Shown here: piece by piece, positions 1 to 14,455 of the stretch | Layout: the number at the start of each line of letters is the position of its first letter | Numbering within the stretch: the first letter of the stretch is position 1 | Virus genome (UHGV): UHGV-0102464 | DNA from: a virus | Reading direction: 5' to 3' (one strand) | Length of the DNA stretch: 14,455 nt | Notes under the pieces: generated by a model | Told to the model about the DNA's origin: nothing | What the model saw: the letters and a program-made list of their open reading frames with translations, nothing else | Databases searched by the model: none | Made by a program: the position numbers and the translations under genes

Positions 1-176
1 CCGGAGGAAAACATGGTCAGGCAAAAGTGTAGCGGTATTAGGCGCAGCTATTTAGTTTTCCATATAAAATAAATAGTTGCGATTGTCTAATCTGTTGTAG
101 TAAATGTGCAGACATTGAAAGAGAAAGACCAGGTTTTTCTTTTCTAACCGAAGGGAAGAAAAGCAAGGGGAAACCG

Positions 177-220
177 GAGAAGCAAGCGCAGCGGCTTCGC
201 AGAGTTAGCCCTTGCTTCTC
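177..220. repeat. GC-rich inverted repeat (10-bp arms GAGAAGCAAG / CTTGCTTCTC, 24-nt spacer) within AT-rich non-coding flank
   Basis: Read directly: arms at 177-186 and 211-220 are exact reverse complements. No T-run follows on either strand, so it is not an obvious intrinsic terminator. Function unknown. Confidence 0.5.
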
Positions 221-930
221 TTATAATTGGCATTATTCATTCAAGAACAATAGGATCTTCGCTTGTACAAGCGAAGCTATAATAAAAACAATCAATTAAT
301 TATTTTAAAAGTATTAAACAAGAACCTATTGACATTCATAAAATACAAGTTATTTATAATGTATGCCATAAATAAAAAGTTTTATGTCATATGTATCCTG
401 CACTATGTGCAGTTAATGTACCACTTGTCCCATAGATGGGAATATTGGAAAGGTTACTTTGTTTTGAAGTAGCCTTTCGTCCTTCAATATTAACGATTAC
501 TTATTGCTATTACCAAGTCCAGTCGAATCGAAGAACATCTTTTATCTGAAACGACTCCTAATACCCGGTTAAAGCCACAATAACTCTCGCATACGTAGAC
601 CAAAGAAAAATTATGATATTAAATATGTGATTTTTTTTAGTGTTAAGTTGAATAATTAAATACTGGAGAGTTTTCTGTGCACTACCAATTGCTGGTTCAT
701 CTGTTCTGCCGCTGATGTTTCTGACGAATCTCCCGGTGACACAGAACTGTCCCTCTCTACCAGCCTTTATTCGACTCAATGTCCGGCTGCTGATACGCAG
801 TTATCCCTTCGTATCAATGACTGACACTTAAACGTAATGCTTTGGTTGCTGGCGTATCTGACAGCTTCTTCGGCGTGAAGGTCGTTGTGTAAGTATACTT
901 CTTGGTTTATTTAGGCTATATAAAACATGA

Positions 931-1827
931 CTATGACTTGCTGTTTTCAGTAAGAGTCTTATCATCCAAAGAATTTATTCTAGAAATTCTTTTTAACTCA
1001 TTAAGATAATCAACCTCGTTTTCTAAGAACCAATGAAGAACTTTAGAATTGCCAAGTAATTTATTAATATATGACTGGATTATAACGAATTTCAACATAT
1101 CTGAACCATACTCGGTTTGAAGCTTTTTCGTTTCTTCCGAAGTTGTTGCCATTTCTTGTTCCAGACGAAGTATGGTTTTTTTTATATCCTTTTTATAGGG
1201 AGTGTTTTTCCCTTTATTTACTATCATCGATGCCGGTGTTGCATCCAAGATGCTCATTGCAAATTTTTTACTATAATTATCAAAATTAATCATTGTACCG
1301 ACTGCTTCAATTTGGCGAATTGGCTTCATTTTCCTCAAAACGTCAAATGTAGCCTTAGGTATAGGTTTATCAGAAAGTTTCGCAATTACACTTGGATCTA
1401 TGCCGTTCATCACATTCGCTTTATCTTTTATGGCATCAACAGATATGCCCAAAGCAGCACTAAGTTTTTCAATTGATACTTTTGCCAGAGACTTAATTAT
1501 CATTCTATGTTCTTCAACTACATTTATATGATTCACTTGTTTGTTAGGAGTGAAAGCATCATCTATGCTCGAAAGTATACATGGGGCTTTTTCTATACCT
1601 AAGTCTTTTAAAGCCTCAACCCTTAAATGGCCATCAAGTATCTTAGTGACATCTTTATCTTTGTCATAGAATACTATTATTGGTTCAATAATACCTAAGC
1701 TTTCGATAGAGGTAACTATTTGATGATATTTATGGCTTCGCTTTACGTTTTCTAATAATTCCTTAGATGGAATTAACTTATTAGTTTCCAGGTAAATAAA
1801 ATTATCGCCAAAACGTATCTGAATCAT
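931..1827 (-). CDS. ParB/Srx-fold (ParBc-like) domain protein, 298 aa, paralog of the upstream gene
   Basis: ORF track 931..1827. The ATG at 1827-1825 overlaps the stop of the upstream gene (ATGA), indicating translational coupling. The N-terminal ~100 aa fit the ParB N-terminal pattern (..SIESLGIIEPIIVF..ILDGHLRVEALKDLGIEKAPCIL..), followed by an HTH-like stretch (KLSAALGISVDAIKDK). The C-terminal ~150 aa are unassigned. Very AT-rich. Confidence 0.7.
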   Translation of the reverse strand: MIQIRFGDNFIYLETNKLIPSKELLENVKRSHKYHQIVTSIESLGIIEPIIVFYDKDKDVTKILDGHLRVEALKDLGIEKAPCILSSIDDAFTPNKQVNHINVVEEHRMIIKSLAKVSIEKLSAALGISVDAIKDKANVMNGIDPSVIAKLSDKPIPKATFDVLRKMKPIRQIEAVGTMINFDNYSKKFAMSILDATPASMIVNKGKNTPYKKDIKKTILRLEQEMATTSEETKKLQTEYGSDMLKFVIIQSYINKLLGNSKVLHWFLENEVDYLNELKRISRINSLDDKTLTENSKS

Positions 1828-2719
1828 TTTAATACCTCTTTGTTTACTGGGGTTAATATCTGAGATGGTAGTTCTGAAAGATTCTCTTGTTCAAGTATAT
1901 GTTGAAAGCTTTTATTCATCATTATGATGTTAAAAATCTCATTTACTATTAGTAGGTTGGTTTTTATGAATTTTGAGTTGTTATAAACAGATTTATGTTC
2001 AGCGATACTATTTTCATAAAGCTCAATCAACTCCTCTGCAGTCATCCTTTTTGATGGTTTGTGATAATAAAATCCGGCTGCTTTTGCACCTTTATTCCCA
2101 ACTGTTCTTTGATTTAGAATGTGTTTTATCTTTATAATGTCCCGACTTTTTATTAATTTTTTATCATATGCTTCGGTAAGAATATCTTGTGCTTCCTCAG
2201 TTTCACATCTTGCAAATTGCACTGCGAGATACAGAGGCAAATTACCCCGTTCGACTGCTGAGAGAAGTTTATGCTCTCCCTTATCAAGTAGCATATTAAT
2301 ACTGCTCACCCAGTTCGATGAATATCCAGTAATCTCACTTATTTCGGAGTCTGAAAGTCCTCTGATTTTCATGTCTTTAATCACCTGTAATAACTCATTA
2401 GAACGTGGTCTTCTCCTTGCAATGTTTTCAACTAAACTCATAACGTAAGCATCTTCTTCTGATACATCTCTTATAATTGCTGGAATAATAGTTTCACCTA
2501 ATGCAACGAGAGCCTCTATTCTCCCTTGACCACAAATTAAAGCATATTTGAAATCGCCTTCATCAATAGCTCTTACGCTTATAGGCTTGCTTAATCCTCT
2601 TTTTTTATGCTTTCCTTTATTTCTTCATGCACTAACTTATTTCTTGTTCGTGGGTTAAGAAATTTTATTTTTGCAATCTCAATTTGAATTATTGGGAATT
2701 CATTTTTTTCAGGCAGCAT
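1824..2719 (-). CDS. ParB/Srx-fold (ParBc-like) domain protein interrupted by a frame change at an A7 homopolymer; full length (~298 aa) only with a -1 frameshift or a 1-nt tract length change
   Basis: The track ORF 1824..2441 (205 aa) begins MSLVENIARRRP.., which is the middle of a ParB domain. ParB homology continues upstream of that ATG in the same frame (RGLSKPISVRAIDEGDFKYALICGQGRIEALVALGETIIPAIIRDVSEEDAYV) up to a stop at 2627-2625, with no in-frame start. A second register begins at ATG 2719-2717, with a GAGGG Shine-Dalgarno about 6 nt upstream and overlapping the last codons of the recombinase gene. It reads MLPEKNEFPIIQIEIAKIKFLNPRTRNKLVHEEIKESIKK and then stops at 2593-2591. The two registers meet in the A7 run (T7 at 2600-2606 on the + strand). 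The joined protein aligns colinearly with the downstream paralog. Confidence 0.6.
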
Positions 2720-4265
2720 ATAGTTCCCTCACTTTCATGCGAGTAATAATTTGTAGAAGTTTATCAAGATTATCAAATCTATAGAGATCTAATCGAATGT
2801 TGTTTGTTTCCGTCATGCACATTTTATTATATTCGTTTTCAATCTTTGGTATGATATAAAAATCAAGAGGTGAAATATTTTGTGAATTCATTCGTATAAC
2901 AATTGTTATGTCTGCTTTCTGTGAGTTATCAAACCGGACTTTCCATCTAAGTTTACCTGATTTCATATGTATGCATTTAGTAACAAGGACGGAAATTAAA
3001 AACTCATCATTGATGTAAAGCATTGGGGCATATTTATACTCGTCTATATGACAGTTACTTTTTAAAATTTCACCCTTAAAATCCTCAATTATCTCTGAGT
3101 GAAATGATCTTAGTGCTTCATTTATTTTGAGATAGCTGTAATCATGTTCTGGCTTATAACCAATCAAAGTATATGCTCTTAAAAGACCACCAAATCGGGT
3201 TCTATAAACAGAAGATGAAGGGCCTGTATCATCTTCATCAATGATAAAGCCTGATAGTTTTCCATTAGATTCTAATTTTTGTTTTAGTTTTTCTAATAGA
3301 TCTTCATTAGTCAAATGAATGGATCGGAGCTGAATTATTTCTTGAGCTTTATTGTGTTTTTTCTTTGAAATAATAGGTTTATATGCCTTGTCACATCTAA
3401 CCCATTCATGTTTGGGGTTTTTTACAAGCCTACTTTTTAATTTAGATGAGGTTTTGTTATATATGTTGTTTCCAATATATTTTTCATTTGTCAAAATTTG
3501 ATGTATTTTTGCACGAGTCCATAATGTTCCATTTTCTGCAGGTATGTTCTGTTCATTTAATCTCTCAGCAATAATGAATTCTGGGACGTTATTATCTATA
3601 AAGAGATCATATATTCTATTTACAATTTTTATTTCATTTTTTGGTCCCGGAATTAATATTACCCTATCTGTTTGAATACTCTTTCTTTTGCGGAAACTCA
3701 ATATTTCTTTAGCTATGCCATTTTCGTCTACTAAAAGACGTCTCAGCCCATAACCAGCCATACCGCCTTGATGATAACCAAGCTTTATTAAATTTACTTG
3801 CCCTATAAATACCTTTTCAGATAAATTCCTGCTGTGATATGCAGCACTAGATCTTTTTATATTCAGTATAACAGAGGACTCTAAAGGGAAATCTTTAGTG
3901 GGTATAGGTTCGGAACAATATATAAGATCTACACCATTTCTCTCAAATAGAAAGGAATAATATGCCGCTTCATCACTATTTTGAAAACGACCAAAACGGC
4001 TCACATCATAAAATAATACAGCCTGTATATCTATTTTCTTTTGTTCTACATCGCTAAGTAACTGCTGCAAAGAATGCCTGCCTACGATACTGACTCCGCT
4101 CTTACCTGCATCATCGTAGGTATAAGCGATTTCCATATTGTTCTTTTCAGCATAATCTTTGATATATTCGGACTGATTATGTAAAGAATATTGCTGATGG
4201 TCGGTAGACATCCTCAAGTACTGCGCGACCCTAACTCTATGATTTTTGTCATTTTCGCTAGCCAT
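2709..4265 (-). CDS. Large serine recombinase (resolvase/invertase catalytic domain + recombinase domain; C-terminal half divergent)
   Basis: 518-aa ORF with an AGGT Shine-Dalgarno about 7 nt upstream of ATG 4265-4263. N-terminus carries the serine-recombinase catalytic motifs: VAQYLRMSTDHQ (Y-x-R-x-S-T-x-x-Q with nucleophile Ser), DDAGKSG, and VLFYDVSRFGR. A recombinase-domain pattern follows (..LIPGPKNEIKIVNRIYDLF..IAERLNEQNIPAENGTLWTRAKIHQILTNEKYIGNNIY..HEWVRCDKAYKPIISKKKHNKAQEI). I saw no CxxC zinc-ribbon pairs in the C-terminal ~220 aa. Confidence 0.85.
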   Translation of the reverse strand: MASENDKNHRVRVAQYLRMSTDHQQYSLHNQSEYIKDYAEKNNMEIAYTYDDAGKSGVSIVGRHSLQQLLSDVEQKKIDIQAVLFYDVSRFGRFQNSDEAAYYSFLFERNGVDLIYCSEPIPTKDFPLESSVILNIKRSSAAYHSRNLSEKVFIGQVNLIKLGYHQGGMAGYGLRRLLVDENGIAKEILSFRKRKSIQTDRVILIPGPKNEIKIVNRIYDLFIDNNVPEFIIAERLNEQNIPAENGTLWTRAKIHQILTNEKYIGNNIYNKTSSKLKSRLVKNPKHEWVRCDKAYKPIISKKKHNKAQEIIQLRSIHLTNEDLLEKLKQKLESNGKLSGFIIDEDDTGPSSSVYRTRFGGLLRAYTLIGYKPEHDYSYLKINEALRSFHSEIIEDFKGEILKSNCHIDEYKYAPMLYINDEFLISVLVTKCIHMKSGKLRWKVRFDNSQKADITIVIRMNSQNISPLDFYIIPKIENEYNKMCMTETNNIRLDLYRFDNLDKLLQIITRMKVRELYAA

Positions 4266-4435
4266 GCACGAAACCTCATGGGTGATTCAATACAATGTAG
4301 AGGATAAAATTGATCAAATTTTAACCGAATTCAACTGTTTTATCATTGATTAGAGCGAATTTGGTAGATCTTCGAGGTGTATGATAATCGAGAAGAGATG
4401 TGAATTATTTAGCTGATATGACCGACAGCTTTCGT

Positions 4436-4485
4436 TATGTGGACTCAATGTCCCCATTTGTAAATGGCTATGCTTAGTCCACATA
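4436..4485. repeat. Nested palindrome: 10-bp inverted repeat TATGTGGACT / AGTCCACATA enclosing inner palindrome CCATTT-GT-AAATGG
   Basis: Read directly: outer arms at 4436-4445 and 4476-4485, inner palindrome at 4454-4467. It lies in the intergenic region between the integrase stop (4548) and the recombinase start (4265). No flanking T-run, so a protein-binding or recombination site is more likely than a terminator. Confidence 0.5.
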
Positions 4486-4547
4486 GGTTAATGGTGTGAT
4501 TATTAATTCTTTAACTAAATCAAGATAGTTAATCCATCATGGGAGAG

Positions 4548-5777
4548 TTATGCGGCAATAACTTTGCATTTTTGAGACGAAACATAGTCACTCCACCATT
4601 GCATGAGAACCACCCGTTCAGTGAGATACTCTGCACGATTGTAGGCTGCAATTATTTCATCTTTCTTCGAGTGGGCAAGGGCGGCTTCTAAGACATCAGT
4701 CCTAAACTTGCCAGACTCCTCAGCAGCCGTTCTAGCAATGGATCGCATACCGTGAGCTACAAGCTCACCTCCGAAGCCCATACGGATTATGGCCGCATTA
4801 GCTGTTTGTTCATGCATGTGATTGAGTGGAGCTTTGATACTGGGGAACACCCACTCTCTATGCCCGCTGATGACTTTCATTAAATCCAAAACTCGCAAAG
4901 CTTCTTTGCTCAGTGGAACTTTGTGAGGCTTCTTCATTTTCATAAACTCCGCCGGGATGTTCCACATGCCAGTTTCAATATCAATATCTGACCATCTTGT
5001 GCGAACAGCTTCACCTGGGCGAACCCATGTGAGAAGTTGCCACTCAATCAGTAGCCTTGTTTCCAAACGGATAGAAGCATTGTTTAGAGCAACCAAGAAG
5101 CGAGGGAGTTCGGAAGGGGGTAATGCTGGCATATTCTGTTTTTTTGGCTTGCTGAACCGTTGCCCCAGGTTGTCTGCCGGGTTGAATTCTATGAGTTCTT
5201 CTGTTGCTGCATAGCGGAAAATTTCATTCAGGCGGGATATGATGCGGCGAAGTGTTTCAAGGACACCTCGTTTTTCTATGGGTTCTAAATGCTGTTTAAG
5301 CATTTTAGGGCGAATCTCCTTAATTGGGGTATCACCCAATGTGGAAAAGATATTTCTCTCTAGGCTTCGCCAGATGTCGTTAGCATGATCTTGGGAGATG
5401 CCTGACGTTTTGACTTTCTCATCAAGCCACTTCTTGGCTACTGCTTGAAATGTATGTTCCGTGGCATCTTTCAGTGCATTGGCTTTTTGGTTGTTATGAA
5501 CTTGGGGGTCTATACCATTTGTAAGCAACGACAAGTATTCATCACGTAAAGCTCGTGCCTTCGCAAGTGTAAGGTGAGGATAGGTTCCTAAGCTCACCTT
5601 AGTTCGCTTTTTGGTCACAGGCACTGCATATCTGAAATACCAATTTTTCTTCCCTCCCTTCGCCAGGGGAGCGATTCGCAACAGCAAACCATCGCCGTCA
5701 AAAAGGTTAACCTCTTTTTCGGCAGGTTTGGTGCTTTTGATTTCAGTGTCAGTGAGCTTCTTAGCGATTTTGGCCAT
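4548..5777 (-). CDS. int: Tyrosine site-specific integrase, P4/IntA (CP4-57-like) family
   Basis: The track ORF runs to 5858, but the conserved N-terminus MAKIAKKLTDTEIKSTKPAEKEVNLFDGDGLLLRIAPLAKGGKKNWYFRY (arm-type DNA-binding domain typical of P4-like integrases) starts at ATG 5777-5775, so I call that start. The C-terminal catalytic region carries the HxxR box (LVAHGMRSIARTAAEE) and the catalytic tyrosine context (IIAAYNRAEYLTERV). Confidence 0.9.
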   Translation of the reverse strand: MAKIAKKLTDTEIKSTKPAEKEVNLFDGDGLLLRIAPLAKGGKKNWYFRYAVPVTKKRTKVSLGTYPHLTLAKARALRDEYLSLLTNGIDPQVHNNQKANALKDATEHTFQAVAKKWLDEKVKTSGISQDHANDIWRSLERNIFSTLGDTPIKEIRPKMLKQHLEPIEKRGVLETLRRIISRLNEIFRYAATEELIEFNPADNLGQRFSKPKKQNMPALPPSELPRFLVALNNASIRLETRLLIEWQLLTWVRPGEAVRTRWSDIDIETGMWNIPAEFMKMKKPHKVPLSKEALRVLDLMKVISGHREWVFPSIKAPLNHMHEQTANAAIIRMGFGGELVAHGMRSIARTAAEESGKFRTDVLEAALAHSKKDEIIAAYNRAEYLTERVVLMQWWSDYVSSQKCKVIAA

Positions 5778-5875
5778 GTTTGGGACCCTCGATTTTAGGA
5801 CCCATCTTCGTGGGTCCCATTCAGGGTGCCATAACTCGTAGTTCTCAGCAATTCTCACTAGACTACAATAGACGT

Positions 5876-5908
5876 AAAAAAGCCCGCAGAGCTTGTGCTG
5901 TGCGGGCT
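5876..5908 (-). terminator. Rho-independent terminator (minus strand) between the ssrA stub and the integrase
   Basis: On the minus strand: 8-bp stem AAGCCCGC/GCGGGCTT-type (plus 5881-5888 pairs with 5901-5908) with a 12-nt loop, followed by a U-run (A-run 5876-5880 on the plus strand). Confidence 0.55.
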
Positions 5909-5943
5909 TAGTAGACTTTACTGAACTTCAGTACATCAATATT

Positions 5944-5978
5944 TGGTGGAGCTGGCGGGAGTTGAACCCGTGTCCGAA
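5944..5978 (-). other. ssrA: 3'-terminal fragment of ssrA (tmRNA): attachment-site core copy, not an intact gene
   Basis: The reverse complement of 5944-5978 reads TTCGGACACGGGTTCAACTCCCGCCAGCTCCACCA. As I recall it, the 3' end of enterobacterial tmRNA is ..TTCGGACGCGGGTTCAACTCCCGCCAGCTCCACCA, so this matches with one mismatch. Similarity stops immediately upstream, and no tmRNA 5' end (GGGGCUG.. acceptor strand) or tag-peptide region lies within 400 nt, so it is a stub. Confidence 0.75.
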
Positions 5979-6303
5979 TAATGCTTAACCTATTGAATAT
6001 TAATGTTTTGTCTTTTTTGAAAGGCCTCAAGTGCATTTTACGTGCATATCGTGGTCCCTCTAACGTCCTGATTCCGTCCAACATTTTGAAATACTCACGA
6101 CGCTACAGAGCTGCTGAAATGGCGGTTTTCCCGTCGTATTCAGCCAGGTATTTACCGTAATTGCGGAACAGCATTTCCGGCCCTTTATGCCCCATCTGCC
6201 CGGCAAGCCAGAAAAGGTTTACGCCCTGGCTAATGTGTCTGGTGGCGAATGTGTGGCGGGTCTGGTACGGGGTACGGTAGCGACACTTTTTTGCACGTTA
6301 GTG

Positions 6304-6333
6304 TTGACTTTGCATAAAAATGTCCTGTATGCT
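6304..6333 (+). promoter_or_regulatory. Sigma70-like promoter (TTGACT -35, 18-bp spacer, TATGCT -10); candidate late promoter pR'-like
   Basis: TTGACT at 6304-6309 and TATGCT at 6328-6333. It is followed about 35-60 nt downstream by an intrinsic terminator, the arrangement of lambdoid pR'/tR' upstream of lysis genes. Confidence 0.5.
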
Positions 6334-6366
6334 TTCCATCGTGGGATATTACGCCTACACGACATC

Positions 6367-6392
6367 AAACCCGCCTCAGCGCGGGTTTTTTT
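6367..6392 (+). terminator. Rho-independent terminator (tR'-like) ending a very short transcript
   Basis: Stem CCCGC(6370-6374)/GCGGG(6381-6385) with loop CTCAGC, followed by T7 (6386-6392). Confidence 0.7.
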
Positions 6393-6456
6393 ATTTCCAG
6401 CAAGGTTTTTCTTCAATGCGTTTGTTATGTTGTGTTTTTTAACTGAGGGTCAGTTG

Positions 6457-6651
6457 ATGAGCGCAGATGAAAACTTGTTGAGTAAAATTCAGGAAGTACG
6501 GACGGTAGAGGATGTGGAGCAAGTCAATTTGGGCCTTTCTAAAGGCTGGGTGATTTTGAAGATCACCGAGAGCTCTACAGTCTGGGAAGATGGCAGCAAA
6601 AGCAGCCTTGTTACATATCACATGGGCAAGCCGAAGGCATTGCCGGTCTGA
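6457..6651 (+). CDS. Hypothetical small protein (64 aa)
   Basis: ATG 6457 with a GAGGG Shine-Dalgarno 7 nt upstream. The track ORF 6187..6651 extends upstream across the promoter and terminator, so the upstream part is rejected. No recognisable motif. Confidence 0.45.
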   Translation: MSADENLLSKIQEVRTVEDVEQVNLGLSKGWVILKITESSTVWEDGSKSSLVTYHMGKPKALPV

Positions 6652-6687
6652 TCAAGCCTTACCAAATCAAAAATTTCAATCATATAT

Positions 6688-6713
6688 AGGCCACCTCACG
6701 GTGGCCTTTTTTG
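6688..6713 (+). terminator. Rho-independent terminator upstream of lysis cassette 1
   Basis: AGGCCACC (6688-6695), loop TCAC, GGTGGCCT (6700-6707), then a T-run to 6712. Confidence 0.75.
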
Positions 6714-6761
6714 TTTCCCCTCAACCTTCTGAGAGGGTCAACAGCAATAAGAGGGGGCAAA

Positions 6762-7166
6762 ATGTCCGCAGAACCGATATCTGCAACGGTAACGGCAGGC
6801 GTGGCCGCCGGCACTACCGGAATCACCTTCGCGACGATGTTTCCAGAAGCGACACCCGCTGTAATGCTTTGCTCACTTGCCGGGGCTGCTCTTTATGTCC
6901 TGAGCAGTGAAGACCACAAAATCTGGAAGCAGATACTGTTCGCGCTCATCTCATTCATTGGTGGAGTCTACTGCGCCGGAACAGCATCTGAAATCATCGC
7001 TGCGCTAATCAATGCGGCATTAAGTCACCTTTCTCCTCCAGTTTCCGTGAAGGTATCTCCAGCTATGGGTGCCCTGCTGGCTTCATCGGTTTCTGTCACC
7101 ATCCTGGCTCGCATCCTCAAACGGTCGAAGACAGGAGACTTACCCGGATTGAAGGGGGAAGAATGA
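6762..7166 (+). CDS. Putative holin / lysis-associated membrane protein (134 aa)
   Basis: ATG 6762 with a GAGGGGG Shine-Dalgarno. Hydrophobic segments (..AGVAAGTTGITFATMF.., ..ILFALISFIGGVYCAGTA.., ..MGALLASSVSVTILARIL..). First gene of a lysis cassette; stop overlaps the next start (ATGA). Confidence 0.5.
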   Translation: MSAEPISATVTAGVAAGTTGITFATMFPEATPAVMLCSLAGAALYVLSSEDHKIWKQILFALISFIGGVYCAGTASEIIAALINAALSHLSPPVSVKVSPAMGALLASSVSVTILARILKRSKTGDLPGLKGEE

Positions 7167-7444
7167 CGTGGCAAACACTGATCCTGAACATTAACGCTGT
7201 TGCATGCATCCTCATCACCATACGCCTGATGTTCTTCAGGAAGCGGAGCTTACGGCGCCGCCGTCTGATGGAGTTTCTGGCCTATGGGCTGATCCTCGCT
7301 CCAGCGTTTACCGCTTTCCGCATCTGGCATGGTGATTACGTGCAGGTCGACTACGGAGAGTTGGTCGTCAACCTTGTTGTCTGCATAGCTGTATGGCGAG
7401 CACGTGGCAACATCGCAAGAATAGCAGGGGAAAGCACAACGTGA
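7163..7444 (+). CDS. Small membrane protein (93 aa), holin/antiholin-like
   Basis: ATG 7163 overlaps the upstream stop, with a GAAGGGGG Shine-Dalgarno. Two hydrophobic helices separated by a basic stretch (RKRSLRRRRL). Lies between the putative holin and the endolysin. Confidence 0.4.
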   Translation: MTWQTLILNINAVACILITIRLMFFRKRSLRRRRLMEFLAYGLILAPAFTAFRIWHGDYVQVDYGELVVNLVVCIAVWRARGNIARIAGESTT

Positions 7445-8070
7445 ACCAATCACAATTTCAAAAGGCGGCTGGCATTAGCGCCGGGCTCGCTTCGCGCTGG
7501 TTTTCGCATATCGATGCTGCAGTGAAGGAATTCGGCATAACCGCGCCGCTCGATCAGGCCATGTTTATCGCGCAGATGGGCCATGAGTCCGGCGGTTTCA
7601 CCCGGCTGGTGGAAAACCTGAACTATGCGGCAGAAAACCTGGTACCTACGTTCGGCAAGCATCGCATTACTGCGCAGCAGGCCGCCGCACTCGGCAGAAC
7701 GGCAACGCAACCGGCAAATCAGAAAGCGATAGCCAATCTGGTTTACGGCGGTGAGTGGGGCAAAAAGAACCTGGGCAACCAGGTTGCTGGTGATGGCTGG
7801 AAATATCGCGGCCGAGGCCTTAAGCAAATCACCGGGCTTAGCAACTATCGCAGTTGCGGCCAGGCTCTCAAACTGGATCTGGTTTCGTATCCAGAACTAC
7901 TGGAACGAGATGAATACGCTGCGCGCTCCGCCGCATGGTTCTACGTCTCGCACGGATGCCTGCTCCATTCAGGCGATGTGGAGCGCGTCACGCTGCTTAT
8001 CAATGGCGGACGTAACGGGCTGGATAAACGCCGCGCGCTGTTTAACCTGGCGAAGTCTGTGCTGGTGTGA
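7441..8070 (+). CDS. Endolysin, glycoside hydrolase family 19 (chitinase-like lysozyme)
   Basis: GH19 hallmark motifs: FIAQMGHESGGF and YRGRGLKQITGLSNYR (compare the GRGPxQ(L/I)(S/T)xNY motif of GH19 chitinases). Start placed at GTG 7441, which overlaps the upstream stop (GTGA); the alternative ATG 7393 lacks a Shine-Dalgarno. Confidence 0.8.
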   Translation: MNQSQFQKAAGISAGLASRWFSHIDAAVKEFGITAPLDQAMFIAQMGHESGGFTRLVENLNYAAENLVPTFGKHRITAQQAAALGRTATQPANQKAIANLVYGGEWGKKNLGNQVAGDGWKYRGRGLKQITGLSNYRSCGQALKLDLVSYPELLERDEYAARSAAWFYVSHGCLLHSGDVERVTLLINGGRNGLDKRRALFNLAKSVLV

Positions 8071-8077
8071 GGTCACT

Positions 8078-8347
8078 ATGGGATTAGAAACAATCGTCGG
8101 TATTGCTGCCCTGATAATGGCAGCTATCGCTGGTGCTTTTGGCATTGGTCATTCACGCGGCACCAGCAAAGCGGAAGCCAAAGCCGATCAGCAGCGCACT
8201 GAAGAACGTGCAACAGCTACTGAAGCTGTTGCTGAACGCCGGGTAGAGACAACAAAAGGAGCCAGGGATGTACAGCAAACTGTTAATCATCTTCCTGATG
8301 ACGATGTTGACCGTGAGTTGCGCGAAAACTTTACCCGCAAAACCTGA
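8078..8347 (+). CDS. Rz-like inner-membrane spanin (i-spanin) component, copy 1
   Basis: ATG 8078, 8 nt after the endolysin stop. N-terminal transmembrane helix (IVGIAALIMAAIAGAFGIG) then a charged helical region. The track ORF 7751..8347 is the same frame extended upstream into the endolysin and is rejected. Assignment is by position and architecture. Confidence 0.6.
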   Translation: MGLETIVGIAALIMAAIAGAFGIGHSRGTSKAEAKADQQRTEERATATEAVAERRVETTKGARDVQQTVNHLPDDDVDRELRENFTRKT

Positions 8348-8489
8348 ATTAACGGACACAGCCTGTGACTGGGTGGACATTATCTACCTCACTGAACACG
8401 ATATTGCCGTGCTGGATAAGCAGACGAAGCGGGACATATTGGTGCACAATAAATCAGTGCAGGCTAACTGTGCAAAAAAAATAAATTGA
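8268..8489 (+). CDS. Rz1-like outer-membrane lipoprotein spanin (o-spanin), overlapping the 3' end of the Rz-like gene in another frame, copy 1
   Basis: ATG 8268 with an AAAAGGAG Shine-Dalgarno. Signal peptide plus lipobox-like ..MTMLTVSCAK; several Cys. The ORF begins inside the Rz-like gene and extends past it (P2 lysB/lysC-like overlap). Its sequence is conserved in copy 2. Confidence 0.6.
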   Translation: MYSKLLIIFLMTMLTVSCAKTLPAKPELTDTACDWVDIIYLTEHDIAVLDKQTKRDILVHNKSVQANCAKKIN

Positions 8490-8590
8490 AAATGAGAAAT
8501 GAAAGTAGTAAATATGTGCCAAGCTGTGATGAAACCAGCAATGAAGCACGTTCTTTAATCCGCATTCTCTGAAAAAGAGAAAGAATTATA

Positions 8591-8618
8591 AGCCTCGGTT
8601 TAATACCGGGGCTTTTTT
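8591..8618 (+). terminator. Rho-independent terminator after lysis cassette 1
   Basis: AGCCTCGG (8591-8598), loop TTTAATA, CCGGGGCT (8606-8613), then a T-run to 8618. Confidence 0.7.
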
Positions 8619-8768
8619 GTATCTGCATTTCACCGCGCACCGCAGCGCATTCAATCACGTCGAACCCAACCTTTTGGAATGAGCCGTTGAGGAGTCAGTT
8701 AGTGCTGGCGAGCCTCGACGGGCTGATTTCCTATGCGACAAAGGTTCATTTCAAAGAAGGTAAACGCA

Positions 8769-9356
8769 ATGCACGACTCAACAAGCGGGTTGGTCTTTGG
8801 AGTTGGCAAACTCGATGTACACCCCGTTATCAATAAAGGGGTAAAACTCAGGTCATACAGAGTATGGTTTGGGATGCTGAAAAGATGCTACGGAAAGGGA
8901 ACGGCATTTAAAAGTGAATACCAAGGATGCTCAGTCGATGAGCAATGGCACAAGTTCAGTAATTTTCAGCAATTTTACGACAAGAATTACTTCGAAGGCG
9001 CCGAGTTAGACAAGGATTTGCTTTATCTGGGTAATAAAGTTTACTCAAAAGATAGGTGCGTGTTCATCCCGTCATTCCTCAACGCCTTTATCACTGTTAG
9101 GCCGCCAAGAAACAACAACCTTCCGATTGGCGTATACCAAGTTAGCAACAGCCGGAAGTATCAATCAGAAATACAAGTTAATGGTGAAAGAAAATATCTA
9201 GGACTCTTTGAAGATCCGCATGAAGCTCACTCCGCTTGGTTTAATGAAAAGCTGAATATGGCAATTTCCTACAAAGAGTTGTGCGATTCTCTGCACCCTG
9301 ATTTGTATGGCGGACTCATAACAAAAATAGAAAGCATGCGAGTCTATCCGGATTAA
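8769..9356 (+). CDS. Hypothetical protein with AP2-like DNA-binding domain in C-terminal half
   Basis: ATG 8769 with a GAAGG Shine-Dalgarno 8 nt upstream (the track start 8733 has none). The C-terminal stretch IGVYQVSNSRKYQSEIQVNGERKYLGLFEDPHEAHSAWFNEK resembles the AP2 domain found in phage HNH/AP2 proteins. The N-terminal half (..SYRVWFGMLKRCYGK..) is unassigned. Confidence 0.5.
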   Translation: MHDSTSGLVFGVGKLDVHPVINKGVKLRSYRVWFGMLKRCYGKGTAFKSEYQGCSVDEQWHKFSNFQQFYDKNYFEGAELDKDLLYLGNKVYSKDRCVFIPSFLNAFITVRPPRNNNLPIGVYQVSNSRKYQSEIQVNGERKYLGLFEDPHEAHSAWFNEKLNMAISYKELCDSLHPDLYGGLITKIESMRVYPD

Positions 9357-9481
9357 TAAATTAATAATTCTACATTTTCAGGGCCCTTGGGAATCACCCT
9401 CGACGCTTTGTTGGTAAATCAGCCCGACGGCCCTGACCTTCTCACACACAGCTTCCCGATCTTTCATCGGAGGCGGTAACT

Positions 9482-9793
9482 ATGGCTAAGCGTATGCAAG
9501 ACAAAGAGAGCATTGCCGGGATGTCCTGGCTGGTTCTGCTGATCATTGCTTGCTGGGGTGGACTTGTCCGCTACCTGATAGATGTGAAGCAGAGCAAGGC
9601 AACATGGAGCTTGATCAATGCTCTTGCCCAAATGGTGGTTTCAGGGTTTACCGGCGTTATTGCTGGCCTGGTGAGCATTGAAAGCGGACTGAGCATTTAC
9701 ATGATTCTGGCAACCGCGGGGATAAGCGGCGCGATGGGCTCCGTAGCGCTCACGTATTTCTGGGAACGAATCACCGGAGTGAAAGCACAATGA
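9482..9793 (+). CDS. Holin (103 aa), lysis cassette 2
   Basis: ATG 9482 with a GGAGG Shine-Dalgarno 8 nt upstream. Hydrophobic helices; stop overlaps the endolysin start (ATGA). Confidence 0.6.
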   Translation: MAKRMQDKESIAGMSWLVLLIIACWGGLVRYLIDVKQSKATWSLINALAQMVVSGFTGVIAGLVSIESGLSIYMILATAGISGAMGSVALTYFWERITGVKAQ

Positions 9794-10329
9794 CAGCAGA
9801 CCAGATTATCGAGGGGATCCTCGGCAAGGAGGATGGTTATGTCGATCATCCGTCGGATAAAGGCGGGCCGACCCGCTGGGGCATCACGCAGACCACCGCC
9901 CGTGCACATGGCTACACCGGTGATATGCGGAACCTGCCCAGGGAAACAGCAAAGCAAATCCTGCTGAGCGATTACTGGACCGGCCCCCGGTTTGACCAGG
10001 TGGCAGCTCTATCTACGTTACTGGCAGATGAGCTTTGCGACACTGGCGTGAACATGGGGCCATCTGTAGCCAGTAAGTTTTTCCAGCGCTGGCTGACCGC
10101 AATGAATATGCGCGGAAAGCTGTATCCCGATCTGATTCCGGATGGCGCCATTGGTCCCCGAACCATCACCGCGCTTAAGGGATACCTTTCCGCCCGCGGG
10201 AAAGAGGGTGAACAGGTTCTGTTGCGTGCGCTGAACTGCAGCCAGGGTGCCAGATACCTCGAACTGGCGGAGGGCCGCGAAGCCAACGAGGATTTTCTCT
10301 ACGGCTGGGTTAAGGAGCGTGTCCTGTGA
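9790..10329 (+). CDS. Endolysin, glycoside hydrolase family 108 N-terminal domain + peptidoglycan-binding C-terminal domain
   Basis: N-terminal EDGYVDHPSDKGGPTRWGIT matches the GH108 signature (EGGYVDDPxDxGGxTxxGIT). C-terminal ..IPDGAIGPRTITALKGYL.. resembles the PG-binding-3 type domain. Confidence 0.8.
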   Translation: MTADQIIEGILGKEDGYVDHPSDKGGPTRWGITQTTARAHGYTGDMRNLPRETAKQILLSDYWTGPRFDQVAALSTLLADELCDTGVNMGPSVASKFFQRWLTAMNMRGKLYPDLIPDGAIGPRTITALKGYLSARGKEGEQVLLRALNCSQGARYLELAEGREANEDFLYGWVKERVL

Positions 10330-10670
10330 AGATGATCATTTTCGCTTTGCTTGTGCTGGTGGCTGTGCTCGTTCTGTTACTTCTGCGCAAATATACCCGG
10401 CTGGAGTTCGTAGGGCATGCCAGCTTGCTGCTGAAAACGTGGTCTGTAAAGCTGGGAGCTATCGGCGCGCTGGTTGGTGTATGGGCGCAGTCGTTCCCGG
10501 ATGCTGCGCTGCACGCCTGGGCGGTGCTGCCGCCGGATATCAAAAACATCCTGCCGCCAAACATCGTTGCGTTGATTAGCCCTGCGCTGGTGGTGCTGGC
10601 CGTACTATCGCAATACGTACGCCAGCCAGCATTGAAAGAAAAGGCCGACGAACTGAAGGAGCAGCAATGA
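10326..10670 (+). CDS. Membrane protein between endolysin and spanins (LysA/antiholin-like position)
   Basis: Start GTG 10326 (overlaps the endolysin stop) or ATG 10332, with an AAGGAG Shine-Dalgarno at 10310-10315. Strongly hydrophobic (IIFALLVLVAVLVLLLL.., ..LVALISPALVVLAVL..). Stop overlaps the Rz-like start (ATGA). Confidence 0.5.
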   Translation: MKMIIFALLVLVAVLVLLLLRKYTRLEFVGHASLLLKTWSVKLGAIGALVGVWAQSFPDAALHAWAVLPPDIKNILPPNIVALISPALVVLAVLSQYVRQPALKEKADELKEQQ

Positions 10671-10942
10671 GCTTTGAAATTATCGCGGGACTGGTGGTCG
10701 TCATCCTGGGTGCTATTGCTGGCGCGTTCGGCATTGGTCATGCTCGCGGGGCCAGTAAGGCGAAAGCCAAAGCTGATCAGCAACGTACCGAAGAGAACGC
10801 CGCTGCTACTGTCGCCGCGGCAGAACGCCGTGCTGAAGTCACGAAAGGGGCCAGCGATGTACAGGAAGACGTTAAGCGTATGGGCGATGACGATGTTGAT
10901 CGGGAGTTGCGCGAAAAGTTTACCCGCCCCGGTAGTCGTTGA
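10667..10942 (+). CDS. Rz-like i-spanin component, copy 2
   Basis: ATG 10667 with a GAAGGA Shine-Dalgarno. Roughly two-thirds to three-quarters identical to copy 1 by eye (AIAGAFGIGH..KADQQRTEE..DDDVDRELRE.FTR conserved). Confidence 0.6.
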   Translation: MSFEIIAGLVVVILGAIAGAFGIGHARGASKAKAKADQQRTEENAAATVAAAERRAEVTKGASDVQEDVKRMGDDDVDRELREKFTRPGSR

Positions 10943-11081
10943 CACGGCCTGCAGCTGGGTGCGGATCATCTACCTGACTGACCACGATATCGATGTGTTG
11001 GATAAGCAGACCAAGCGCGACATTCTGGCGCACAACAAAGCAGTGCAGGCCAACTGCCAGAGCATTACCCCTACTCATTGA
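10857..11081 (+). CDS. Rz1-like o-spanin lipoprotein, copy 2 (overlapping and extending past the Rz-like gene)
   Basis: ATG 10857 with an AAAGGGG Shine-Dalgarno. MYRKTLSVWAMTMLIGSCAK.. then DTACSWVRIIYLTDHDIDVLDKQTKRDILAHNKAVQANC, closely matching copy 1. The track ORF 10674..11081 is the same frame with a spurious upstream extension. Confidence 0.6.
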   Translation: MYRKTLSVWAMTMLIGSCAKSLPAPVVVDTACSWVRIIYLTDHDIDVLDKQTKRDILAHNKAVQANCQSITPTH

Positions 11082-11249
11082 GTTAAATAAATGGCCTCAT
11101 CCTTGAGGTCCACGAGTAAGTAAACGCAAGGTCTTTTATGTAATGGCTCTTTTAGCCTAGGAGCCAACTCAGAAACAACAAGCGTAAGCGGTAGATATTT
11201 ATGATTTTTTTTCTGCTGCTTATCCACAACCTACCGAAGAGGCTAAGAA

Positions 11250-11366
11250 ATGATTGCAACCATAGGAACCATTATCGTTTGGACGCTCATTGTTGTGGAT
11301 GGAGTTATTGGGATTCTGTGCGCGTTTATCGGTCTTATGTTCCTCATTAACTTTCCCATTCGCTAA
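11250..11366 (+). CDS. Possible small hydrophobic peptide (38 aa), not in ORF track
   Basis: ATG 11250 preceded by GAAGAGG. Translation MIATIGTIIVWTLIVVDGVIGILCAFIGLMFLINFPIR is a single predicted transmembrane helix. Too short for the track; existence uncertain. Confidence 0.3.
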   Translation: MIATIGTIIVWTLIVVDGVIGILCAFIGLMFLINFPIR

Positions 11367-11470
11367 CCCCACCAAGGGATAAACCAGCCTTCATCCCCAC
11401 GTGAGGATATTACAGAAGCCACTGACTGAGTGGCTTAGATAATGTTCCCGACATCGCACAGAGGTAAAAC

Positions 11471-11716
11471 ATGGCAGAGATCACACCGGCAGAACAGATT
11501 CGACTGAATCTGCTTTCCACCCTGAACTACGACACCGCGGCCGCTGCTAAGGCGATTGAGTTCGTCCAGGATAGCCAGCTCAAATATCAGCTGTTCATCC
11601 AGCAGTACAACCGCGTGACAACTGAATCAGAAGTTGTGGCGCGGACCATCAAAGCGGTTCAGGAGTCGGCGGAAGCGTTAGCGCTGTTTGATACCGCGGC
11701 TGAGCAGGCCAGTTAA
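11471..11716 (+). CDS. Hypothetical protein (81 aa)
   Basis: ATG 11471 with a GAGGT Shine-Dalgarno at 11461-11465. No recognisable motif. Confidence 0.5.
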   Translation: MAEITPAEQIRLNLLSTLNYDTAAAAKAIEFVQDSQLKYQLFIQQYNRVTTESEVVARTIKAVQESAEALALFDTAAEQAS

Positions 11717-11719
11717 GGC

Positions 11720-11755
11720 ATTACAGCAGGCATTCACGTAGTGCCTGTGATAATG
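11720..11755 (+). repeat. 36-bp repeated element, copy 1 (ATTACAGCAGGCATTCAC-GT-AGTGCCTGTGATAATG) with internal inverted repeat and extended -10-like TGTGATAAT
   Basis: Read directly; 34/36 identical to the copy at 12061-12096. Contains CAGGCA..TGCCTG inverted arms and TG-n-GATAAT. Confidence 0.6.
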
Positions 11756-12025
11756 TTAAAGCTCCTGTATAAGGGGCAGTTGTATGATGTCATGCAACGA
11801 AGCAACCAAACTATGGAAAGTCCGGGTAATGGTTTTGGAGTGAATGTGACGTTTCGCAACGATATAGATGGCTACTTTTTCCTGTTGCTTAGTATGTGGC
11901 CAGTGCTAATGGTTTTATTCCTGGGATTGTCCTCTGCATTTTACGGTGTGTTAATGCCTAAAACGGCAATTGCTTGTCTGGTGATCGCTGCCGCTGTGGG
12001 TACCGTTGGGTGGTTCTATGGATAG
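11741..12025 (+). CDS. Hypothetical small membrane protein (start uncertain)
   Basis: The track ORF begins at GTG 11741 inside the repeat; the true start may be an internal ATG. C-terminal part is hydrophobic (FFLLLSMWPVLMVLFLGL.., ..IACLVIAAAVGTVGW..). Confidence 0.4.
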   Translation: MPVIMLKLLYKGQLYDVMQRSNQTMESPGNGFGVNVTFRNDIDGYFFLLLSMWPVLMVLFLGLSSAFYGVLMPKTAIACLVIAAAVGTVGWFYG

Positions 12026-12060
12026 GCATCCTGGAAACATTTGGTCAGGTTATAGACTGT

Positions 12061-12096
12061 ATTACAGCAGGCATTCACTGAGTGCCTGTGATAATG
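12061..12096 (+). repeat. 36-bp repeated element, copy 2 (ATTACAGCAGGCATTCAC-TG-AGTGCCTGTGATAATG)
   Basis: Differs from copy 1 only at the 2 central bases; lies about 40 nt upstream of the AT-rich moron start. Confidence 0.6.
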
Positions 12097-12134
12097 ATAA
12101 ATTACTTACTCACACCTTTTGTGAGGTAAGAGAA

Positions 12135-12431
12135 ATGAAGCATCTTGTACATTCTTTTTTATCTGTATCATCTGACGGTGCAACTATTAAGTACGAAATA
12201 TATTCTCAAGATCAGGAATTAGGACATTTAAAGAAGATCCCGGAGGGTAGTTGTCAGATCATTAAGTCGATATATCAAAAGGATAGCAATAGTTTTAAGT
12301 TAATAGACTTAAACGTAAATGTTGAGGATTTATTTAAGGCAAATCAACCCAAGCCAAATACTTGGTACTCGGATGGGCAAGACCGTGTAAATCTCGACAT
12401 GCTTATCAATTATCTTGATAACTTAAAATAA
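12135..12431 (+). CDS. AT-rich moron-like gene, hypothetical protein (98 aa)
   Basis: ATG 12135 with a GAGGT Shine-Dalgarno about 7 nt upstream. Composition is markedly more AT-rich than flanking phage genes. Preceded by the repeat/promoter-like element and followed by a strong intrinsic terminator. No recognisable motif. Confidence 0.6.
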   Translation: MKHLVHSFLSVSSDGATIKYEIYSQDQELGHLKKIPEGSCQIIKSIYQKDSNSFKLIDLNVNVEDLFKANQPKPNTWYSDGQDRVNLDMLINYLDNLK

Positions 12432-12450
12432 TTGTAAGTTGAAATCATTT

Positions 12451-12478
12451 AGACCTCGAATCCCGAGGTCTTTTTTTT
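12451..12478 (+). terminator. Rho-independent terminator after the moron
   Basis: AGACCTCG (12451-12458), loop AATCC, CGAGGTCT (12464-12471), then T8 to 12478. Confidence 0.8.
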
Positions 12479-12487
12479 GGAGGTTTT

Positions 12488-12721
12488 ATGCGCCTGACTG
12501 TTCTCAGTAACGACCCTGGTGAACGTATATGGCCTAGCCGTGAACGCATAACGGTGTACCTCAACGGTGTCGAGGTCAAGTACGTTTTTACCGCCGATGA
12601 TCAGAAGGGCGAAGTTATCGCTGCTACGCTCGACTGTCTTGGCAACCTCATAGCCGAGAATGGCGAGATTAAGCGCCAGAAGCTGTTAGGTCAGGTGAGG
12701 ATAGAGCGATGCCCGCGCTAA
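12488..12721 (+). CDS. Hypothetical protein (77 aa) immediately upstream of and overlapping the HNH endonuclease gene
   Basis: ATG 12488 with a GGAGG Shine-Dalgarno just upstream; overlaps the HNH start by 13 nt. Confidence 0.5.
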   Translation: MRLTVLSNDPGERIWPSRERITVYLNGVEVKYVFTADDQKGEVIAATLDCLGNLIAENGEIKRQKLLGQVRIERCPR

Positions 12722-13059
12722 TACCCCGCGCCTGCCGTAAGCGTGGATGTCCTGGAACTACCACAGACCGCTTAGGCTACTGCGAGAAGCACCGCAACGA
12801 AGGCTGGCAACAGCATCAACAGGGAAAGAGTCGCCACGAGCGTGGCTACGGTAGCCAGTGGGATATCAGGCGTGCGCGCATCCTGAAACGCGACAACCAT
12901 TTATGCCAGAACTGCCTTCGCAGCGGGCGAGCTGTCGCAGCAAAGACGGTTGACCACATCAAGGCCAAGGCTCATGGGGGTACCGATGACGATTCGAACC
13001 TCGAAAGCCTGTGCTGGCCTTGCCATCGAACGAAAACCGGGCGCGAACGCATAAAGTGA
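12709..13059 (+). CDS. HNH endonuclease (phage packaging-associated type)
   Basis: Cys/His-rich: ..CRKRGCPGTT..GYCEKH.. and the HNH core ..VDHIKAKAHGGTDDDSNLESLCWPCH... AGGTGAGGA Shine-Dalgarno before ATG 12709. Position directly upstream of the terminase small subunit is typical. Confidence 0.85.
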   Translation: MPALIPRACRKRGCPGTTTDRLGYCEKHRNEGWQQHQQGKSRHERGYGSQWDIRRARILKRDNHLCQNCLRSGRAVAAKTVDHIKAKAHGGTDDDSNLESLCWPCHRTKTGRERIK

Positions 13060-13215
13060 TATCGATTCTCATTTGAGGCGAGGCAGAGGGGGCGGGGTCA
13101 AATCCCTGACGGCAAAGGCCAAAAGGACCGCCGCCTAACCTTTTTTCACACCGCCGCAGGTTAGAAAACTTTTTTTTGGGGTCCCCCATCCAATGATTAA
13201 TAGGAGTTTTCGATT

Positions 13216-13713
13216 ATGCCAGGACCACCGAAAACCCCGACACATCTGGCTTTAGTGAAGGGGAACCCATCCAAGCGCCCGATCAATAAGAACGAGCCAA
13301 AACCCCCGTCAGGGGTCCCCCCAATACCGAAACATTTCGATAAACAGGGTAAGTACTGGTTCAAACGGATTGGTGAGGAACTTGATGCCGTCGGCGTGTT
13401 GACCACGCTGGATGCTAAAGCGCTGGAGTTGTTGATAGAAGCCTATGTTGAATACCGGCATCACTGCGACACGCTTGATCGTGAAGGTTACACCTATGCC
13501 GTCTACAGCGAAGATGATTCAGATGAAGGAGGGGAGCGGGAAATCAGAATGATCAAACCGCACCCTGCAGCAGTCATGAAGGCTGACGCGTGGAAACGGA
13601 TCAGAGCGATGCTGAGCGAATTCGGCATGACACCTGCCAGCCGATCAAAGGTTGGTGCAAAAGACCCGGCAGAAGCCGACCCACTGGAAGAATTTCTTAA
13701 AAAGCGCAAATGA
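13216..13713 (+). CDS. Terminase small subunit (P27-family-like)
   Basis: ATG 13216 with a TAGGAG Shine-Dalgarno. ..LDAKALELLIEAYVEY.. pattern and placement between the HNH gene and the large terminase gene. Confidence 0.75.
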   Translation: MPGPPKTPTHLALVKGNPSKRPINKNEPKPPSGVPPIPKHFDKQGKYWFKRIGEELDAVGVLTTLDAKALELLIEAYVEYRHHCDTLDREGYTYAVYSEDDSDEGGEREIRMIKPHPAAVMKADAWKRIRAMLSEFGMTPASRSKVGAKDPAEADPLEEFLKKRK

Positions 13714-13716
13714 TGA

Positions 13717-14455
13717 ATGGCAACCGTTGCAGATGGATTCCGCTACGCCGAGCGCGTGGTATCTGGCGATATCGTTGCTGGCGAACTGGTGCGTCTTGCG
13801 TGCCAGCGGTTCTTTCATGATTTAGAGCACGGCCCGGAGCGCGGTGTTTATTTTGATGAAGGCCGCGCCCAGCACGTTCTCGATTTTTATAACTTCGTCC
13901 CCCATGTGAAGGGGCACTTGACCGGCAAGCCGATCGAGTTGATGGACTGGCACACCTTCATCCTGATTAACCTTTTCGGGTTTGTCGTCCCGCTGATAGA
14001 TGAAATAACGTTTGAGAGCATTCTTGACGACGATGGCGACCCCATGTTTGTGCGTCGCTTTCGTACCGCCTATGACGAAGTAGCGCGTAAAAATGCAAAA
14101 TCAACGCTTTCGTCTGGCATCGGGCTTTATATGACTGGTGCCGACGGTGAGGGTGGTTCTGAGGTTTATTCCGCAGCAACAACCAGGGATCAGGCCCGCA
14201 TCGTGTTTGATGATGCGAAGCGCATGATTAAGCTGGCTCCGAAAACACTGGGCCGGTTGTTTGGTAGTAACAAGTTGAATATTCACCAGGAGCGGACGGG
14301 TTCAAAATTCGAACCTGTAGCCAGTGATGCGAATAACCTCGACGGCCTTAATATTCACTGCGGGATCGTTGATGAGCTTCACGCACATAAAACCCGTGAC
14401 GTCTGGGAAGTTCTCGAAACGGCAACCGGCGCCCGACTACAGTCTCTTATCTTCG
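13717..14455 (+). CDS. Terminase large subunit, 5' portion (open to window end; absent from ORF track because no stop is reached)
   Basis: Translated by hand from ATG 13717: MATVADGFRYAERVVSGDIVAGELVRLACQRFFHDLEHGPERGVYFDE... with no stop to 14455. Deviant Walker-A-like ..VARKNAKST.. and Walker-B-like ..HCGIVDELHAH... The adjacent ATG 13713 is in a frame that terminates after 36 codons. Confidence 0.8.
   Translation, partial: MATVADGFRYAERVVSGDIVAGELVRLACQRFFHDLEHGPERGVYFDEGRAQHVLDFYNFVPHVKGHLTGKPIELMDWHTFILINLFGFVVPLIDEITFESILDDDGDPMFVRRFRTAYDEVARKNAKSTLSSGIGLYMTGADGEGGSEVYSAATTRDQARIVFDDAKRMIKLAPKTLGRLFGSNKLNIHQERTGSKFEPVASDANNLDGLNIHCGIVDELHAHKTRDVWEVLETATGARLQSLIF

Follow-up and report, generated by a model that had tools for sequence, protein, structure and literature searches.

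A widespread, translationally coupled operon of a non-canonical large serine recombinase and two ParB-like proteins beside an ssrA integrase

Three minus-strand genes adjoining the ssrA integrase of an Escherichia coli genomic island, here called A, B and C, were found to form a widespread, self-contained and translationally coupled operon, composed of a non-canonical recombinase (A), a ParB-like protein (B) and a degenerate paralog of the latter (C). The trio carries no family name and we found no description of it in the literature, where the domain family PF07506 did not appear in the matching articles listed either. Yet it was present in 655 of 5426 complete E. coli genomes (12%), including REL606, BL21 and BL21(DE3), and its function is thus directly testable in the best-studied bacterium. 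Our preferred reading, held tentatively, is that the ParB-like pair directs the recombinase for the benefit of a mobile element.

The operon and its three products

The window, that is, the whole stretch of 14,455 nucleotides that was analysed, contains the following features of the operon and its integrase.

931-1827, minus strand: gene C, coding for a 298-aa protein, a putative degenerate ParB/Srx-type paralog of B
1824-2719, minus strand: gene B, ParB_N + RepB-type protein, frameshifted in the window, with remaining open reading frames at 2591-2719 (42 codons) and 1824-2441
2600-2606, minus strand: A7 homopolymer (T7 on the plus strand) behind the frameshift in B
2709-4265, minus strand: gene A, coding for a predicted 518-aa large serine recombinase
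4548-5858, minus strand: P4-type tyrosine integrase (Arm-DNA-bind_3, Phage_int_M and Phage_integrase domains)
5944-5978, minus strand: last 35 nt of ssrA (tmRNA), the attachment-site copy of the island, placed by alignment to L001 and its ssrA annotation

Positions 136-5978 of the window aligned with positions 14637-20480 of L001, in which ssrA is annotated at 20446-20808. Homology to E24377A stops at 5944-5978, where a tandem prophage starts, and ARAGORN found no complete tmRNA in the window. RefSeq homologs of the integrase begin at 5777, corresponding to 409 aa. The original prediction had described three minus-strand genes of low GC beside a P4-family integrase, and both positions and composition agreed with it: GC was 30-37% in the trio versus 44-57% in the integrase and prophage. 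A, B and C were the only genes between the integrase and an IS3 remnant. The overlaps were also as described, with the B start codon (ATG, 2719-2717), preceded by a GAGGGA Shine-Dalgarno sequence, in an 11-nt overlap with the end of A, and with the B stop and C start joined in ATGA (1827-1824).

Judged from its profile matches, A is a large serine recombinase whose catalytic and recombinase domains are intact, as had been proposed, and whose C-terminal half is non-canonical.

aa 11-125: catalytic domain (Pfam PF00239, E 7.7e-22), with nucleophile S20 in YLRMSTDHQ
aa 130-162: helix E
aa 174-300: recombinase domain (Pfam PF07508, E 1.3e-21), aligning to SprA residues 189-310
aa 301-402: helical region, with an HNH-repeat-like unit inside (approximately aa 313-375)
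aa 407-500: beta-rich domain, conserved and unmatched

The residues R18, S20, D87, R90 and R93 were invariant among 71 sequences, and the AlphaFold model of A had a pLDDT of 76.9. A zinc ribbon was indeed missing: A has five cysteines and no CxxC motif, and residues 301-518 gave no zinc-ribbon match in Pfam even at E<=10. No coiled coil was found in A. Solved structures of large serine recombinases (LSRs) aligned to A over only about 320 columns, and a PDB profile search with A gave no match past residue ~310. The C-terminal half was, however, not featureless. Its HNH-repeat-like unit matched PF18780 weakly, and this match was backed by relatives with HNH_repeat arrays, which in sister recombinases follow the recombinase domain. 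The whole 200-aa module replacing the zinc ribbon was conserved and present in 1585 representative clusters.

Gene B had been predicted as a 298-aa protein, but it is not an intact open reading frame in the window. Its span is 896 nt, which is not a multiple of 3, and the frame stops after 42 codons (at 2591) and resumes in a different frame. The intact protein is obtained only after repair, because the run at 2600-2606 is A7, one base short; the same position has A8 in E24377A, E94, REL606 and GF31. When one A was added, B became a 298-aa ParB_N + RepB protein 100% identical to intact homologs (tblastn). The A7 form was found in none of 582 complete E. coli genomes, which ruled out a phase-variable homopolymer.

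The window copy of B is therefore probably non-functional or mis-sequenced. There is about an even chance that the module is an inactive relic in the source genome, where the frameshift would abolish the function of B, and polarity or lost coupling would probably reduce the expression of C as well. The split of B by the A7 run and the position of the island between an IS3 remnant and a tandem prophage fit such decay. On the other hand, A and C are intact and 100% identical to their E24377A copies (tblastn), and since only one base of a homopolymer is affected and none of the 582 genomes shares the change, a sequencing error is possible.

Repaired B matched PF02195 (E 1.5e-13), PF07506 (E 8.4e-8) and TIGR00180 (60 bits against a cut-off of 58.45). 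The B family conserves the motifs NPR, GLKxPITV, CGQGRxEA and ENxARR, and its profile matched Spo0J (1vz0) at E 6e-18, as well as Noc and KorB. By these motifs B appears to keep the canonical CTP pocket of ParB, and CTP binding is predicted. The combination that marks a ParB protein, an N-terminal CTP-binding-type domain followed by a helix-turn-helix (HTH), was detected in B alone, C scoring below the cut-offs.

C matched PF07506 strongly (E 2.2e-24) and PF02195 slightly below the cut-off (E 1.1e-5). Its C-terminal half is of RepB type, and the protein also carries an HTH; LDGHxR stands where GxxRxxA is expected, and the NPR and ENxxR motifs are missing. Its family has invariants of its own: LLDGHxR, DDExxTYNxRxNR and IQEHxMI. 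A single-sequence AlphaFold model of C was unusable (pLDDT 35). The C-terminal halves of B and C had been called unassigned, which was incorrect, as both match the Pfam RepB family PF07506. The proposed paralogy of B and C held at the profile level, where hhalign aligned the two families over 260 columns with 97.6% probability (E 4e-12), but not by BLASTP, which gave just 63 aa at 30% identity. C is thus most simply read from these alignments as a degenerate full-length paralog of B.

Conservation, flanks and surroundings of the operon

The trio was conserved as a unit well beyond E. coli. We found at least 570 trio loci, in hundreds of bacterial (proteobacterial) species. Two of the three large homology searches gave almost solely near-identical enterobacterial sequences. 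The order A-B-C was seen in 72 of 80 species-level loci, and seven of the remaining eight were cut by contig ends. Start/stop overlaps of 4 or 1 nt occurred at 60 of 72 A/B junctions and 47 of 72 B/C junctions, indicating that the translational linkage noticed in this DNA is a property of the family. Every E. coli carrier had one copy, always at a single locus, and none of the 655 copies was on a plasmid. Among all plasmid records, 71 of 72,556 (0.1%) had the trio, with megaplasmids of Agrobacterium, Sinorhizobium and Sphingobium among its hosts. Only one of 50,697 phage records had it, which ruled out a phage integrase module.

A ParA-type protein (KGGxGK[ST]) was not found within 6 kb of the trio in about 85 loci, nor was ParA annotated near the trio in E. 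coli, pAtC58 or Piscinibacter. Pfam, hhalign and this neighbourhood scan therefore agree with the description of B and C as ParB/Srx-type proteins that have no ParA-type ATPase partner.

Fused forms also occur: L007 has a B-C fusion ORF, and in P0371 recombinase domains are followed by a RepB domain in one protein. Sequencing errors in the overlapping genes could account for both the B-C and the A-B fusions.

The flanks of the operon were searched for cis-acting elements, and three stretches were considered.

881-930, minus strand: 50-nt tail after the C stop, marking the right-hand end of the homology shared by the module copies at ssrA and argW
4318-4346, minus strand: candidate operon promoter, sigma-70-like ATGATA-17-TAAAAT, 53 nt upstream of the A start, a consensus match only
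4436-4485, no strand assigned: 50-bp imperfect dyad TATGTGGACT-N8-CCATTT-AC-AAATGG-N8-AGTCCACATA, between the integrase stop and A

Sigma-70-like matches were no more numerous in the region than in shuffled sequence. The tail contains the palindrome AAGTATACTT at 891-900, which was rejected as a site because its count was not above chance. The AR_0119 copy, 94% identical, shows asymmetric decay of the dyad, which is therefore not strongly constrained and was rejected as a conserved site. Two candidate elements were found in relatives, namely a structured element of ~110 nt right after C in 29 alphaproteobacterial loci, which matched no Rfam family, and a ~40-bp repeat motif that is conserved and lies ~170 nt upstream of the A gene. 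A structured 3' element in E. coli was ruled out, as the covariance model gave no match and the fold z-score was -0.38. An invertible or excisable segment with flanking repeats was set aside, the repeats being at chance level only. At the module ends we found no flanking repeats, split dyads or presence/absence junctions attributable to A.

The trio lies in the mobility-gene-proximal parts of chromosomal islands, in Tn7-like cargo, coming first after TniQ in one such element, and on megaplasmids, and its neighbours include restriction, Abi and toxin-antitoxin genes. The P4-type integrase is its constant neighbour in Enterobacteriaceae. In E. coli, Klebsiella and Salmonella, the left end int-A-B-C(-IS3) is constant at 96-100% identity, and the cargo beyond it differs: type I restriction-modification (RM) with Kiwa, Mrr with a McrA-like HNH protein, a UvrA-like ABC protein with ThiF, or HNH_5/DUF5677. 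The regulator gene D is absent from the E. coli copy.

Candidate functions

In the preferred reading, B and C would form a heteromeric ParB-type complex acting at a cis site near the operon, where it would load on the DNA or mark it. This complex would provide target choice and licensing, the role of the zinc-ribbon/coiled-coil domain in canonical LSRs. A, which may bind DNA with its own HNH-repeat-like unit, would then cut and exchange strands on mobile-element DNA. The carrying island could benefit by maintenance or rearrangement of excised or tandem forms, or in conflict with competing elements, and the role of the trio would not be chromosome or plasmid partition.

We favour this possibility because the trio is a conserved coupled unit with fusions (L007, P0371) as signs of physical linkage, because the catalytic residues of A are invariant while the zinc ribbon is replaced by the 200-aa module, and because B keeps NPR, GxGR and ENxxR and C does not. 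The lack of ParA, the rarity on plasmids and phages, the linkage to the island backbone, and the candidate cis elements of relatives (the ~110-nt 3' element and the ~40-bp repeat motif) point in the same direction. What argues against it is that no recombination sites or junctions attributable to A were found, that the 3' element and gene D are missing from the E. coli copy, that the linkage to the integrase may be mere proximity within one recently spread island lineage, and that defence genes are as abundant around the trio as they are around true defence systems. If the pair does direct A, ParB CTP switches would control strand exchange in addition to their roles in segregation, nucleoid occlusion and gene silencing, and the targeting of this serine recombinase would be unlike the att-site logic of genome engineering.

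A broader proposal, possible but doubtful, is that the trio represents a new class in which a recombinase swapped zinc-ribbon/coiled-coil targeting for a ParB-type CTP-switch pair, one member active and one degenerate. Some lineages would have added a structured RNA or DNA element, and islands would use the system to combat or control other DNA, as a ParB-guided recombinase or nuclease.

The main rival to the directed recombinase is a new anti-phage or anti-plasmid defence, which we consider somewhat unlikely. Here the ParB-like pair would sense, or load on, invading DNA, and A would break that DNA via covalent double-strand cleavage. The surroundings are those of defence islands: within 6 kb of the trio in 22 sampled loci there were AbiEii (four times), SoFic/Fic (four times), HipA (twice), DISARM genes, type I and type IIG restriction-modification systems and PADLOC candidate systems. 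The E. coli trio adjoins type I RM and Kiwa, and the Ralstonia trio a methyltransferase, RelB/ParE or AAA_13. Carriage as Tn7-like cargo, near absence from phages, and organization as one operon that regulates itself, a divergent HTH gene being present in 43 of about 85 loci searched, also suit a defence role. However, no system in PADLOC-DB 2.0 corresponded to the trio, A giving no match and B and C matching only MTase_II models via the ParB_N part of methyltransferase fusions, so that a known defence system was ruled out. In Enterobacteriaceae the trio remains beside the integrase while the recognised defence cargo is swapped. We know of no defence system with a serine recombinase as effector; a defence role here would be the first of its kind. 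E. coli B strains such as REL606 and BL21 are classic phage-sensitive hosts, and their carriage of the trio argues weakly against a defence role.

It is improbable that the ~3.6-kb A-B-C cassette is an autonomous mini integrative element, integrated and excised by A with B and C as directionality or accessory factors, comparable to XisF-XisH-XisI or an integrase with its directionality factor. The trio does behave as a discrete block in unrelated contexts, L051/L052 and L056 sharing 93-94% identity between the A start and a point ~215 nt past C, and many copies lie on short contigs of 3-7 kb. The right end of the AR_0119 module abuts a truncated integrase gene, and some genomes have two divergent copies. 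Such paired copies were, however, only 69-88% identical and are therefore not recent transpositions; each E. coli genome that carries the trio has exactly one copy at one locus, and no circular contigs or terminal overlaps were found, which ruled out an IS-like multicopy element. The block ends without terminal repeats or split dyad sites, and since its left boundary coincides with the start codon of A, an att site would not fit there. The moved AR_0119 copy took the 3' half of the integrase gene along, which points to homologous recombination.

Least likely among the three readings offered originally, and highly improbable, is a plasmid-type stabilisation cassette in which A resolves multimers and B and C bind a centromere: the names given by Pfam and NCBI (RepB, ParB/RepB/Spo0J), the megaplasmid copies and the conserved non-coding element directly 3' of the last ParB-like gene (the position of parS in P1 and sopC in F) would suit it, but there is no ParA or other motor ATPase within 6 kb at any of the ~85 loci searched, no plasmid copy in E. 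coli and only the 71 plasmid records given above, and a host plasmid such as pAtC58 has its own repABC. The equivalog models for RepB, Noc and PRTRC-ParB all scored B far below their cut-offs (for RepB, TIGR03454 35.3 bits against 201.5 and NF010440 21 bits against 522), and canonical partition/repABC was ruled out. Annotations such as "partition protein" or "plasmid partitioning protein RepB" are therefore misleading for chromosomal islands without ParA.

Comparison with known systems

PADLOC, NCBIfam and the literature were all negative for the trio, in agreement with the original view that no characterised system matches it. The LSRs SPbeta SprA, Bxb1, phiC31, A118, TP901-1, TnpX and CcrB differ from A, which is without zinc ribbon and coiled coil and whose last 200 residues, past the recombinase domain, resemble no solved structure in sequence. 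It is also almost never phage-borne and always co-translated with two ParB-like proteins, and no att sites were found for it.

Small co-encoded partners are known to set the direction or target of a recombinase, as in XisF with XisH/XisI and SprA with SprB, and resolvases have accessory sites. The trio, as read here, shares this idea with the XisF and SprA systems, the latter represented by SprA-RDF structures. Their partners are not of the ParB/Srx fold, and their recombinases retain the zinc-ribbon/coiled-coil domain on which the partners act, which A lacks.

The B family resembles the ParB, Noc and KorB clamps in its NPR, CGQGRxEA (GxxRxxA-type) and ENxxR motifs and HTH, and its profile matched the structures of Spo0J, ParB, Noc, PadC-type ParB and KorB. 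It differs from them in having no ParA and no recognised parS, for which the dyad at 4436-4485 and the alphaproteobacterial 3' element are the only candidates, and in being paired with C (DGHxR) and a recombinase; CTP binding is, as stated, a prediction.

Compared by description, a close arrangement is the ssrA island module of Dehalococcoides, whose six genes code for DsiB, the small recombinase DsiA, a RecF-like protein, a 210-aa ParBc protein, Mom and a primase-like protein (PMC3146451). Both modules combine a large serine recombinase with a ParBc protein at the ssrA-proximal end of an island with variable cargo. The Dehalococcoides serine recombinase is itself proposed to integrate at ssrA (PMC3146451), whereas here a P4-type tyrosine integrase is at ssrA and the ParB/RepB proteins are two 298-aa paralogs. 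The six-gene set was not found between the integrase and the IS3 remnant.

Among recombinases, those with HNH_repeat (PF18780), such as P0259, have four to seven repeats and, unlike A, no beta-rich terminal domain, but they have the same two N-terminal domains, and residues ~313-375 of A align to their repeat.

Conservation of the A-B-C operon and its setting

In the window, an ssrA island of E. coli gives way to prophage DNA. Identity to E. coli E24377A was 99.8% over positions 136-5978, and the late region of a prophage lies directly beyond the ssrA piece, from 5979. This arrangement indicates that ssrA in this genome is occupied by the island and the prophage in tandem. The three genes of the operon, a serine recombinase (A) and two ParB-like proteins (B and C), are of 30-37% GC and lie on the minus strand.

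Features of the window
931-1827, minus strand: C, 298 aa, intact
2709-4265, minus strand: A, 518 aa, intact
4548-5858: P4-type tyrosine integrase (int), with the trio downstream
5944-5978: ssrA 3' end, last 35 nt only; the E24377A alignment stops here
8733-9356: HNH endonuclease gene between two lysis cassettes
12709-13059: HNH gene of the prophage late region
13216-13713: small terminase gene of the prophage late region

Two phage lysis cassettes follow each other at 6711-11081, the first in the order holin, holin, GH19-type endolysin and Rz-like spanin, the second in the order holin, endolysin, holin and spanins; the spanin C-termini are alike in both. Downstream of C, a degraded IS3-family remnant (140-885) always accompanies the trio in E. 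coli (589 genomes), and in Klebsiella an intact IS3 transposase of 370 aa occupies this place.

The original prediction of translational coupling was upheld at both junctions. B starts at 2719 within A, preceded by a GAGGGA Shine-Dalgarno sequence, and overlaps the A stop by 11 nt, while ATGA is common to the B stop and the C start. The predicted intact B of about 298 aa was, however, not found: 2719 to 1824 is 896 nt, and the reading frame ends at 42 codons, to be continued in a different one. The lesion is a run of seven A at 2600-2606, which is eight A in E24377A, E94, REL606 and GF31. BL21, like E24377A and REL606, has an intact B. Among 582 complete E. coli genomes none had the A7 form, so it reflects either a mutation private to this copy or a sequencing error in the homopolymer, and not phase variation. 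Adding one A restored a protein of 298 aa with 100% identity to intact homologs (tblastn). Whatever the role of the operon, the copy in the window may be inactive through this frameshift.

The trio was present in 655 of 5426 complete E. coli genomes, REL606 and BL21(DE3) among them, always as a single chromosomal copy and in none of the 655 cases on a plasmid. Proteins 96-100% identical were found in Klebsiella, Enterobacter, Salmonella, Citrobacter and Cronobacter. Conservation as a unit had been set beforehand as a test of the prediction, and A-B-C was found in 72 of 80 species-representative loci drawn from more than 570 confirmed relatives, a lower bound; seven of the other eight were broken off by contig ends. 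These loci range over Alpha-, Beta- and Gammaproteobacteria, Acidobacteria, Myxococcales, Desulfosarcina and Bdellovibrionaceae. Distant copies keep the gene order at about 45% identity for A and about 35% for B and C, including those on pAtC58 and other megaplasmids and one adjoining TnsABC-TniQ of a Tn7-like element. A stop/start overlap of -4 or -1 predominates at both junctions. The trio is thus a conserved, co-translated, self-contained operon on mobile islands.

Fusions of operon proteins were also seen. One locus (L007 7942-9726, NZ_CP110863.1) has a B-C fusion ORF of 594 aa, and one protein (P0371) has a RepB domain after its recombinase domains. The former lies on an unannotated 13-kb record of high GC that carries the label of a Lactiplantibacillus plantarum plasmid; this contig is probably contamination, and the joining of B to C may itself be erroneous. 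If real, the fusions would argue for physical interaction of the operon proteins.

Recombinase A and the ParB-like pair

A matched the Pfam Resolvase (E = 7.7e-22) and Recombinase (E = 1.3e-21) domains, and its nucleophile and catalytic Arg/Asp residues were invariant in 71 diverse sequences. The zinc ribbon is missing, as predicted: A has five cysteines, no CxxC motif and no zinc-ribbon Pfam match in residues 301-518 at E ≤ 10, where a weak HNH_repeat was the sole match. The large serine recombinases SprA, Bxb1 and phiC31 could be aligned with A over about 320 columns only, and a PDB profile search gave no match past residue ~310. In an AlphaFold model made from the 71-sequence alignment (pLDDT 76.9), the catalytic domain, helix E and recombinase domain are followed by a helical region (301-402) and a beta-rich domain (407-500).

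The C-terminal 218 residues retrieved 1585 representative clusters, 651 of them at E ≤ 1e-10. Some relatives repeat the segment ~313-375 four to seven times, and the repeats score as PF18780 HNH_repeat, which places A in a recombinase lineage with predicted HNH-repeat-type DNA-binding units in place of the zinc ribbon. Many proteins of ~226-236 aa (P0274, P0294, P0298 and similar) have little beyond this C-terminal module and match no Pfam domain; these may be free-standing forms of it or pieces of genes.

Repaired B matched ParB_N and RepB, and its family keeps the canonical ParB nucleotide-pocket motifs NPR, GLKxPITV, CGQGRxEA and ENxARR; the family profile matched structures of Spo0J, ParB, Noc and KorB. 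C matched RepB strongly and ParB_N below threshold, has LLDGHxR where the GxxRxxA box is expected, and lacks NPR and ENxxR. The proposed paralogy of B and C held at the profile level (97.6%, E = 4e-12, 260 columns), but the two were barely alignable as a pair of sequences. Judged by profiles and motifs, B is the canonical and C the degenerate member of an ancient, full-length pair of paralogs. A ParA partner, whose absence had been noted, was not found within 6 kb of any of about 85 loci.

Elements flanking the operon in relatives

A gene for a small HTH protein (D, ~107-132 aa) diverges from A in 43 of about 85 loci (e.g. L055 9302-9625 and L022 ~1640-1880). Two 14-bp palindromes, GGCACAnnTGTGCC, spaced by 21 bp, overlap its first codons, which encode MGTVVPxMGTVV. 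In Rhodobacteraceae copies (L051, L056, L055, L059 and others), a ~40-bp motif, CGGAAAGGAATTGCCCTTTTCCGGAAACGACTTTCCGG, with four GGAAA/TTTCC half-sites lies ~160-190 nt upstream of A, conserved amid otherwise diverged DNA.

Directly after the C stop, 29 alphaproteobacterial loci (L016-L089, e.g. L017 4266-4394) carry a structured element of ~110 nt, accompanied by a variable hairpin. With a mean column identity of 84%, it is more conserved than coding DNA. Its five helices were 94-100% paired, against 32-44% for slid helices as control, and eight pairs were changed on both sides. A covariance model matched each locus once, on the operon strand in every case, and had no match elsewhere in 1.4 Mb; no Rfam family matched. 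The element may be an RNA, hairpins of single-stranded DNA or a series of palindromes bound by protein. D and, by the covariance model, the element were absent from the E. coli copy. Two enterobacterial-type relatives have a small serine recombinase of the resolvase/invertase type (~205-220 aa; L010 6696-7358, L066 14658-15275) on the opposite strand, 0.5-1.4 kb downstream of the trio.

Mobility, possible roles and known systems

The trio occurred in 1 of 50,697 phage records and 71 of 72,556 plasmid records. Enterobacteriaceae copies share one left end, smpB-ssrA-int-A-B-C-IS3, and differ in the cargo past it.

Cargo variants after the constant left end
Type I RM and Kiwa
Mrr and McrA-like HNH
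UvrA-like ABC and ThiF
HNH_5/DUF5677/DUF6602

In a tRNA-Arg variant the 3' half of int moved along with the trio, which points to an origin by homologous recombination and not by A-mediated transposition. In the tRNA-Arg island of E. coli AR_0119 (L009 10891-15391), the trio has a 3' integrase fragment on either side, each from a different P4-type gene (residues 252-436 at ~92% identity and 343-436 at 72%).

By its sequences, the operon combines a non-canonical serine recombinase that has intact catalytic residues with a canonical/degenerate ParB pair. We tentatively propose, with somewhat less than even confidence, that B and C would load onto DNA as a complex and direct or license A to act on the DNA of mobile elements, with the carrying island as beneficiary.

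The main alternative, that the trio is a bona fide defence system, draws on its neighbourhood: large ORFs near 22 sampled loci included AbiEii, SoFic/Fic, HipA, DISARM, type I and IIG restriction-modification and PADLOC candidate systems, besides TniQ, TrbI and MobA, and Ralstonia copies adjoin a methyltransferase, RelB/ParE or AAA_13, and a second island integrase. The trio is, however, linked to the island left end like backbone and has no PADLOC match, and the defence reading is further weakened because we know of no precedent for a system of this kind; we consider it unlikely, though a serious contender. An autonomous mini-element fits the data poorly and is improbable, and a partition/resolution cassette, also a poor fit, is more improbable still.

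No description of the trio was found in full-text literature open without subscription, and an earlier description elsewhere is possible. The module is real and widespread, apparently uncharacterised, and a new combination of known parts. The nearest described arrangement is the ssrA-island integration module of Dehalococcoides, where a large serine recombinase is likewise joined by a ParBc protein; compared by its description, that module differs from the trio in having six different genes (PMC3146451).

Follow-up and report, generated by a model that had tools for sequence, protein, structure and literature searches.

A ParB/RepB-family gene split at an A7 run in an Escherichia coli ssrA island is probably a recent frameshift pseudogene

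One of the closest described counterparts of the gene studied here, gene B, is the E. coli E24377A allele WP_000936460.1, which is annotated there and in BLR(DE3) as a single 897-nt CDS for a "ParB/RepB/Spo0J family partition protein". It lies in the same operon and the same ssrA island as gene B in the window (the whole stretch of 14,455 nt that was analysed), and its nucleotides are identical to those of gene B except at one A tract, where it has A8 and hence a single 298-aa ORF. Alleles with the defect of the window are also on record: in the complete E. coli genomes MLI104K2, ETEC4073, ETEC1706 and PSS-10 the same gene has an A8-to-A7 contraction with the same pattern of a 42-aa and a 205-aa ORF, and PGAP has added the note "frameshifted" in all four. 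These four alleles differ from that of the window in their background (Val29 for Leu29, and further SNPs), so their lesions are independent events or errors, and two of the four genomes carry additional homopolymer defects.

More distant relatives are the chromosomal ParB/Spo0J proteins, Noc and KorB (PDB 1vz0, 7bnk, 7nfu and 8qa8), which share with gene B the ParB_N signature with its GxxR motif and a helix-turn-helix middle region. The similarity is distant, with an E value of 2e-12 at best, and unlike these proteins gene B has a RepB-type C-terminal domain, has no adjoining ParA partner, and occurs together with a paralog and a large serine recombinase. With respect to its split reading frame, the described systems for comparison are the -1 frameshift sites of dnaX and the IS3 family, which are conserved and combine an A_AAA_AAG heptamer with a Shine-Dalgarno-like stimulator ~10 nt upstream and a hairpin or pseudoknot downstream. 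Gene B is like them in having a lysine-codon slippery heptamer in phase, but none of their site, stimulator or structure features is present or conserved in it.

Gene B is read from the minus strand, on which seven T residues at 2600-2606 of the plus strand form an A7 run. Its frame 0 starts at ATG 2719, with a GAGGG Shine-Dalgarno 6 nt before it, and ends as AGC ATA AAA AAA GAG GAT TAA with the stop at 2593-2591, giving an ORF of 42 aa (2591..2719, minus strand) that comprises residues 1-40 of the ParB_N region followed by Glu-Asp. The -1 frame (1824..2600, minus strand) goes on as AGA GGA TTA AGC (RGLSKPISVR...) to the stop at 1826-1824 and encodes residues 41-298, including GQGR at residues 64-67 and the RepB C-terminal domain, so that a -1 slip on A7, or an A8, would give a product of 298 aa. 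The first start in this downstream frame is ATG 2441, with no start codon before it, and the 205-aa ORF that begins there retains the RepB domain only. The whole ParB_N domain is consequently not contained in any single ORF in the window, but divided between the 42-aa ORF and the remainder in the -1 frame. This split layout had been proposed in a sequence-only reading, and it was borne out when the minus strand was read and all frames were translated; the Shine-Dalgarno, the 205-aa ORF and an AAGGA element that had been pointed out upstream of the tract are all present. Since there are seven other A/T runs of at least 7 nt in the window, a run of such length is not unusual; the continuation of homology across two frames is beyond chance.

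The fused product of the two frames matched Pfam ParB_N (PF02195) over residues 12-100 (E 1.5e-13; 51.1 bits, the Pfam gathering score being 26.3), and the match crosses the junction at residue 40, which confirms that ParB homology runs through both frames as had been claimed. A RepB match in Pfam follows over residues 102-214, and the repaired gene scored 60 bits with TIGR00180, for which the cut-off is 58.45. The tract codons align with SIREKGLLQP of the Thermus thermophilus Spo0J structure 1vz0, inside the ParB box, and GQGR aligns with the GERR of the same structure as the equivalent of the ParB GERR motif, its G64 and R67 being invariant in an alignment of 19 homologs. Judged by these matches, the repaired gene B would belong to the ParB/RepB/Spo0J family. 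A search for homologs at E <=1e-10 returned 357 proteins of about 288-302 aa, all encoded by uninterrupted single ORFs. Salmonella, Pantoea, Xenorhabdus and Serratia have homologs of gene B.

Gene B lies in the middle of a minus-strand operon of three genes, between the large serine recombinase (gene A, 2709..4265, minus strand; 518 aa, with Resolvase and Recombinase domains) and paralog C (931..1827, minus strand; 298 aa, with a RepB match and a weak ParB_N match), which has an A8 run of its own at 1176-1183. The likeness to paralog C that had been drawn from the sequence stands as far as length goes, both proteins having 298 aa, but they are only 19% identical. The last 11 nt of gene A (2709-2719) overlap the start of gene B, and the stop of gene B overlaps the start of paralog C as ATGA (1824-1827); these overlaps suggest translational coupling, and an early stop in gene B could thus be polar on C. 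No ParA/RepA ATPase was found in the operon, the neighbours of gene B being the recombinase, paralog C and the tyrosine integrase of the island (4548..5777, minus strand; 409 aa as annotated in relatives).

Window positions 136-5978 are 99.8% identical to the ssrA island that E24377A shares with BL21, REL606, E. coli C and hundreds of other E. coli. Homology to E24377A and similar genomes stops at 5978, where the ssrA (tmRNA) 3' end with the attachment-site core (5946..5978, minus strand) marks the island border. Taken as reverse complement, these 33 nt correspond to the final 33 nt of ssrA; position 5971 is T, against C in the E. coli relatives compared (e.g. L001, L002, L010-L012 and L016-L018, compared loci being given by such numbers). 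Rfam and ARAGORN gave no hits in the window, in which no complete tmRNA gene was found. At the other end, about the first 135 bases gave no alignment to the E. coli islands, which match from 136 or 137.

Past the border, the window contains the 3' part only of a second tyrosine integrase (5981-6286), which is complete in STECUZB006 (L005, 5972-7144), and at about 6286 homology jumps to phage late genes (6286-14455). These include a lysis cassette with holin_8, holin_3_7 and GH19 (about 6762-8070), a second, consecutive lysis cassette with holin_3_3, GH108 and DUF7940 (about 9482-10670), an HNH gene (12709-13059) and terminase genes from about 13216. Any complete E. coli genome covers at most 43% of the window, and the part past ssrA represents either the decayed remains of a tandem prophage at ssrA or a chimeric junction in a metagenome contig of 4.3x coverage.

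The serine recombinase-ParB-ParB cassette (931-4265) is kept as a unit across Enterobacterales (L019, L021, L022-L031), and its neighbours vary between type I restriction-modification, His-Xaa-Ser (Hxs) radical-SAM, RES-domain, ankyrin-repeat and UvrA-like ATPase genes. At the 68%-identical locus of Dickeya ananatis (CP146223.1; L020, 944-3001) no recombinase gene is called upstream of the ParB pair, where there is a 2-kb stretch without a called gene, and the recombinase may have decayed or be missing from this locus. NCBIfam models returned only generic ParB and recombinase matches on the cassette, PADLOC 2.0, which has no model for the cassette, assigned none of A, B or C to a defence system, the sole matches being weak ones of methyltransferase models to the ParB_N region, and a literature search on the cassette found nothing relevant.

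Comparison with relatives places the lesion at a single base. Against E24377A, window positions 136-5978 showed 10 substitutions and one indel, the missing A, in 5843 nt. A census was then taken with a 56-nt blastn query around the tract against complete E. coli RefSeq genomes; it replaced a 47-nt megablast with an A7-only query that had given no matches, its seeds having probably been masked as low-complexity sequence. I found that nearly all of the 629 complete genomes have A8 and an uninterrupted 298-aa ORF, and that at least four have A7: three exact matches, and PSS-10 with A7 plus a SNP, a class for which the count is a lower bound. PSS-10 came to light on sampling 60 evenly spaced genomes, 58 of which had the span one base longer. 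In a public assembly collection the exact paralog C protein of the window occurs in 18,137 blocks, and an intact 298-aa B accompanied it in 10 of the 10 matches listed. A8 was also present in L001, L002, L005, L007 and L021-L031, and orthologs of gene B at 86%, 84% and 68% identity read ATA AAA AAA AGA/AGG in one frame, again with A8. This comparison of tract lengths had been proposed as a check on the sequence-only reading, and out of the three explanations offered there (a programmed -1 frameshift, a phase-variable switch or a recent inactivation) it favours the last, A8 and an intact 298-aa ORF being found in near-identical E. coli islands.

The residues that flank the tract, I38 and G42, are invariant in the alignment of 19, whereas more distant members have NK, KN, DR, EK, NA, HS, RN, RS or RA in place of the Lys-Lys that they enclose. 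Of the 28 Lys codons of gene B, 23 are AAA and 5 are AAG, and Lys-Lys-Arg written in these codons gives A8, so the retention of A8 in orthologs needs no special selection.

The reading that I consider likely is that gene B in the window carries a recent, heritable A8-to-A7 deletion which has made it a frameshift pseudogene. Ancestrally it would have been an ordinary single-ORF gene of the ParB/RepB family in which Ile-Lys-Lys-Arg (ATA AAA AAA AGA) forms the A8, and one A would have been lost in the lineage of the contig, most likely by replication strand slippage. Near-identical relatives with an intact gene, E24377A and L025, are one base apart from it in a mononucleotide run, and WP_000936460.1 should be identical to the protein that a conceptual -1 joining of the two ORFs gives. 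Translation of the contracted gene would stop after 42 residues, and a restart would be possible only at ATG 2441, a start that lacks a good Shine-Dalgarno and whose product would miss the ParB_N core including the GxxR motif; for these two reasons gene B is taken to be a pseudogene and presumably non-functional. The premature stop may in addition leave the translation of paralog C, which lies downstream, less tightly coupled to that of B. As a counterpoint, the A7 is a heptamer in phase and its -1 product is the wild-type protein, so some expression is conceivable: traces of full-length B may arise from spontaneous slippage of the ribosome or of RNA polymerase on A7, which would be incidental and not programmed (the "leaky frameshift" phenomenon is reviewed in PMC5009743). 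The lesion is nothing new in kind, since PGAP already labels the same defect of the same gene "frameshifted" in other E. coli.

The main rival explanation, which I regard as unlikely, is that the organism has A8 and that a low-coverage metagenome assembly under-called the homopolymer. The window is contig NODE_1799 of the ENA metagenome assembly ERZ1303435, with a coverage of 4.32 according to the contig name, and part of the public A7 signal is indeed technical, since several A7 assemblies have other shortened homopolymers. Such shortened tracts cluster in complete genomes with several defects of this kind: MLI104K2 has both its B and C tracts shortened, and ETEC1706 combines the shortened B tract with a T5-to-T4 change in C. 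ETEC4073, ETEC1706 and ETEC4088 resemble one another in strain name and all come from pigs; further 1-nt homopolymer deletions occur in L012 and L014-L016; and the near-adjacent accessions EHV58664 (a 42-aa B fragment) and EHV58666 (a 244-aa truncated C) suggest a single genome with both genes affected.

Against an artefact, the missing A is the sole indel of the window in 5.8 kb, the other T8 runs (631-638 and 1176-1183) being intact, and the same A7 is found on the same haplotype in other assemblies. The exact 42-aa peptide of the window occurs in 23 contigs of public collections, and, not counting the window or L013, which is the same contig (100% identical over 12.7 kb), eight further public assemblies have the 42-aa allele with A7, 1186A and 4282G together. 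The SNP 1341C was rejected as a marker of this haplotype, as BL21-type alleles share it; 1186A and 4282G proved usable. Four of these assemblies (L010, L011, L017 and L018), like the window, show no other indel over at least 5 kb, and they stem from different samples and sources, namely the NCBI isolate GCA_011763215.1, a JGI metagenome and two Logan runs. A7 is thus probably real in the lineage of the window. A recent date of the deletion within this haplotype follows from L025 (GCA_030370785.1), which has the haplotype of the window but A8, and 4794T as in L011, L012 and L016. A7 was also found on other alleles, i.e. the Val29 alleles, PSS-10 and the diverged L009, so the event appears to recur, as expected for an 8-nt run. 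L009 (GCA_000321045.2, HE578946.1, 8456-10129) is an island copy of 97.8% identity in which, besides the A7 in B, the recombinase gene is broken into two parts (406 + 104 aa) and seven indels set the copy apart from the window; this pattern suggests either an assembly prone to errors or an island in decay.

It is far less probable that the A tract is maintained as a phase-variable (contingency) switch, with B toggling at high frequency between ON (A8) and OFF (A7 or A6). Tract length is polymorphic among close relatives, with A6, A7 and A8 all present in public assemblies: in a collection of 15 billion proteins the 42-aa B fragments of the A7 type come from about 380 contigs (23 + 330 + 19 + 8) and the 51-aa fragments of the A6 type from about 30. 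The occurrence of A7 on several allelic backgrounds implies repeated origin, A7 and A8 are both found on one nearly identical haplotype, and A8 is retained at the DNA level in orthologs down to 68% identity. The control tract speaks against a switch. The A8 run of paralog C (1176-1183) has lost one base in 4 of 620 complete E. coli genomes (exact matches to a query with the run cut to 7), compared with at least 4 of 629 for B, and in the large collection the 244-aa truncated forms of C come from about 130 contigs, within about 3-fold of the ~380 for B. Gene B thus does not vary above a comparable tract in complete genomes, and as the A8 of C is shortened just as often, the tract of gene B is not special; this, and the partial co-occurrence of the variation with other shortened homopolymers, counts against the phase-variable switch that had been raised from the sequence. 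OFF forms are also rare, at roughly 1% or less, intact B having accompanied paralog C in every listed match, and the A8 follows from Lys-Lys-Arg and the AAA preference described above without selection on the tract, Lys-Lys itself being absent from more distant orthologs. Moreover, 8-nt A runs mutate far too slowly for classical phase variation in mismatch-repair-proficient E. coli. A weaker form, in which the A8 runs of B and C are low-frequency contingency tracts and A7 is a leaky, reversible OFF state owing to incidental -1 slippage, is just as improbable; if it were true, the island at ssrA could turn its ParB pair off by way of these tracts, A7 alleles would stay partly functional, and the pseudogene would not be dead.

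As to programmed recoding, the A7 has the zero-frame phase of an X_XXY_YYZ slippery heptamer (A_AAA_AAA, 2606-2600), a -1 shift on it would give the intact protein, and an AAGGA lies upstream. This AAGGA (2617-2613), however, is separated from the heptamer by only 6 nt and is not conserved, the orthologs L019 and L020 having AAAGAA or AAAGAT in its place. No stimulatory RNA structure was found downstream: the 87 nt from the tract onward had an MFE of -11.8 kcal/mol, whereas shuffled sequences averaged -13.35 kcal/mol (z +0.64) and 149 of 200 of them folded at least as well. A_AAA_AAA is a far weaker slip site than A_AAA_AAG in E. coli (PMC5009743), and for programmed transcriptional slippage it is relevant that selection against slippage becomes evident from runs of about 9 A/T in a large proportion of bacterial genomes (PMC1088944). 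Recoding by design at A_AAA_AAA, through a programmed -1 ribosomal frameshift or through programmed transcriptional slippage, with products of 42 and 298 aa, is scarcely credible on this evidence: the split form is rare and annotated as a frameshifted pseudogene, it is missing in about 99% of the copies in E. coli and in every ortholog examined (68-99% identity), as well as in the 357 single-ORF homologs, and its 42-aa product would be a domain fragment, the tract lying inside the ParB box with GQGR beyond the stop.

The frameshift probably has little import beyond annotation: the two ORFs would be recorded as one frameshifted pseudogene of the ParB/RepB family and not as a recoding site, or corrected to A8 if reads show A8. 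It does hold a caution, in that a one-base deletion in the A8 run of a Lys-Lys-Arg stretch by itself yields an in-phase slippery heptamer at the ORF break. The serine recombinase-ParB-ParB cassette, which is kept across Enterobacterales, may reward study more than the frameshift.

Follow-up and report, generated by a model that had tools for sequence, protein, structure and literature searches.

Layout of the locus

The stretch of DNA analyzed here (the window) is the complete 14,455-base SPAdes-style metagenome contig ERZ1303435 NODE_1799, which has a coverage of 4.3x. From left to right, it carries a chromosomal island that ends with its integrase gene, a short copy (stub) of the 3′ end of the tmRNA gene ssrA, a non-coding phage segment, the last codons of a phage integrase gene, and late genes of a lambdoid prophage. 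The coordinates of all features are compiled in the table.

Table. Features of the window in positional order, with the basis of each assignment or a remark on it.
Position	Strand	Feature	Basis or remark
53–4547	-	Island cargo beside the integrase gene	Pfam
931–1827	-	Other ParB/RepB-like gene of the pair	Pfam
1824–2720	-	ParB/RepB-like gene, frameshifted at 2599	Pfam
2709–4265	-	Large serine recombinase	Pfam
4548–5777	-	Island integrase, IntA/P4 type, intact, 409 aa	Pfam, NCBIfam
5874–5909	-	Intrinsic terminator, AAGCCCGCACAGCACAAGCTCTGCGGGCTT plus T run	Terminator scan
5910–5943	-	Spacer, B′ side of the junction	Follows ssrA in island-only genomes
5944–5970	-	att core, 27-nt identity block CGGGTTCAACTCCCGCCAGCTCCACCA	3′ half of the tmRNA T-arm and acceptor 3′ strand, to CCA
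5971–5978	-	8-nt ssrA-like extension TTCGGACA, part of the phage P arm	A at 5971, G in ssrA
5979–6102	-	Phage P arm, non-coding, from int stop codon to core	94.5% identical to the LMessi P arm
6103–6285	-	Prophage integrase remnant, last 60 codons plus stop	tblastn, Pfam; keeps the RHxxxxRH...H...Y part of the catalytic domain
6278–6287		Deletion junction	int homology stops at 6286; post-Q homology begins at 6278–6280
6304–6333	+	Late-promoter-like site TTGACT-18-TATGCT	Consensus scan
6367–6388	+	Terminator-like hairpin	Consensus scan
6457–8489	+	Late genes of the prophage remnant	Contig gene calls, Pfam, PHROGs; includes a 64-aa ORF
6762–7166, 7163–7444	+	Two holins	Pfam/PHROGs
7441–8070	+	GH19 endolysin	Pfam/PHROGs
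8078–8347, 8268–8489	+	Rz/Rz1-like spanins	Pfam/PHROGs
8733–14455	+	Further lambdoid late region	Pfam/PHROGs; absent from isolates sharing 53–8771
8733–9356	+	HNH homing-endonuclease-like ORF between the lysis cassettes	phrog_953, 1e-69
9482–11081	+	Second lysis cassette	Pfam/PHROGs
12709–13059	+	HNH gene	Pfam/PHROGs
13216–13713 (small)	+	Small terminase, then start of the large terminase	Pfam/PHROGs

The island to the left of the stub

Positions 136–5978 of the window are 99.8% identical to an island that is present in many complete E. coli genomes, e.g., E24377A, and that directly adjoins intact ssrA in those genomes (675 records with a best match of at least 99% identity). The gene order in such island-only genomes is smpB, ssrA, terminator, a 409-aa integrase, a large serine recombinase, two ParB/RepB-like genes, and variable cargo, and at position 5978, where the match to the window ends, the E24377A-type genomes continue into the intact ssrA gene. 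The spacer next to the core is identical to the E24377A sequence past the CCA of intact ssrA and differs from the P′ arm that follows ssrA in strain E94. From position 5943 downwards, the window reads AATATTGATG, as opposed to CTTTTGA... in a P′ arm of the type found in phage LMessi. The terminator that follows the spacer has the same place behind intact ssrA in E24377A, a related one follows ssrA in K-12, and it ends ssrA wherever the island abuts the intact gene.

A preliminary description of the locus had named this site as a target of IntA-family integrases, and the integrase beside the stub is of this type: the protein scores 444.6 bits with NCBIfam model NF007246 (PRK09692; cutoff, 434) and contains Arm-DNA-bind_3 (PF13356), Phage_int_M (PF22022), and Phage_integrase (PF00589), i.e., it combines the curated score with the arm-binding, central, and catalytic domains of the IntA/P4-type class. 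It is 48% identical to K-12 IntA over 401 aa and shows no differences from the copies in E24377A and UGGI01. The real start of the gene is at 5777, as opposed to the GTG at 5858 that opens the longest ORF.

The module conserved beside ssrA (931–5777) consists of the integrase, the large serine recombinase, and the two ParB/RepB-like genes. Past this module the cargo varies: E24377A and E94 have a type I restriction-modification system, and the isolates described below encode a UvrA-like ABC ATPase. The window matches E24377A only from position 136 and the isolates only from position 53. At 2599, a T-run within one of the ParB/RepB-like genes (1824–2720, minus strand) is one base shorter than in the isolates, leading to a frameshift, which, given the 4.3x coverage, may reflect faulty sequencing and not a genuine pseudogene. 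Over the spacer and terminator (5876–5953, minus strand), the 3′ ∼57 nt of Rfam model RF02763, which describes the Salmonella island sRNA IsrM, align almost perfectly. An IsrM gene at this place was rejected, as the match reaches 46 bits compared to a gathering score of 376 and reflects the shared terminator only. The alignment suggests that IsrM may end at a homologous terminator upstream of a related integrase gene.

A fragment of ssrA joined to a phage attP arm

The reverse complement of positions 5944–5978 is TTCGGACACGGGTTCAACTCCCGCCAGCTCCACCA (35 nt), and the last 35 nt of ssrA are TTCGGACGCGGGTTCAACTCCCGCCAGCTCCACCA in E. coli E24377A, E94, and K-12. Alignment to ssrA of these three strains bears out the previously claimed match to the tmRNA 3′ end with one mismatch: 34 of the 35 nt are identical, the sole mismatch is located at window position 5971, and the similarity ends as abruptly as had been described, at 5978/5979. 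The 27 nt from 5944 to 5970 match ssrA exactly and terminate at CCA. This 27-nt core is found without mismatch in the intact ssrA genes of E24377A, E94, and K-12, in the stub of E94, and in the attP site of phage LMessi; in 200 dinucleotide-preserving shuffles it had no match, even when up to three mismatches were allowed. There is a single copy of the 27-mer in the window, in agreement with the earlier statement that the other core copy lies outside.

An intact tmRNA gene is absent from the window, as also claimed before: ARAGORN predicted no tmRNA or tRNA gene, and an Rfam scan of the window at gathering thresholds returned nothing. When searched in E-value mode, the Rfam tmRNA model (RF00023) gave a 5′-truncated match of 34.8 bits (gathering score, 47) that is confidently aligned only over the last ∼35 positions. 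Measured against a tmRNA gene, which is full-length, has a tRNA-like domain with both acceptor strands, a tag reading frame, and pseudoknots, and reaches the gathering score, the stub falls short. It shows the near-identity to a target gene 3′ end by which Islander recognizes a displaced fragment (34/35 nt, 27 of them exact). A 58-aa ORF that runs across the stub (5908–6084, minus strand) was treated as spurious. We suggest that the stub be annotated as an att junction between two elements and not as a decayed copy of the tmRNA gene.

To the right of the spacer, positions 5944–6283 align without gaps to the int-attP region of phage LMessi (PP925823.1) with 95.0% identity, the integrase 3′ end, the P arm, and the 35-nt block being colinear. 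The LMessi attP contains the same 35-nt ssrA-like block as the window (35/35), including the A at 5971, and because it carries this identical mismatch to ssrA, the base at 5971 is of phage origin. Within the 8-nt extension, the P arms of E94, PhiR12_5, and phi467 differ, yet all of them have an A right before CGGG, where ssrA has a G. As far as the alignments tell, the mismatch at 5971 is the edge of the identity common to attP and ssrA, and the crossover would have occurred within the 27 bp between 5971 and the CCA. The locus is a clean worked example in which one phage-derived base difference, at 5971, limits where the crossover would have taken place to the 27 bp common to attP and ssrA.

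The P arm contains a paired ATGCAC-N5-ATGCAC motif (6031–6047) that is kept in the P and P′ arms of both LMessi and E94 and represents a candidate arm-type Int binding site. The phage integrases of LMessi and E94 possess an Arm-DNA-bind_2 domain (PF12167) in addition to the catalytic domain. Moreover, a hypothetical attP composed of the integrase 3′ end, P arm, and core of the window plus the P′ arm of E94 is covered to 98% by one contiguous stretch of LMessi. The window has one feature of a lambda-type attP, a core flank colinear with the attP arm of a sequenced phage, LMessi, that encodes an integrase with an arm-binding domain. LMessi differs from the window in that its core is followed by a P′ arm, i.e., its attP is uninterrupted, and in that it encodes a full-length integrase of 415 aa. 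Because the left flank is that of the island and the right flank that of an LMessi-like attP, the stub is the place where a phage arm, the core, and the island meet, which makes it a displaced tDNA fragment.

Tandem layout in E94 and other genomes

The ssrA locus of E94 and STEC306-308 (NZ_CP119740.1 and others) shares with the window the island integrase, the 27-nt stub, and the prophage integrase family. In E94, smpB and intact ssrA are followed by a P′ arm with its own terminator and by a ∼40-kb lambdoid prophage with genes for tail, head, lysis, Q, replication, and immunity; then come the prophage integrase gene, the P arm, the 27-nt stub, the old ssrA terminator, the island integrase gene, and the island. 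Hence, the intact target gene that Islander requires on the same replicon and in the same orientation is present in this relative, ∼40 kb off at the other end of the prophage. The E94 locus has exactly two core copies, and a third one at the distal end of the island was not found in 20 kb of E94. The E94 prophage differs from that of the window by its full 390-aa integrase, its complete early region, and a P arm that is only ∼82% identical.

Of 5426 complete E. coli genomes, 12 contain the segment made up of P arm, stub, and island to at least 80%. In E94 and the 11 others, the island lies behind the stub and a lambdoid prophage lies between the stub and intact ssrA, and the P arms in this prophage-bearing arrangement have diverged (82–96% identity). 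The P arm/stub/island junction is also contained in the phage records PhiR12_5 and phi467. Both records have extra genes of unknown function between P arm and int (PhiR12_5, 1924–3043; phi467, 5890–6798), which are found neither in the window nor in LMessi; a literature search on the PhiR12 phages yielded nothing relevant. An exact-pattern scan of GTDB species representatives for the P-side bases (GACA) joined to the core and island junction gave no matches.

The preliminary description had proposed a tandem array of elements at ssrA. The E94 layout, the occurrence of the island beside intact ssrA elsewhere, the phage attP arm to the right of the stub, and the IntA-type score of the island integrase all speak for this proposal. 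Its underlying rule, that an integrase gene sits beside the intact target gene, applies to the P4/IntA-type island but breaks down for the upstream phage, whose own integrase gene lies beside the displaced fragment.

An internal deletion that is shared by isolate genomes

The prophage integrase remnant had been overlooked in the preliminary description. On the minus strand of 6112–6282, 54 of 57 residues (95%) are identical to residues 332–388 of the 390-aa E94 prophage integrase in tblastn; the stop codon is at 6103–6105, and the remnant corresponds to profile positions 128–165 of Pfam Phage_integrase. At the nucleotide level, it is 96.5% identical to LMessi int. Islander looks for an integrase gene between the target gene and the displaced fragment; relatives carry full-length integrases at this position (390 aa in E94, 415 aa in LMessi), and the window has the remnant without any upstream part of the gene. 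The 60-codon remnant should be annotated as a pseudogene.

Rightward from 6278–6280, the window matches the DNA immediately past the Q antiterminator gene in phages Fostie and AsXd-1. The deletion partners share imperfect microhomology only, GCG(C)ACAC..TTTTTT. One internal deletion, extending from integrase codon ∼330 through Q, explains this arrangement, and it leaves the prophage without integrase, excisionase, immunity, replication, and late activator genes. The promoter-like and terminator-like elements to the right of the junction (6304–6388) are at the PR′/tR′ position of lambdoid phages, and their place directly after Q, as judged from Fostie and AsXd-1, suggests that they may function accordingly.

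Positions 53–8771 of the window are contiguous and 99.8% identical in GCA_900450495.1 (a 5.2-Mb contig), GCA_012074045.1, GCA_037022885.1, and one Logan run, and the stub, the integrase remnant, and the junction at 6286 are contiguous in the isolate assemblies. The occurrence of the deletion junction in isolate genomes, at 99.8% identity, rules out an origin from faulty assembly. Over 53–8727, there are only seven differences between the isolates and the window; at five of them (1585, 3356, 4282, 4776, and 6737) the window has G where the isolates have A, a one-sided pattern that may reflect error or damage in low-coverage data. None of the complete E. coli genomes has the 6286 junction or an isolate-type remnant, and an exact-pattern scan of JGI metagenome contigs for the deletion junction gave no matches. 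In five isolate/Logan loci, ARAGORN detected no tmRNA within 12 kb to the right of the junction, a distance that does not reach the far end of the prophage in the isolates sharing it. In GCA_042748925.1 (locus 7655–8721), an IS3-family transposase stands where the window has the island integrase, the stub, and the integrase remnant; window positions 5096–6787 are missing and there is no core copy, indicating further erosion of the same locus.

From ∼8727, the start of the HNH-like ORF, the window departs gradually from the near-identical isolates. This ORF (8733–9356) has no Pfam match and separates two complete lysis cassettes in tandem (6762–8489 and 9482–11081). The first cassette is composed of holin_8, holin_3_7, the GH19 endolysin, and spanins, the second of holin_3_3, a GH108 endolysin, DUF7940, and spanins. 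The i-spanins of the two cassettes are homologous, each matching phrog_1026.

Origin of the junction

Taken together, the stub is very probably a displaced ssrA 3′ fragment at the integrase-proximal junction of a lambdoid prophage that lies ahead of an island already in place, with the phage P arm followed by the 27-bp core and then by DNA that used to lie downstream of ssrA. In our model, the island with its IntA/P4-type integrase would have been located directly behind ssrA when an LMessi-like temperate phage, whose attP carried a 35-nt copy of the ssrA 3′ end and whose integrase had an arm-binding domain, recombined with the 27-bp core of ssrA. The ssrA gene would have been rebuilt with the P′ arm and terminator of the phage at the far prophage end, outside the window, so that the original last 27 nt, the terminator, and the island were displaced downstream by about one prophage length. 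A later internal deletion would have taken out the integrase gene up to codon ∼330 together with the early region and Q, thereby fusing the integrase 3′ end to the late-promoter region and presumably rendering the prophage unable to excise itself or to activate its own late genes. Some points weigh against this model: the window ends at 14455 without an intact ssrA gene or a P′ junction, so that for the far end we rely on the relatives; the 12 kb to the right of the junction in the isolates contain no tmRNA gene; the contig has a coverage of only 4.3x and is unlike the isolates to the right of 8771; and E94 shows no distal ssrA fragment of the island.

The same final structure would arise in the reverse order, with the phage integrating at ssrA first and the IntA-type island later entering the displaced fragment, since both elements use the last ssrA nucleotides; the preliminary description had offered such an insertion into a core copy of a resident element as an option. 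P4-type elements at ssrA have repeats within CGCCAGCTCCACCA (PMC10107115 Table 1), and the stub contains CGCCAGCTCCACCA intact. However, the island abuts intact ssrA in many complete genomes (the 675 records mentioned above), whereas P arm, stub, and island are joined in only 12 of 5426 genomes, and there with P arms that have diverged to 82–96% identity. Several separate arrivals of phages ahead of an island already in place are by far the simpler account, and we consider the reverse order very improbable.

We give hardly any weight to two further explanations. If the contig were a metagenome assembly chimera, a free phage attP could have been joined to an ssrA-island locus via the 27–35-nt repeat, and the junction at 6286 would be artificial as well. 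The contig is indeed a SPAdes-style assembly at 4.3x, and the 6286 junction was found neither in complete E. coli genomes nor in JGI metagenome contigs. Nevertheless, in isolate assemblies, one of them with a contig of 5.2 Mb, the stub runs without a break into the remnant and the 6286 junction, with only seven differences over 53–8727, and the length of the microhomology at 6286 is well below that of any k-mer used in assembly. Alternatively, the window might represent an unintegrated phage or plasmid and the stub merely its attP, as phage attP sites do carry the 3′ part of the target gene, as seen in LMessi, and as the right half of the window is filled with phage late genes. Yet on one side of the core the window has no P′ arm but the island known from behind ssrA on E. 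coli chromosomes. In addition, only 60 codons of the phage integrase are left and both Q and the early region are missing, so that the window contains no viable phage genome.

Comparison with other elements at ssrA

The displaced-fragment signature and tandem arrays at tRNA and tmRNA genes are standard (Hudson, Lau & Williams 2015, PMC4383910). An integrated element is bounded by the regenerated target gene at the near end and by a 3′ piece of this gene at the far end, and successive integrations at one tDNA lead to arrays with a fragment between two elements (PMC4383910). Islander lists 125 arrays of at least two among 3919 islands, with tmRNA as the most enriched target (PMC4383910). The displaced fragment between prophage and island does not differ in kind from Islander/TIGER tandem arrays, although here the upstream member is without most of its integrase and the downstream member without a detectable distal fragment. 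By the strict Islander criterion, which asks for an integrase and a tDNA fragment in every member, the second tandem member would be incomplete: the island has an intact integrase, but its distal end lies outside the window, and no distal ssrA fragment of the island was found in 20 kb of E94.

In K-12, ssrA and its terminator are directly followed by a codirectional P4-type integrase gene, intA of CP4-57, and the island integrase gene here is arranged likewise; both proteins match the same NCBIfam model, and they are 48% identical to each other. Excision of CP4-57 deletes T357 of ssrA, and in Salmonella Typhimurium LT2 both Fels-2 (P2-type integrase) and Stm27X (P4-type integrase) are ssrA-associated (PMC10107115 and its Table 1). 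CP4-57 differs from the island in the window in being another island with other cargo. We take the upstream phage at the LT2 ssrA gene to be P2-like, unlike the lambdoid one described here. Williams 2003, ‘Traffic at the tmRNA gene’, is said to cover displaced tDNA fragments and tandem arrays at the tmRNA gene and reportedly places Fels-2 and Stm27X in tandem at LT2 ssrA.

Implications for the ssrA integration hotspot

The structure described here is an ordinary and already known product of serial integration at the ssrA hotspot. What it adds is that the upstream prophage has been grounded by a deletion in which most of its own integrase gene was lost. The int-less and Q-less remnant might still take part in phage exchange, a speculative idea that we think is more probably wrong than right and that we raise because its P-arm/core junction is 95% identical to a live attP and the paired arm motifs are intact. 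If true, Int/Xis and Q provided in trans by an LMessi-like phage on entry could excise or transactivate the remnant, or such a phage could recombine with it. The differing late regions past the shared segment (53–8727) would fit module replacement after the deletion. The consequences are mostly for annotation: the contig should not be treated as a phage genome, as it belongs to the ssrA integration hotspot on a chromosome like that of E. coli.

Follow-up and report, generated by a model that had tools for sequence, protein, structure and literature searches.

The closest described counterpart of the locus reported here is the late control region of phage lambda. Its promoter, pR', has the form TTGACT-N17-TAAATT and is followed after 6 nt by AACGAT (+1 to +6) and then GGG, and the sigma-70-dependent pause at +16 is the point at which the antiterminator Q is loaded. 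The Q-binding element (QBE) of lambda is reportedly placed in the spacer between the -35 and the -10 hexamers. The lambda 6S RNA is 194 nt long. Decayed lambdoid prophages that keep late or lysis parts are also familiar, among them the cryptic prophages DLP12, Qin and Rac of E. coli K-12 and the defective prophage pool of O157:H7. Such prophages can depend on functions from other prophages, and DLP12 and Qin keep Q homologues (quuD and quuQ). In Stx phages the RNA made from pR' to tR' is processed to an Hfq-dependent regulator, StxS (PMC7547250). The Pfam family PF03589 corresponds to the Q-lambda family according to Yin et al. (PMC9388147), and in the structure of lambda Q the body and the arm of the protein read opposite ends of a 13-bp site (PMC9388147).

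We analyzed a stretch of 14,455 nt from the virus genome UHGV-0102464 (the window), in which a first-pass annotation had described a late promoter and a terminator with no Q gene upstream. The promoter, both terminators, the ssrA stub and a 47-codon frame that it listed all lie where it had placed them. Our preferred reading, to which we give a probability of roughly 85% on the basis of sequence comparison, is that positions 6284-6396 are the intact late-gene control region (pR', Q-utilisation site and tR') of a Hendrixvirinae-type lambdoid prophage located in the 3' end of ssrA, and that Q was lost together with about 8.65 kb in a single microhomology-mediated deletion. The pR'-tR' unit and its state of decay are both of well-known kinds; this is ordinary prophage decay and no new type of element, and what looked like a puzzling promoter with no gene is explained as the control region of a decayed prophage. 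Lambda keeps Q whereas the window is without a Q gene, and unlike DLP12 and Qin this remnant has lost Q, although its lysis cassette is intact and a site that is apparently responsive to Q is still there.

The pR'-tR' unit and its Q-linked relatives

From window position 6278-6280 rightwards the sequence matches the phages AsXd-1, Fraca and Fostie, and the match starts 16-18 nt after the stop codon of a 783-bp gene. The annotations of Fraca and Fostie name it antiterminator Q, and AsXd-1 and Fraca are classified in Hendrixvirinae. The 260-aa products of the 783-bp genes match PF03589 (E = 1e-52), so that the cognate Q of the window's relatives belongs to the same family as lambda Q. Their identity to lambda Q is 35% (E = 4e-40), and they have a zinc-ribbon insertion of about 53 aa, with extra CxxC motifs, that lambda Q lacks. 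A scan of IMG/VR with the Q of the ETEC1749 prophage yielded 558 loci encoding a relative, and the best 80 of these 558, which comprise 57 distinct downstream sequences, were analyzed. All of the best 80 have the same layout of Q, -35, N18, -10, N3, NANNNT, GG and a terminator hairpin, and this recurrence of the module after Q in 80/80 related loci bears out the earlier proposal that the unit is a true late leader of the pR'/tR' type.

The elements of the unit lie on the plus strand of the window and can be followed from left to right. An upstream promoter block containing a T-tract (6284-6303, about -57 to -38) is near-invariant in the 57 distinct sequences of the Q-linked relatives and is fully kept here. 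The -35 hexamer TTGACT (6304-6309), which lies 41 nt past the Q stop codon in 79 of the 80 related loci, is separated by an 18-nt spacer from the -10 hexamer TATGCT (6328-6333). In the relatives the latter takes the forms TATACT, TAAGCT, TATGAT and others, in which the second base is still A and the sixth still T. Inside the spacer sits a candidate Q-binding element, TTGCATAAAAATG (6310-6322), and transcription would start at about 6340. Next comes a predicted sigma-dependent pause element (6337-6345), composed of the -10-like hexamer CATCGT and a discriminator-like GGG. In it A6338, T6339, T6342, G6343 and G6344 are constant in 55-57 of the 57 distinct sequences, while the other positions of the hexamer vary (CATCGT, GATTAT, AATCGT, CAACGT and others are seen among the relatives). 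Among the constant hexamer positions are the two that sigma region 2 needs, namely A at 2 and T at 6. The predicted pause site is CG at 6352-6353, and of the 57 distinct sequences 55 have C6352 and likewise 55 have G6353.

The leader ends in a tR'-type intrinsic terminator (6367-6395, plus strand) that has an 8-bp GC-rich stem (6367-6374/6381-6388), a 6-nt loop and a U7 tract reaching to about 6395. At least four different hairpin sequences occupy this same place after Q in the 80 loci, and E. coli MS 115-1 adds another. The leader RNA (6340-6396) folds with -18.1 kcal/mol, which corresponds to z = -3.3 against shuffles. The exact string of the window, from the -35 through the GGG, occurs in 6 of the 80 Q-linked loci, and its presence beside Q in these six indicates that the orphan copy is undamaged. 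Loci with a Q of at least 91% identity have a near-invariant spacer block, whereas that of MS 115-1 is different (TTGTCCGAAGTTG...). The Q of MS 115-1 is identical over residues 1-122, and its divergence is greatest in the zinc-ribbon arm that is inserted. A spacer block that differs where the Q arm differs fits the way in which the body and the arm of lambda Q read the 13-bp site.

The comparison with lambda can be made block by block. The candidate element TTGCATAAAAATG and the lambda sequence TTGAATAAAATTG are identical at 11 of 13 positions, the -35 hexamer TTGACT is shared, and the distance from the start of the AT-rich, QBE-like block to the -10-like hexamer is 27 nt in both. The AACGAT and GGG of lambda correspond to the CATCGT and GGG of the window, and the lambda pause at +16/+17 corresponds to the window's CG, which lies 6 nt after the GGG within CGC and whose spacing from the pause element would equal that in lambda. 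In both systems a terminator and then the lysis genes follow. The differences are that the spacer is 17 nt in lambda and 18 nt in the window, that the -10 hexamer precedes the pause element by 6 nt in lambda and by 3 nt here, and that the window's leader of about 55 nt is shorter than the 6S RNA. Given the 3 nt, rather than 6 nt, and a start near 6340, the predicted pause would fall at about +13/+14 and not at +16/+17. The ungapped identity to lambda pR' is 26/59 overall, which is no better than at random offsets in the window, and therefore only a block-wise colinearity is claimed, based on short blocks that were chosen after the fact. Read in this way, 6304-6396 would consist of a promoter, a QBE, a sigma-dependent pause element, a pause site and tR'. 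For the study of sigma-dependent pausing and Q loading, this phage group offers a comparative data set of 57 distinct sequences of a Q-lambda-type loading site that arose in nature, in which the pause element is 3 nt closer to the -10 than in lambda.

By analogy with lambda, RNA polymerase would initiate constitutively near 6340, sigma-70 would re-bind the -10-like element at 6337-6342 (with its GGG), and the transcription complex would pause near 6352-6353, where a Q positioned on the spacer element 6310-6322 could load onto it. The Q-modified polymerase would then pass the terminators at 6367-6395, 6688-6713, 8590-8620 and 12451-12477 and enter the lysis and packaging genes. With no cognate Q supplied in trans, only the leader RNA of about 55 nt is expected, made constitutively, and the late genes of the window should be silent unless a co-resident or infecting phage brings a Q of the same specificity. 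The dependence of the late genes on a Q in trans had been anticipated by the first-pass annotation, and it follows from there being no Q in the window.

The absence of Q and the proposed deletion junction

No Q gene was found in the 14.5-kb window by tblastn with Q proteins of the families PF03589, PF06323 and PF06530, which gave nothing credible. The seven queries were three of the 260-aa Qs, lambda Q, the Q of MS 115-1, a PF06323 (Q82-family) protein from Klebsiella phage ST11-VIM1phi8.2 and a PF06530 (Q21-family) protein from phage vB_EcoS-733R5. The best match in the window had an E-value of 0.016, lay in an overlapping frame at 10271-10483 and was gone under default settings. Additionally, Pfam and PHROG scans of the remaining ORFs of the window returned only genes of the island and of two lysis cassettes, as well as HNH nucleases and terminase, and no Q. 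The intact relatives always carry their cognate Q immediately upstream of the promoter, and it is from this place that Q is missing here, as had been noted before.

What occupies the place is the end of an integrase gene. The minus strand of 6103-6283 encodes RYRTPYQTRHTFATRHISQGVNLFWLAGQMGHKGPEMLFRNYGKYLAEYDGKTAISAAL, then a stop, which are the last 59 codons and the stop codon of a 390-aa tyrosine integrase (int'), with the RHT...GH...Y catalytic tail present. This product is identical in 58 of its 59 residues to residues 332-390 of the integrase of E. coli MS 115-1, where the prophage is located at ssrA (E = 3e-42), and it matches the catalytic end of PF00589 (profile positions 127-165). 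At the DNA level the int' region has an identity of 99.1-99.4% to MS 115-1, and to the int gene of ETEC1749 one of 95.9%. The N-terminal 331 codons have been lost by deletion. Since int' is on the minus strand, the frame at 6090-6230 is integrase antisense and not a remnant of Q; its description as 47 plus-strand codons without a stop or a start was accurate, but a relation to Q did not hold. A 3' remnant of Q in 5979-6300, which had been put forward as something to look for, is ruled out, as this region is the int 3' end on the minus strand and tblastn with the seven Q proteins gave zero matches to it.

The homology to the integrase ends at window 6279-6283 and the post-Q homology begins at 6278-6280. 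In the alignments a 6-bp microhomology, TA(G/T)CGA, is common to the int side and the post-Q side and marks the deletion junction (6278-6283). Just beside the junction, G6272 is a SNP specific to the window. The ETEC1749 prophage has an intact gene order and a pR' leader that is 99.1% identical to that of the window, and in it the corresponding breakpoints, locus positions 1799 and 10451, are separated by about 8.65 kb. The ETEC1749 and UMNK88 prophages use the same ssrA integration site, and the int-to-Q segment of about 8.65 kb is retained by these relatives. The most likely explanation for the absence of Q from the window is thus a single internal deletion of about 8.65 kb, which would have begun near codon 331 of int and ended about 16 nt beyond the stop codon of Q. 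In comparison to ETEC1749, the window lacks int codons 1-331 and eight small leftward ORFs, as well as a repressor of the LexA family, a cro-like HTH gene, genes for a helicase and a primase, and Q. The right breakpoint is located about 60 nt upstream of the presumed start of transcription, so that the whole promoter was kept, the conserved upstream block at 6284-6303 included.

Recurrence of the Q-less state and the leader RNA

The exact GH19 endolysin of the window is listed in 445 collection blocks. In all 24 of the other contigs that were read with this exact protein, the island region lies directly left of the lysis genes and there is no Q. The island integrase flanks the lysis genes in 23 of the 24, and the remaining contig (L117) has an IS transposase instead, the IS element having replaced the end of the island integrase, the promoter and the start of the holin. 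The same junction is present in L014, L115, L116, L118, L119 and L120. L014 is 99.8% identical to window 53-8771, junction included, and diverges at 8771, and in L115, L116, L118 and L119 the segment 6304-6396 is 100% identical to the window. A scan for the junction pattern found one IMG/VR contig that carries it and none among JGI metagenome contigs, and three matches among GTDB species representatives (Enterobacter, Pseudescherichia) are Q-side relatives, with the junction in 0 of the 3. The recurrence of the junction suggests that the deletion was one old event that has been inherited by a lineage, for which it can serve as a marker. In full, this type of pR' is present in only 2 of 5426 complete E. 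coli genomes, both of which have Q, and donors of a cognate Q thus look rare in E. coli.

Given the existence of StxS, it is legitimate to ask whether the unit is, or has become, a small RNA gene whose pR'-tR' transcript of about 55 nt acts in trans as an Hfq-binding regulator and was for this reason kept after the loss of Q. The first-pass annotation had likewise offered an independent small RNA as one of its options. StxS is a precedent for by-product RNAs of pR'-tR' being functional sRNAs (PMC7547250), and in both cases a short RNA from the late promoter would end at tR' without the action of Q, although constitutive synthesis is a prediction in the present case. The end of the leader, a strong hairpin followed by a U7 tract, would suit such a role, as would the 100% identity of 6304-6396 in four other Q-less genomes that retain pR'. 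However, the identity among the Q-less genomes is about 99.8% throughout the region, and identity of the leader is therefore uninformative on selection. StxS itself is 74 nt long, arises by processing and binds Hfq, its targets have been shown, and its phage keeps Q, whereas in the window Q is deleted and the RNA is predicted from the DNA. Rfam gave no match at the gathering thresholds and only noise-level matches at E <= 1. The positions that are conserved in the leader are DNA signals (A2/T6, GG and CG) and not a seed or a structure, and from the pause site to the terminator the leader variants share no similarity in their RNA, with no conserved seed. Additionally, L117 has lost pR' through the insertion of the IS element. 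The pattern of conservation lends no support to a small RNA gene, and we consider it unlikely that the unit is one, or that it has such a role in second place.

A broader suggestion would be that the stranded pR'-tR' has been kept in this Escherichia lineage for some use, either as an StxS-like sRNA of about 55 nt or as a trigger for a superinfecting phage with a matching Q, which could lead to helper-dependent lysis or particle production. We give this only a slim chance. As a lineage-wide remnant that combines a putatively Q-responsive promoter and an intact lysis cassette with the absence of Q and repressor, the locus does provide a natural test bed for the cross-activation of prophages.

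The flanking DNA and other accounts of the junction

Downstream of tR' and ahead of the second intrinsic terminator there is a variable cargo slot, which in the window is occupied by a 64-aa ORF (6457-6651, plus strand). This ORF has no Pfam or PHROG match. The exact 64-aa protein is listed in 1745 collection blocks, and among the 10 places listed, 9 have a PF03589 Q gene upstream of it, the exception among these 10 being L014 (GCA_900450495.1), which is Q-less. In the ETEC1749 and UMNK88 prophages and in the phages Fostie, Fraca and AsXd-1 the slot holds other genes (TerB/DUF3927, HNH). The second terminator (6688-6713, plus strand; hairpin 6688-6707, T-tract to 6713) lies just upstream of the holin and is conserved in AsXd-1 and Fraca, and its fold has z = -5.0 against shuffles. 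It is followed by a lysis cassette (6762-8489, plus strand) that is apparently intact according to Pfam and PHROG matches and consists of a holin (6762-7166), a holin/antiholin (7163-7444), the GH19 endolysin (7441-8070), an i-spanin (8078-8347) and an o-spanin ORF (8268-8489). The lengths of these genes equal those of the Q-bearing relatives L018 and L019, and the GH19 endolysin of intact relatives is about 95% identical to that of the window.

After the lysis cassette there is a third intrinsic terminator (8590-8620, plus strand) and then an HNH-like ORF (8733-9356), whose exact protein was found in only two short contigs. For a conserved element upstream of the HNH genes a long stem is predicted, with no covariation, the sequences being too similar. 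From about 9374 the window continues with a second lysis cassette and with terminase genes, which are those of another type of phage. The phages that match this second region have their own Q and late promoter further upstream. Both are absent from the window, and consequently 6304-6333 is the only Q-type late promoter within it. Four strong terminators (6367, 6688, 8590 and 12451) lie between this promoter and the terminase genes, the last of them (12451-12477) ahead of the terminase genes.

The composition of the late region bears on whether a single deletion occurred at all. Illegitimate or patchy recombination could instead have joined an older, int-only remnant at ssrA to the late region of another lambdoid phage. 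The late region is indeed mosaic, as its cargo slot and holins are unlike those of ETEC1749, the lysis cassette and terminase that begin at about 9374 belong to another type of phage, and the L014 type departs from the window at 8771. We nevertheless find such an assembly improbable, because ETEC1749 and UMNK88 have the 95.9% identical int and the 99.1% identical pR' leader together in one prophage at the same site, and because one deletion with 6 bp of microhomology accounts for the junction in one event. An assembly from two elements would yield the same sequence as a single deletion.

On the other side of int', the left boundary of the prophage is now fixed. The 35 nt at 5945-5979 (minus strand) are the 3' end of ssrA (tmRNA), identified by a cmscan match to the 3' end of the tmRNA model. 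They are the original chromosomal end of ssrA, displaced by integration of the prophage, whose attL core they form. This stub is followed by the native terminator of ssrA (about 5876-5910, minus strand), which is covered by an IsrM-like match. The phage att arm, from the att core to the integrase stop codon (5980-6102), belongs to the stretch that matches the MS 115-1 prophage, at its int-proximal end, with 99.1-99.4% identity.

The first-pass annotation had suggested that insertion of the genomic island removed or disrupted Q, with the island junction now sitting in the place of Q. This is understandable, as only about 170 nt separate the island integrase, on the left, from the ssrA stub, and the interval from the stub to the promoter is free of Q. 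The island DNA (window 137-5944) is, however, 99.8-99.9% identical to the sequence directly after ssrA in 574 complete E. coli genomes, and the ssrA terminator is still joined to the stub on the island side, which is the normal layout of E. coli beside ssrA. As the island is native to this position and the terminator is attached, the prophage would have entered ssrA between the gene and a pre-existing island, which by all indications is undisturbed E. coli DNA beyond the attL of the prophage, and the island is not what removed Q. The att core, the att arm and the int 3' end are intact in the DNA that leads from the island to the breakpoint, and both breakpoints are within prophage DNA, about 300 nt from the island. 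MS 115-1 has a comparable tandem order in its complete form, with island integrase, ssrA stub, int, early genes, repressor, replication genes, Q and lysis genes, and there Q is still present next to an island. The ssrA-side island of MS 115-1 differs from that of the window and is of the intA type. Removal of Q by the island is thus contradicted by the layout and very improbable, and the cause is corrected to a deletion internal to the prophage.

The promoter of the unit, TTGACT-N18-TATGCT, has 9 of 12 consensus matches, and promoter-like sites number 2 in the sequence against 1.8 +/- 1.2 expected in shuffles. The match alone is therefore at chance level, and the reality of the promoter rests on the comparative evidence. 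That the promoter-like and terminator-like motifs are functionless chance matches, as the agreement of this count with the shuffles might suggest, deserves next to no weight, since the positions of the motifs are conserved in 80/80 Q-linked loci across at least four leader variants that are otherwise different.

Hybrid late region and a possible recombination point

The late region of the window carries two complete lysis cassettes in tandem on the plus strand. The first (6762-8489) is of the AsXd-1/ETEC1749 type and comprises two holins, a GH19 endolysin and spanins. In the second (9482-11081), the holin belongs to phrog_785 and is accompanied by an endolysin, a phrog_1356 gene and a spanin; this cassette is followed on its 3' side by an HNH gene, TerS (13216-13713) and TerL. 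From the second cassette onward the matches are to Klebsiella phages and phage vB_EcoS-733R5, which makes the late region a hybrid of two phage types. The widespread relatives that also lack the late antiterminator gene Q (L014 and L115-L119) share 99.8% identity with the window as far as window 8771 (L014 10317), a position within the HNH cassette. Beyond this point they carry prophage debris unrelated to the window, namely a P22 antirepressor N-terminal fragment, DUF2514, cold-shock genes and GnsAB. The leader of the HNH cassette may have acted as a recombination point.

A conserved element upstream of HNH genes

An element of about 130 nt, approximately 85% conserved, is found in 32 of the 120 loci compared; it lies at 8621-8749 in the window and at 7257-7385 in the Q-bearing relative L012, with 31 other loci carrying it. 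The element starts directly 3' of a terminator T-tract and ends just 5' of the start of an HNH endonuclease ORF, and the ORFs that follow it differ, with 207 aa in the window and a 161-aa HNH_3 in L012. Among the 32 loci it is frequently placed directly 3' of tR', the terminator of the late leader. A long stem is predicted for it (-40 kcal/mol), and no covariation supporting this stem was found. One possibility is that a mobile HNH cassette has this element as its conserved 5' end.

In many Q-bearing relatives the HNH_3 gene is itself flanked by two leader/terminator copies (L012 7100-7950, and also L013, L015-L018 and L021). The first copy is a pR'-leader-terminator that is complete and of one variant, and the second is a partial leader and terminator of the variant present in the window. 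The inserted nuclease gene is thus surrounded by a duplicated tR' region.

The slot between tR' and the second terminator (6688-6713) holds a 64-aa ORF (6457-6651), and its exact protein is listed in 1745 blocks of the collection. No Pfam or PHROG family was found for it. Lambda orf-64 is also 64 aa long and is located at the corresponding place, but its protein shows no similarity to that of the window.

Variation in Q, the integrase fragment and the ssrA flank

The Q of the ETEC1749 locus (L005 9653-10453) is annotated as 266 aa, 6 codons more than its relatives. Based on the annotated coordinates and a tblastn match, its usual stop appears to have been lost, with the frame extending to a TAG within the conserved block 5' of pR'. 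The integrase fragment of the window has a SNP of its own at 6272, 7 nt from the deletion junction, where a G in place of T changes Asn335 of the integrase to Thr; the equivalent position is T in every other Q-less genome and intact integrase examined.

The model of the Salmonella sRNA IsrM gave a partial match on the minus strand at 5876-5953 (46 bits, E = 6e-11), which is far below the model's gathering score of 376. The match spans only the two ends of the model and falls on the terminator 3' of ssrA, which suggests that these ends match attachment-site DNA flanking ssrA. In the E. coli island to the left of the ssrA stub, the second RepB/ParB-like gene (1824-2441, minus strand) encodes 205 aa, compared to 298 aa in other genomes, which suggests a truncation or a changed start codon position.

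Follow-up and report, generated by a model that had tools for sequence, protein, structure and literature searches.

A viral contig of 14,455 nucleotides (UHGV-0102464), referred to in its whole length as the window, carries two complete lysis cassettes in tandem on one strand. This raises the question of how two sets of lysis genes came to lie side by side. The answer reached here is that the tandem is the joint of two unrelated prophages' late regions; it is neither a duplication nor a purpose-built double lysis system. Three points absent from an earlier note on this DNA enter the argument: the placement of cassette 1 in a dead prophage remnant, the position of the join inside a conserved leader, and the nature of the stretch itself, which is a complete metagenome contig of low k-mer coverage, about 4.3 (NODE_1799_length_14455_cov_4.318958, ENA assembly ERZ1303435). 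Both cassettes are intact but ordinary, and their tandem arrangement may itself be an assembly artefact.

The two lysis cassettes

Cassette 1 and its terminator comprise the following features.

6762–7166, plus strand: holin (Phage_holin_8; PF16931, E = 1e-13; phrog_198, E = 1.5e-33; 94% amino acid identity to phage AsXd-1)
7163–7444, plus strand: second holin-family protein (Phage_holin_3_7; PF05449, E = 3e-17; phrog_217; 100% amino acid identity to AsXd-1)
7441–8070, plus strand: GH19 endolysin, 209 aa, GTG start (PF00182; phrog_181, E = 9e-86)
8078–8347, plus strand: i-spanin, 89 aa, N-terminal transmembrane segment (phrog_1026, E = 2e-32; hydropathy peak at residues 1–26)
8268–8489, plus strand: o-spanin, 73 aa, lipobox LTVSC, overlapped (phrog_1275, E = 3.5e-30)
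8590–8614, plus strand: strong intrinsic terminator after cassette 1 (ten-pair stem, then a T run)

Cassette 2 is flanked by further genes of the phage that it comes from, termed phage B.

8769–9356, plus strand: cargo gene going with cassette 2, 195 aa, HNH-endonuclease-like by PHROG only (phrog_953, E = 1e-69)
9482–9793, plus strand: LydA-type holin (PF16083, E = 2e-21; phrog_785; 100% amino acid identity to Klebsiella phage ST11-VIM1phi8.2)
9790–10329, plus strand: GH108 endolysin with PG_binding_3 domain (PF05838, E = 1e-22, 80.9 bits; PF09374, E = 4e-26, 91.5 bits)
10326–10670, plus strand: DUF7940 membrane protein with two hydrophobic segments (PF25612, E = 1.6e-14; phrog_1356, ‘holin’)
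10667–10942, plus strand: i-spanin, 91 aa (phrog_1026, E = 5e-32; hydropathy peak at residues 1–27; 100% amino acid identity to ST11-VIM1phi8.2)
10857–11081, plus strand: o-spanin, 74 aa, lipobox LIGSC, overlapped (phrog_1275, E = 7e-34)
12709–13713, plus strand: HNH endonuclease and P27-family small terminase, with which the packaging genes of phage B begin (phrog_144, phrog_83; syntenic with the HK97-like prophages L024–L033)

The description of two complete, non-identical cassettes given in the earlier note is borne out: the genes lie where it placed them, all ORFs are intact, and neither cassette is degenerate, with no ORF truncated relative to sequenced phages. For cassette 1, its positions and gene order stand; its ‘small membrane protein’ at 7163–7444 is a second holin-family protein. 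The endolysins do belong to unrelated families. The putative GH19 enzyme scores 29.7 bits against PF00182 (cut-off 25.5) over a partial stretch (103–156 of 232), and it has no hydrophobic segment. Relatives call the 209-aa form of this protein, and a longer ORF starting at 7393 is probably not the true gene.

Judging from these families, the holin or holins of each cassette would permeabilise the inner membrane, the soluble GH19 or GH108 endolysin would degrade the wall, and the overlapped pair of i-spanin and o-spanin would then break the outer membrane.

Spanin pairs

The two spanin regions (8078–8489 and 10667–11081) form a direct repeat of about 412 nt over both overlapping frames, as the earlier note had described. 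Pairwise alignment gives 72.3% nucleotide identity, with 69% amino acid identity between the i-spanins and 72% between the o-spanins. In the 200-nt flanks identity is 48–50%, no different from shuffled sequence (47.5 ± 1.2%). The repeat is thus genuine, and its limits coincide exactly with those of the spanin genes.

By hydropathy, both i-spanins have the single N-terminal transmembrane segment of a type II inner-membrane protein and no other hydrophobic segment. The o-spanin gene of each pair begins within that of the i-spanin, in a different frame, with an overlap of 80 nt in cassette 1 and 86 nt in cassette 2, and extends past the i-spanin stop by 142 and 139 nt, respectively, again as had been claimed. 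The expected lipoprotein signals are present as well: both MYSKLLIIFLMTMLTVSC and MYRKTLSVWAMTMLIGSC agree with a lipobox pattern of the PROSITE type, with Cys18, and the lipobox is kept in 25 of 25 distinct o-spanin homologues from the fetched loci. The cassette 2 o-spanin starts at the ATG at 10857, and a TTG at 10674 was rejected as its start. The spanins match no Pfam or NCBIfam model and are recognised by phrog_1026 and phrog_1275 at E values of 1e-30 to 1e-34.

The overlapped layout, which had been implied to be odd, is in fact the commonest of the three known spanin architectures, with 228 of 528 systems (PMC6139136). It was first defined for P2 lysB/lysC, and the HK639/mEp390 spanin family was already catalogued by Kongari et al. 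in 2018 (PMC6139136). The pairs found here are 65–75% identical in amino acid sequence to that of HK639 (cassette 1 i-spanin, 75%). As in the HK639/mEp390 spanins, the i-spanin is short and has its transmembrane segment at the N terminus, the gene for the o-spanin lipoprotein starts within that of the i-spanin in another frame and runs on past it, and the pair closes the lysis cassette. Nothing substantive sets them apart, except that one contig holds two pairs, each from a different cassette.

In principle, such a repeat could arise if a lysis cassette had been duplicated locally in tandem and the copies had then diverged, with replacement of the endolysin; the extent of the repeat over both overlapping frames speaks for this. 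Such a duplication is already refuted by lineage comparison and retains practically no probability. Copy 1 is 99.9% identical to the isolate-derived locus L010 and copy 2 is 98.9–100% identical to a Klebsiella phage, yet the copies are only 72% alike. Identity falls to random level right outside the spanin genes, and in many phages spanins of this family accompany GH19, GH108 and other cassettes. The claim of a diverged duplication thus falls: since the halves of the window are 98.4–99.9% identical to different external lineages, the two spanin regions, at 72%, are not each other's closest relatives. On the alignments, they are homologous modules of two phages and not copies made here.

Origins of the two halves

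The comparison with related prophages that the earlier note had proposed assigns cassette 1 to an ssrA-linked remnant lineage and cassette 2 to Klebsiella-type late regions. Upstream of cassette 1, the left half contains the following.

5943–5978, minus strand: 3' end of ssrA (tmRNA), the copy of the attachment site that separates the ssrA island from the prophage remnant (sequence read directly; lies under an ssrA annotation in the matching E. coli genomes, the match ending at 5978)
6103–6286, minus strand: C-terminal fragment of a tyrosine integrase, last 61 codons, a relic of the same prophage (translation ends RHTFAT...NYGKY)
6278–6286, no strand: deletion junction fusing the integrase fragment to sequence directly after the Q antiterminator gene
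6304–6388, plus strand: late-promoter-like site TTGACT-18-TATGCT (6304–6333) and intrinsic terminator (6367–6388), from a consensus scan
6457–6651, plus strand: 64-aa ORF, called as a gene in the relatives L010, L012 and L013
6688–6707, plus strand: terminator after the 64-aa ORF

ARAGORN and Rfam detect no complete tmRNA in the window. The integrase fragment shares 95.9–98.6% identity with the 3' end of the complete integrase genes of E. coli UMNK88 and E94. In UMNK88, this end and the post-Q DNA lie 8.7 kb apart with Q between them; here they are contiguous. The UMNK88 integrase match runs to 6283 and the post-Q match starts at 6278, leaving a microhomology of 2–6 nt at the deletion junction. 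The segment 6278–6394 is 99% identical to UMNK88 DNA directly downstream of Q, and in phage CharmingMan the same late promoter comes after Q. The features at 6304–6388 thus read as a pR'/tR'-type unit, normally found after Q. The unit is present here and Q itself is deleted; none of eight Q types is detectable anywhere in the window. From its sequence, cassette 1 is part of what remains of a dead prophage, in which the integrase is truncated and everything through Q has been deleted.

The remnant is well represented elsewhere. Up to position 8692, the left half is 99.9% identical, with only seven differences, to a decayed ssrA-linked prophage remnant that occurs in many Escherichia-type isolate assemblies. 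Five isolate-derived loci (L009–L013) match 53–8771 at 99.8% identity; they carry the same island, integrase fragment, deletion junction and cassette 1, and diverge in content after the leader. Hundreds of E. coli genomes carry the left-hand ssrA island at 99.8% identity, and its flank falls within the gab–ssrA interval of E. coli.

From position 8728, the window is 98–99% identical to Klebsiella-type prophage late regions. Cassette 2 is 98.5–98.9% identical to Klebsiella prophages, where it is always a single cassette after Q. Among 5,426 complete E. coli genomes, the best match to the right half is 90.5–94%, and the cargo gene (8769–9356) was not found. Prophages of E. coli with the module order of the right half are known, at 91% identity. 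The host affinities of the halves differ, the left being Escherichia-type and the right Klebsiella-type.

The conserved leader and the join

Between the two cassettes lies a conserved element, within which the change of lineage occurs.

8607–8771, plus strand: conserved non-coding leader (nhmmer E = 5e-56, profile from 92 distinct copies)
8693–8727, no strand: crossover interval of 35 nt, from the remnant lineage to the phage B lineage

The leader consists of a T tract, a stretch of about 50 nt, an imperfect hairpin some 90 nt long, a Shine–Dalgarno site and the ATG. It matches no Rfam family. The predicted hairpin pairs in 96–100% of cells over 74 distinct copies; about two pairs show compensatory change, in copies that are about 90% identical. 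Positions 8678–8759 are homologous to the P22 sncRNA P22F, with 74 of 84 positions identical to the published 89-nt RNA; the P22 copy was located by blastn, and the P22F-like part ends 9 nt before the ATG at 8769. Like P22F, the leader has a predicted hairpin and lies after lysis genes, immediately before a downstream start codon; P22F sits upstream of rha in P22, whereas the leader here precedes the HNH-like cargo gene (PMC13397905). In phages, leaders occur after Q, after the lysis genes, or in both places, and in two loci (L040 and L046) they flank one cassette.

Across this element, 39 consecutive discriminating sites are of the remnant type (8600–8692) and the next 39 are of the phage B type (8728–8800). 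The core between them is exactly shared over 35 nt against every relative fetched, and the true parents in the sample may share more than 35 nt. In locus L079, the post-Q leaders are closer to the remnant type. Two phages' material is thus joined within a 35-nt interval, and to this extent the earlier suggestion of recombination or module capture stands, although the tandem itself may be an assembly artefact.

The reading preferred, narrowly and with slightly less than even confidence, is that one homologous crossover took place inside a cell, in the 35 nt shared by the leaders. The left partner, to about 8692, would have been a dead prophage occupying the ssrA attachment site. Its deletion, which reaches from the final 61 integrase codons to the final base of Q, has left it with the late promoter and terminator, the 64-aa ORF, cassette 1 and the conserved leader. 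The right partner, from about 8728, would have been a Klebsiella-type lambdoid/HK97-like late region with Q, a leader of the same kind, cargo, cassette 2, HNH and terminase. The occurrence of leaders after Q, after lysis genes or in both places supplies exactly the homology needed for such a crossover. An incoming circular phage might have recombined into the remnant, or a deletion might have occurred between the directly repeated leaders of neighbouring prophages. Temperate phages are known to take DNA from defective prophages via recombination at short or diverged homology (PMC3945230). The cases described by De Paepe et al. (2014) resemble this one in having an intact cassette in a decayed, integrase-less remnant at a tRNA-like attachment site, and foreign phage DNA joined at short homology; they differ in that here two homologous functional modules are stacked rather than replaced, and in a single metagenome contig (PMC3945230).

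Low coverage, discordant host affinities and a junction seen nowhere else speak against a crossover in a cell. The same observations lend nearly as much credence to an assembly chimera, and the two explanations cannot be separated. In that case, the sample would have contained an Escherichia/Shigella-type remnant strain and a Klebsiella strain with prophage B (Q, leader, cargo and cassette 2), and the assembler would have crossed from one to the other via the shared leader; each cassette would be real and the tandem present in no cell. The switch lies exactly inside sequence common to both parents, as expected of a de Bruijn-graph chimera. The junction is a singleton, absent from IMG/VR, JGI metagenomes and the 114 fetched loci carrying an endolysin, none of which (0 of 114) has two endolysins. 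In every other informative contig with the cargo gene, Q lies upstream of it, including 23 of 23 others with the exact protein. Against a chimera, the 35-nt shared core is shorter than typical reads and than a final k of 55, so reads should presumably have resolved it, and the 91% identical prophages of E. coli, whose modules are arranged in this order, show that such phages can occur in Escherichia.

The cargo gene immediately right of the crossover suggests another route, homing-endonuclease capture, in which the 195-aa HNH-like protein cut near the leader and repair copied its gene and cassette 2 into the remnant. In its favour, the PHROG that the gene matches carries an HNH endonuclease annotation, and CharmingMan and RothC have related cargo at this position, labelled HNH or homing endonuclease. 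This route is nevertheless very improbable. The cargo protein has no Pfam or NCBIfam match and no detectable nuclease domain there, the only junction visible resembles simple homologous exchange, and a co-conversion tract of more than 5 kb would be needed. Tracts of this length are unusual in homing.

More speculatively, and with a low probability, the leader may be a portable linker bracketing lysis cassettes, through which whole lysis modules are exchanged or stacked among lambdoid and P22-like phages; the contig would then be a single-crossover intermediate of exchange between phages of two host genera.

Expression of the cassettes

If the tandem exists in a cell, it might also be a viable phage deliberately carrying two lysis cassettes in one late operon, for different wall chemistry or for escape from an endolysin inhibitor. 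All ten lysis ORFs are intact, on one strand and downstream of one late promoter, and the GH19 and GH108 mechanisms differ. Such a phage is hardly credible in view of the decayed left partner, with its truncated integrase and neither early genes nor Q, and of the strong terminator and cargo gene between the cassettes. Elsewhere, a single cassette is found in about 30 independent contexts of cassette 2 proteins and in the five shown for cassette 1.

The arrangement is otherwise that of a lambdoid late operon, as in the UMNK88 prophage, HK639 and ST11-VIM1phi8.2, with the same upstream promoter–terminator unit, gene order and gene families; it differs in lacking Q and early genes and in having two cassettes, not one, after one promoter. 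The window contains no Q, and cassette 2 is separated from the sole late promoter by three intrinsic terminators (6367, 6688 and 8590). It is therefore probable that neither cassette is expressed without a Q of the right specificity provided in trans. With such a Q, the two would be co-transcribed and redundant.

Gene content of the two lysis cassettes

An ORF listing and profile searches of the window reproduced the gene map of the earlier note almost to the base. Its description of two complete, non-identical lysis cassettes is borne out; compared with sequenced phages, every lysis ORF is full length, and the check for degeneracy found neither cassette degenerate. Both cassettes are of known kinds and reveal no new lysis mechanism. 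Judging from the protein families, each would act via a holin, a soluble endolysin and a spanin.

Lysis genes of the window
Cassette 1
6762-7166: Phage_holin_8 holin
7163-7444: Phage_holin_3_7 protein
7441-8070: GH19 endolysin (GTG start)
8078-8347: i-spanin, 89 aa
8268-8489: o-spanin, 73 aa; last gene
Cassette 2
9482-9793: LydA-type holin
9790-10329: GH108/PG_binding_3 endolysin
10326-10670: DUF7940 membrane protein
10667-10942: i-spanin, 91 aa
10857-11081: o-spanin, 74 aa; last gene

Spanin pairs

Pairwise alignment of the two spanin regions gave 72.3% nucleotide identity over about 412 nt, with a longest exact run of 14 nt; the 200-nt flanks beside these repeats are 48-50% identical, which is the level of shuffled sequence. 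The spanin proteins of the two cassettes share 69% and 72% identity. The pairs are homologous, as had been proposed, but the reading of the tandem as a duplication is wrong.

Each i-spanin has a single N-terminal hydrophobic segment. Lipoprotein signals in the Rz1-like frames had been named as a check, and both o-spanins contain a lipobox with Cys18, kept in 25 of 25 distinct o-spanin homologues from the fetched relative loci. The layout had been described as differing from the embedded lambda arrangement. The o-spanin gene does run past the i-spanin stop, but there is nothing unusual in this; it is the standard 'overlapped' architecture, in which the o-spanin start lies inside the i-spanin gene and its end beyond the i-spanin stop (PMC6139136). 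This is the commonest of three spanin architectures, accounting for 228 of 528 systems (PMC6139136). Phage HK639, included in the same survey (PMC6139136), has the same spanin family and layout, with 65-75% amino acid identity to the pairs in the window.

Cassette 1 in a dead prophage at ssrA

Positions 137-5978 are 99.8% identical to a post-ssrA island in hundreds of E. coli genomes, which contains two ParB-like genes, a serine recombinase and a P4-type integrase. The ssrA annotation in E. coli records extends to the base matching window position 5978, and 5943-5978 match the tmRNA 3' end in reverse complement, an attachment copy; a search of the whole window for tRNA and tmRNA genes found none. 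After 5978, only the last 61 codons are left of a second integrase, of which E. coli E94 and UMNK88 have full-length versions. The fragment is joined at 6278-6286, through 2-6 nt of microhomology, to DNA of the kind that follows the late antiterminator gene Q. In UMNK88, the DNA matching the right side of the fusion starts just after the Q stop codon, 8.7 kb from the integrase. Two features lie in this post-Q DNA:

6304-6333: promoter-like site
6367-6388: terminator

The same promoter is found after Q in phage CharmingMan. None of eight Q types was detectable anywhere in the window. Given the integrase cut to 61 codons, the post-Q fusion and the lack of Q, cassette 1 is part of a dead prophage from which the integrase, the early genes and Q have been lost.

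More than 500 blocks of the assembly collection contain an exact match to the i-spanin-1 protein. Five of its contexts among the matches listed, the isolate assemblies L009-L013, share the window's island, integrase fragment, junction, 64-aa ORF and cassette 1. They are 99.8% identical to window positions 53-8771, with 7 differences up to 8692, and their left flank maps to the gab-ssrA interval of one complete E. coli genome, an indirect indication of their genus. Cassette 1 is resident at the ssrA locus. Beyond it, these assemblies diverge from the window and contain a Rha-like fragment, a DUF2514 Rz-like ORF, cold-shock and Gns genes, and lambda-type tail genes. A 165-aa ORF 3' of cassette 1 in L010 was considered as the lysozyme of a second cassette; its sequence does not support this, and only the DUF2514 Rz-like ORF is found there.

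The deletion scar (within window 5943-6394) is common to L009, L010, L012 and L013, and in L011 the first holin is interrupted by an IS element. In the window, the second ParB/RepB-like gene (1824-2719, minus strand) has a 1-nt deletion at 2599 relative to L010; the frameshift leaves 205 aa and a 42-aa ORF instead of 298 aa. Either a genuine pseudogene or an assembly error at low coverage could explain this.

Cassette 2 and its phage

The right side has other relatives. Positions 9374-11057 are 98.5-98.9% identical to Klebsiella prophages and phages, and 11410-14455 are 98.4-98.6% identical to HK97-like prophages, whose host genomes measure 5.2-5.6 Mb and are absent from the complete E. coli set. 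The closest match to cassette 2 among 5,426 complete E. coli genomes reaches 90.5%, and these genomes lack the 195-aa gene that precedes this cassette (8769-9356, plus strand). Exact holin, endolysin, o-spanin and 98-aa proteins retrieved about 30 distinct contexts of cassette 2 or its neighbours, always with a single cassette directly after Q. All other informative contigs have the 195-aa gene downstream of Q, in some cases with intervening tRNA genes. Cassette 2 is foreign to the remnant locus.

The ORF listing places the start of the 195-aa gene at 8733. This is probably wrong, and ATG 8769 is favoured, since a conserved Shine-Dalgarno site precedes it. PHROG 953 ('HNH endonuclease', profile positions 185-389 of 420) is the only profile that the protein matches; Pfam and NCBIfam gave no hit. 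In relatives of the right-hand phage, Q is separated from the leader or 195-aa gene by two or three tRNA genes, for example Thr-Arg-Gly in L006 (118-354) and Phe-Asn in L116 (5740-5896); the window is without any. Further downstream, a low-GC (about 36%) 98-aa ORF at 12135-12431 lies between the DUF2560 and HNH/terminase genes; more than 900 blocks contain an exact copy of its protein, without exception at this position in HK97-like prophages.

A conserved leader between the cassettes

Between the two cassettes lies one further element:

8607-8771: conserved non-coding leader; T tract of a terminator, a further 50 nt or so, predicted imperfect hairpin (about 90 nt), Shine-Dalgarno site, ATG 8769

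A 24-mer from this leader was found in at least 120 IMG/VR contigs. In an alignment of 128 copies, conservation exceeds 90% per column and collapses beyond either end. The genes downstream vary (Rha-like, KilA-N, HNH or the 195-aa gene). The leader stands after the lysis genes, directly after Q, or at both positions; phage contigs L040 and L046 have both copies, with one lysis cassette bracketed between them. It occurs in 80 phage records, including P22, ES18, BTP1, Stx2 phages and HK544. Copies are also present in L004, L008, L010 and L164. In P22, a recently reported 89-nt small RNA, P22F, has its 3' end 6 nt before rha (PMC13397905). The leader is a homologue of P22F, with 74 of 84 positions identical in the window. 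Rfam gave no family for the leader at either gathering or permissive thresholds. The hairpin is predicted, and covariation is sparse. Additional nhmmer hits that suggested several leader copies per phage were reverse-strand self-matches of the hairpin. The most useful by-product of the analysis is this leader, together with the two places it can take around lysis cassettes.

The joint: recombination or assembly artefact

The joint was mapped by aligning the window with remnant-type L010 and phage-type L006. Thirty-nine consecutive discriminating sites are remnant-type up to 8692, and 39 consecutive sites are phage-type from 8728; there is a single clean switch, inside 35 nt common to both lineages. 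Discriminating variants include a missing A at 8692 and G at 8686 on the remnant side, and T8728, A8733 and A8738 on the phage side. The exact shared stretch is 35 nt against every fetched relative, including a closer post-Q copy. Of the suggested recombination between two phages, the join of two lineages stands, made either in a cell or in an assembly.

The tandem has two possible origins: exchange at the conserved leader of a dead prophage, with the stacking as a by-product, or an artefact of assembly. Recombination in a cell stands just short of an even chance; homologous exchange between the dead prophage and an incoming phage would have taken place inside the shared leader. The 35-nt exact share falls below the length of a read or of a typical final k-mer, and recombination of phages with defective prophages at short homology is documented (PMC3945230). 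Chimeric assembly is a serious possibility too, somewhat below an even chance. The window is the whole of a metagenome contig (NODE_1799_length_14455_cov_4.318958 of ENA ERZ1303435), to which it is identical throughout its 14,455 bases, and the k-mer coverage of this contig is low. A chimera would account for a switch within shared sequence, although homologous recombination leaves the same trace, and for halves of different host affinity (left Escherichia-type, right Klebsiella-type).

It also fits a junction not seen elsewhere. No tandem was found in INPHARED phages, in the 5,426 complete E. coli genomes, or in GTDB species representatives queried with the 195-aa protein and then with the integrase/late-promoter junction; nor did the recombinant junction appear in IMG/VR or JGI metagenomes. 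Exact-protein queries with seven window proteins returned only single-cassette contexts, the window's own contig apart. A literature search on tandem or duplicated lysis cassettes yielded nothing relevant.

Expression and significance

Transcription from the only late promoter would meet three terminators before cassette 2. With these and no Q, both cassettes, if the contig is real, are expected to be silent unless a matching Q acts in trans; with such a Q, they would be co-transcribed and redundant.

A real joint would be a base-resolved case of an incoming phage crossing over with a dead prophage at a conserved intergenic sequence. It would also show that two intact lysis cassettes can be stacked as an intermediate stage of module exchange. 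This bears on the old question in phage mosaicism of conserved linker sequences versus random illegitimate joins. If the joint is an artefact, short conserved phage leaders can yield cross-genus chimeras in low-coverage metagenome contigs.

Reassortment of lysis modules in relatives

Lysis modules reassort freely among relatives (L166 3486-5195; L008 5766-7364; L024-L033). One HK97-like late region has a GH19, GH108 or lambda-type cassette, depending on the genome. In L166, a GH19 cassette bears the exact o-spanin-2 protein, and in E. coli VTB97448v a GH108 endolysin is joined to holins of the cassette 1 type. Cassette 1 is itself mosaic (7441-8489): its holins and endolysin are 94-100% identical in amino acid sequence to those of 'Aeromonas' phage AsXd-1 (L002), its spanins only 64-66%. 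These spanins are 94% identical at the nucleotide level to those of VTB97448v.

Follow-up and report, generated by a model that had tools for sequence, protein, structure and literature searches.

A 36-nt element with internal dyad symmetry occurs twice between small genes in the late region of a temperate phage, raising the question of whether it works in DNA, as a promoter or operator shared by the genes that follow, or in the transcript, as a structured RNA. Both possibilities had been put forward in the initial annotation of this locus. The window, by which we mean the whole 14,455-nt stretch of viral DNA that was analyzed, contains the two copies as annotated (copies 1 and 2, Table 1): they are identical at 34 of 36 positions, carry the inverted arms CAGGCA and TGCCTG, both end in GATAATG, and differ only at element positions 19 and 20 (GT versus TG). 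With up to three mismatches allowed, the number of chance matches expected for the 36-mer is 0.00. The annotated arms do exist, but the dyad extends well beyond them, with an upper stem of 8 to 10 bp that includes a U·G wobble and a lower stem formed by ATTA/TAAT and its flanks.

A search for further copies, which the initial annotation had recommended, revealed a third in the window and a wide family in other phages and prophages. Copy 3 has the length and flanks of copies 1 and 2 and a stem altered on both sides (C-G to A-U, G-C to C-G, and U·G to C-G); its flanks also match those of copies in four other loci (L095, L042, L108, and L120). The pattern TTACAG-N15-30-GATAAT matched the window three times, compared to an expectation of 0.04, and a covariance model of the family scored copies 1, 2, and 3 at 62.2, 61.7, and 51.3 bits, all on the plus strand (10-14 bits in antisense), and found no copy in the window beyond these three. 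The predicted folding energies were –19.5 kcal/mol for copy 1 (z –5.3), in which loss of the C16-G20 pair has enlarged the loop to 5 nt, –17.9 kcal/mol for copy 2, and –18.8 kcal/mol for copy 3 (z –5.2).

The three copies fill the intergenic gaps of a run of small accessory ORFs that follows the lysis cassettes. Copy 1 begins 3 nt past the stop codon of the DUF2560 gene (11714-11716), and copy 2 lies between two ORFs, 35 nt from the stop of the first and 38 nt from the ATG (12135) of the second; an 11-codon frame that starts at the ATG of copy 2 ends 5 nt short of that downstream ATG. The arrangement of copy, DUF2560 gene, and copy, with a spacing of 311 nt, was present in at least seven other loci. 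PADLOC and Pfam searches of the cargo genes returned nothing besides DUF2560. Cargo gene 3, which had no family match in Pfam, PHROG, or PADLOC and has a strong intrinsic terminator behind it, looks like a foreign, moron-type gene. A weak Rfam match resembling Phe_leader proved to be merely the terminator-like hairpin behind this gene.

Several features lie outside the run of accessory genes. A free-standing HNH endonuclease gene (8733-9356) parts the two lysis cassettes, whose spanin regions are paralogous (73% identity between 8078-8338 and 10667-10927, and 81% between 8355-8470 and 10941-11056) and whose endolysins come from different families. A strongly hydrophobic 38-aa ORF (11250-11366), situated after the spanins and before copy 3, has no family match and may encode a small membrane protein. 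The minus strand directly before the first lysis cassette (931-5858) carries genes for a tyrosine integrase (4548-5858), a serine recombinase (2709-4265), and two ParB-like/methyltransferase-like proteins (931-2441), a gene order that is unusual for a lambdoid prophage and may reflect a second element or an inserted island.

Table 1. Copies of the element and neighboring features, in coordinates of the window.
Feature	Position	Strand	Description
Lysis cassettes, two in tandem	6711-8489, 9482-11081	+	Holin(s), endolysin, spanins; both complete
Copy 3	11409-11444	+	ATTACAG-AAGCCACTGACTGAGTGGCTT-AGATAATG; overlooked in the initial annotation
Copy 3, extended hairpin	~11405-11447	+	8-bp lower stem, 3x3 internal loop, 8-bp upper stem AAGCCACU/AGUGGCUU, 5-nt loop
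Cargo gene 1	11471-11716	+	DUF2560 family protein, 81 aa; PHROG 571; Pfam DUF2560, 3.3e-20; between copy 3 and copy 1
Copy 1	11720-11755; extended hairpin ~11717-11757	+	Upper stem CAGGCAUU/AGUGCCUG
Cargo gene 2	11792-12025	+	Small hydrophobic protein; phrog_36556; start uncertain, in-frame ATGs at 11753, 11792, and 11813
Copy 2	12061-12096	+	Full 10-bp upper stem, ACU triloop, 5-bp lower stem
Cargo gene 3	12135-12431	+	98-aa ORF; GC trough of 0.35 versus 0.56-0.59 in the flanks
Intrinsic-terminator-like hairpin with T-run	12451-12478	+	Ends the third cassette
HNH endonuclease	12709-13059		After the accessory run
Small terminase subunit	13216-13713		After the HNH endonuclease

A sense-strand hairpin shared by Enterobacterales phages

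Matches to ATTACAG-N22-GATAATG in viral contigs were hairpins in 108 of the 135 cases among the matches listed, with many different stems. In an alignment of 100 distinct copies (A1), the fold consists of a lower stem (G-C-A-U-U-A paired with U-A-A-U-G-C), a 2x2 internal loop (5′-CA/GA-3′), a 10-bp upper stem, and a loop usually of 3 nt; this two-stem structure was the minimum free energy (MFE) fold in 99 of the 100 copies. Pairing was present in 96.6% of alignment cells, compared to 36-47% when the 3′ partners were slid out of register. Double changes occurred at nine pairs (157 cells), and none of 500 shuffles reached the observed values. Variation is concentrated in the middle of the upper stem, which is free to change (CAGGCA, AAGCUC, CAGCCC, GUGGCA, AUGGCU, and others), while in the lower stem and internal loop the sequence itself is conserved and no covariation is seen. 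The core CAUUA/UAAUG is invariant and places four A-U pairs beside the internal loop, and the outermost G-C pair of the lower stem is optional. When one flank was left free in the search, GATAATG was kept in ~83% of copies and CATTACAG in ~85%. The top of the helix is also conserved, in columns that the search pattern does not constrain at its U-A and U·G pairs: the loop is closed by C-G (88%), followed by U-A (98%) and then U·G (84%, with C-G in 11%). Diverged copies found with the covariance model had loops of 4-8 nt, giving an overall range of 3-8 nt, on a stem of constant length, and the diverged copy in ST64B keeps every pair through G·U.

These data also assign the structure to one strand. 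In A1, G·U cells outnumbered A·C cells 194 to 15; therefore, the structure acts in the sense strand. Consistent with this, the mean MFE was –22.4 kcal/mol in sense and –16.7 kcal/mol in antisense, with the sense strand more stable in 94 of 100 copies, and covariance-model scores across the family were 46-71 bits in sense and 21-29 bits in antisense. Copies in multi-copy loci never lay on opposite strands. We conclude that the structure almost certainly acts as RNA in the sense strand, and of the alternatives raised at the outset it is the RNA structural element that the covariation and the strand asymmetry bear out.

The family is widespread among temperate phages of one bacterial order. Both phi80 and mEp390 carry the exact 36-mer of copy 2, from which that of the Pectobacterium phage ZF40 differs by one base; the Salmonella phage ST64B has a more diverged copy, and further copies are found in the cdtI phage, phiP27, and many Klebsiella prophages. 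Detailed inspection of four phages (phi80, mEp390, ZF40, and ST64B) placed the element between the lysis genes and terminase, on the strand of the late genes. Each of three scans of viral contigs gave at least 120 matches. In a scan of one genome per species, 79 of 80 matches were in Enterobacterales (Enterobacteriaceae, Yersiniaceae, Pectobacteriaceae, and Erwiniaceae); the sole match elsewhere, in Sphingomonas sp. NPDC019816 (L301), could be contamination or transfer. The element was found in 230 of 5426 complete E. coli genomes, among them DH10B, Nissle 1917, and O104:H4, at a median of one place each, only in prophages, and was never annotated. Copy number was 1-3 per genome. Two matches were on plasmids, a 276-kb plasmid of Klebsiella sp. 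WOUb02 (L260) and a 48-kb E. coli plasmid-type record (TUM22769). In one locus (L021), two copies (885-936 and 972-1023) are separated by 87 nt from start to start, leaving no space for a gene between them.

We found no relevant match to the region 10900-12800 in Rfam 15 (E ≤ 5), no paper in a full-text literature search for the element sequence, nothing pertinent in a keyword search on lambdoid late-operon stem-loops, and nothing specific in a search on RNase III sites in temperate phages. The element is apparently an uncatalogued, widespread RNA hairpin.

Placement after stop codons and exchange of flanking genes

The initial annotation placed the element upstream of consecutive small genes, which is half true: across the family its position is set by where the upstream gene stops, not by where the downstream gene starts. 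An ORF of at least 40 codons ended no more than 5 nt upstream in 61% of 244 distinct instances, compared to 3.6% at random positions in the same loci, and no more than 14 nt upstream in 78%, compared to 8.6%. All three stop codons occur before the element, TAG in excess owing to its overlap with the conserved rGC at the helix base. The next gene starts 10-230 nt after the element (median 62), and a few copies come after a terminator T-run. In phi80 (L001, 2540-2570), the element follows directly on the rha stop, a second hairpin (AGCCCGU ACAAA ACGGGCU) comes within 6 nt, and a convergent gene lies beyond; the phi80 element is thus at the 3′ end of a rightward transcription unit. We rejected the terminal ATG as a general start codon, as the ORFs that it opens had a median of 11 codons and reached 40 codons in 19 of 106 cases, against a rough random estimate of ~15; leaderless mRNA or uORF coupling after cleavage likewise found no support across the family.

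The genes on either side of the element are diverse. We identified 36 unrelated upstream families, including spanins, Rha, DUF2560, Acb2/Tad1, GnsAB, DUF826, and DUF551, and 55 unrelated downstream families, including small terminase subunits, HNH endonucleases, Pol III theta, a metallopeptidase, and a BamE-like protein, and 28,977 of 30,135 instance pairs had the element alone in common. For this reason, the description of the two original copies as a precise duplication is misleading; they are members of a large family common to unrelated loci and did not arise by local duplication. Where pairs shared one flank, homology ended at the edge of the element (413 pairs at positions 31-38, and 228 at –5 to +4). 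A cassette gain or loss bounded by two copies was seen in one comparison: locus L095 has the order upstream gene, element, 332 bp, element, DUF2560, and the window and loci L120 and L164 have upstream gene, element, DUF2560, with the breakpoints at the element. The extra 332-bp segment (L095, 6677-6972) has no sense ORF of at least 30 aa, its only ORF being antisense (84 aa, 6642-6896), and its cargo may be non-coding or antisense. The element is thus also a seam at which gene cassettes are swapped by recombination.

Possible readers of the hairpin

What, then, would read a hairpin at this position? We propose, with a probability of about one half, that the element is a T7-like signal for RNase III processing or binding that insulates and stabilizes the accessory cistrons of the late transcript. 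It would be a cis-acting intercistronic RNA hairpin of ~40-46 nt in the late-operon transcript, directly after the stop codon of an accessory gene. Host RNase III would dock on the 10-bp upper stem through a U-A/U·G distal box, and the small internal loop would limit cleavage to the 3′ strand, predicted to fall between element positions ~29 and 33 (within Y-G-A-U-A). The upstream cistron would keep a protective 3′ hairpin starting at its stop codon, the downstream cistron would be released with a standard 5′ end, and each accessory gene would be insulated from the RNA context of its neighbors; in a variant of this mechanism, RNase III would bind without cutting. As an evolutionary by-product, the near-identical island of 36-40 bp serves as a site of cassette swap, insertion, and deletion between unrelated phages. 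We infer RNase III as the reader, and cleavage with its consequences, by analogy with characterized substrates.

The sequence preferences of RNase III have been defined in detail (Pertzev and Nicholson, PMC1540722). In the distal box, U-A followed by U·G is optimal, and the requirement for U·G is stringent, its change to A-U lowering reactivity more than 30-fold. The proximal box consists of G-C at pb1, A-U or U-A at pb2, A-U at pb3, and A-U or U-A at pb4, where G-C is a catalytic antideterminant. A helix of at least 11 bp is needed, the sequence and position of the loop are irrelevant, and internal loops lead to cleavage of a single strand, the remaining 3′ hairpin guarding against 3′-5′ exonucleases (all PMC1540722). 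The element shows U-A and U·G as the second and third pairs below its loop at the frequencies given above, and because this succession is the optimal one, we take these conserved pairs to be a canonical distal box. Its overall plan is that of a T7-type substrate, a hairpin of roughly two helical turns with a 10-bp upper stem, a 2x2 loop, and a lower stem of 5-8 bp. The proximal-box consensus is a poor fit at the spacing of R1.1: a proximal-box-like G-C (97%) and A-U (93%) are present at a distance from the distal box that is 1 bp less than in R1.1, as they are in T7 R1; the pairs that follow are C-G or A-U and then, adjoining the internal loop, G-C or G·U. If the G-C beside the internal loop were a catalytic antideterminant, RNase III would bind the element without cleaving it. 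Counting against RNase III is the restriction to Enterobacterales of an element whose putative reader is universal. The invariance of the lower stem and internal loop is also compatible with recognition by a sequence-specific RNA-binding protein, or with a signal in DNA like the GATAAT hexamer.

A factor other than RNase III might instead read the RNA hairpin, an alternative that we consider rather doubtful though serious. The hairpin would then work like REP sequences, passively blocking 3′-5′ exonucleases or modulating translation and termination close to the stop codon, or else serve as an operator for a sequence-specific RNA-binding protein of phage or host. REP hairpins near stop codons reportedly stabilize the upstream mRNA and can lower translation. 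The same evidence of structure, strand, and position fits such a reader, to which the restriction to Enterobacterales would also be congenial if the factor were lineage specific, and the invariant lower stem, the CA/GA loop, and the conserved U·G suggest sequence-specific recognition. However, the loci have no candidate protein in common, given 36 and 55 unrelated flanking families and host phages of different types, and a passive barrier leaves the conserved U-A/U·G pairs, the fixed stem length, and the conserved internal loop unexplained.

It is unlikely that the element is a DNA promoter and operator, in which the dyad would bind a regulator and GATAAT would act as the –10 box of every downstream moron (in extended form, TGTGATAAT, in copies 1 and 2). 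GATAAT(G) is indeed kept in ~83% of copies with that flank free, copies of the CAGGCA type have TG in front of it, a promoter would be in keeping with the varying distance to the next gene start, and copy 2 with its AT-rich ORF and terminator resembles a classic moron. Yet TTACAG and GATAAT are 22-23 bp apart, no σ70 promoter with a 16-18 bp spacer was called at any copy, and the position 17 bp upstream of GATAAT falls in the variable stem. The TG is missing in copies of the AAGCUC and AAGCCA types, about half of the family, and G30 is retained where a T would improve the –10 box. The phi80 element faces a hairpin and a convergent gene, leaving it no gene to drive, and the text of an ST64B transcriptome paper gives no transcription start or processing information at the element. 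As for the operator, a dimeric DNA-binding protein would conserve the sequence of the arms, which here covary freely, and neither this covariation nor the asymmetry of G·U over A·C is expected for recognition of duplex DNA. The shared operator or promoter-like element of the initial annotation is thus not supported, given covarying arms, strand-asymmetric conservation, and the lack of a promoter call at any copy; a weak extended –10 activity of TGTGATAAT may exist in copies 1 and 2.

We consider it very unlikely that the element functions as DNA in recombination or mobility, either as a hairpin in single-stranded DNA recognized by a site-specific recombinase or HUH enzyme (as with attC or REP/RAYT) or as a functionless homology linker. 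Mosaic breakpoints exactly at the element edges, a cassette indel bounded by two copies, and arrays of unrelated small ORFs each with a trailing hairpin, which recall integron cassettes, are what such an element would produce, and single-stranded DNA hairpins also tolerate G·T pairs. However, we found no recombinase near the element in phi80, mEp390, ZF40, or ST64B, no GTTRRRY/RYYYAAC core, and no target duplications, and the element occurs at 1-3 copies per genome in prophages only. A pure homology linker would lack the compensatory changes and the conserved wobble. We found no evidence of site-specific excision for the element.

The remaining candidates were rejected: an intrinsic terminator (our scan found one only behind cargo gene 3 and none at the copies, whose stems are followed by no U-tract), a bacterial SECIS (all three stop codons precede the element), a σ28 promoter (CGATAA is present, with no TAAA at the right spacing), a self-cleaving ribozyme (too simple, with no Rfam match), and, by inspection and general knowledge, CRISPR-repeat mimicry, boxA/boxB nut sites, N4-type or Frpo-type single-stranded DNA promoters, and a MazF ACA site.

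Beyond the RNase III reading itself, we tentatively suggest that the element could be a portable cassette boundary of Enterobacterales temperate phages, a single module of 36-46 nt that would be cut or bound by host RNase III, giving standard 3′ and 5′ ends, and would also supply homology for phage recombinases. If so, these phages would run an integron-like cassette economy without a dedicated integrase, with a cargo that includes counter-defense genes such as Acb2/Tad1. Confirmation would establish a new, abundant, and easily recognized RNA motif in hundreds of prophages and at least 79 Enterobacterales species, with carriers that include phi80, E. coli Nissle 1917, O104:H4, and clinical Klebsiella. 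The element would mark the hypervariable slot between lysis and packaging genes where phages keep morons and counter-defense genes, and so offer an annotation landmark for accessory and anti-defense cargo. The sharp mosaic joints of the lysis-terminase region would be explained, operon punctuation by RNase III, textbook knowledge for lytic T7, would extend to temperate phages, and operon engineering would gain a compact natural insulator part.

Comparison with known systems

Among recombination-associated systems, integron attC cassettes resemble the element in that each of a series of small unrelated ORFs has behind it a hairpin that is strand specific, conserved at its base, interrupted by an unpaired spacer, and variable in its upper part. 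However, attC sites span 57-141 nt and have IntI and R/L boxes, whereas the element spans 36-46 nt, has neither, and lies inside a transcribed phage late operon; we found no integron integrase beside the phi80, mEp390, ZF40, or ST64B copies, and neither R′′/L′′-L′/R′ boxes nor a GTTRRRY core in the consensus. REP/BIME sequences are imperfect palindromes of ~35-40 nt, intercistronic or 3′ and often near stop codons, that act as stabilizers at the RNA level. The element shares with them the palindrome of ~35-40 nt close to stop codons. REPs, in contrast, have hundreds of chromosomal copies, a GTAG motif at the 5′ end, and RAYT transposases, while the element occupies a median of one place per carrier genome, lacks GTAG, and is unrelated in sequence. 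The PeSLs of T4-type phages are intergenic motifs that start at the upstream stop and lie beside ORFans in hyperplastic regions, where recombination at the motifs shuffles cassettes (PMC2839356). A short conserved motif after a stop codon, ORFan flanks in variable regions, and modular exchange are common to both. PeSLs contain consensus σ70 promoters and terminator-type stem-loops, whereas the element has no properly spaced promoter and no U-tract and is a hairpin of fixed geometry with RNA-type covariation.

For the intercistronic RNase III sites of T7, we used cleavage coordinates that we take to be those of Dunn and Studier 1983. The sites so placed are corroborated only by gene names, the GCAA tetraloop, and the UA/UG box described in PMC1540722. 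In each, an internal loop separates a lower stem from an upper stem of 9-10 bp with the pattern AAGGUCxxxC-loop-GxGUGGCCUU, after which comes UAU-GAU; the hairpins abut stop codons (gene 4.5, stop 13853 and hairpin 13854; gene 0.7, stop 3100 and hairpin 3102; gene 18, stop 36822 and hairpin 36816).

The element differs from these sites in several respects. Its internal loop is symmetric (2x2, CA/GA) and that of T7 asymmetric, its stem is 1 bp shorter than that of R1.1 between the distal and proximal boxes, its lower stem (CAUUA/UAAUG) is invariant, and its loop is of three bases. The T7 sites belong to the early region of a lytic phage, while the element belongs to late-operon accessory regions of temperate phages. 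Covariance models linked the two in neither direction: on T7, model R1 gave a best match of E = 0.06 at the R18.5 hairpin and recovered no T7 site, and model R2 (upper stem and loop), which was dominated by the invariant flanks and uninformative on T7, recovered none.

When an element-arm matrix was run over the whole T7 genome, R1.1 ranked first and R1.3, R0.5, and R1 were in the top 15; in reverse, a matrix from seven T7 stems, which are paralogues of one another, ranked the three copies 2nd, 4th, and 10th in the window. The scores from these matrices (16.0 and 13.7 bits) fall in the range of maxima obtained with shuffled sequence, and only the coincidence of rank with known sites is informative. 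The top score of the T7 matrix in the window (13.9 bits) was a minus-strand hairpin at 6688-6708 (AAGGCCACC-GTG-AGGTGGCCT), which is opposite in strand to the lysis genes and may be a chance match.

The likenesses to the T7 sites (R0.3, R0.5, R1, R1.1, R1.3, R4.7, and R18.5) extend from position to individual base pairs. Both groups are sense-strand intercistronic hairpins at or beside the upstream stop, built from a lower stem, a small internal loop, and an upper stem of 9-10 bp, with arms of the form (A/C)AGxxxUUC...GAGUGxCU(U/G) and GAU on the 3′ side. T7 R1 (CAGGUCAUC UGCG GGUGGCCUG) has in common with the element the CAGG...CCUG frame and the G-C/A-U/C-G base. R1.1 (AAGGUCAUUC GCAA GAGUGGCCUU) has the same top five pairs, including an identical U-A/U·G distal box beneath the C-G closing pair.

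Follow-up and report, generated by a model that had tools for sequence, protein, structure and literature searches.

In the concept of Juhala and Hendrix, a moron is an extra gene that carries its own promoter and terminator and sits between two genes which are neighbours in relatives. Such genes are believed to enter by illegitimate recombination, with no conserved flanks. Hairpins at the borders between genes are known from other systems. REPs are imperfect palindromes of ~35-40 nt that are transcribed at gene 3' ends within operons, where they stabilise the upstream mRNA and, near a stop codon, can affect translation termination. They are chromosomal, have a link to RAYT transposases and number in the hundreds, often in clusters and in either orientation. 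In phage T7, intercistronic hairpins processed by RNase III comprise ~20 bp in two stems and leave the upstream message with a 3' stem that protects it. Integron cassettes form promoterless single-gene arrays, in which each cassette is bounded by a strand-specific imperfect hairpin (attC) near the stop codon.

A further system is found in T4-type phages, whose mobile regulatory cassettes are termed promoter-early stem-loops (PeSLs; Arbiol et al. 2010, PMC2839356). PeSLs contain complete strong sigma-70 promoters with a -35 element, a -10 element and an AT-rich upstream region, and their G/C-tract stem-loops have been shown to terminate transcription (PMC2839356).

The stretch of DNA analysed here (the window, 14,455 nt of virus genome UHGV-0102464) contains an AT-rich gene, ORF98, that is preceded by a short hairpin, which we call H. 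By comparison with the described systems, H would work most like the PeSL cassettes, yet it is outside that group, because it is without a complete promoter and without a G/C-tract terminator stem and is located in a temperate-phage late operon. In both, the stem-loop may overlap a -10-like box, and both are concentrated in a hyperplastic region, flank orphan genes and coincide with junctions of insertion, deletion and replacement. In contrast to PeSLs, H has no -35 (best candidate 3/6 positions), no U-tract after the stem-loop and no stem formed from G/C tracts. It resides in the late operon of temperate Enterobacterales phages, displays covariation of the RNA type and is unrelated in sequence.

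The other systems compare with H in placement more than in defining features. Like REP and BIME elements, H is an imperfect palindrome of ~35-40 nt at gene 3' ends within operons; unlike them, it is phage-borne, restricted to one slot and one orientation, present in 1-3 copies per phage genome and different in sequence. Like the T7 RNase III hairpins, H would be an internal-loop hairpin between cistrons of a long phage transcript and would leave the upstream message with a protecting 3' stem. The T7 sites are longer than H and share no sequence similarity with it. H is thus similar to REPs and T7 hairpins in where it is placed and fails the features by which they are defined. Arrays of H resemble integron cassettes, as single-gene cassettes are each bounded by a stop-adjacent strand-specific hairpin, but they are without an integron integrase, R/L box consensus or Pc promoter, and H is much shorter than most attC sites. 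The attC core sites RYYYAAC...GTTRRRY are absent from H, whose ends are CATTAC...GATAATG, and no integrase is found in the slot. ORF98 itself resembles the lambdoid morons: it is an additional gene that related loci lack, of foreign composition, with its own terminator, in a late operon. It differs from them in that a dedicated promoter is at most putative and that the H upstream is a shared element, which is also found before essential packaging genes. With H, the ORF98 cassette also has a conserved flank, which morons would lack.

Layout of the window and its three copies of hairpin H

The features relevant here are all on the + strand, in coordinates of the whole window.

9482-11081, +, lysis cassette B, given for context (Pfam and PHROG matches)
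9482-9793, +, LydA-type holin of lysis cassette B (Pfam and PHROG)
9790-10329, +, GH108 endolysin of lysis cassette B (Pfam and PHROG)
10326-10670, +, DUF7940 gene of lysis cassette B (Pfam and PHROG)
10667-10942, +, Rz-like spanin; an embedded Rz1-like ORF extends to 11081
11408-11444, +, hairpin H copy 1 (repeat family D3; covariance model 56 bits; fold z = -3.6)
11471-11716, +, cassette 1: DUF2560 / phrog_571 gene, 81 aa (Pfam and PHROG)
11718-11756, +, hairpin H copy 2 (repeat family D3; covariance model 63 bits; fold z = -5.1)
11813-12025, +, cassette 2: small protein, 70 aa from the ATG at 11813 (phrog_36556 match; hydropathy)
12060-12096, +, hairpin H copy 3, the 36-bp element of the initial annotation (65 bits; z = -5.4)
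12105-12130, +, leader hairpin pairing the GAGG Shine-Dalgarno sequence (12123-12126) of ORF98; fold statistics weak
12135-12431, +, cassette 3: ORF98, AT-rich, 98 aa, orphan family
12451-12478, +, intrinsic terminator, 8-bp stem and T8
12488-13713, +, start of the packaging module, given for context (Pfam and PHROG matches)
12488-12721, +, orf77, first gene of the packaging module
12709-13059, +, HNH endonuclease
13216-13713, +, small terminase subunit

ORF98 is the last of three cassettes, following the DUF2560 gene and the gene for a small membrane protein, in a variable slot that has the lysis genes on one side and the HNH/terminase genes on the other. The DUF2560 gene starts 26 nt downstream of H copy 1, and its TAA stop is 1 nt before H copy 2. 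The protein of cassette 2 has two hydrophobic segments by hydropathy, and its open frame reaches up to 11741. The host element of ORF98 is best explained as a Klebsiella-type lambdoid prophage and ORF98 as a horizontally acquired accessory-gene cassette.

The initial annotation had assigned the upstream element to ORF98 as its own. Instead, it is one of three copies in the window. The 36-bp element ATTACAG...GATAATG, with TGTGATAATG as its 3' end, occupies 12061-12096, and the sequence described as -10-like, TGTGATAAT, lies within it at 12087-12095. A repeat search places the copies at 11409-11449, 11720-11760 and 12061-12101, with a spacing of 311 and 341 nt, and each precedes a small gene (DUF2560, the 70-aa protein and ORF98). 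The pattern ATTACAG-N22-GATAATG occurs three times in the window (11409-11444, 11720-11755 and 12061-12096) versus 0.01 times expected, and none of 200 shuffles reached three.

The copies fold into the same two-part hairpin of ~40 nt (z -3.6 to -5.4), and TGTGATAAT is the 3' arm of copy 3. CAUUA/UAAUG forms the outer stem, which a 2x2 internal loop (CA/GA) separates from an inner stem with 8-9 bp, and the hairpin is closed by a 5-nt loop. Copy 1 is composed of TATTACAG-AAGCCACT-GACTG-AGTGGCTT-AGATAATG and copy 2 of GCATTACAG-CAGGCATT-CACGT-AGTGCCTG-TGATAATGT. The inner stem pairs AAGCCACU/AGUGGCUU in copy 1 and CAGGCAUU/AGUGCCUG in copies 2 and 3; two compensatory pair changes thereby distinguish copy 1 from copies 2 and 3 within a single phage.

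Conservation, distribution and placement of hairpin H

A covariance model of H was built from 8 copies, and with it ~200 sense-strand copies are found in 92 loci. Among 90 distinct copies, 97.3% of the pair cells contain standard pairs and 11 of the 15 pairs change on both sides. Neither value was attained in any of 500 shuffles, and structures slid by 1-3 columns were 29-51% paired. The covariation was repeated on 86 copies from species-representative genomes, where positions free of the search pattern are split between alternative pairs (C-G/A-U 40 versus 32; C-G/G-C 44 versus 35; A-U/C-G 55 versus 25). Alignment of 30 diverse copies by MAFFT and RNAalifold, which is independent of the model, returned the same structure with compensatory changes in 11 of 16 pairs. 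These comparisons show that H is maintained in evolution as a predicted RNA structure of the sense strand. The assignment to the sense RNA follows from the pairs that deviate from Watson-Crick geometry, as G.U (166) far exceeds A.C (19) in one orientation and this orientation is tied to the direction of transcription: 206 of 218 copies (~95%, in loci fetched regardless of strand) are oriented like the local genes. Folding of that DNA strand could formally account for the same asymmetry. A duplex protein-binding site does not fit, since the G.U tolerance is one-sided.

In the consensus, the inner stem covaries freely and the terminal loop is close to CACUG. This loop is near-invariant, as are the internal loop and the outer stem. 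Given that maintenance of a helix alone leaves these parts unexplained, their conservation suggests a sequence-specific reader of H.

H is found by BLAST at 86-100% identity in phi80, mEp390, ZF40, the Salmonella phage ST64B and many Klebsiella phages. In phi80 it is located just after rha, and in the Pectobacterium phage ZF40 just after a mom-like gene. Scanning one genome per species for the strict pattern (185,579 species) yielded 79 loci, all in Enterobacterales, with hosts from Enterobacteriaceae, Erwiniaceae, Yersiniaceae and Pectobacteriaceae. H is also present in at least 120 contigs of IMG/VR and in 94 of 5,426 complete E. coli genomes, among them the laboratory strains DH10B and DH5alpha as well as Nissle 1917, in exactly one unannotated copy each. 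Unfiltered searches of whole phage genomes gave one copy in phi80, between the lysis and terminase genes, and two or three in Klebsiella phage ST11-VIM1phi8.2, in the lysis-to-packaging slot; all are on the late strand. H corresponds to no known RNA family in Rfam, with no match at the gathering thresholds and chance-level hits in a sensitive scan (E > 0.7). It is absent from the annotated features in the detailed feature table of phi80, no paper with the sequence was found in exact-sequence literature searches, and a paper on the Salmonella prophage transcriptome (PMC7067206) is silent on the ST64B copy. H is thus an undescribed element, outside Rfam, unannotated and not found in the searched literature.

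The placement of H between genes is tightly defined. For 92 copies, a stop codon lies at most 1 nt from the 5' edge of H, with the consensus flank TAAGG. On the other side, the next ATG is typically found 21-34 nt 3' of H, and the 3' end of H is usually 14-35 nt before the following start codon. The layout around these boundaries was examined in 80 loci retrieved via DUF2560. They share the order of a variable lysis cassette, H, one to four cassettes separated by H, and packaging genes, the latter of at least four different types. In three loci (L049, L053 and L055), H is located between tandem lysis cassettes. The DUF2560 cassette is joined via H to 18 downstream and 21 upstream gene families. 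For 1229 of 1247 locus pairs with different partners, similarity stops within ~14 nt of GATAAT. This count fits both recombination at H and retention of H wherever cassettes were joined.

Across 294 loci, 74 gene families are found directly downstream of H, including DUF2560, the membrane-protein gene, HNH and several small-terminase families. Below 42% GC are 21 of the 74 families, 16 of them with a terminator. Sequence comparison thus shows that H coincides with mosaic junctions of apparently swappable gene cassettes, and outside this slot it is absent from the genomes checked.

ORF98 and its contexts

With 33.3% GC (GC3 34.3%), ORF98 differs from the 14 other genes of the lysis-to-terminase stretch, which range from 42 to 59%. 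Its neighbours are at 46% (the gene with transmembrane segments), 54.5% (DUF2560) and 53-59% (orf77 and HNH). The 300-nt GC profile falls to 0.32 at 12151-12450 and rises to 0.53-0.59 just downstream. The statement of the initial annotation that ORF98 is far more AT-rich than its neighbours is therefore borne out (33% versus 46-59% GC), and the gene is compositionally atypical for the lysis-to-terminase stretch (33.3% versus 42-59%). The perfect stem with T8 at 12451-12478 is likewise exactly as it was described there. The terminator reads AGACCTCG-AATCC-CGAGGTCT followed by T8, with a perfect stem of 8 bp including 5 G-C pairs and a 5-nt loop, and its T-run extends into the RBS of orf77 (ATG at 12488). 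Homologues of ORF98 have 34-41% GC compared to roughly 44-55% in their flanks. An intrinsic terminator is found behind ORF98 in all homologous loci examined, with a different sequence each time. Hairpins of the ORF98 leader type, with different sequences, also occur in two of these loci (L004 and L007); the leader hairpins have -9 to -11 kcal/mol at z -1.8 to -2.2, which is weak evidence.

The ORF98 protein is soluble and mildly acidic (pI 5.8) and has no hydrophobic segment. As noted initially, it contains no recognisable motif: it matches no family in Pfam (E <= 0.01), PHROGs, PADLOC or NCBIfam, and a sequence search of the PDB gave no match. Its family consists of 19 clusters at 90% identity, with identities of 53-99%, and comes from Klebsiella, Enterobacter, Citrobacter and Winslowiella. 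When 1.84 billion representative proteins were searched exhaustively with a profile, 7 representatives only were retrieved. All but three of the 19 clusters have a length of 96-98 aa, and the C-terminal motif NQPxPNTWYSDGxDRV is almost invariant. The family is under purifying selection, as pN is ~0.17-0.24 per site while pS is saturated. A spurious ORF is ruled out by the kept length, the C-terminal motif and a pN far below pS.

The AlphaFold model of ORF98 has a four-stranded beta-meander followed by two helices (mean pLDDT 87.8). Structure searches gave generic propeller-blade matches or nothing, and no informative fold. Homology and structure searches, which had been proposed as a check, thus yielded a small conserved family and neither an informative function nor a fold. 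For a PepSY-like domain in the N-terminal sheet, Pfam gave no match at E <= 0.01. A weak profile match connects ORF98 to protein P0025 (E = 6e-6), which looks like a PepSY-repeat protein from its sequence. Sb55 of ST64B is found at the same position and is unrelated to ORF98. Cargo genes downstream of H that encode a 'KYEIF' motif align weakly (59% and 11% probability).

In four different phage backbones, ORF98 occupies the same slot between the lysis cassette and the packaging genes. The surrounding lysis and packaging modules differ among loci while the slot is constant, and the terminases are of the types HNH with Terminase_4, GpA, DUF2280 with Terminase_6, and Terminase_2 with Terminase_6. 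ORF98 is AT-rich in every context examined. H is found upstream of it in every one of them, at a variable distance of ~36 nt (the window and L007), ~125 nt (L004) or ~380 nt (L010); a decayed copy of H is directly upstream of the homologue in L004 and L006. In related loci without ORF98, DUF2560-H runs straight into HNH or other cargo. In L005 and L010, the gene immediately 5' of the H copy that precedes ORF98 is Acb2/Tad1-like. Because ORF98 is soluble and always found in an accessory slot that holds Acb2/Tad1-like genes in two relatives, our best guess, weakly held, is that it might be a late-made counter-defence or host-modulating protein. The neighbourhood is the sole basis for the anti-defence part of this guess.

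Weighing promoter, operator and recombination readings of H

ORF98 shows three of five defining features of a moron (insertion, composition and terminator). The moron architecture put forward in the initial annotation therefore stands for a foreign inserted gene with its own terminator, and is not supported for its own promoter/operator, as this element is one copy of the shared hairpin H. The proposed extended -10-like sequence is present, but its conservation tracks the base pairs and not the rules of a promoter, and no promoter was called. For the promoter feature of a moron, what is found is the -10-like GATAAT inside H; the sigma-70 scan, which requires a -35 and is blind to an extended -10, made no call on the + strand at 12061-12096. 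We take H for a general element between cistrons of the late operon, in which GATAAT may have weak promoter activity in some contexts.

A classic autonomous moron would use TGTGATAAT as an extended -10 sigma-70 promoter for ORF98 in the lysogen and end the transcript at the stem and T8, with the hairpin repeat serving as a portable promoter cassette as in the T4-type PeSLs. We consider this unlikely, although several observations point in its direction. GATAAT is a good -10 hexamer and near-invariant (86-90 of 90 copies at each position), and the decayed H copies in L004 and L006, which have lost the stem, keep it ~40 nt before the ATG. The stem-loops of PeSLs that overlap promoter boxes provide a precedent (PMC2839356). 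A terminator is found behind every ORF98 homologue and behind many other AT-rich cargo genes downstream of H, and a moron with independent transcription would require just such a conserved terminator amid the late operon. However, there is no -35 element (3/6 positions in the best candidate, and nothing called by the scan). TG is present at -15/-14 in about half of the copies, but the G at -14 changes together with the base opposite it in the stem (C-G 42, A-U 27, G-U 18), which argues for a structural position. Some rare variants, TTGTAATGG for example, lose the A at -11 although their helix is kept or improved, and G.U tolerance on the sense strand only is an RNA signature. In addition, 23 loci contain H directly before HNH-TerS-TerL and no terminator. 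The gap between H and HNH-TerS is 14-21 nt in the examples shown, with 95 nt to the next ATG in three. At this position, a constitutive promoter would lead to production of the packaging nuclease in lysogens; where the gap is 14 nt, its transcript would begin within the Shine-Dalgarno sequence.

If H acted primarily on the DNA level, it would be a recombination site with an attC-like or PeSL-like hairpin, single-stranded or cruciform, where cassettes enter and leave by the action of a phage or host recombinase, and the RNA structure would be incidental. H is exactly at the cassette junctions, with many partners on either side, it is abutted by the stop codon, it separates tandem lysis cassettes in L049, L053 and L055, and its structure is strand-specific like the bottom strands of attC. 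Against these points, no recombinase gene is present in the slot in the loci examined, inspection of the sequence reveals no attC R-box consensus GTTRRRY, and the order and orientation of cassettes are never inverted. The ~95% of copies that are oriented with transcription are explained directly by a role as RNA. We therefore see a primary recombination site as quite improbable, and a duplex palindromic operator, through which a dimeric regulator would control every gene downstream, as highly improbable. The latter would account for the dyad symmetry, the near-invariant outer half-sites ATTAC...GATAAT and their repetition before successive genes. It would not account for inner arms that change freely but in a compensatory manner, within one phage and across phages, nor for the excess of G.T over A.C (166 versus 19), which is meaningless for duplex DNA, and no regulator gene is visibly common to the H phages in an unsystematic inspection of the loci examined.

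Other assignments of H were rejected. An intrinsic terminator would require a U-tract, and the sequence after the stem (GAUAAUGC...) has no T-run. Comparison by eye gave no convincing match to a CRISPR-repeat mimic, boxB/nut, attC, dif/Xer or an IS200/IS605 end. The AUG in the 3' arm was discarded as a start codon, since it takes part in the stem and shares the frame of the downstream gene in some copies only.

The explanation that we favour as a whole, and regard as somewhat likelier to be right than wrong, is that ORF98 is an acquired accessory cassette behind a boundary hairpin, H, which would serve as RNA spacer and exchange joint in the late operon. The cassettes would be transcribed mainly within the antiterminated late operon. 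Folded in the sense (late) transcript, H would be a self-contained intergenic spacer, could protect or process the 3' end of the upstream message, and could keep the downstream RBS free of context effects from the upstream gene. On the DNA level, H may provide a common homology patch for cassette exchange between otherwise unrelated phages, but for homologous recombination its patches of identity are short (8-9 nt in the outer arms, ~37 nt in the most frequent variant). The terminator behind ORF98 probably arrived with its AT-rich cargo. It would block polymerase unmodified by the antiterminator from the packaging genes, while the late complex would read through. A more far-reaching version, which we put forward tentatively and hold to be doubtful, regards H as a previously unrecognised cassette system, at once an RNA insulator or processor and a DNA linker for accessory, anti-defence, lysis and packaging modules, with ORF98 as cargo of a new counter-defence function.

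ORF98 alone is one more orphan accessory gene, and the hairpin in front of it is of more interest. H is a strongly covarying, sequence-conserved predicted RNA hairpin in at least four families of Enterobacterales, and in the loci examined it is found at the joints of lysis, accessory and packaging genes of otherwise unrelated temperate phages. If H is an RNA spacer or processing site, it would be the counterpart in nature of synthetic insulator hairpins, which serve to make multi-gene operons predictable. If it also guides recombination, it bears on the dispute whether mosaicism arises from conserved linkers or from random illegitimate joins followed by selection. Should the reading as a cassette system be true, H would be the boundary sequence long postulated by the modular theory of phage evolution. 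H also offers a sequence handle to find the post-lysis slot of enterobacterial prophages and to harvest candidate anti-defence and lysogenic-conversion genes from it.

Lysis genes and the AT-rich left end

Upstream of the variable slot, positions 6711-11081 of the window carry two complete lysis cassettes, A and then B, in tandem on the plus strand.

Genes of the left end and the lysis region of the window
931-1827 and 1824-2441, minus: two ParB/RepB-like genes
2709-4265, minus: large serine recombinase
4548-5858, minus: tyrosine integrase with Arm-DNA-binding domain
6711-7166 and 7163-7444, plus: holins of cassette A
7393-8070, plus: GH19-type endolysin of cassette A
8078-8489, plus: Rz/Rz1 of cassette A
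8733-9356: HNH endonuclease gene (phrog_953, 42% GC) between cassettes A and B
9482-11081, plus: cassette B, with its holin from 9482, GH108 endolysin, DUF7940 and Rz/Rz1 to 11081

Within the window, cassettes A and B are 73-81% identical to each other across their Rz/Rz1 DNA. Two lysis cassettes are also found in the related loci L049, L053 and L055, where a copy of H, the sense-strand hairpin of about 40 nt at cassette borders, lies between them. The first 5858 nucleotides of the window are an AT-rich block of 30-38% GC. In the window the integrase directly adjoins the lysis genes and the early/regulatory region is absent between the two, an adjacency that differs from the usual gene order of lambdoid prophages. 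One possibility is that the block 1-5858 is a separate integrated element, another that the prophage has been rearranged.

Hairpin H and the leader of ORF98

A 38-aa, very hydrophobic ORF (11250-11366; MIATIGTIIVWTLIVVDGVIGILCAFIGLMFLINFPIR) lies in the gap that separates Rz1 of cassette B from H copy 1, a gap that is 'empty' apart from this ORF. In many related loci two H copies lie about 330 nt apart, and the interval lacks any ORF that reaches 45 aa. Copy 2 of H has an AUG (11752-11754) in its 3' arm, and this AUG shares the reading frame of the membrane-protein ORF that follows. The true start of this ORF is uncertain, since its PHROG profile match is limited to the last 57 residues.

Directly upstream of the homologue of ORF98, the AT-rich gene for a 98-aa protein, L004 contains a decayed H copy (~3925-3962), and the sequence in L006 is identical. 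This copy retains its outer 5' arm, CACTG loop and GATAAT but has lost inner stem complementarity; in the same loci an intact H variant is found about 125 nt before the ORF98 homologue. The leader of ORF98 itself is predicted to fold into a hairpin that pairs away the Shine-Dalgarno sequence (window 12105-12130; L004 3973-3995; L007 3970-4002). Retention of this hairpin in homologous loci despite their differing sequences suggests possible translational control of ORF98.

Cargo genes of the slot

Differing by locus, AT-rich cargo genes that precede the homologue of orf77, the first gene of the packaging module, each have their own intrinsic terminator. Those in L034 (~4548-4597) and L040 (~4560-4611) are unrelated to each other, and both sit just ahead of the start of orf77, where GGAGG-N-ATG is conserved.

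A profile search weakly links the beta-meander at the N terminus of ORF98 (E = 6e-6) to P0025, a 263-aa protein whose sequence resembles that of a PepSY-repeat protein. The ORF98 strand motif '(K/F)(Y/F)EI(Y/F)' is common to other AT-rich, terminator-ended cargo genes downstream of H (L273 1934-2185; L187 2208-2468), for which hhalign probabilities are 59% and 11%. Together with ORF98, their products may form a broader family of small cargo proteins rich in beta structure.

In L005 and L010, the H copy ahead of the ORF98 homologue is itself immediately preceded by a gene (3581-3838 and 3343-3579, respectively) with an Acb2/Tad1 hairpin domain, the domain of the anti-CBASS/anti-Thoeris sponge family. 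The slot therefore holds known anti-defence cargo in these loci.
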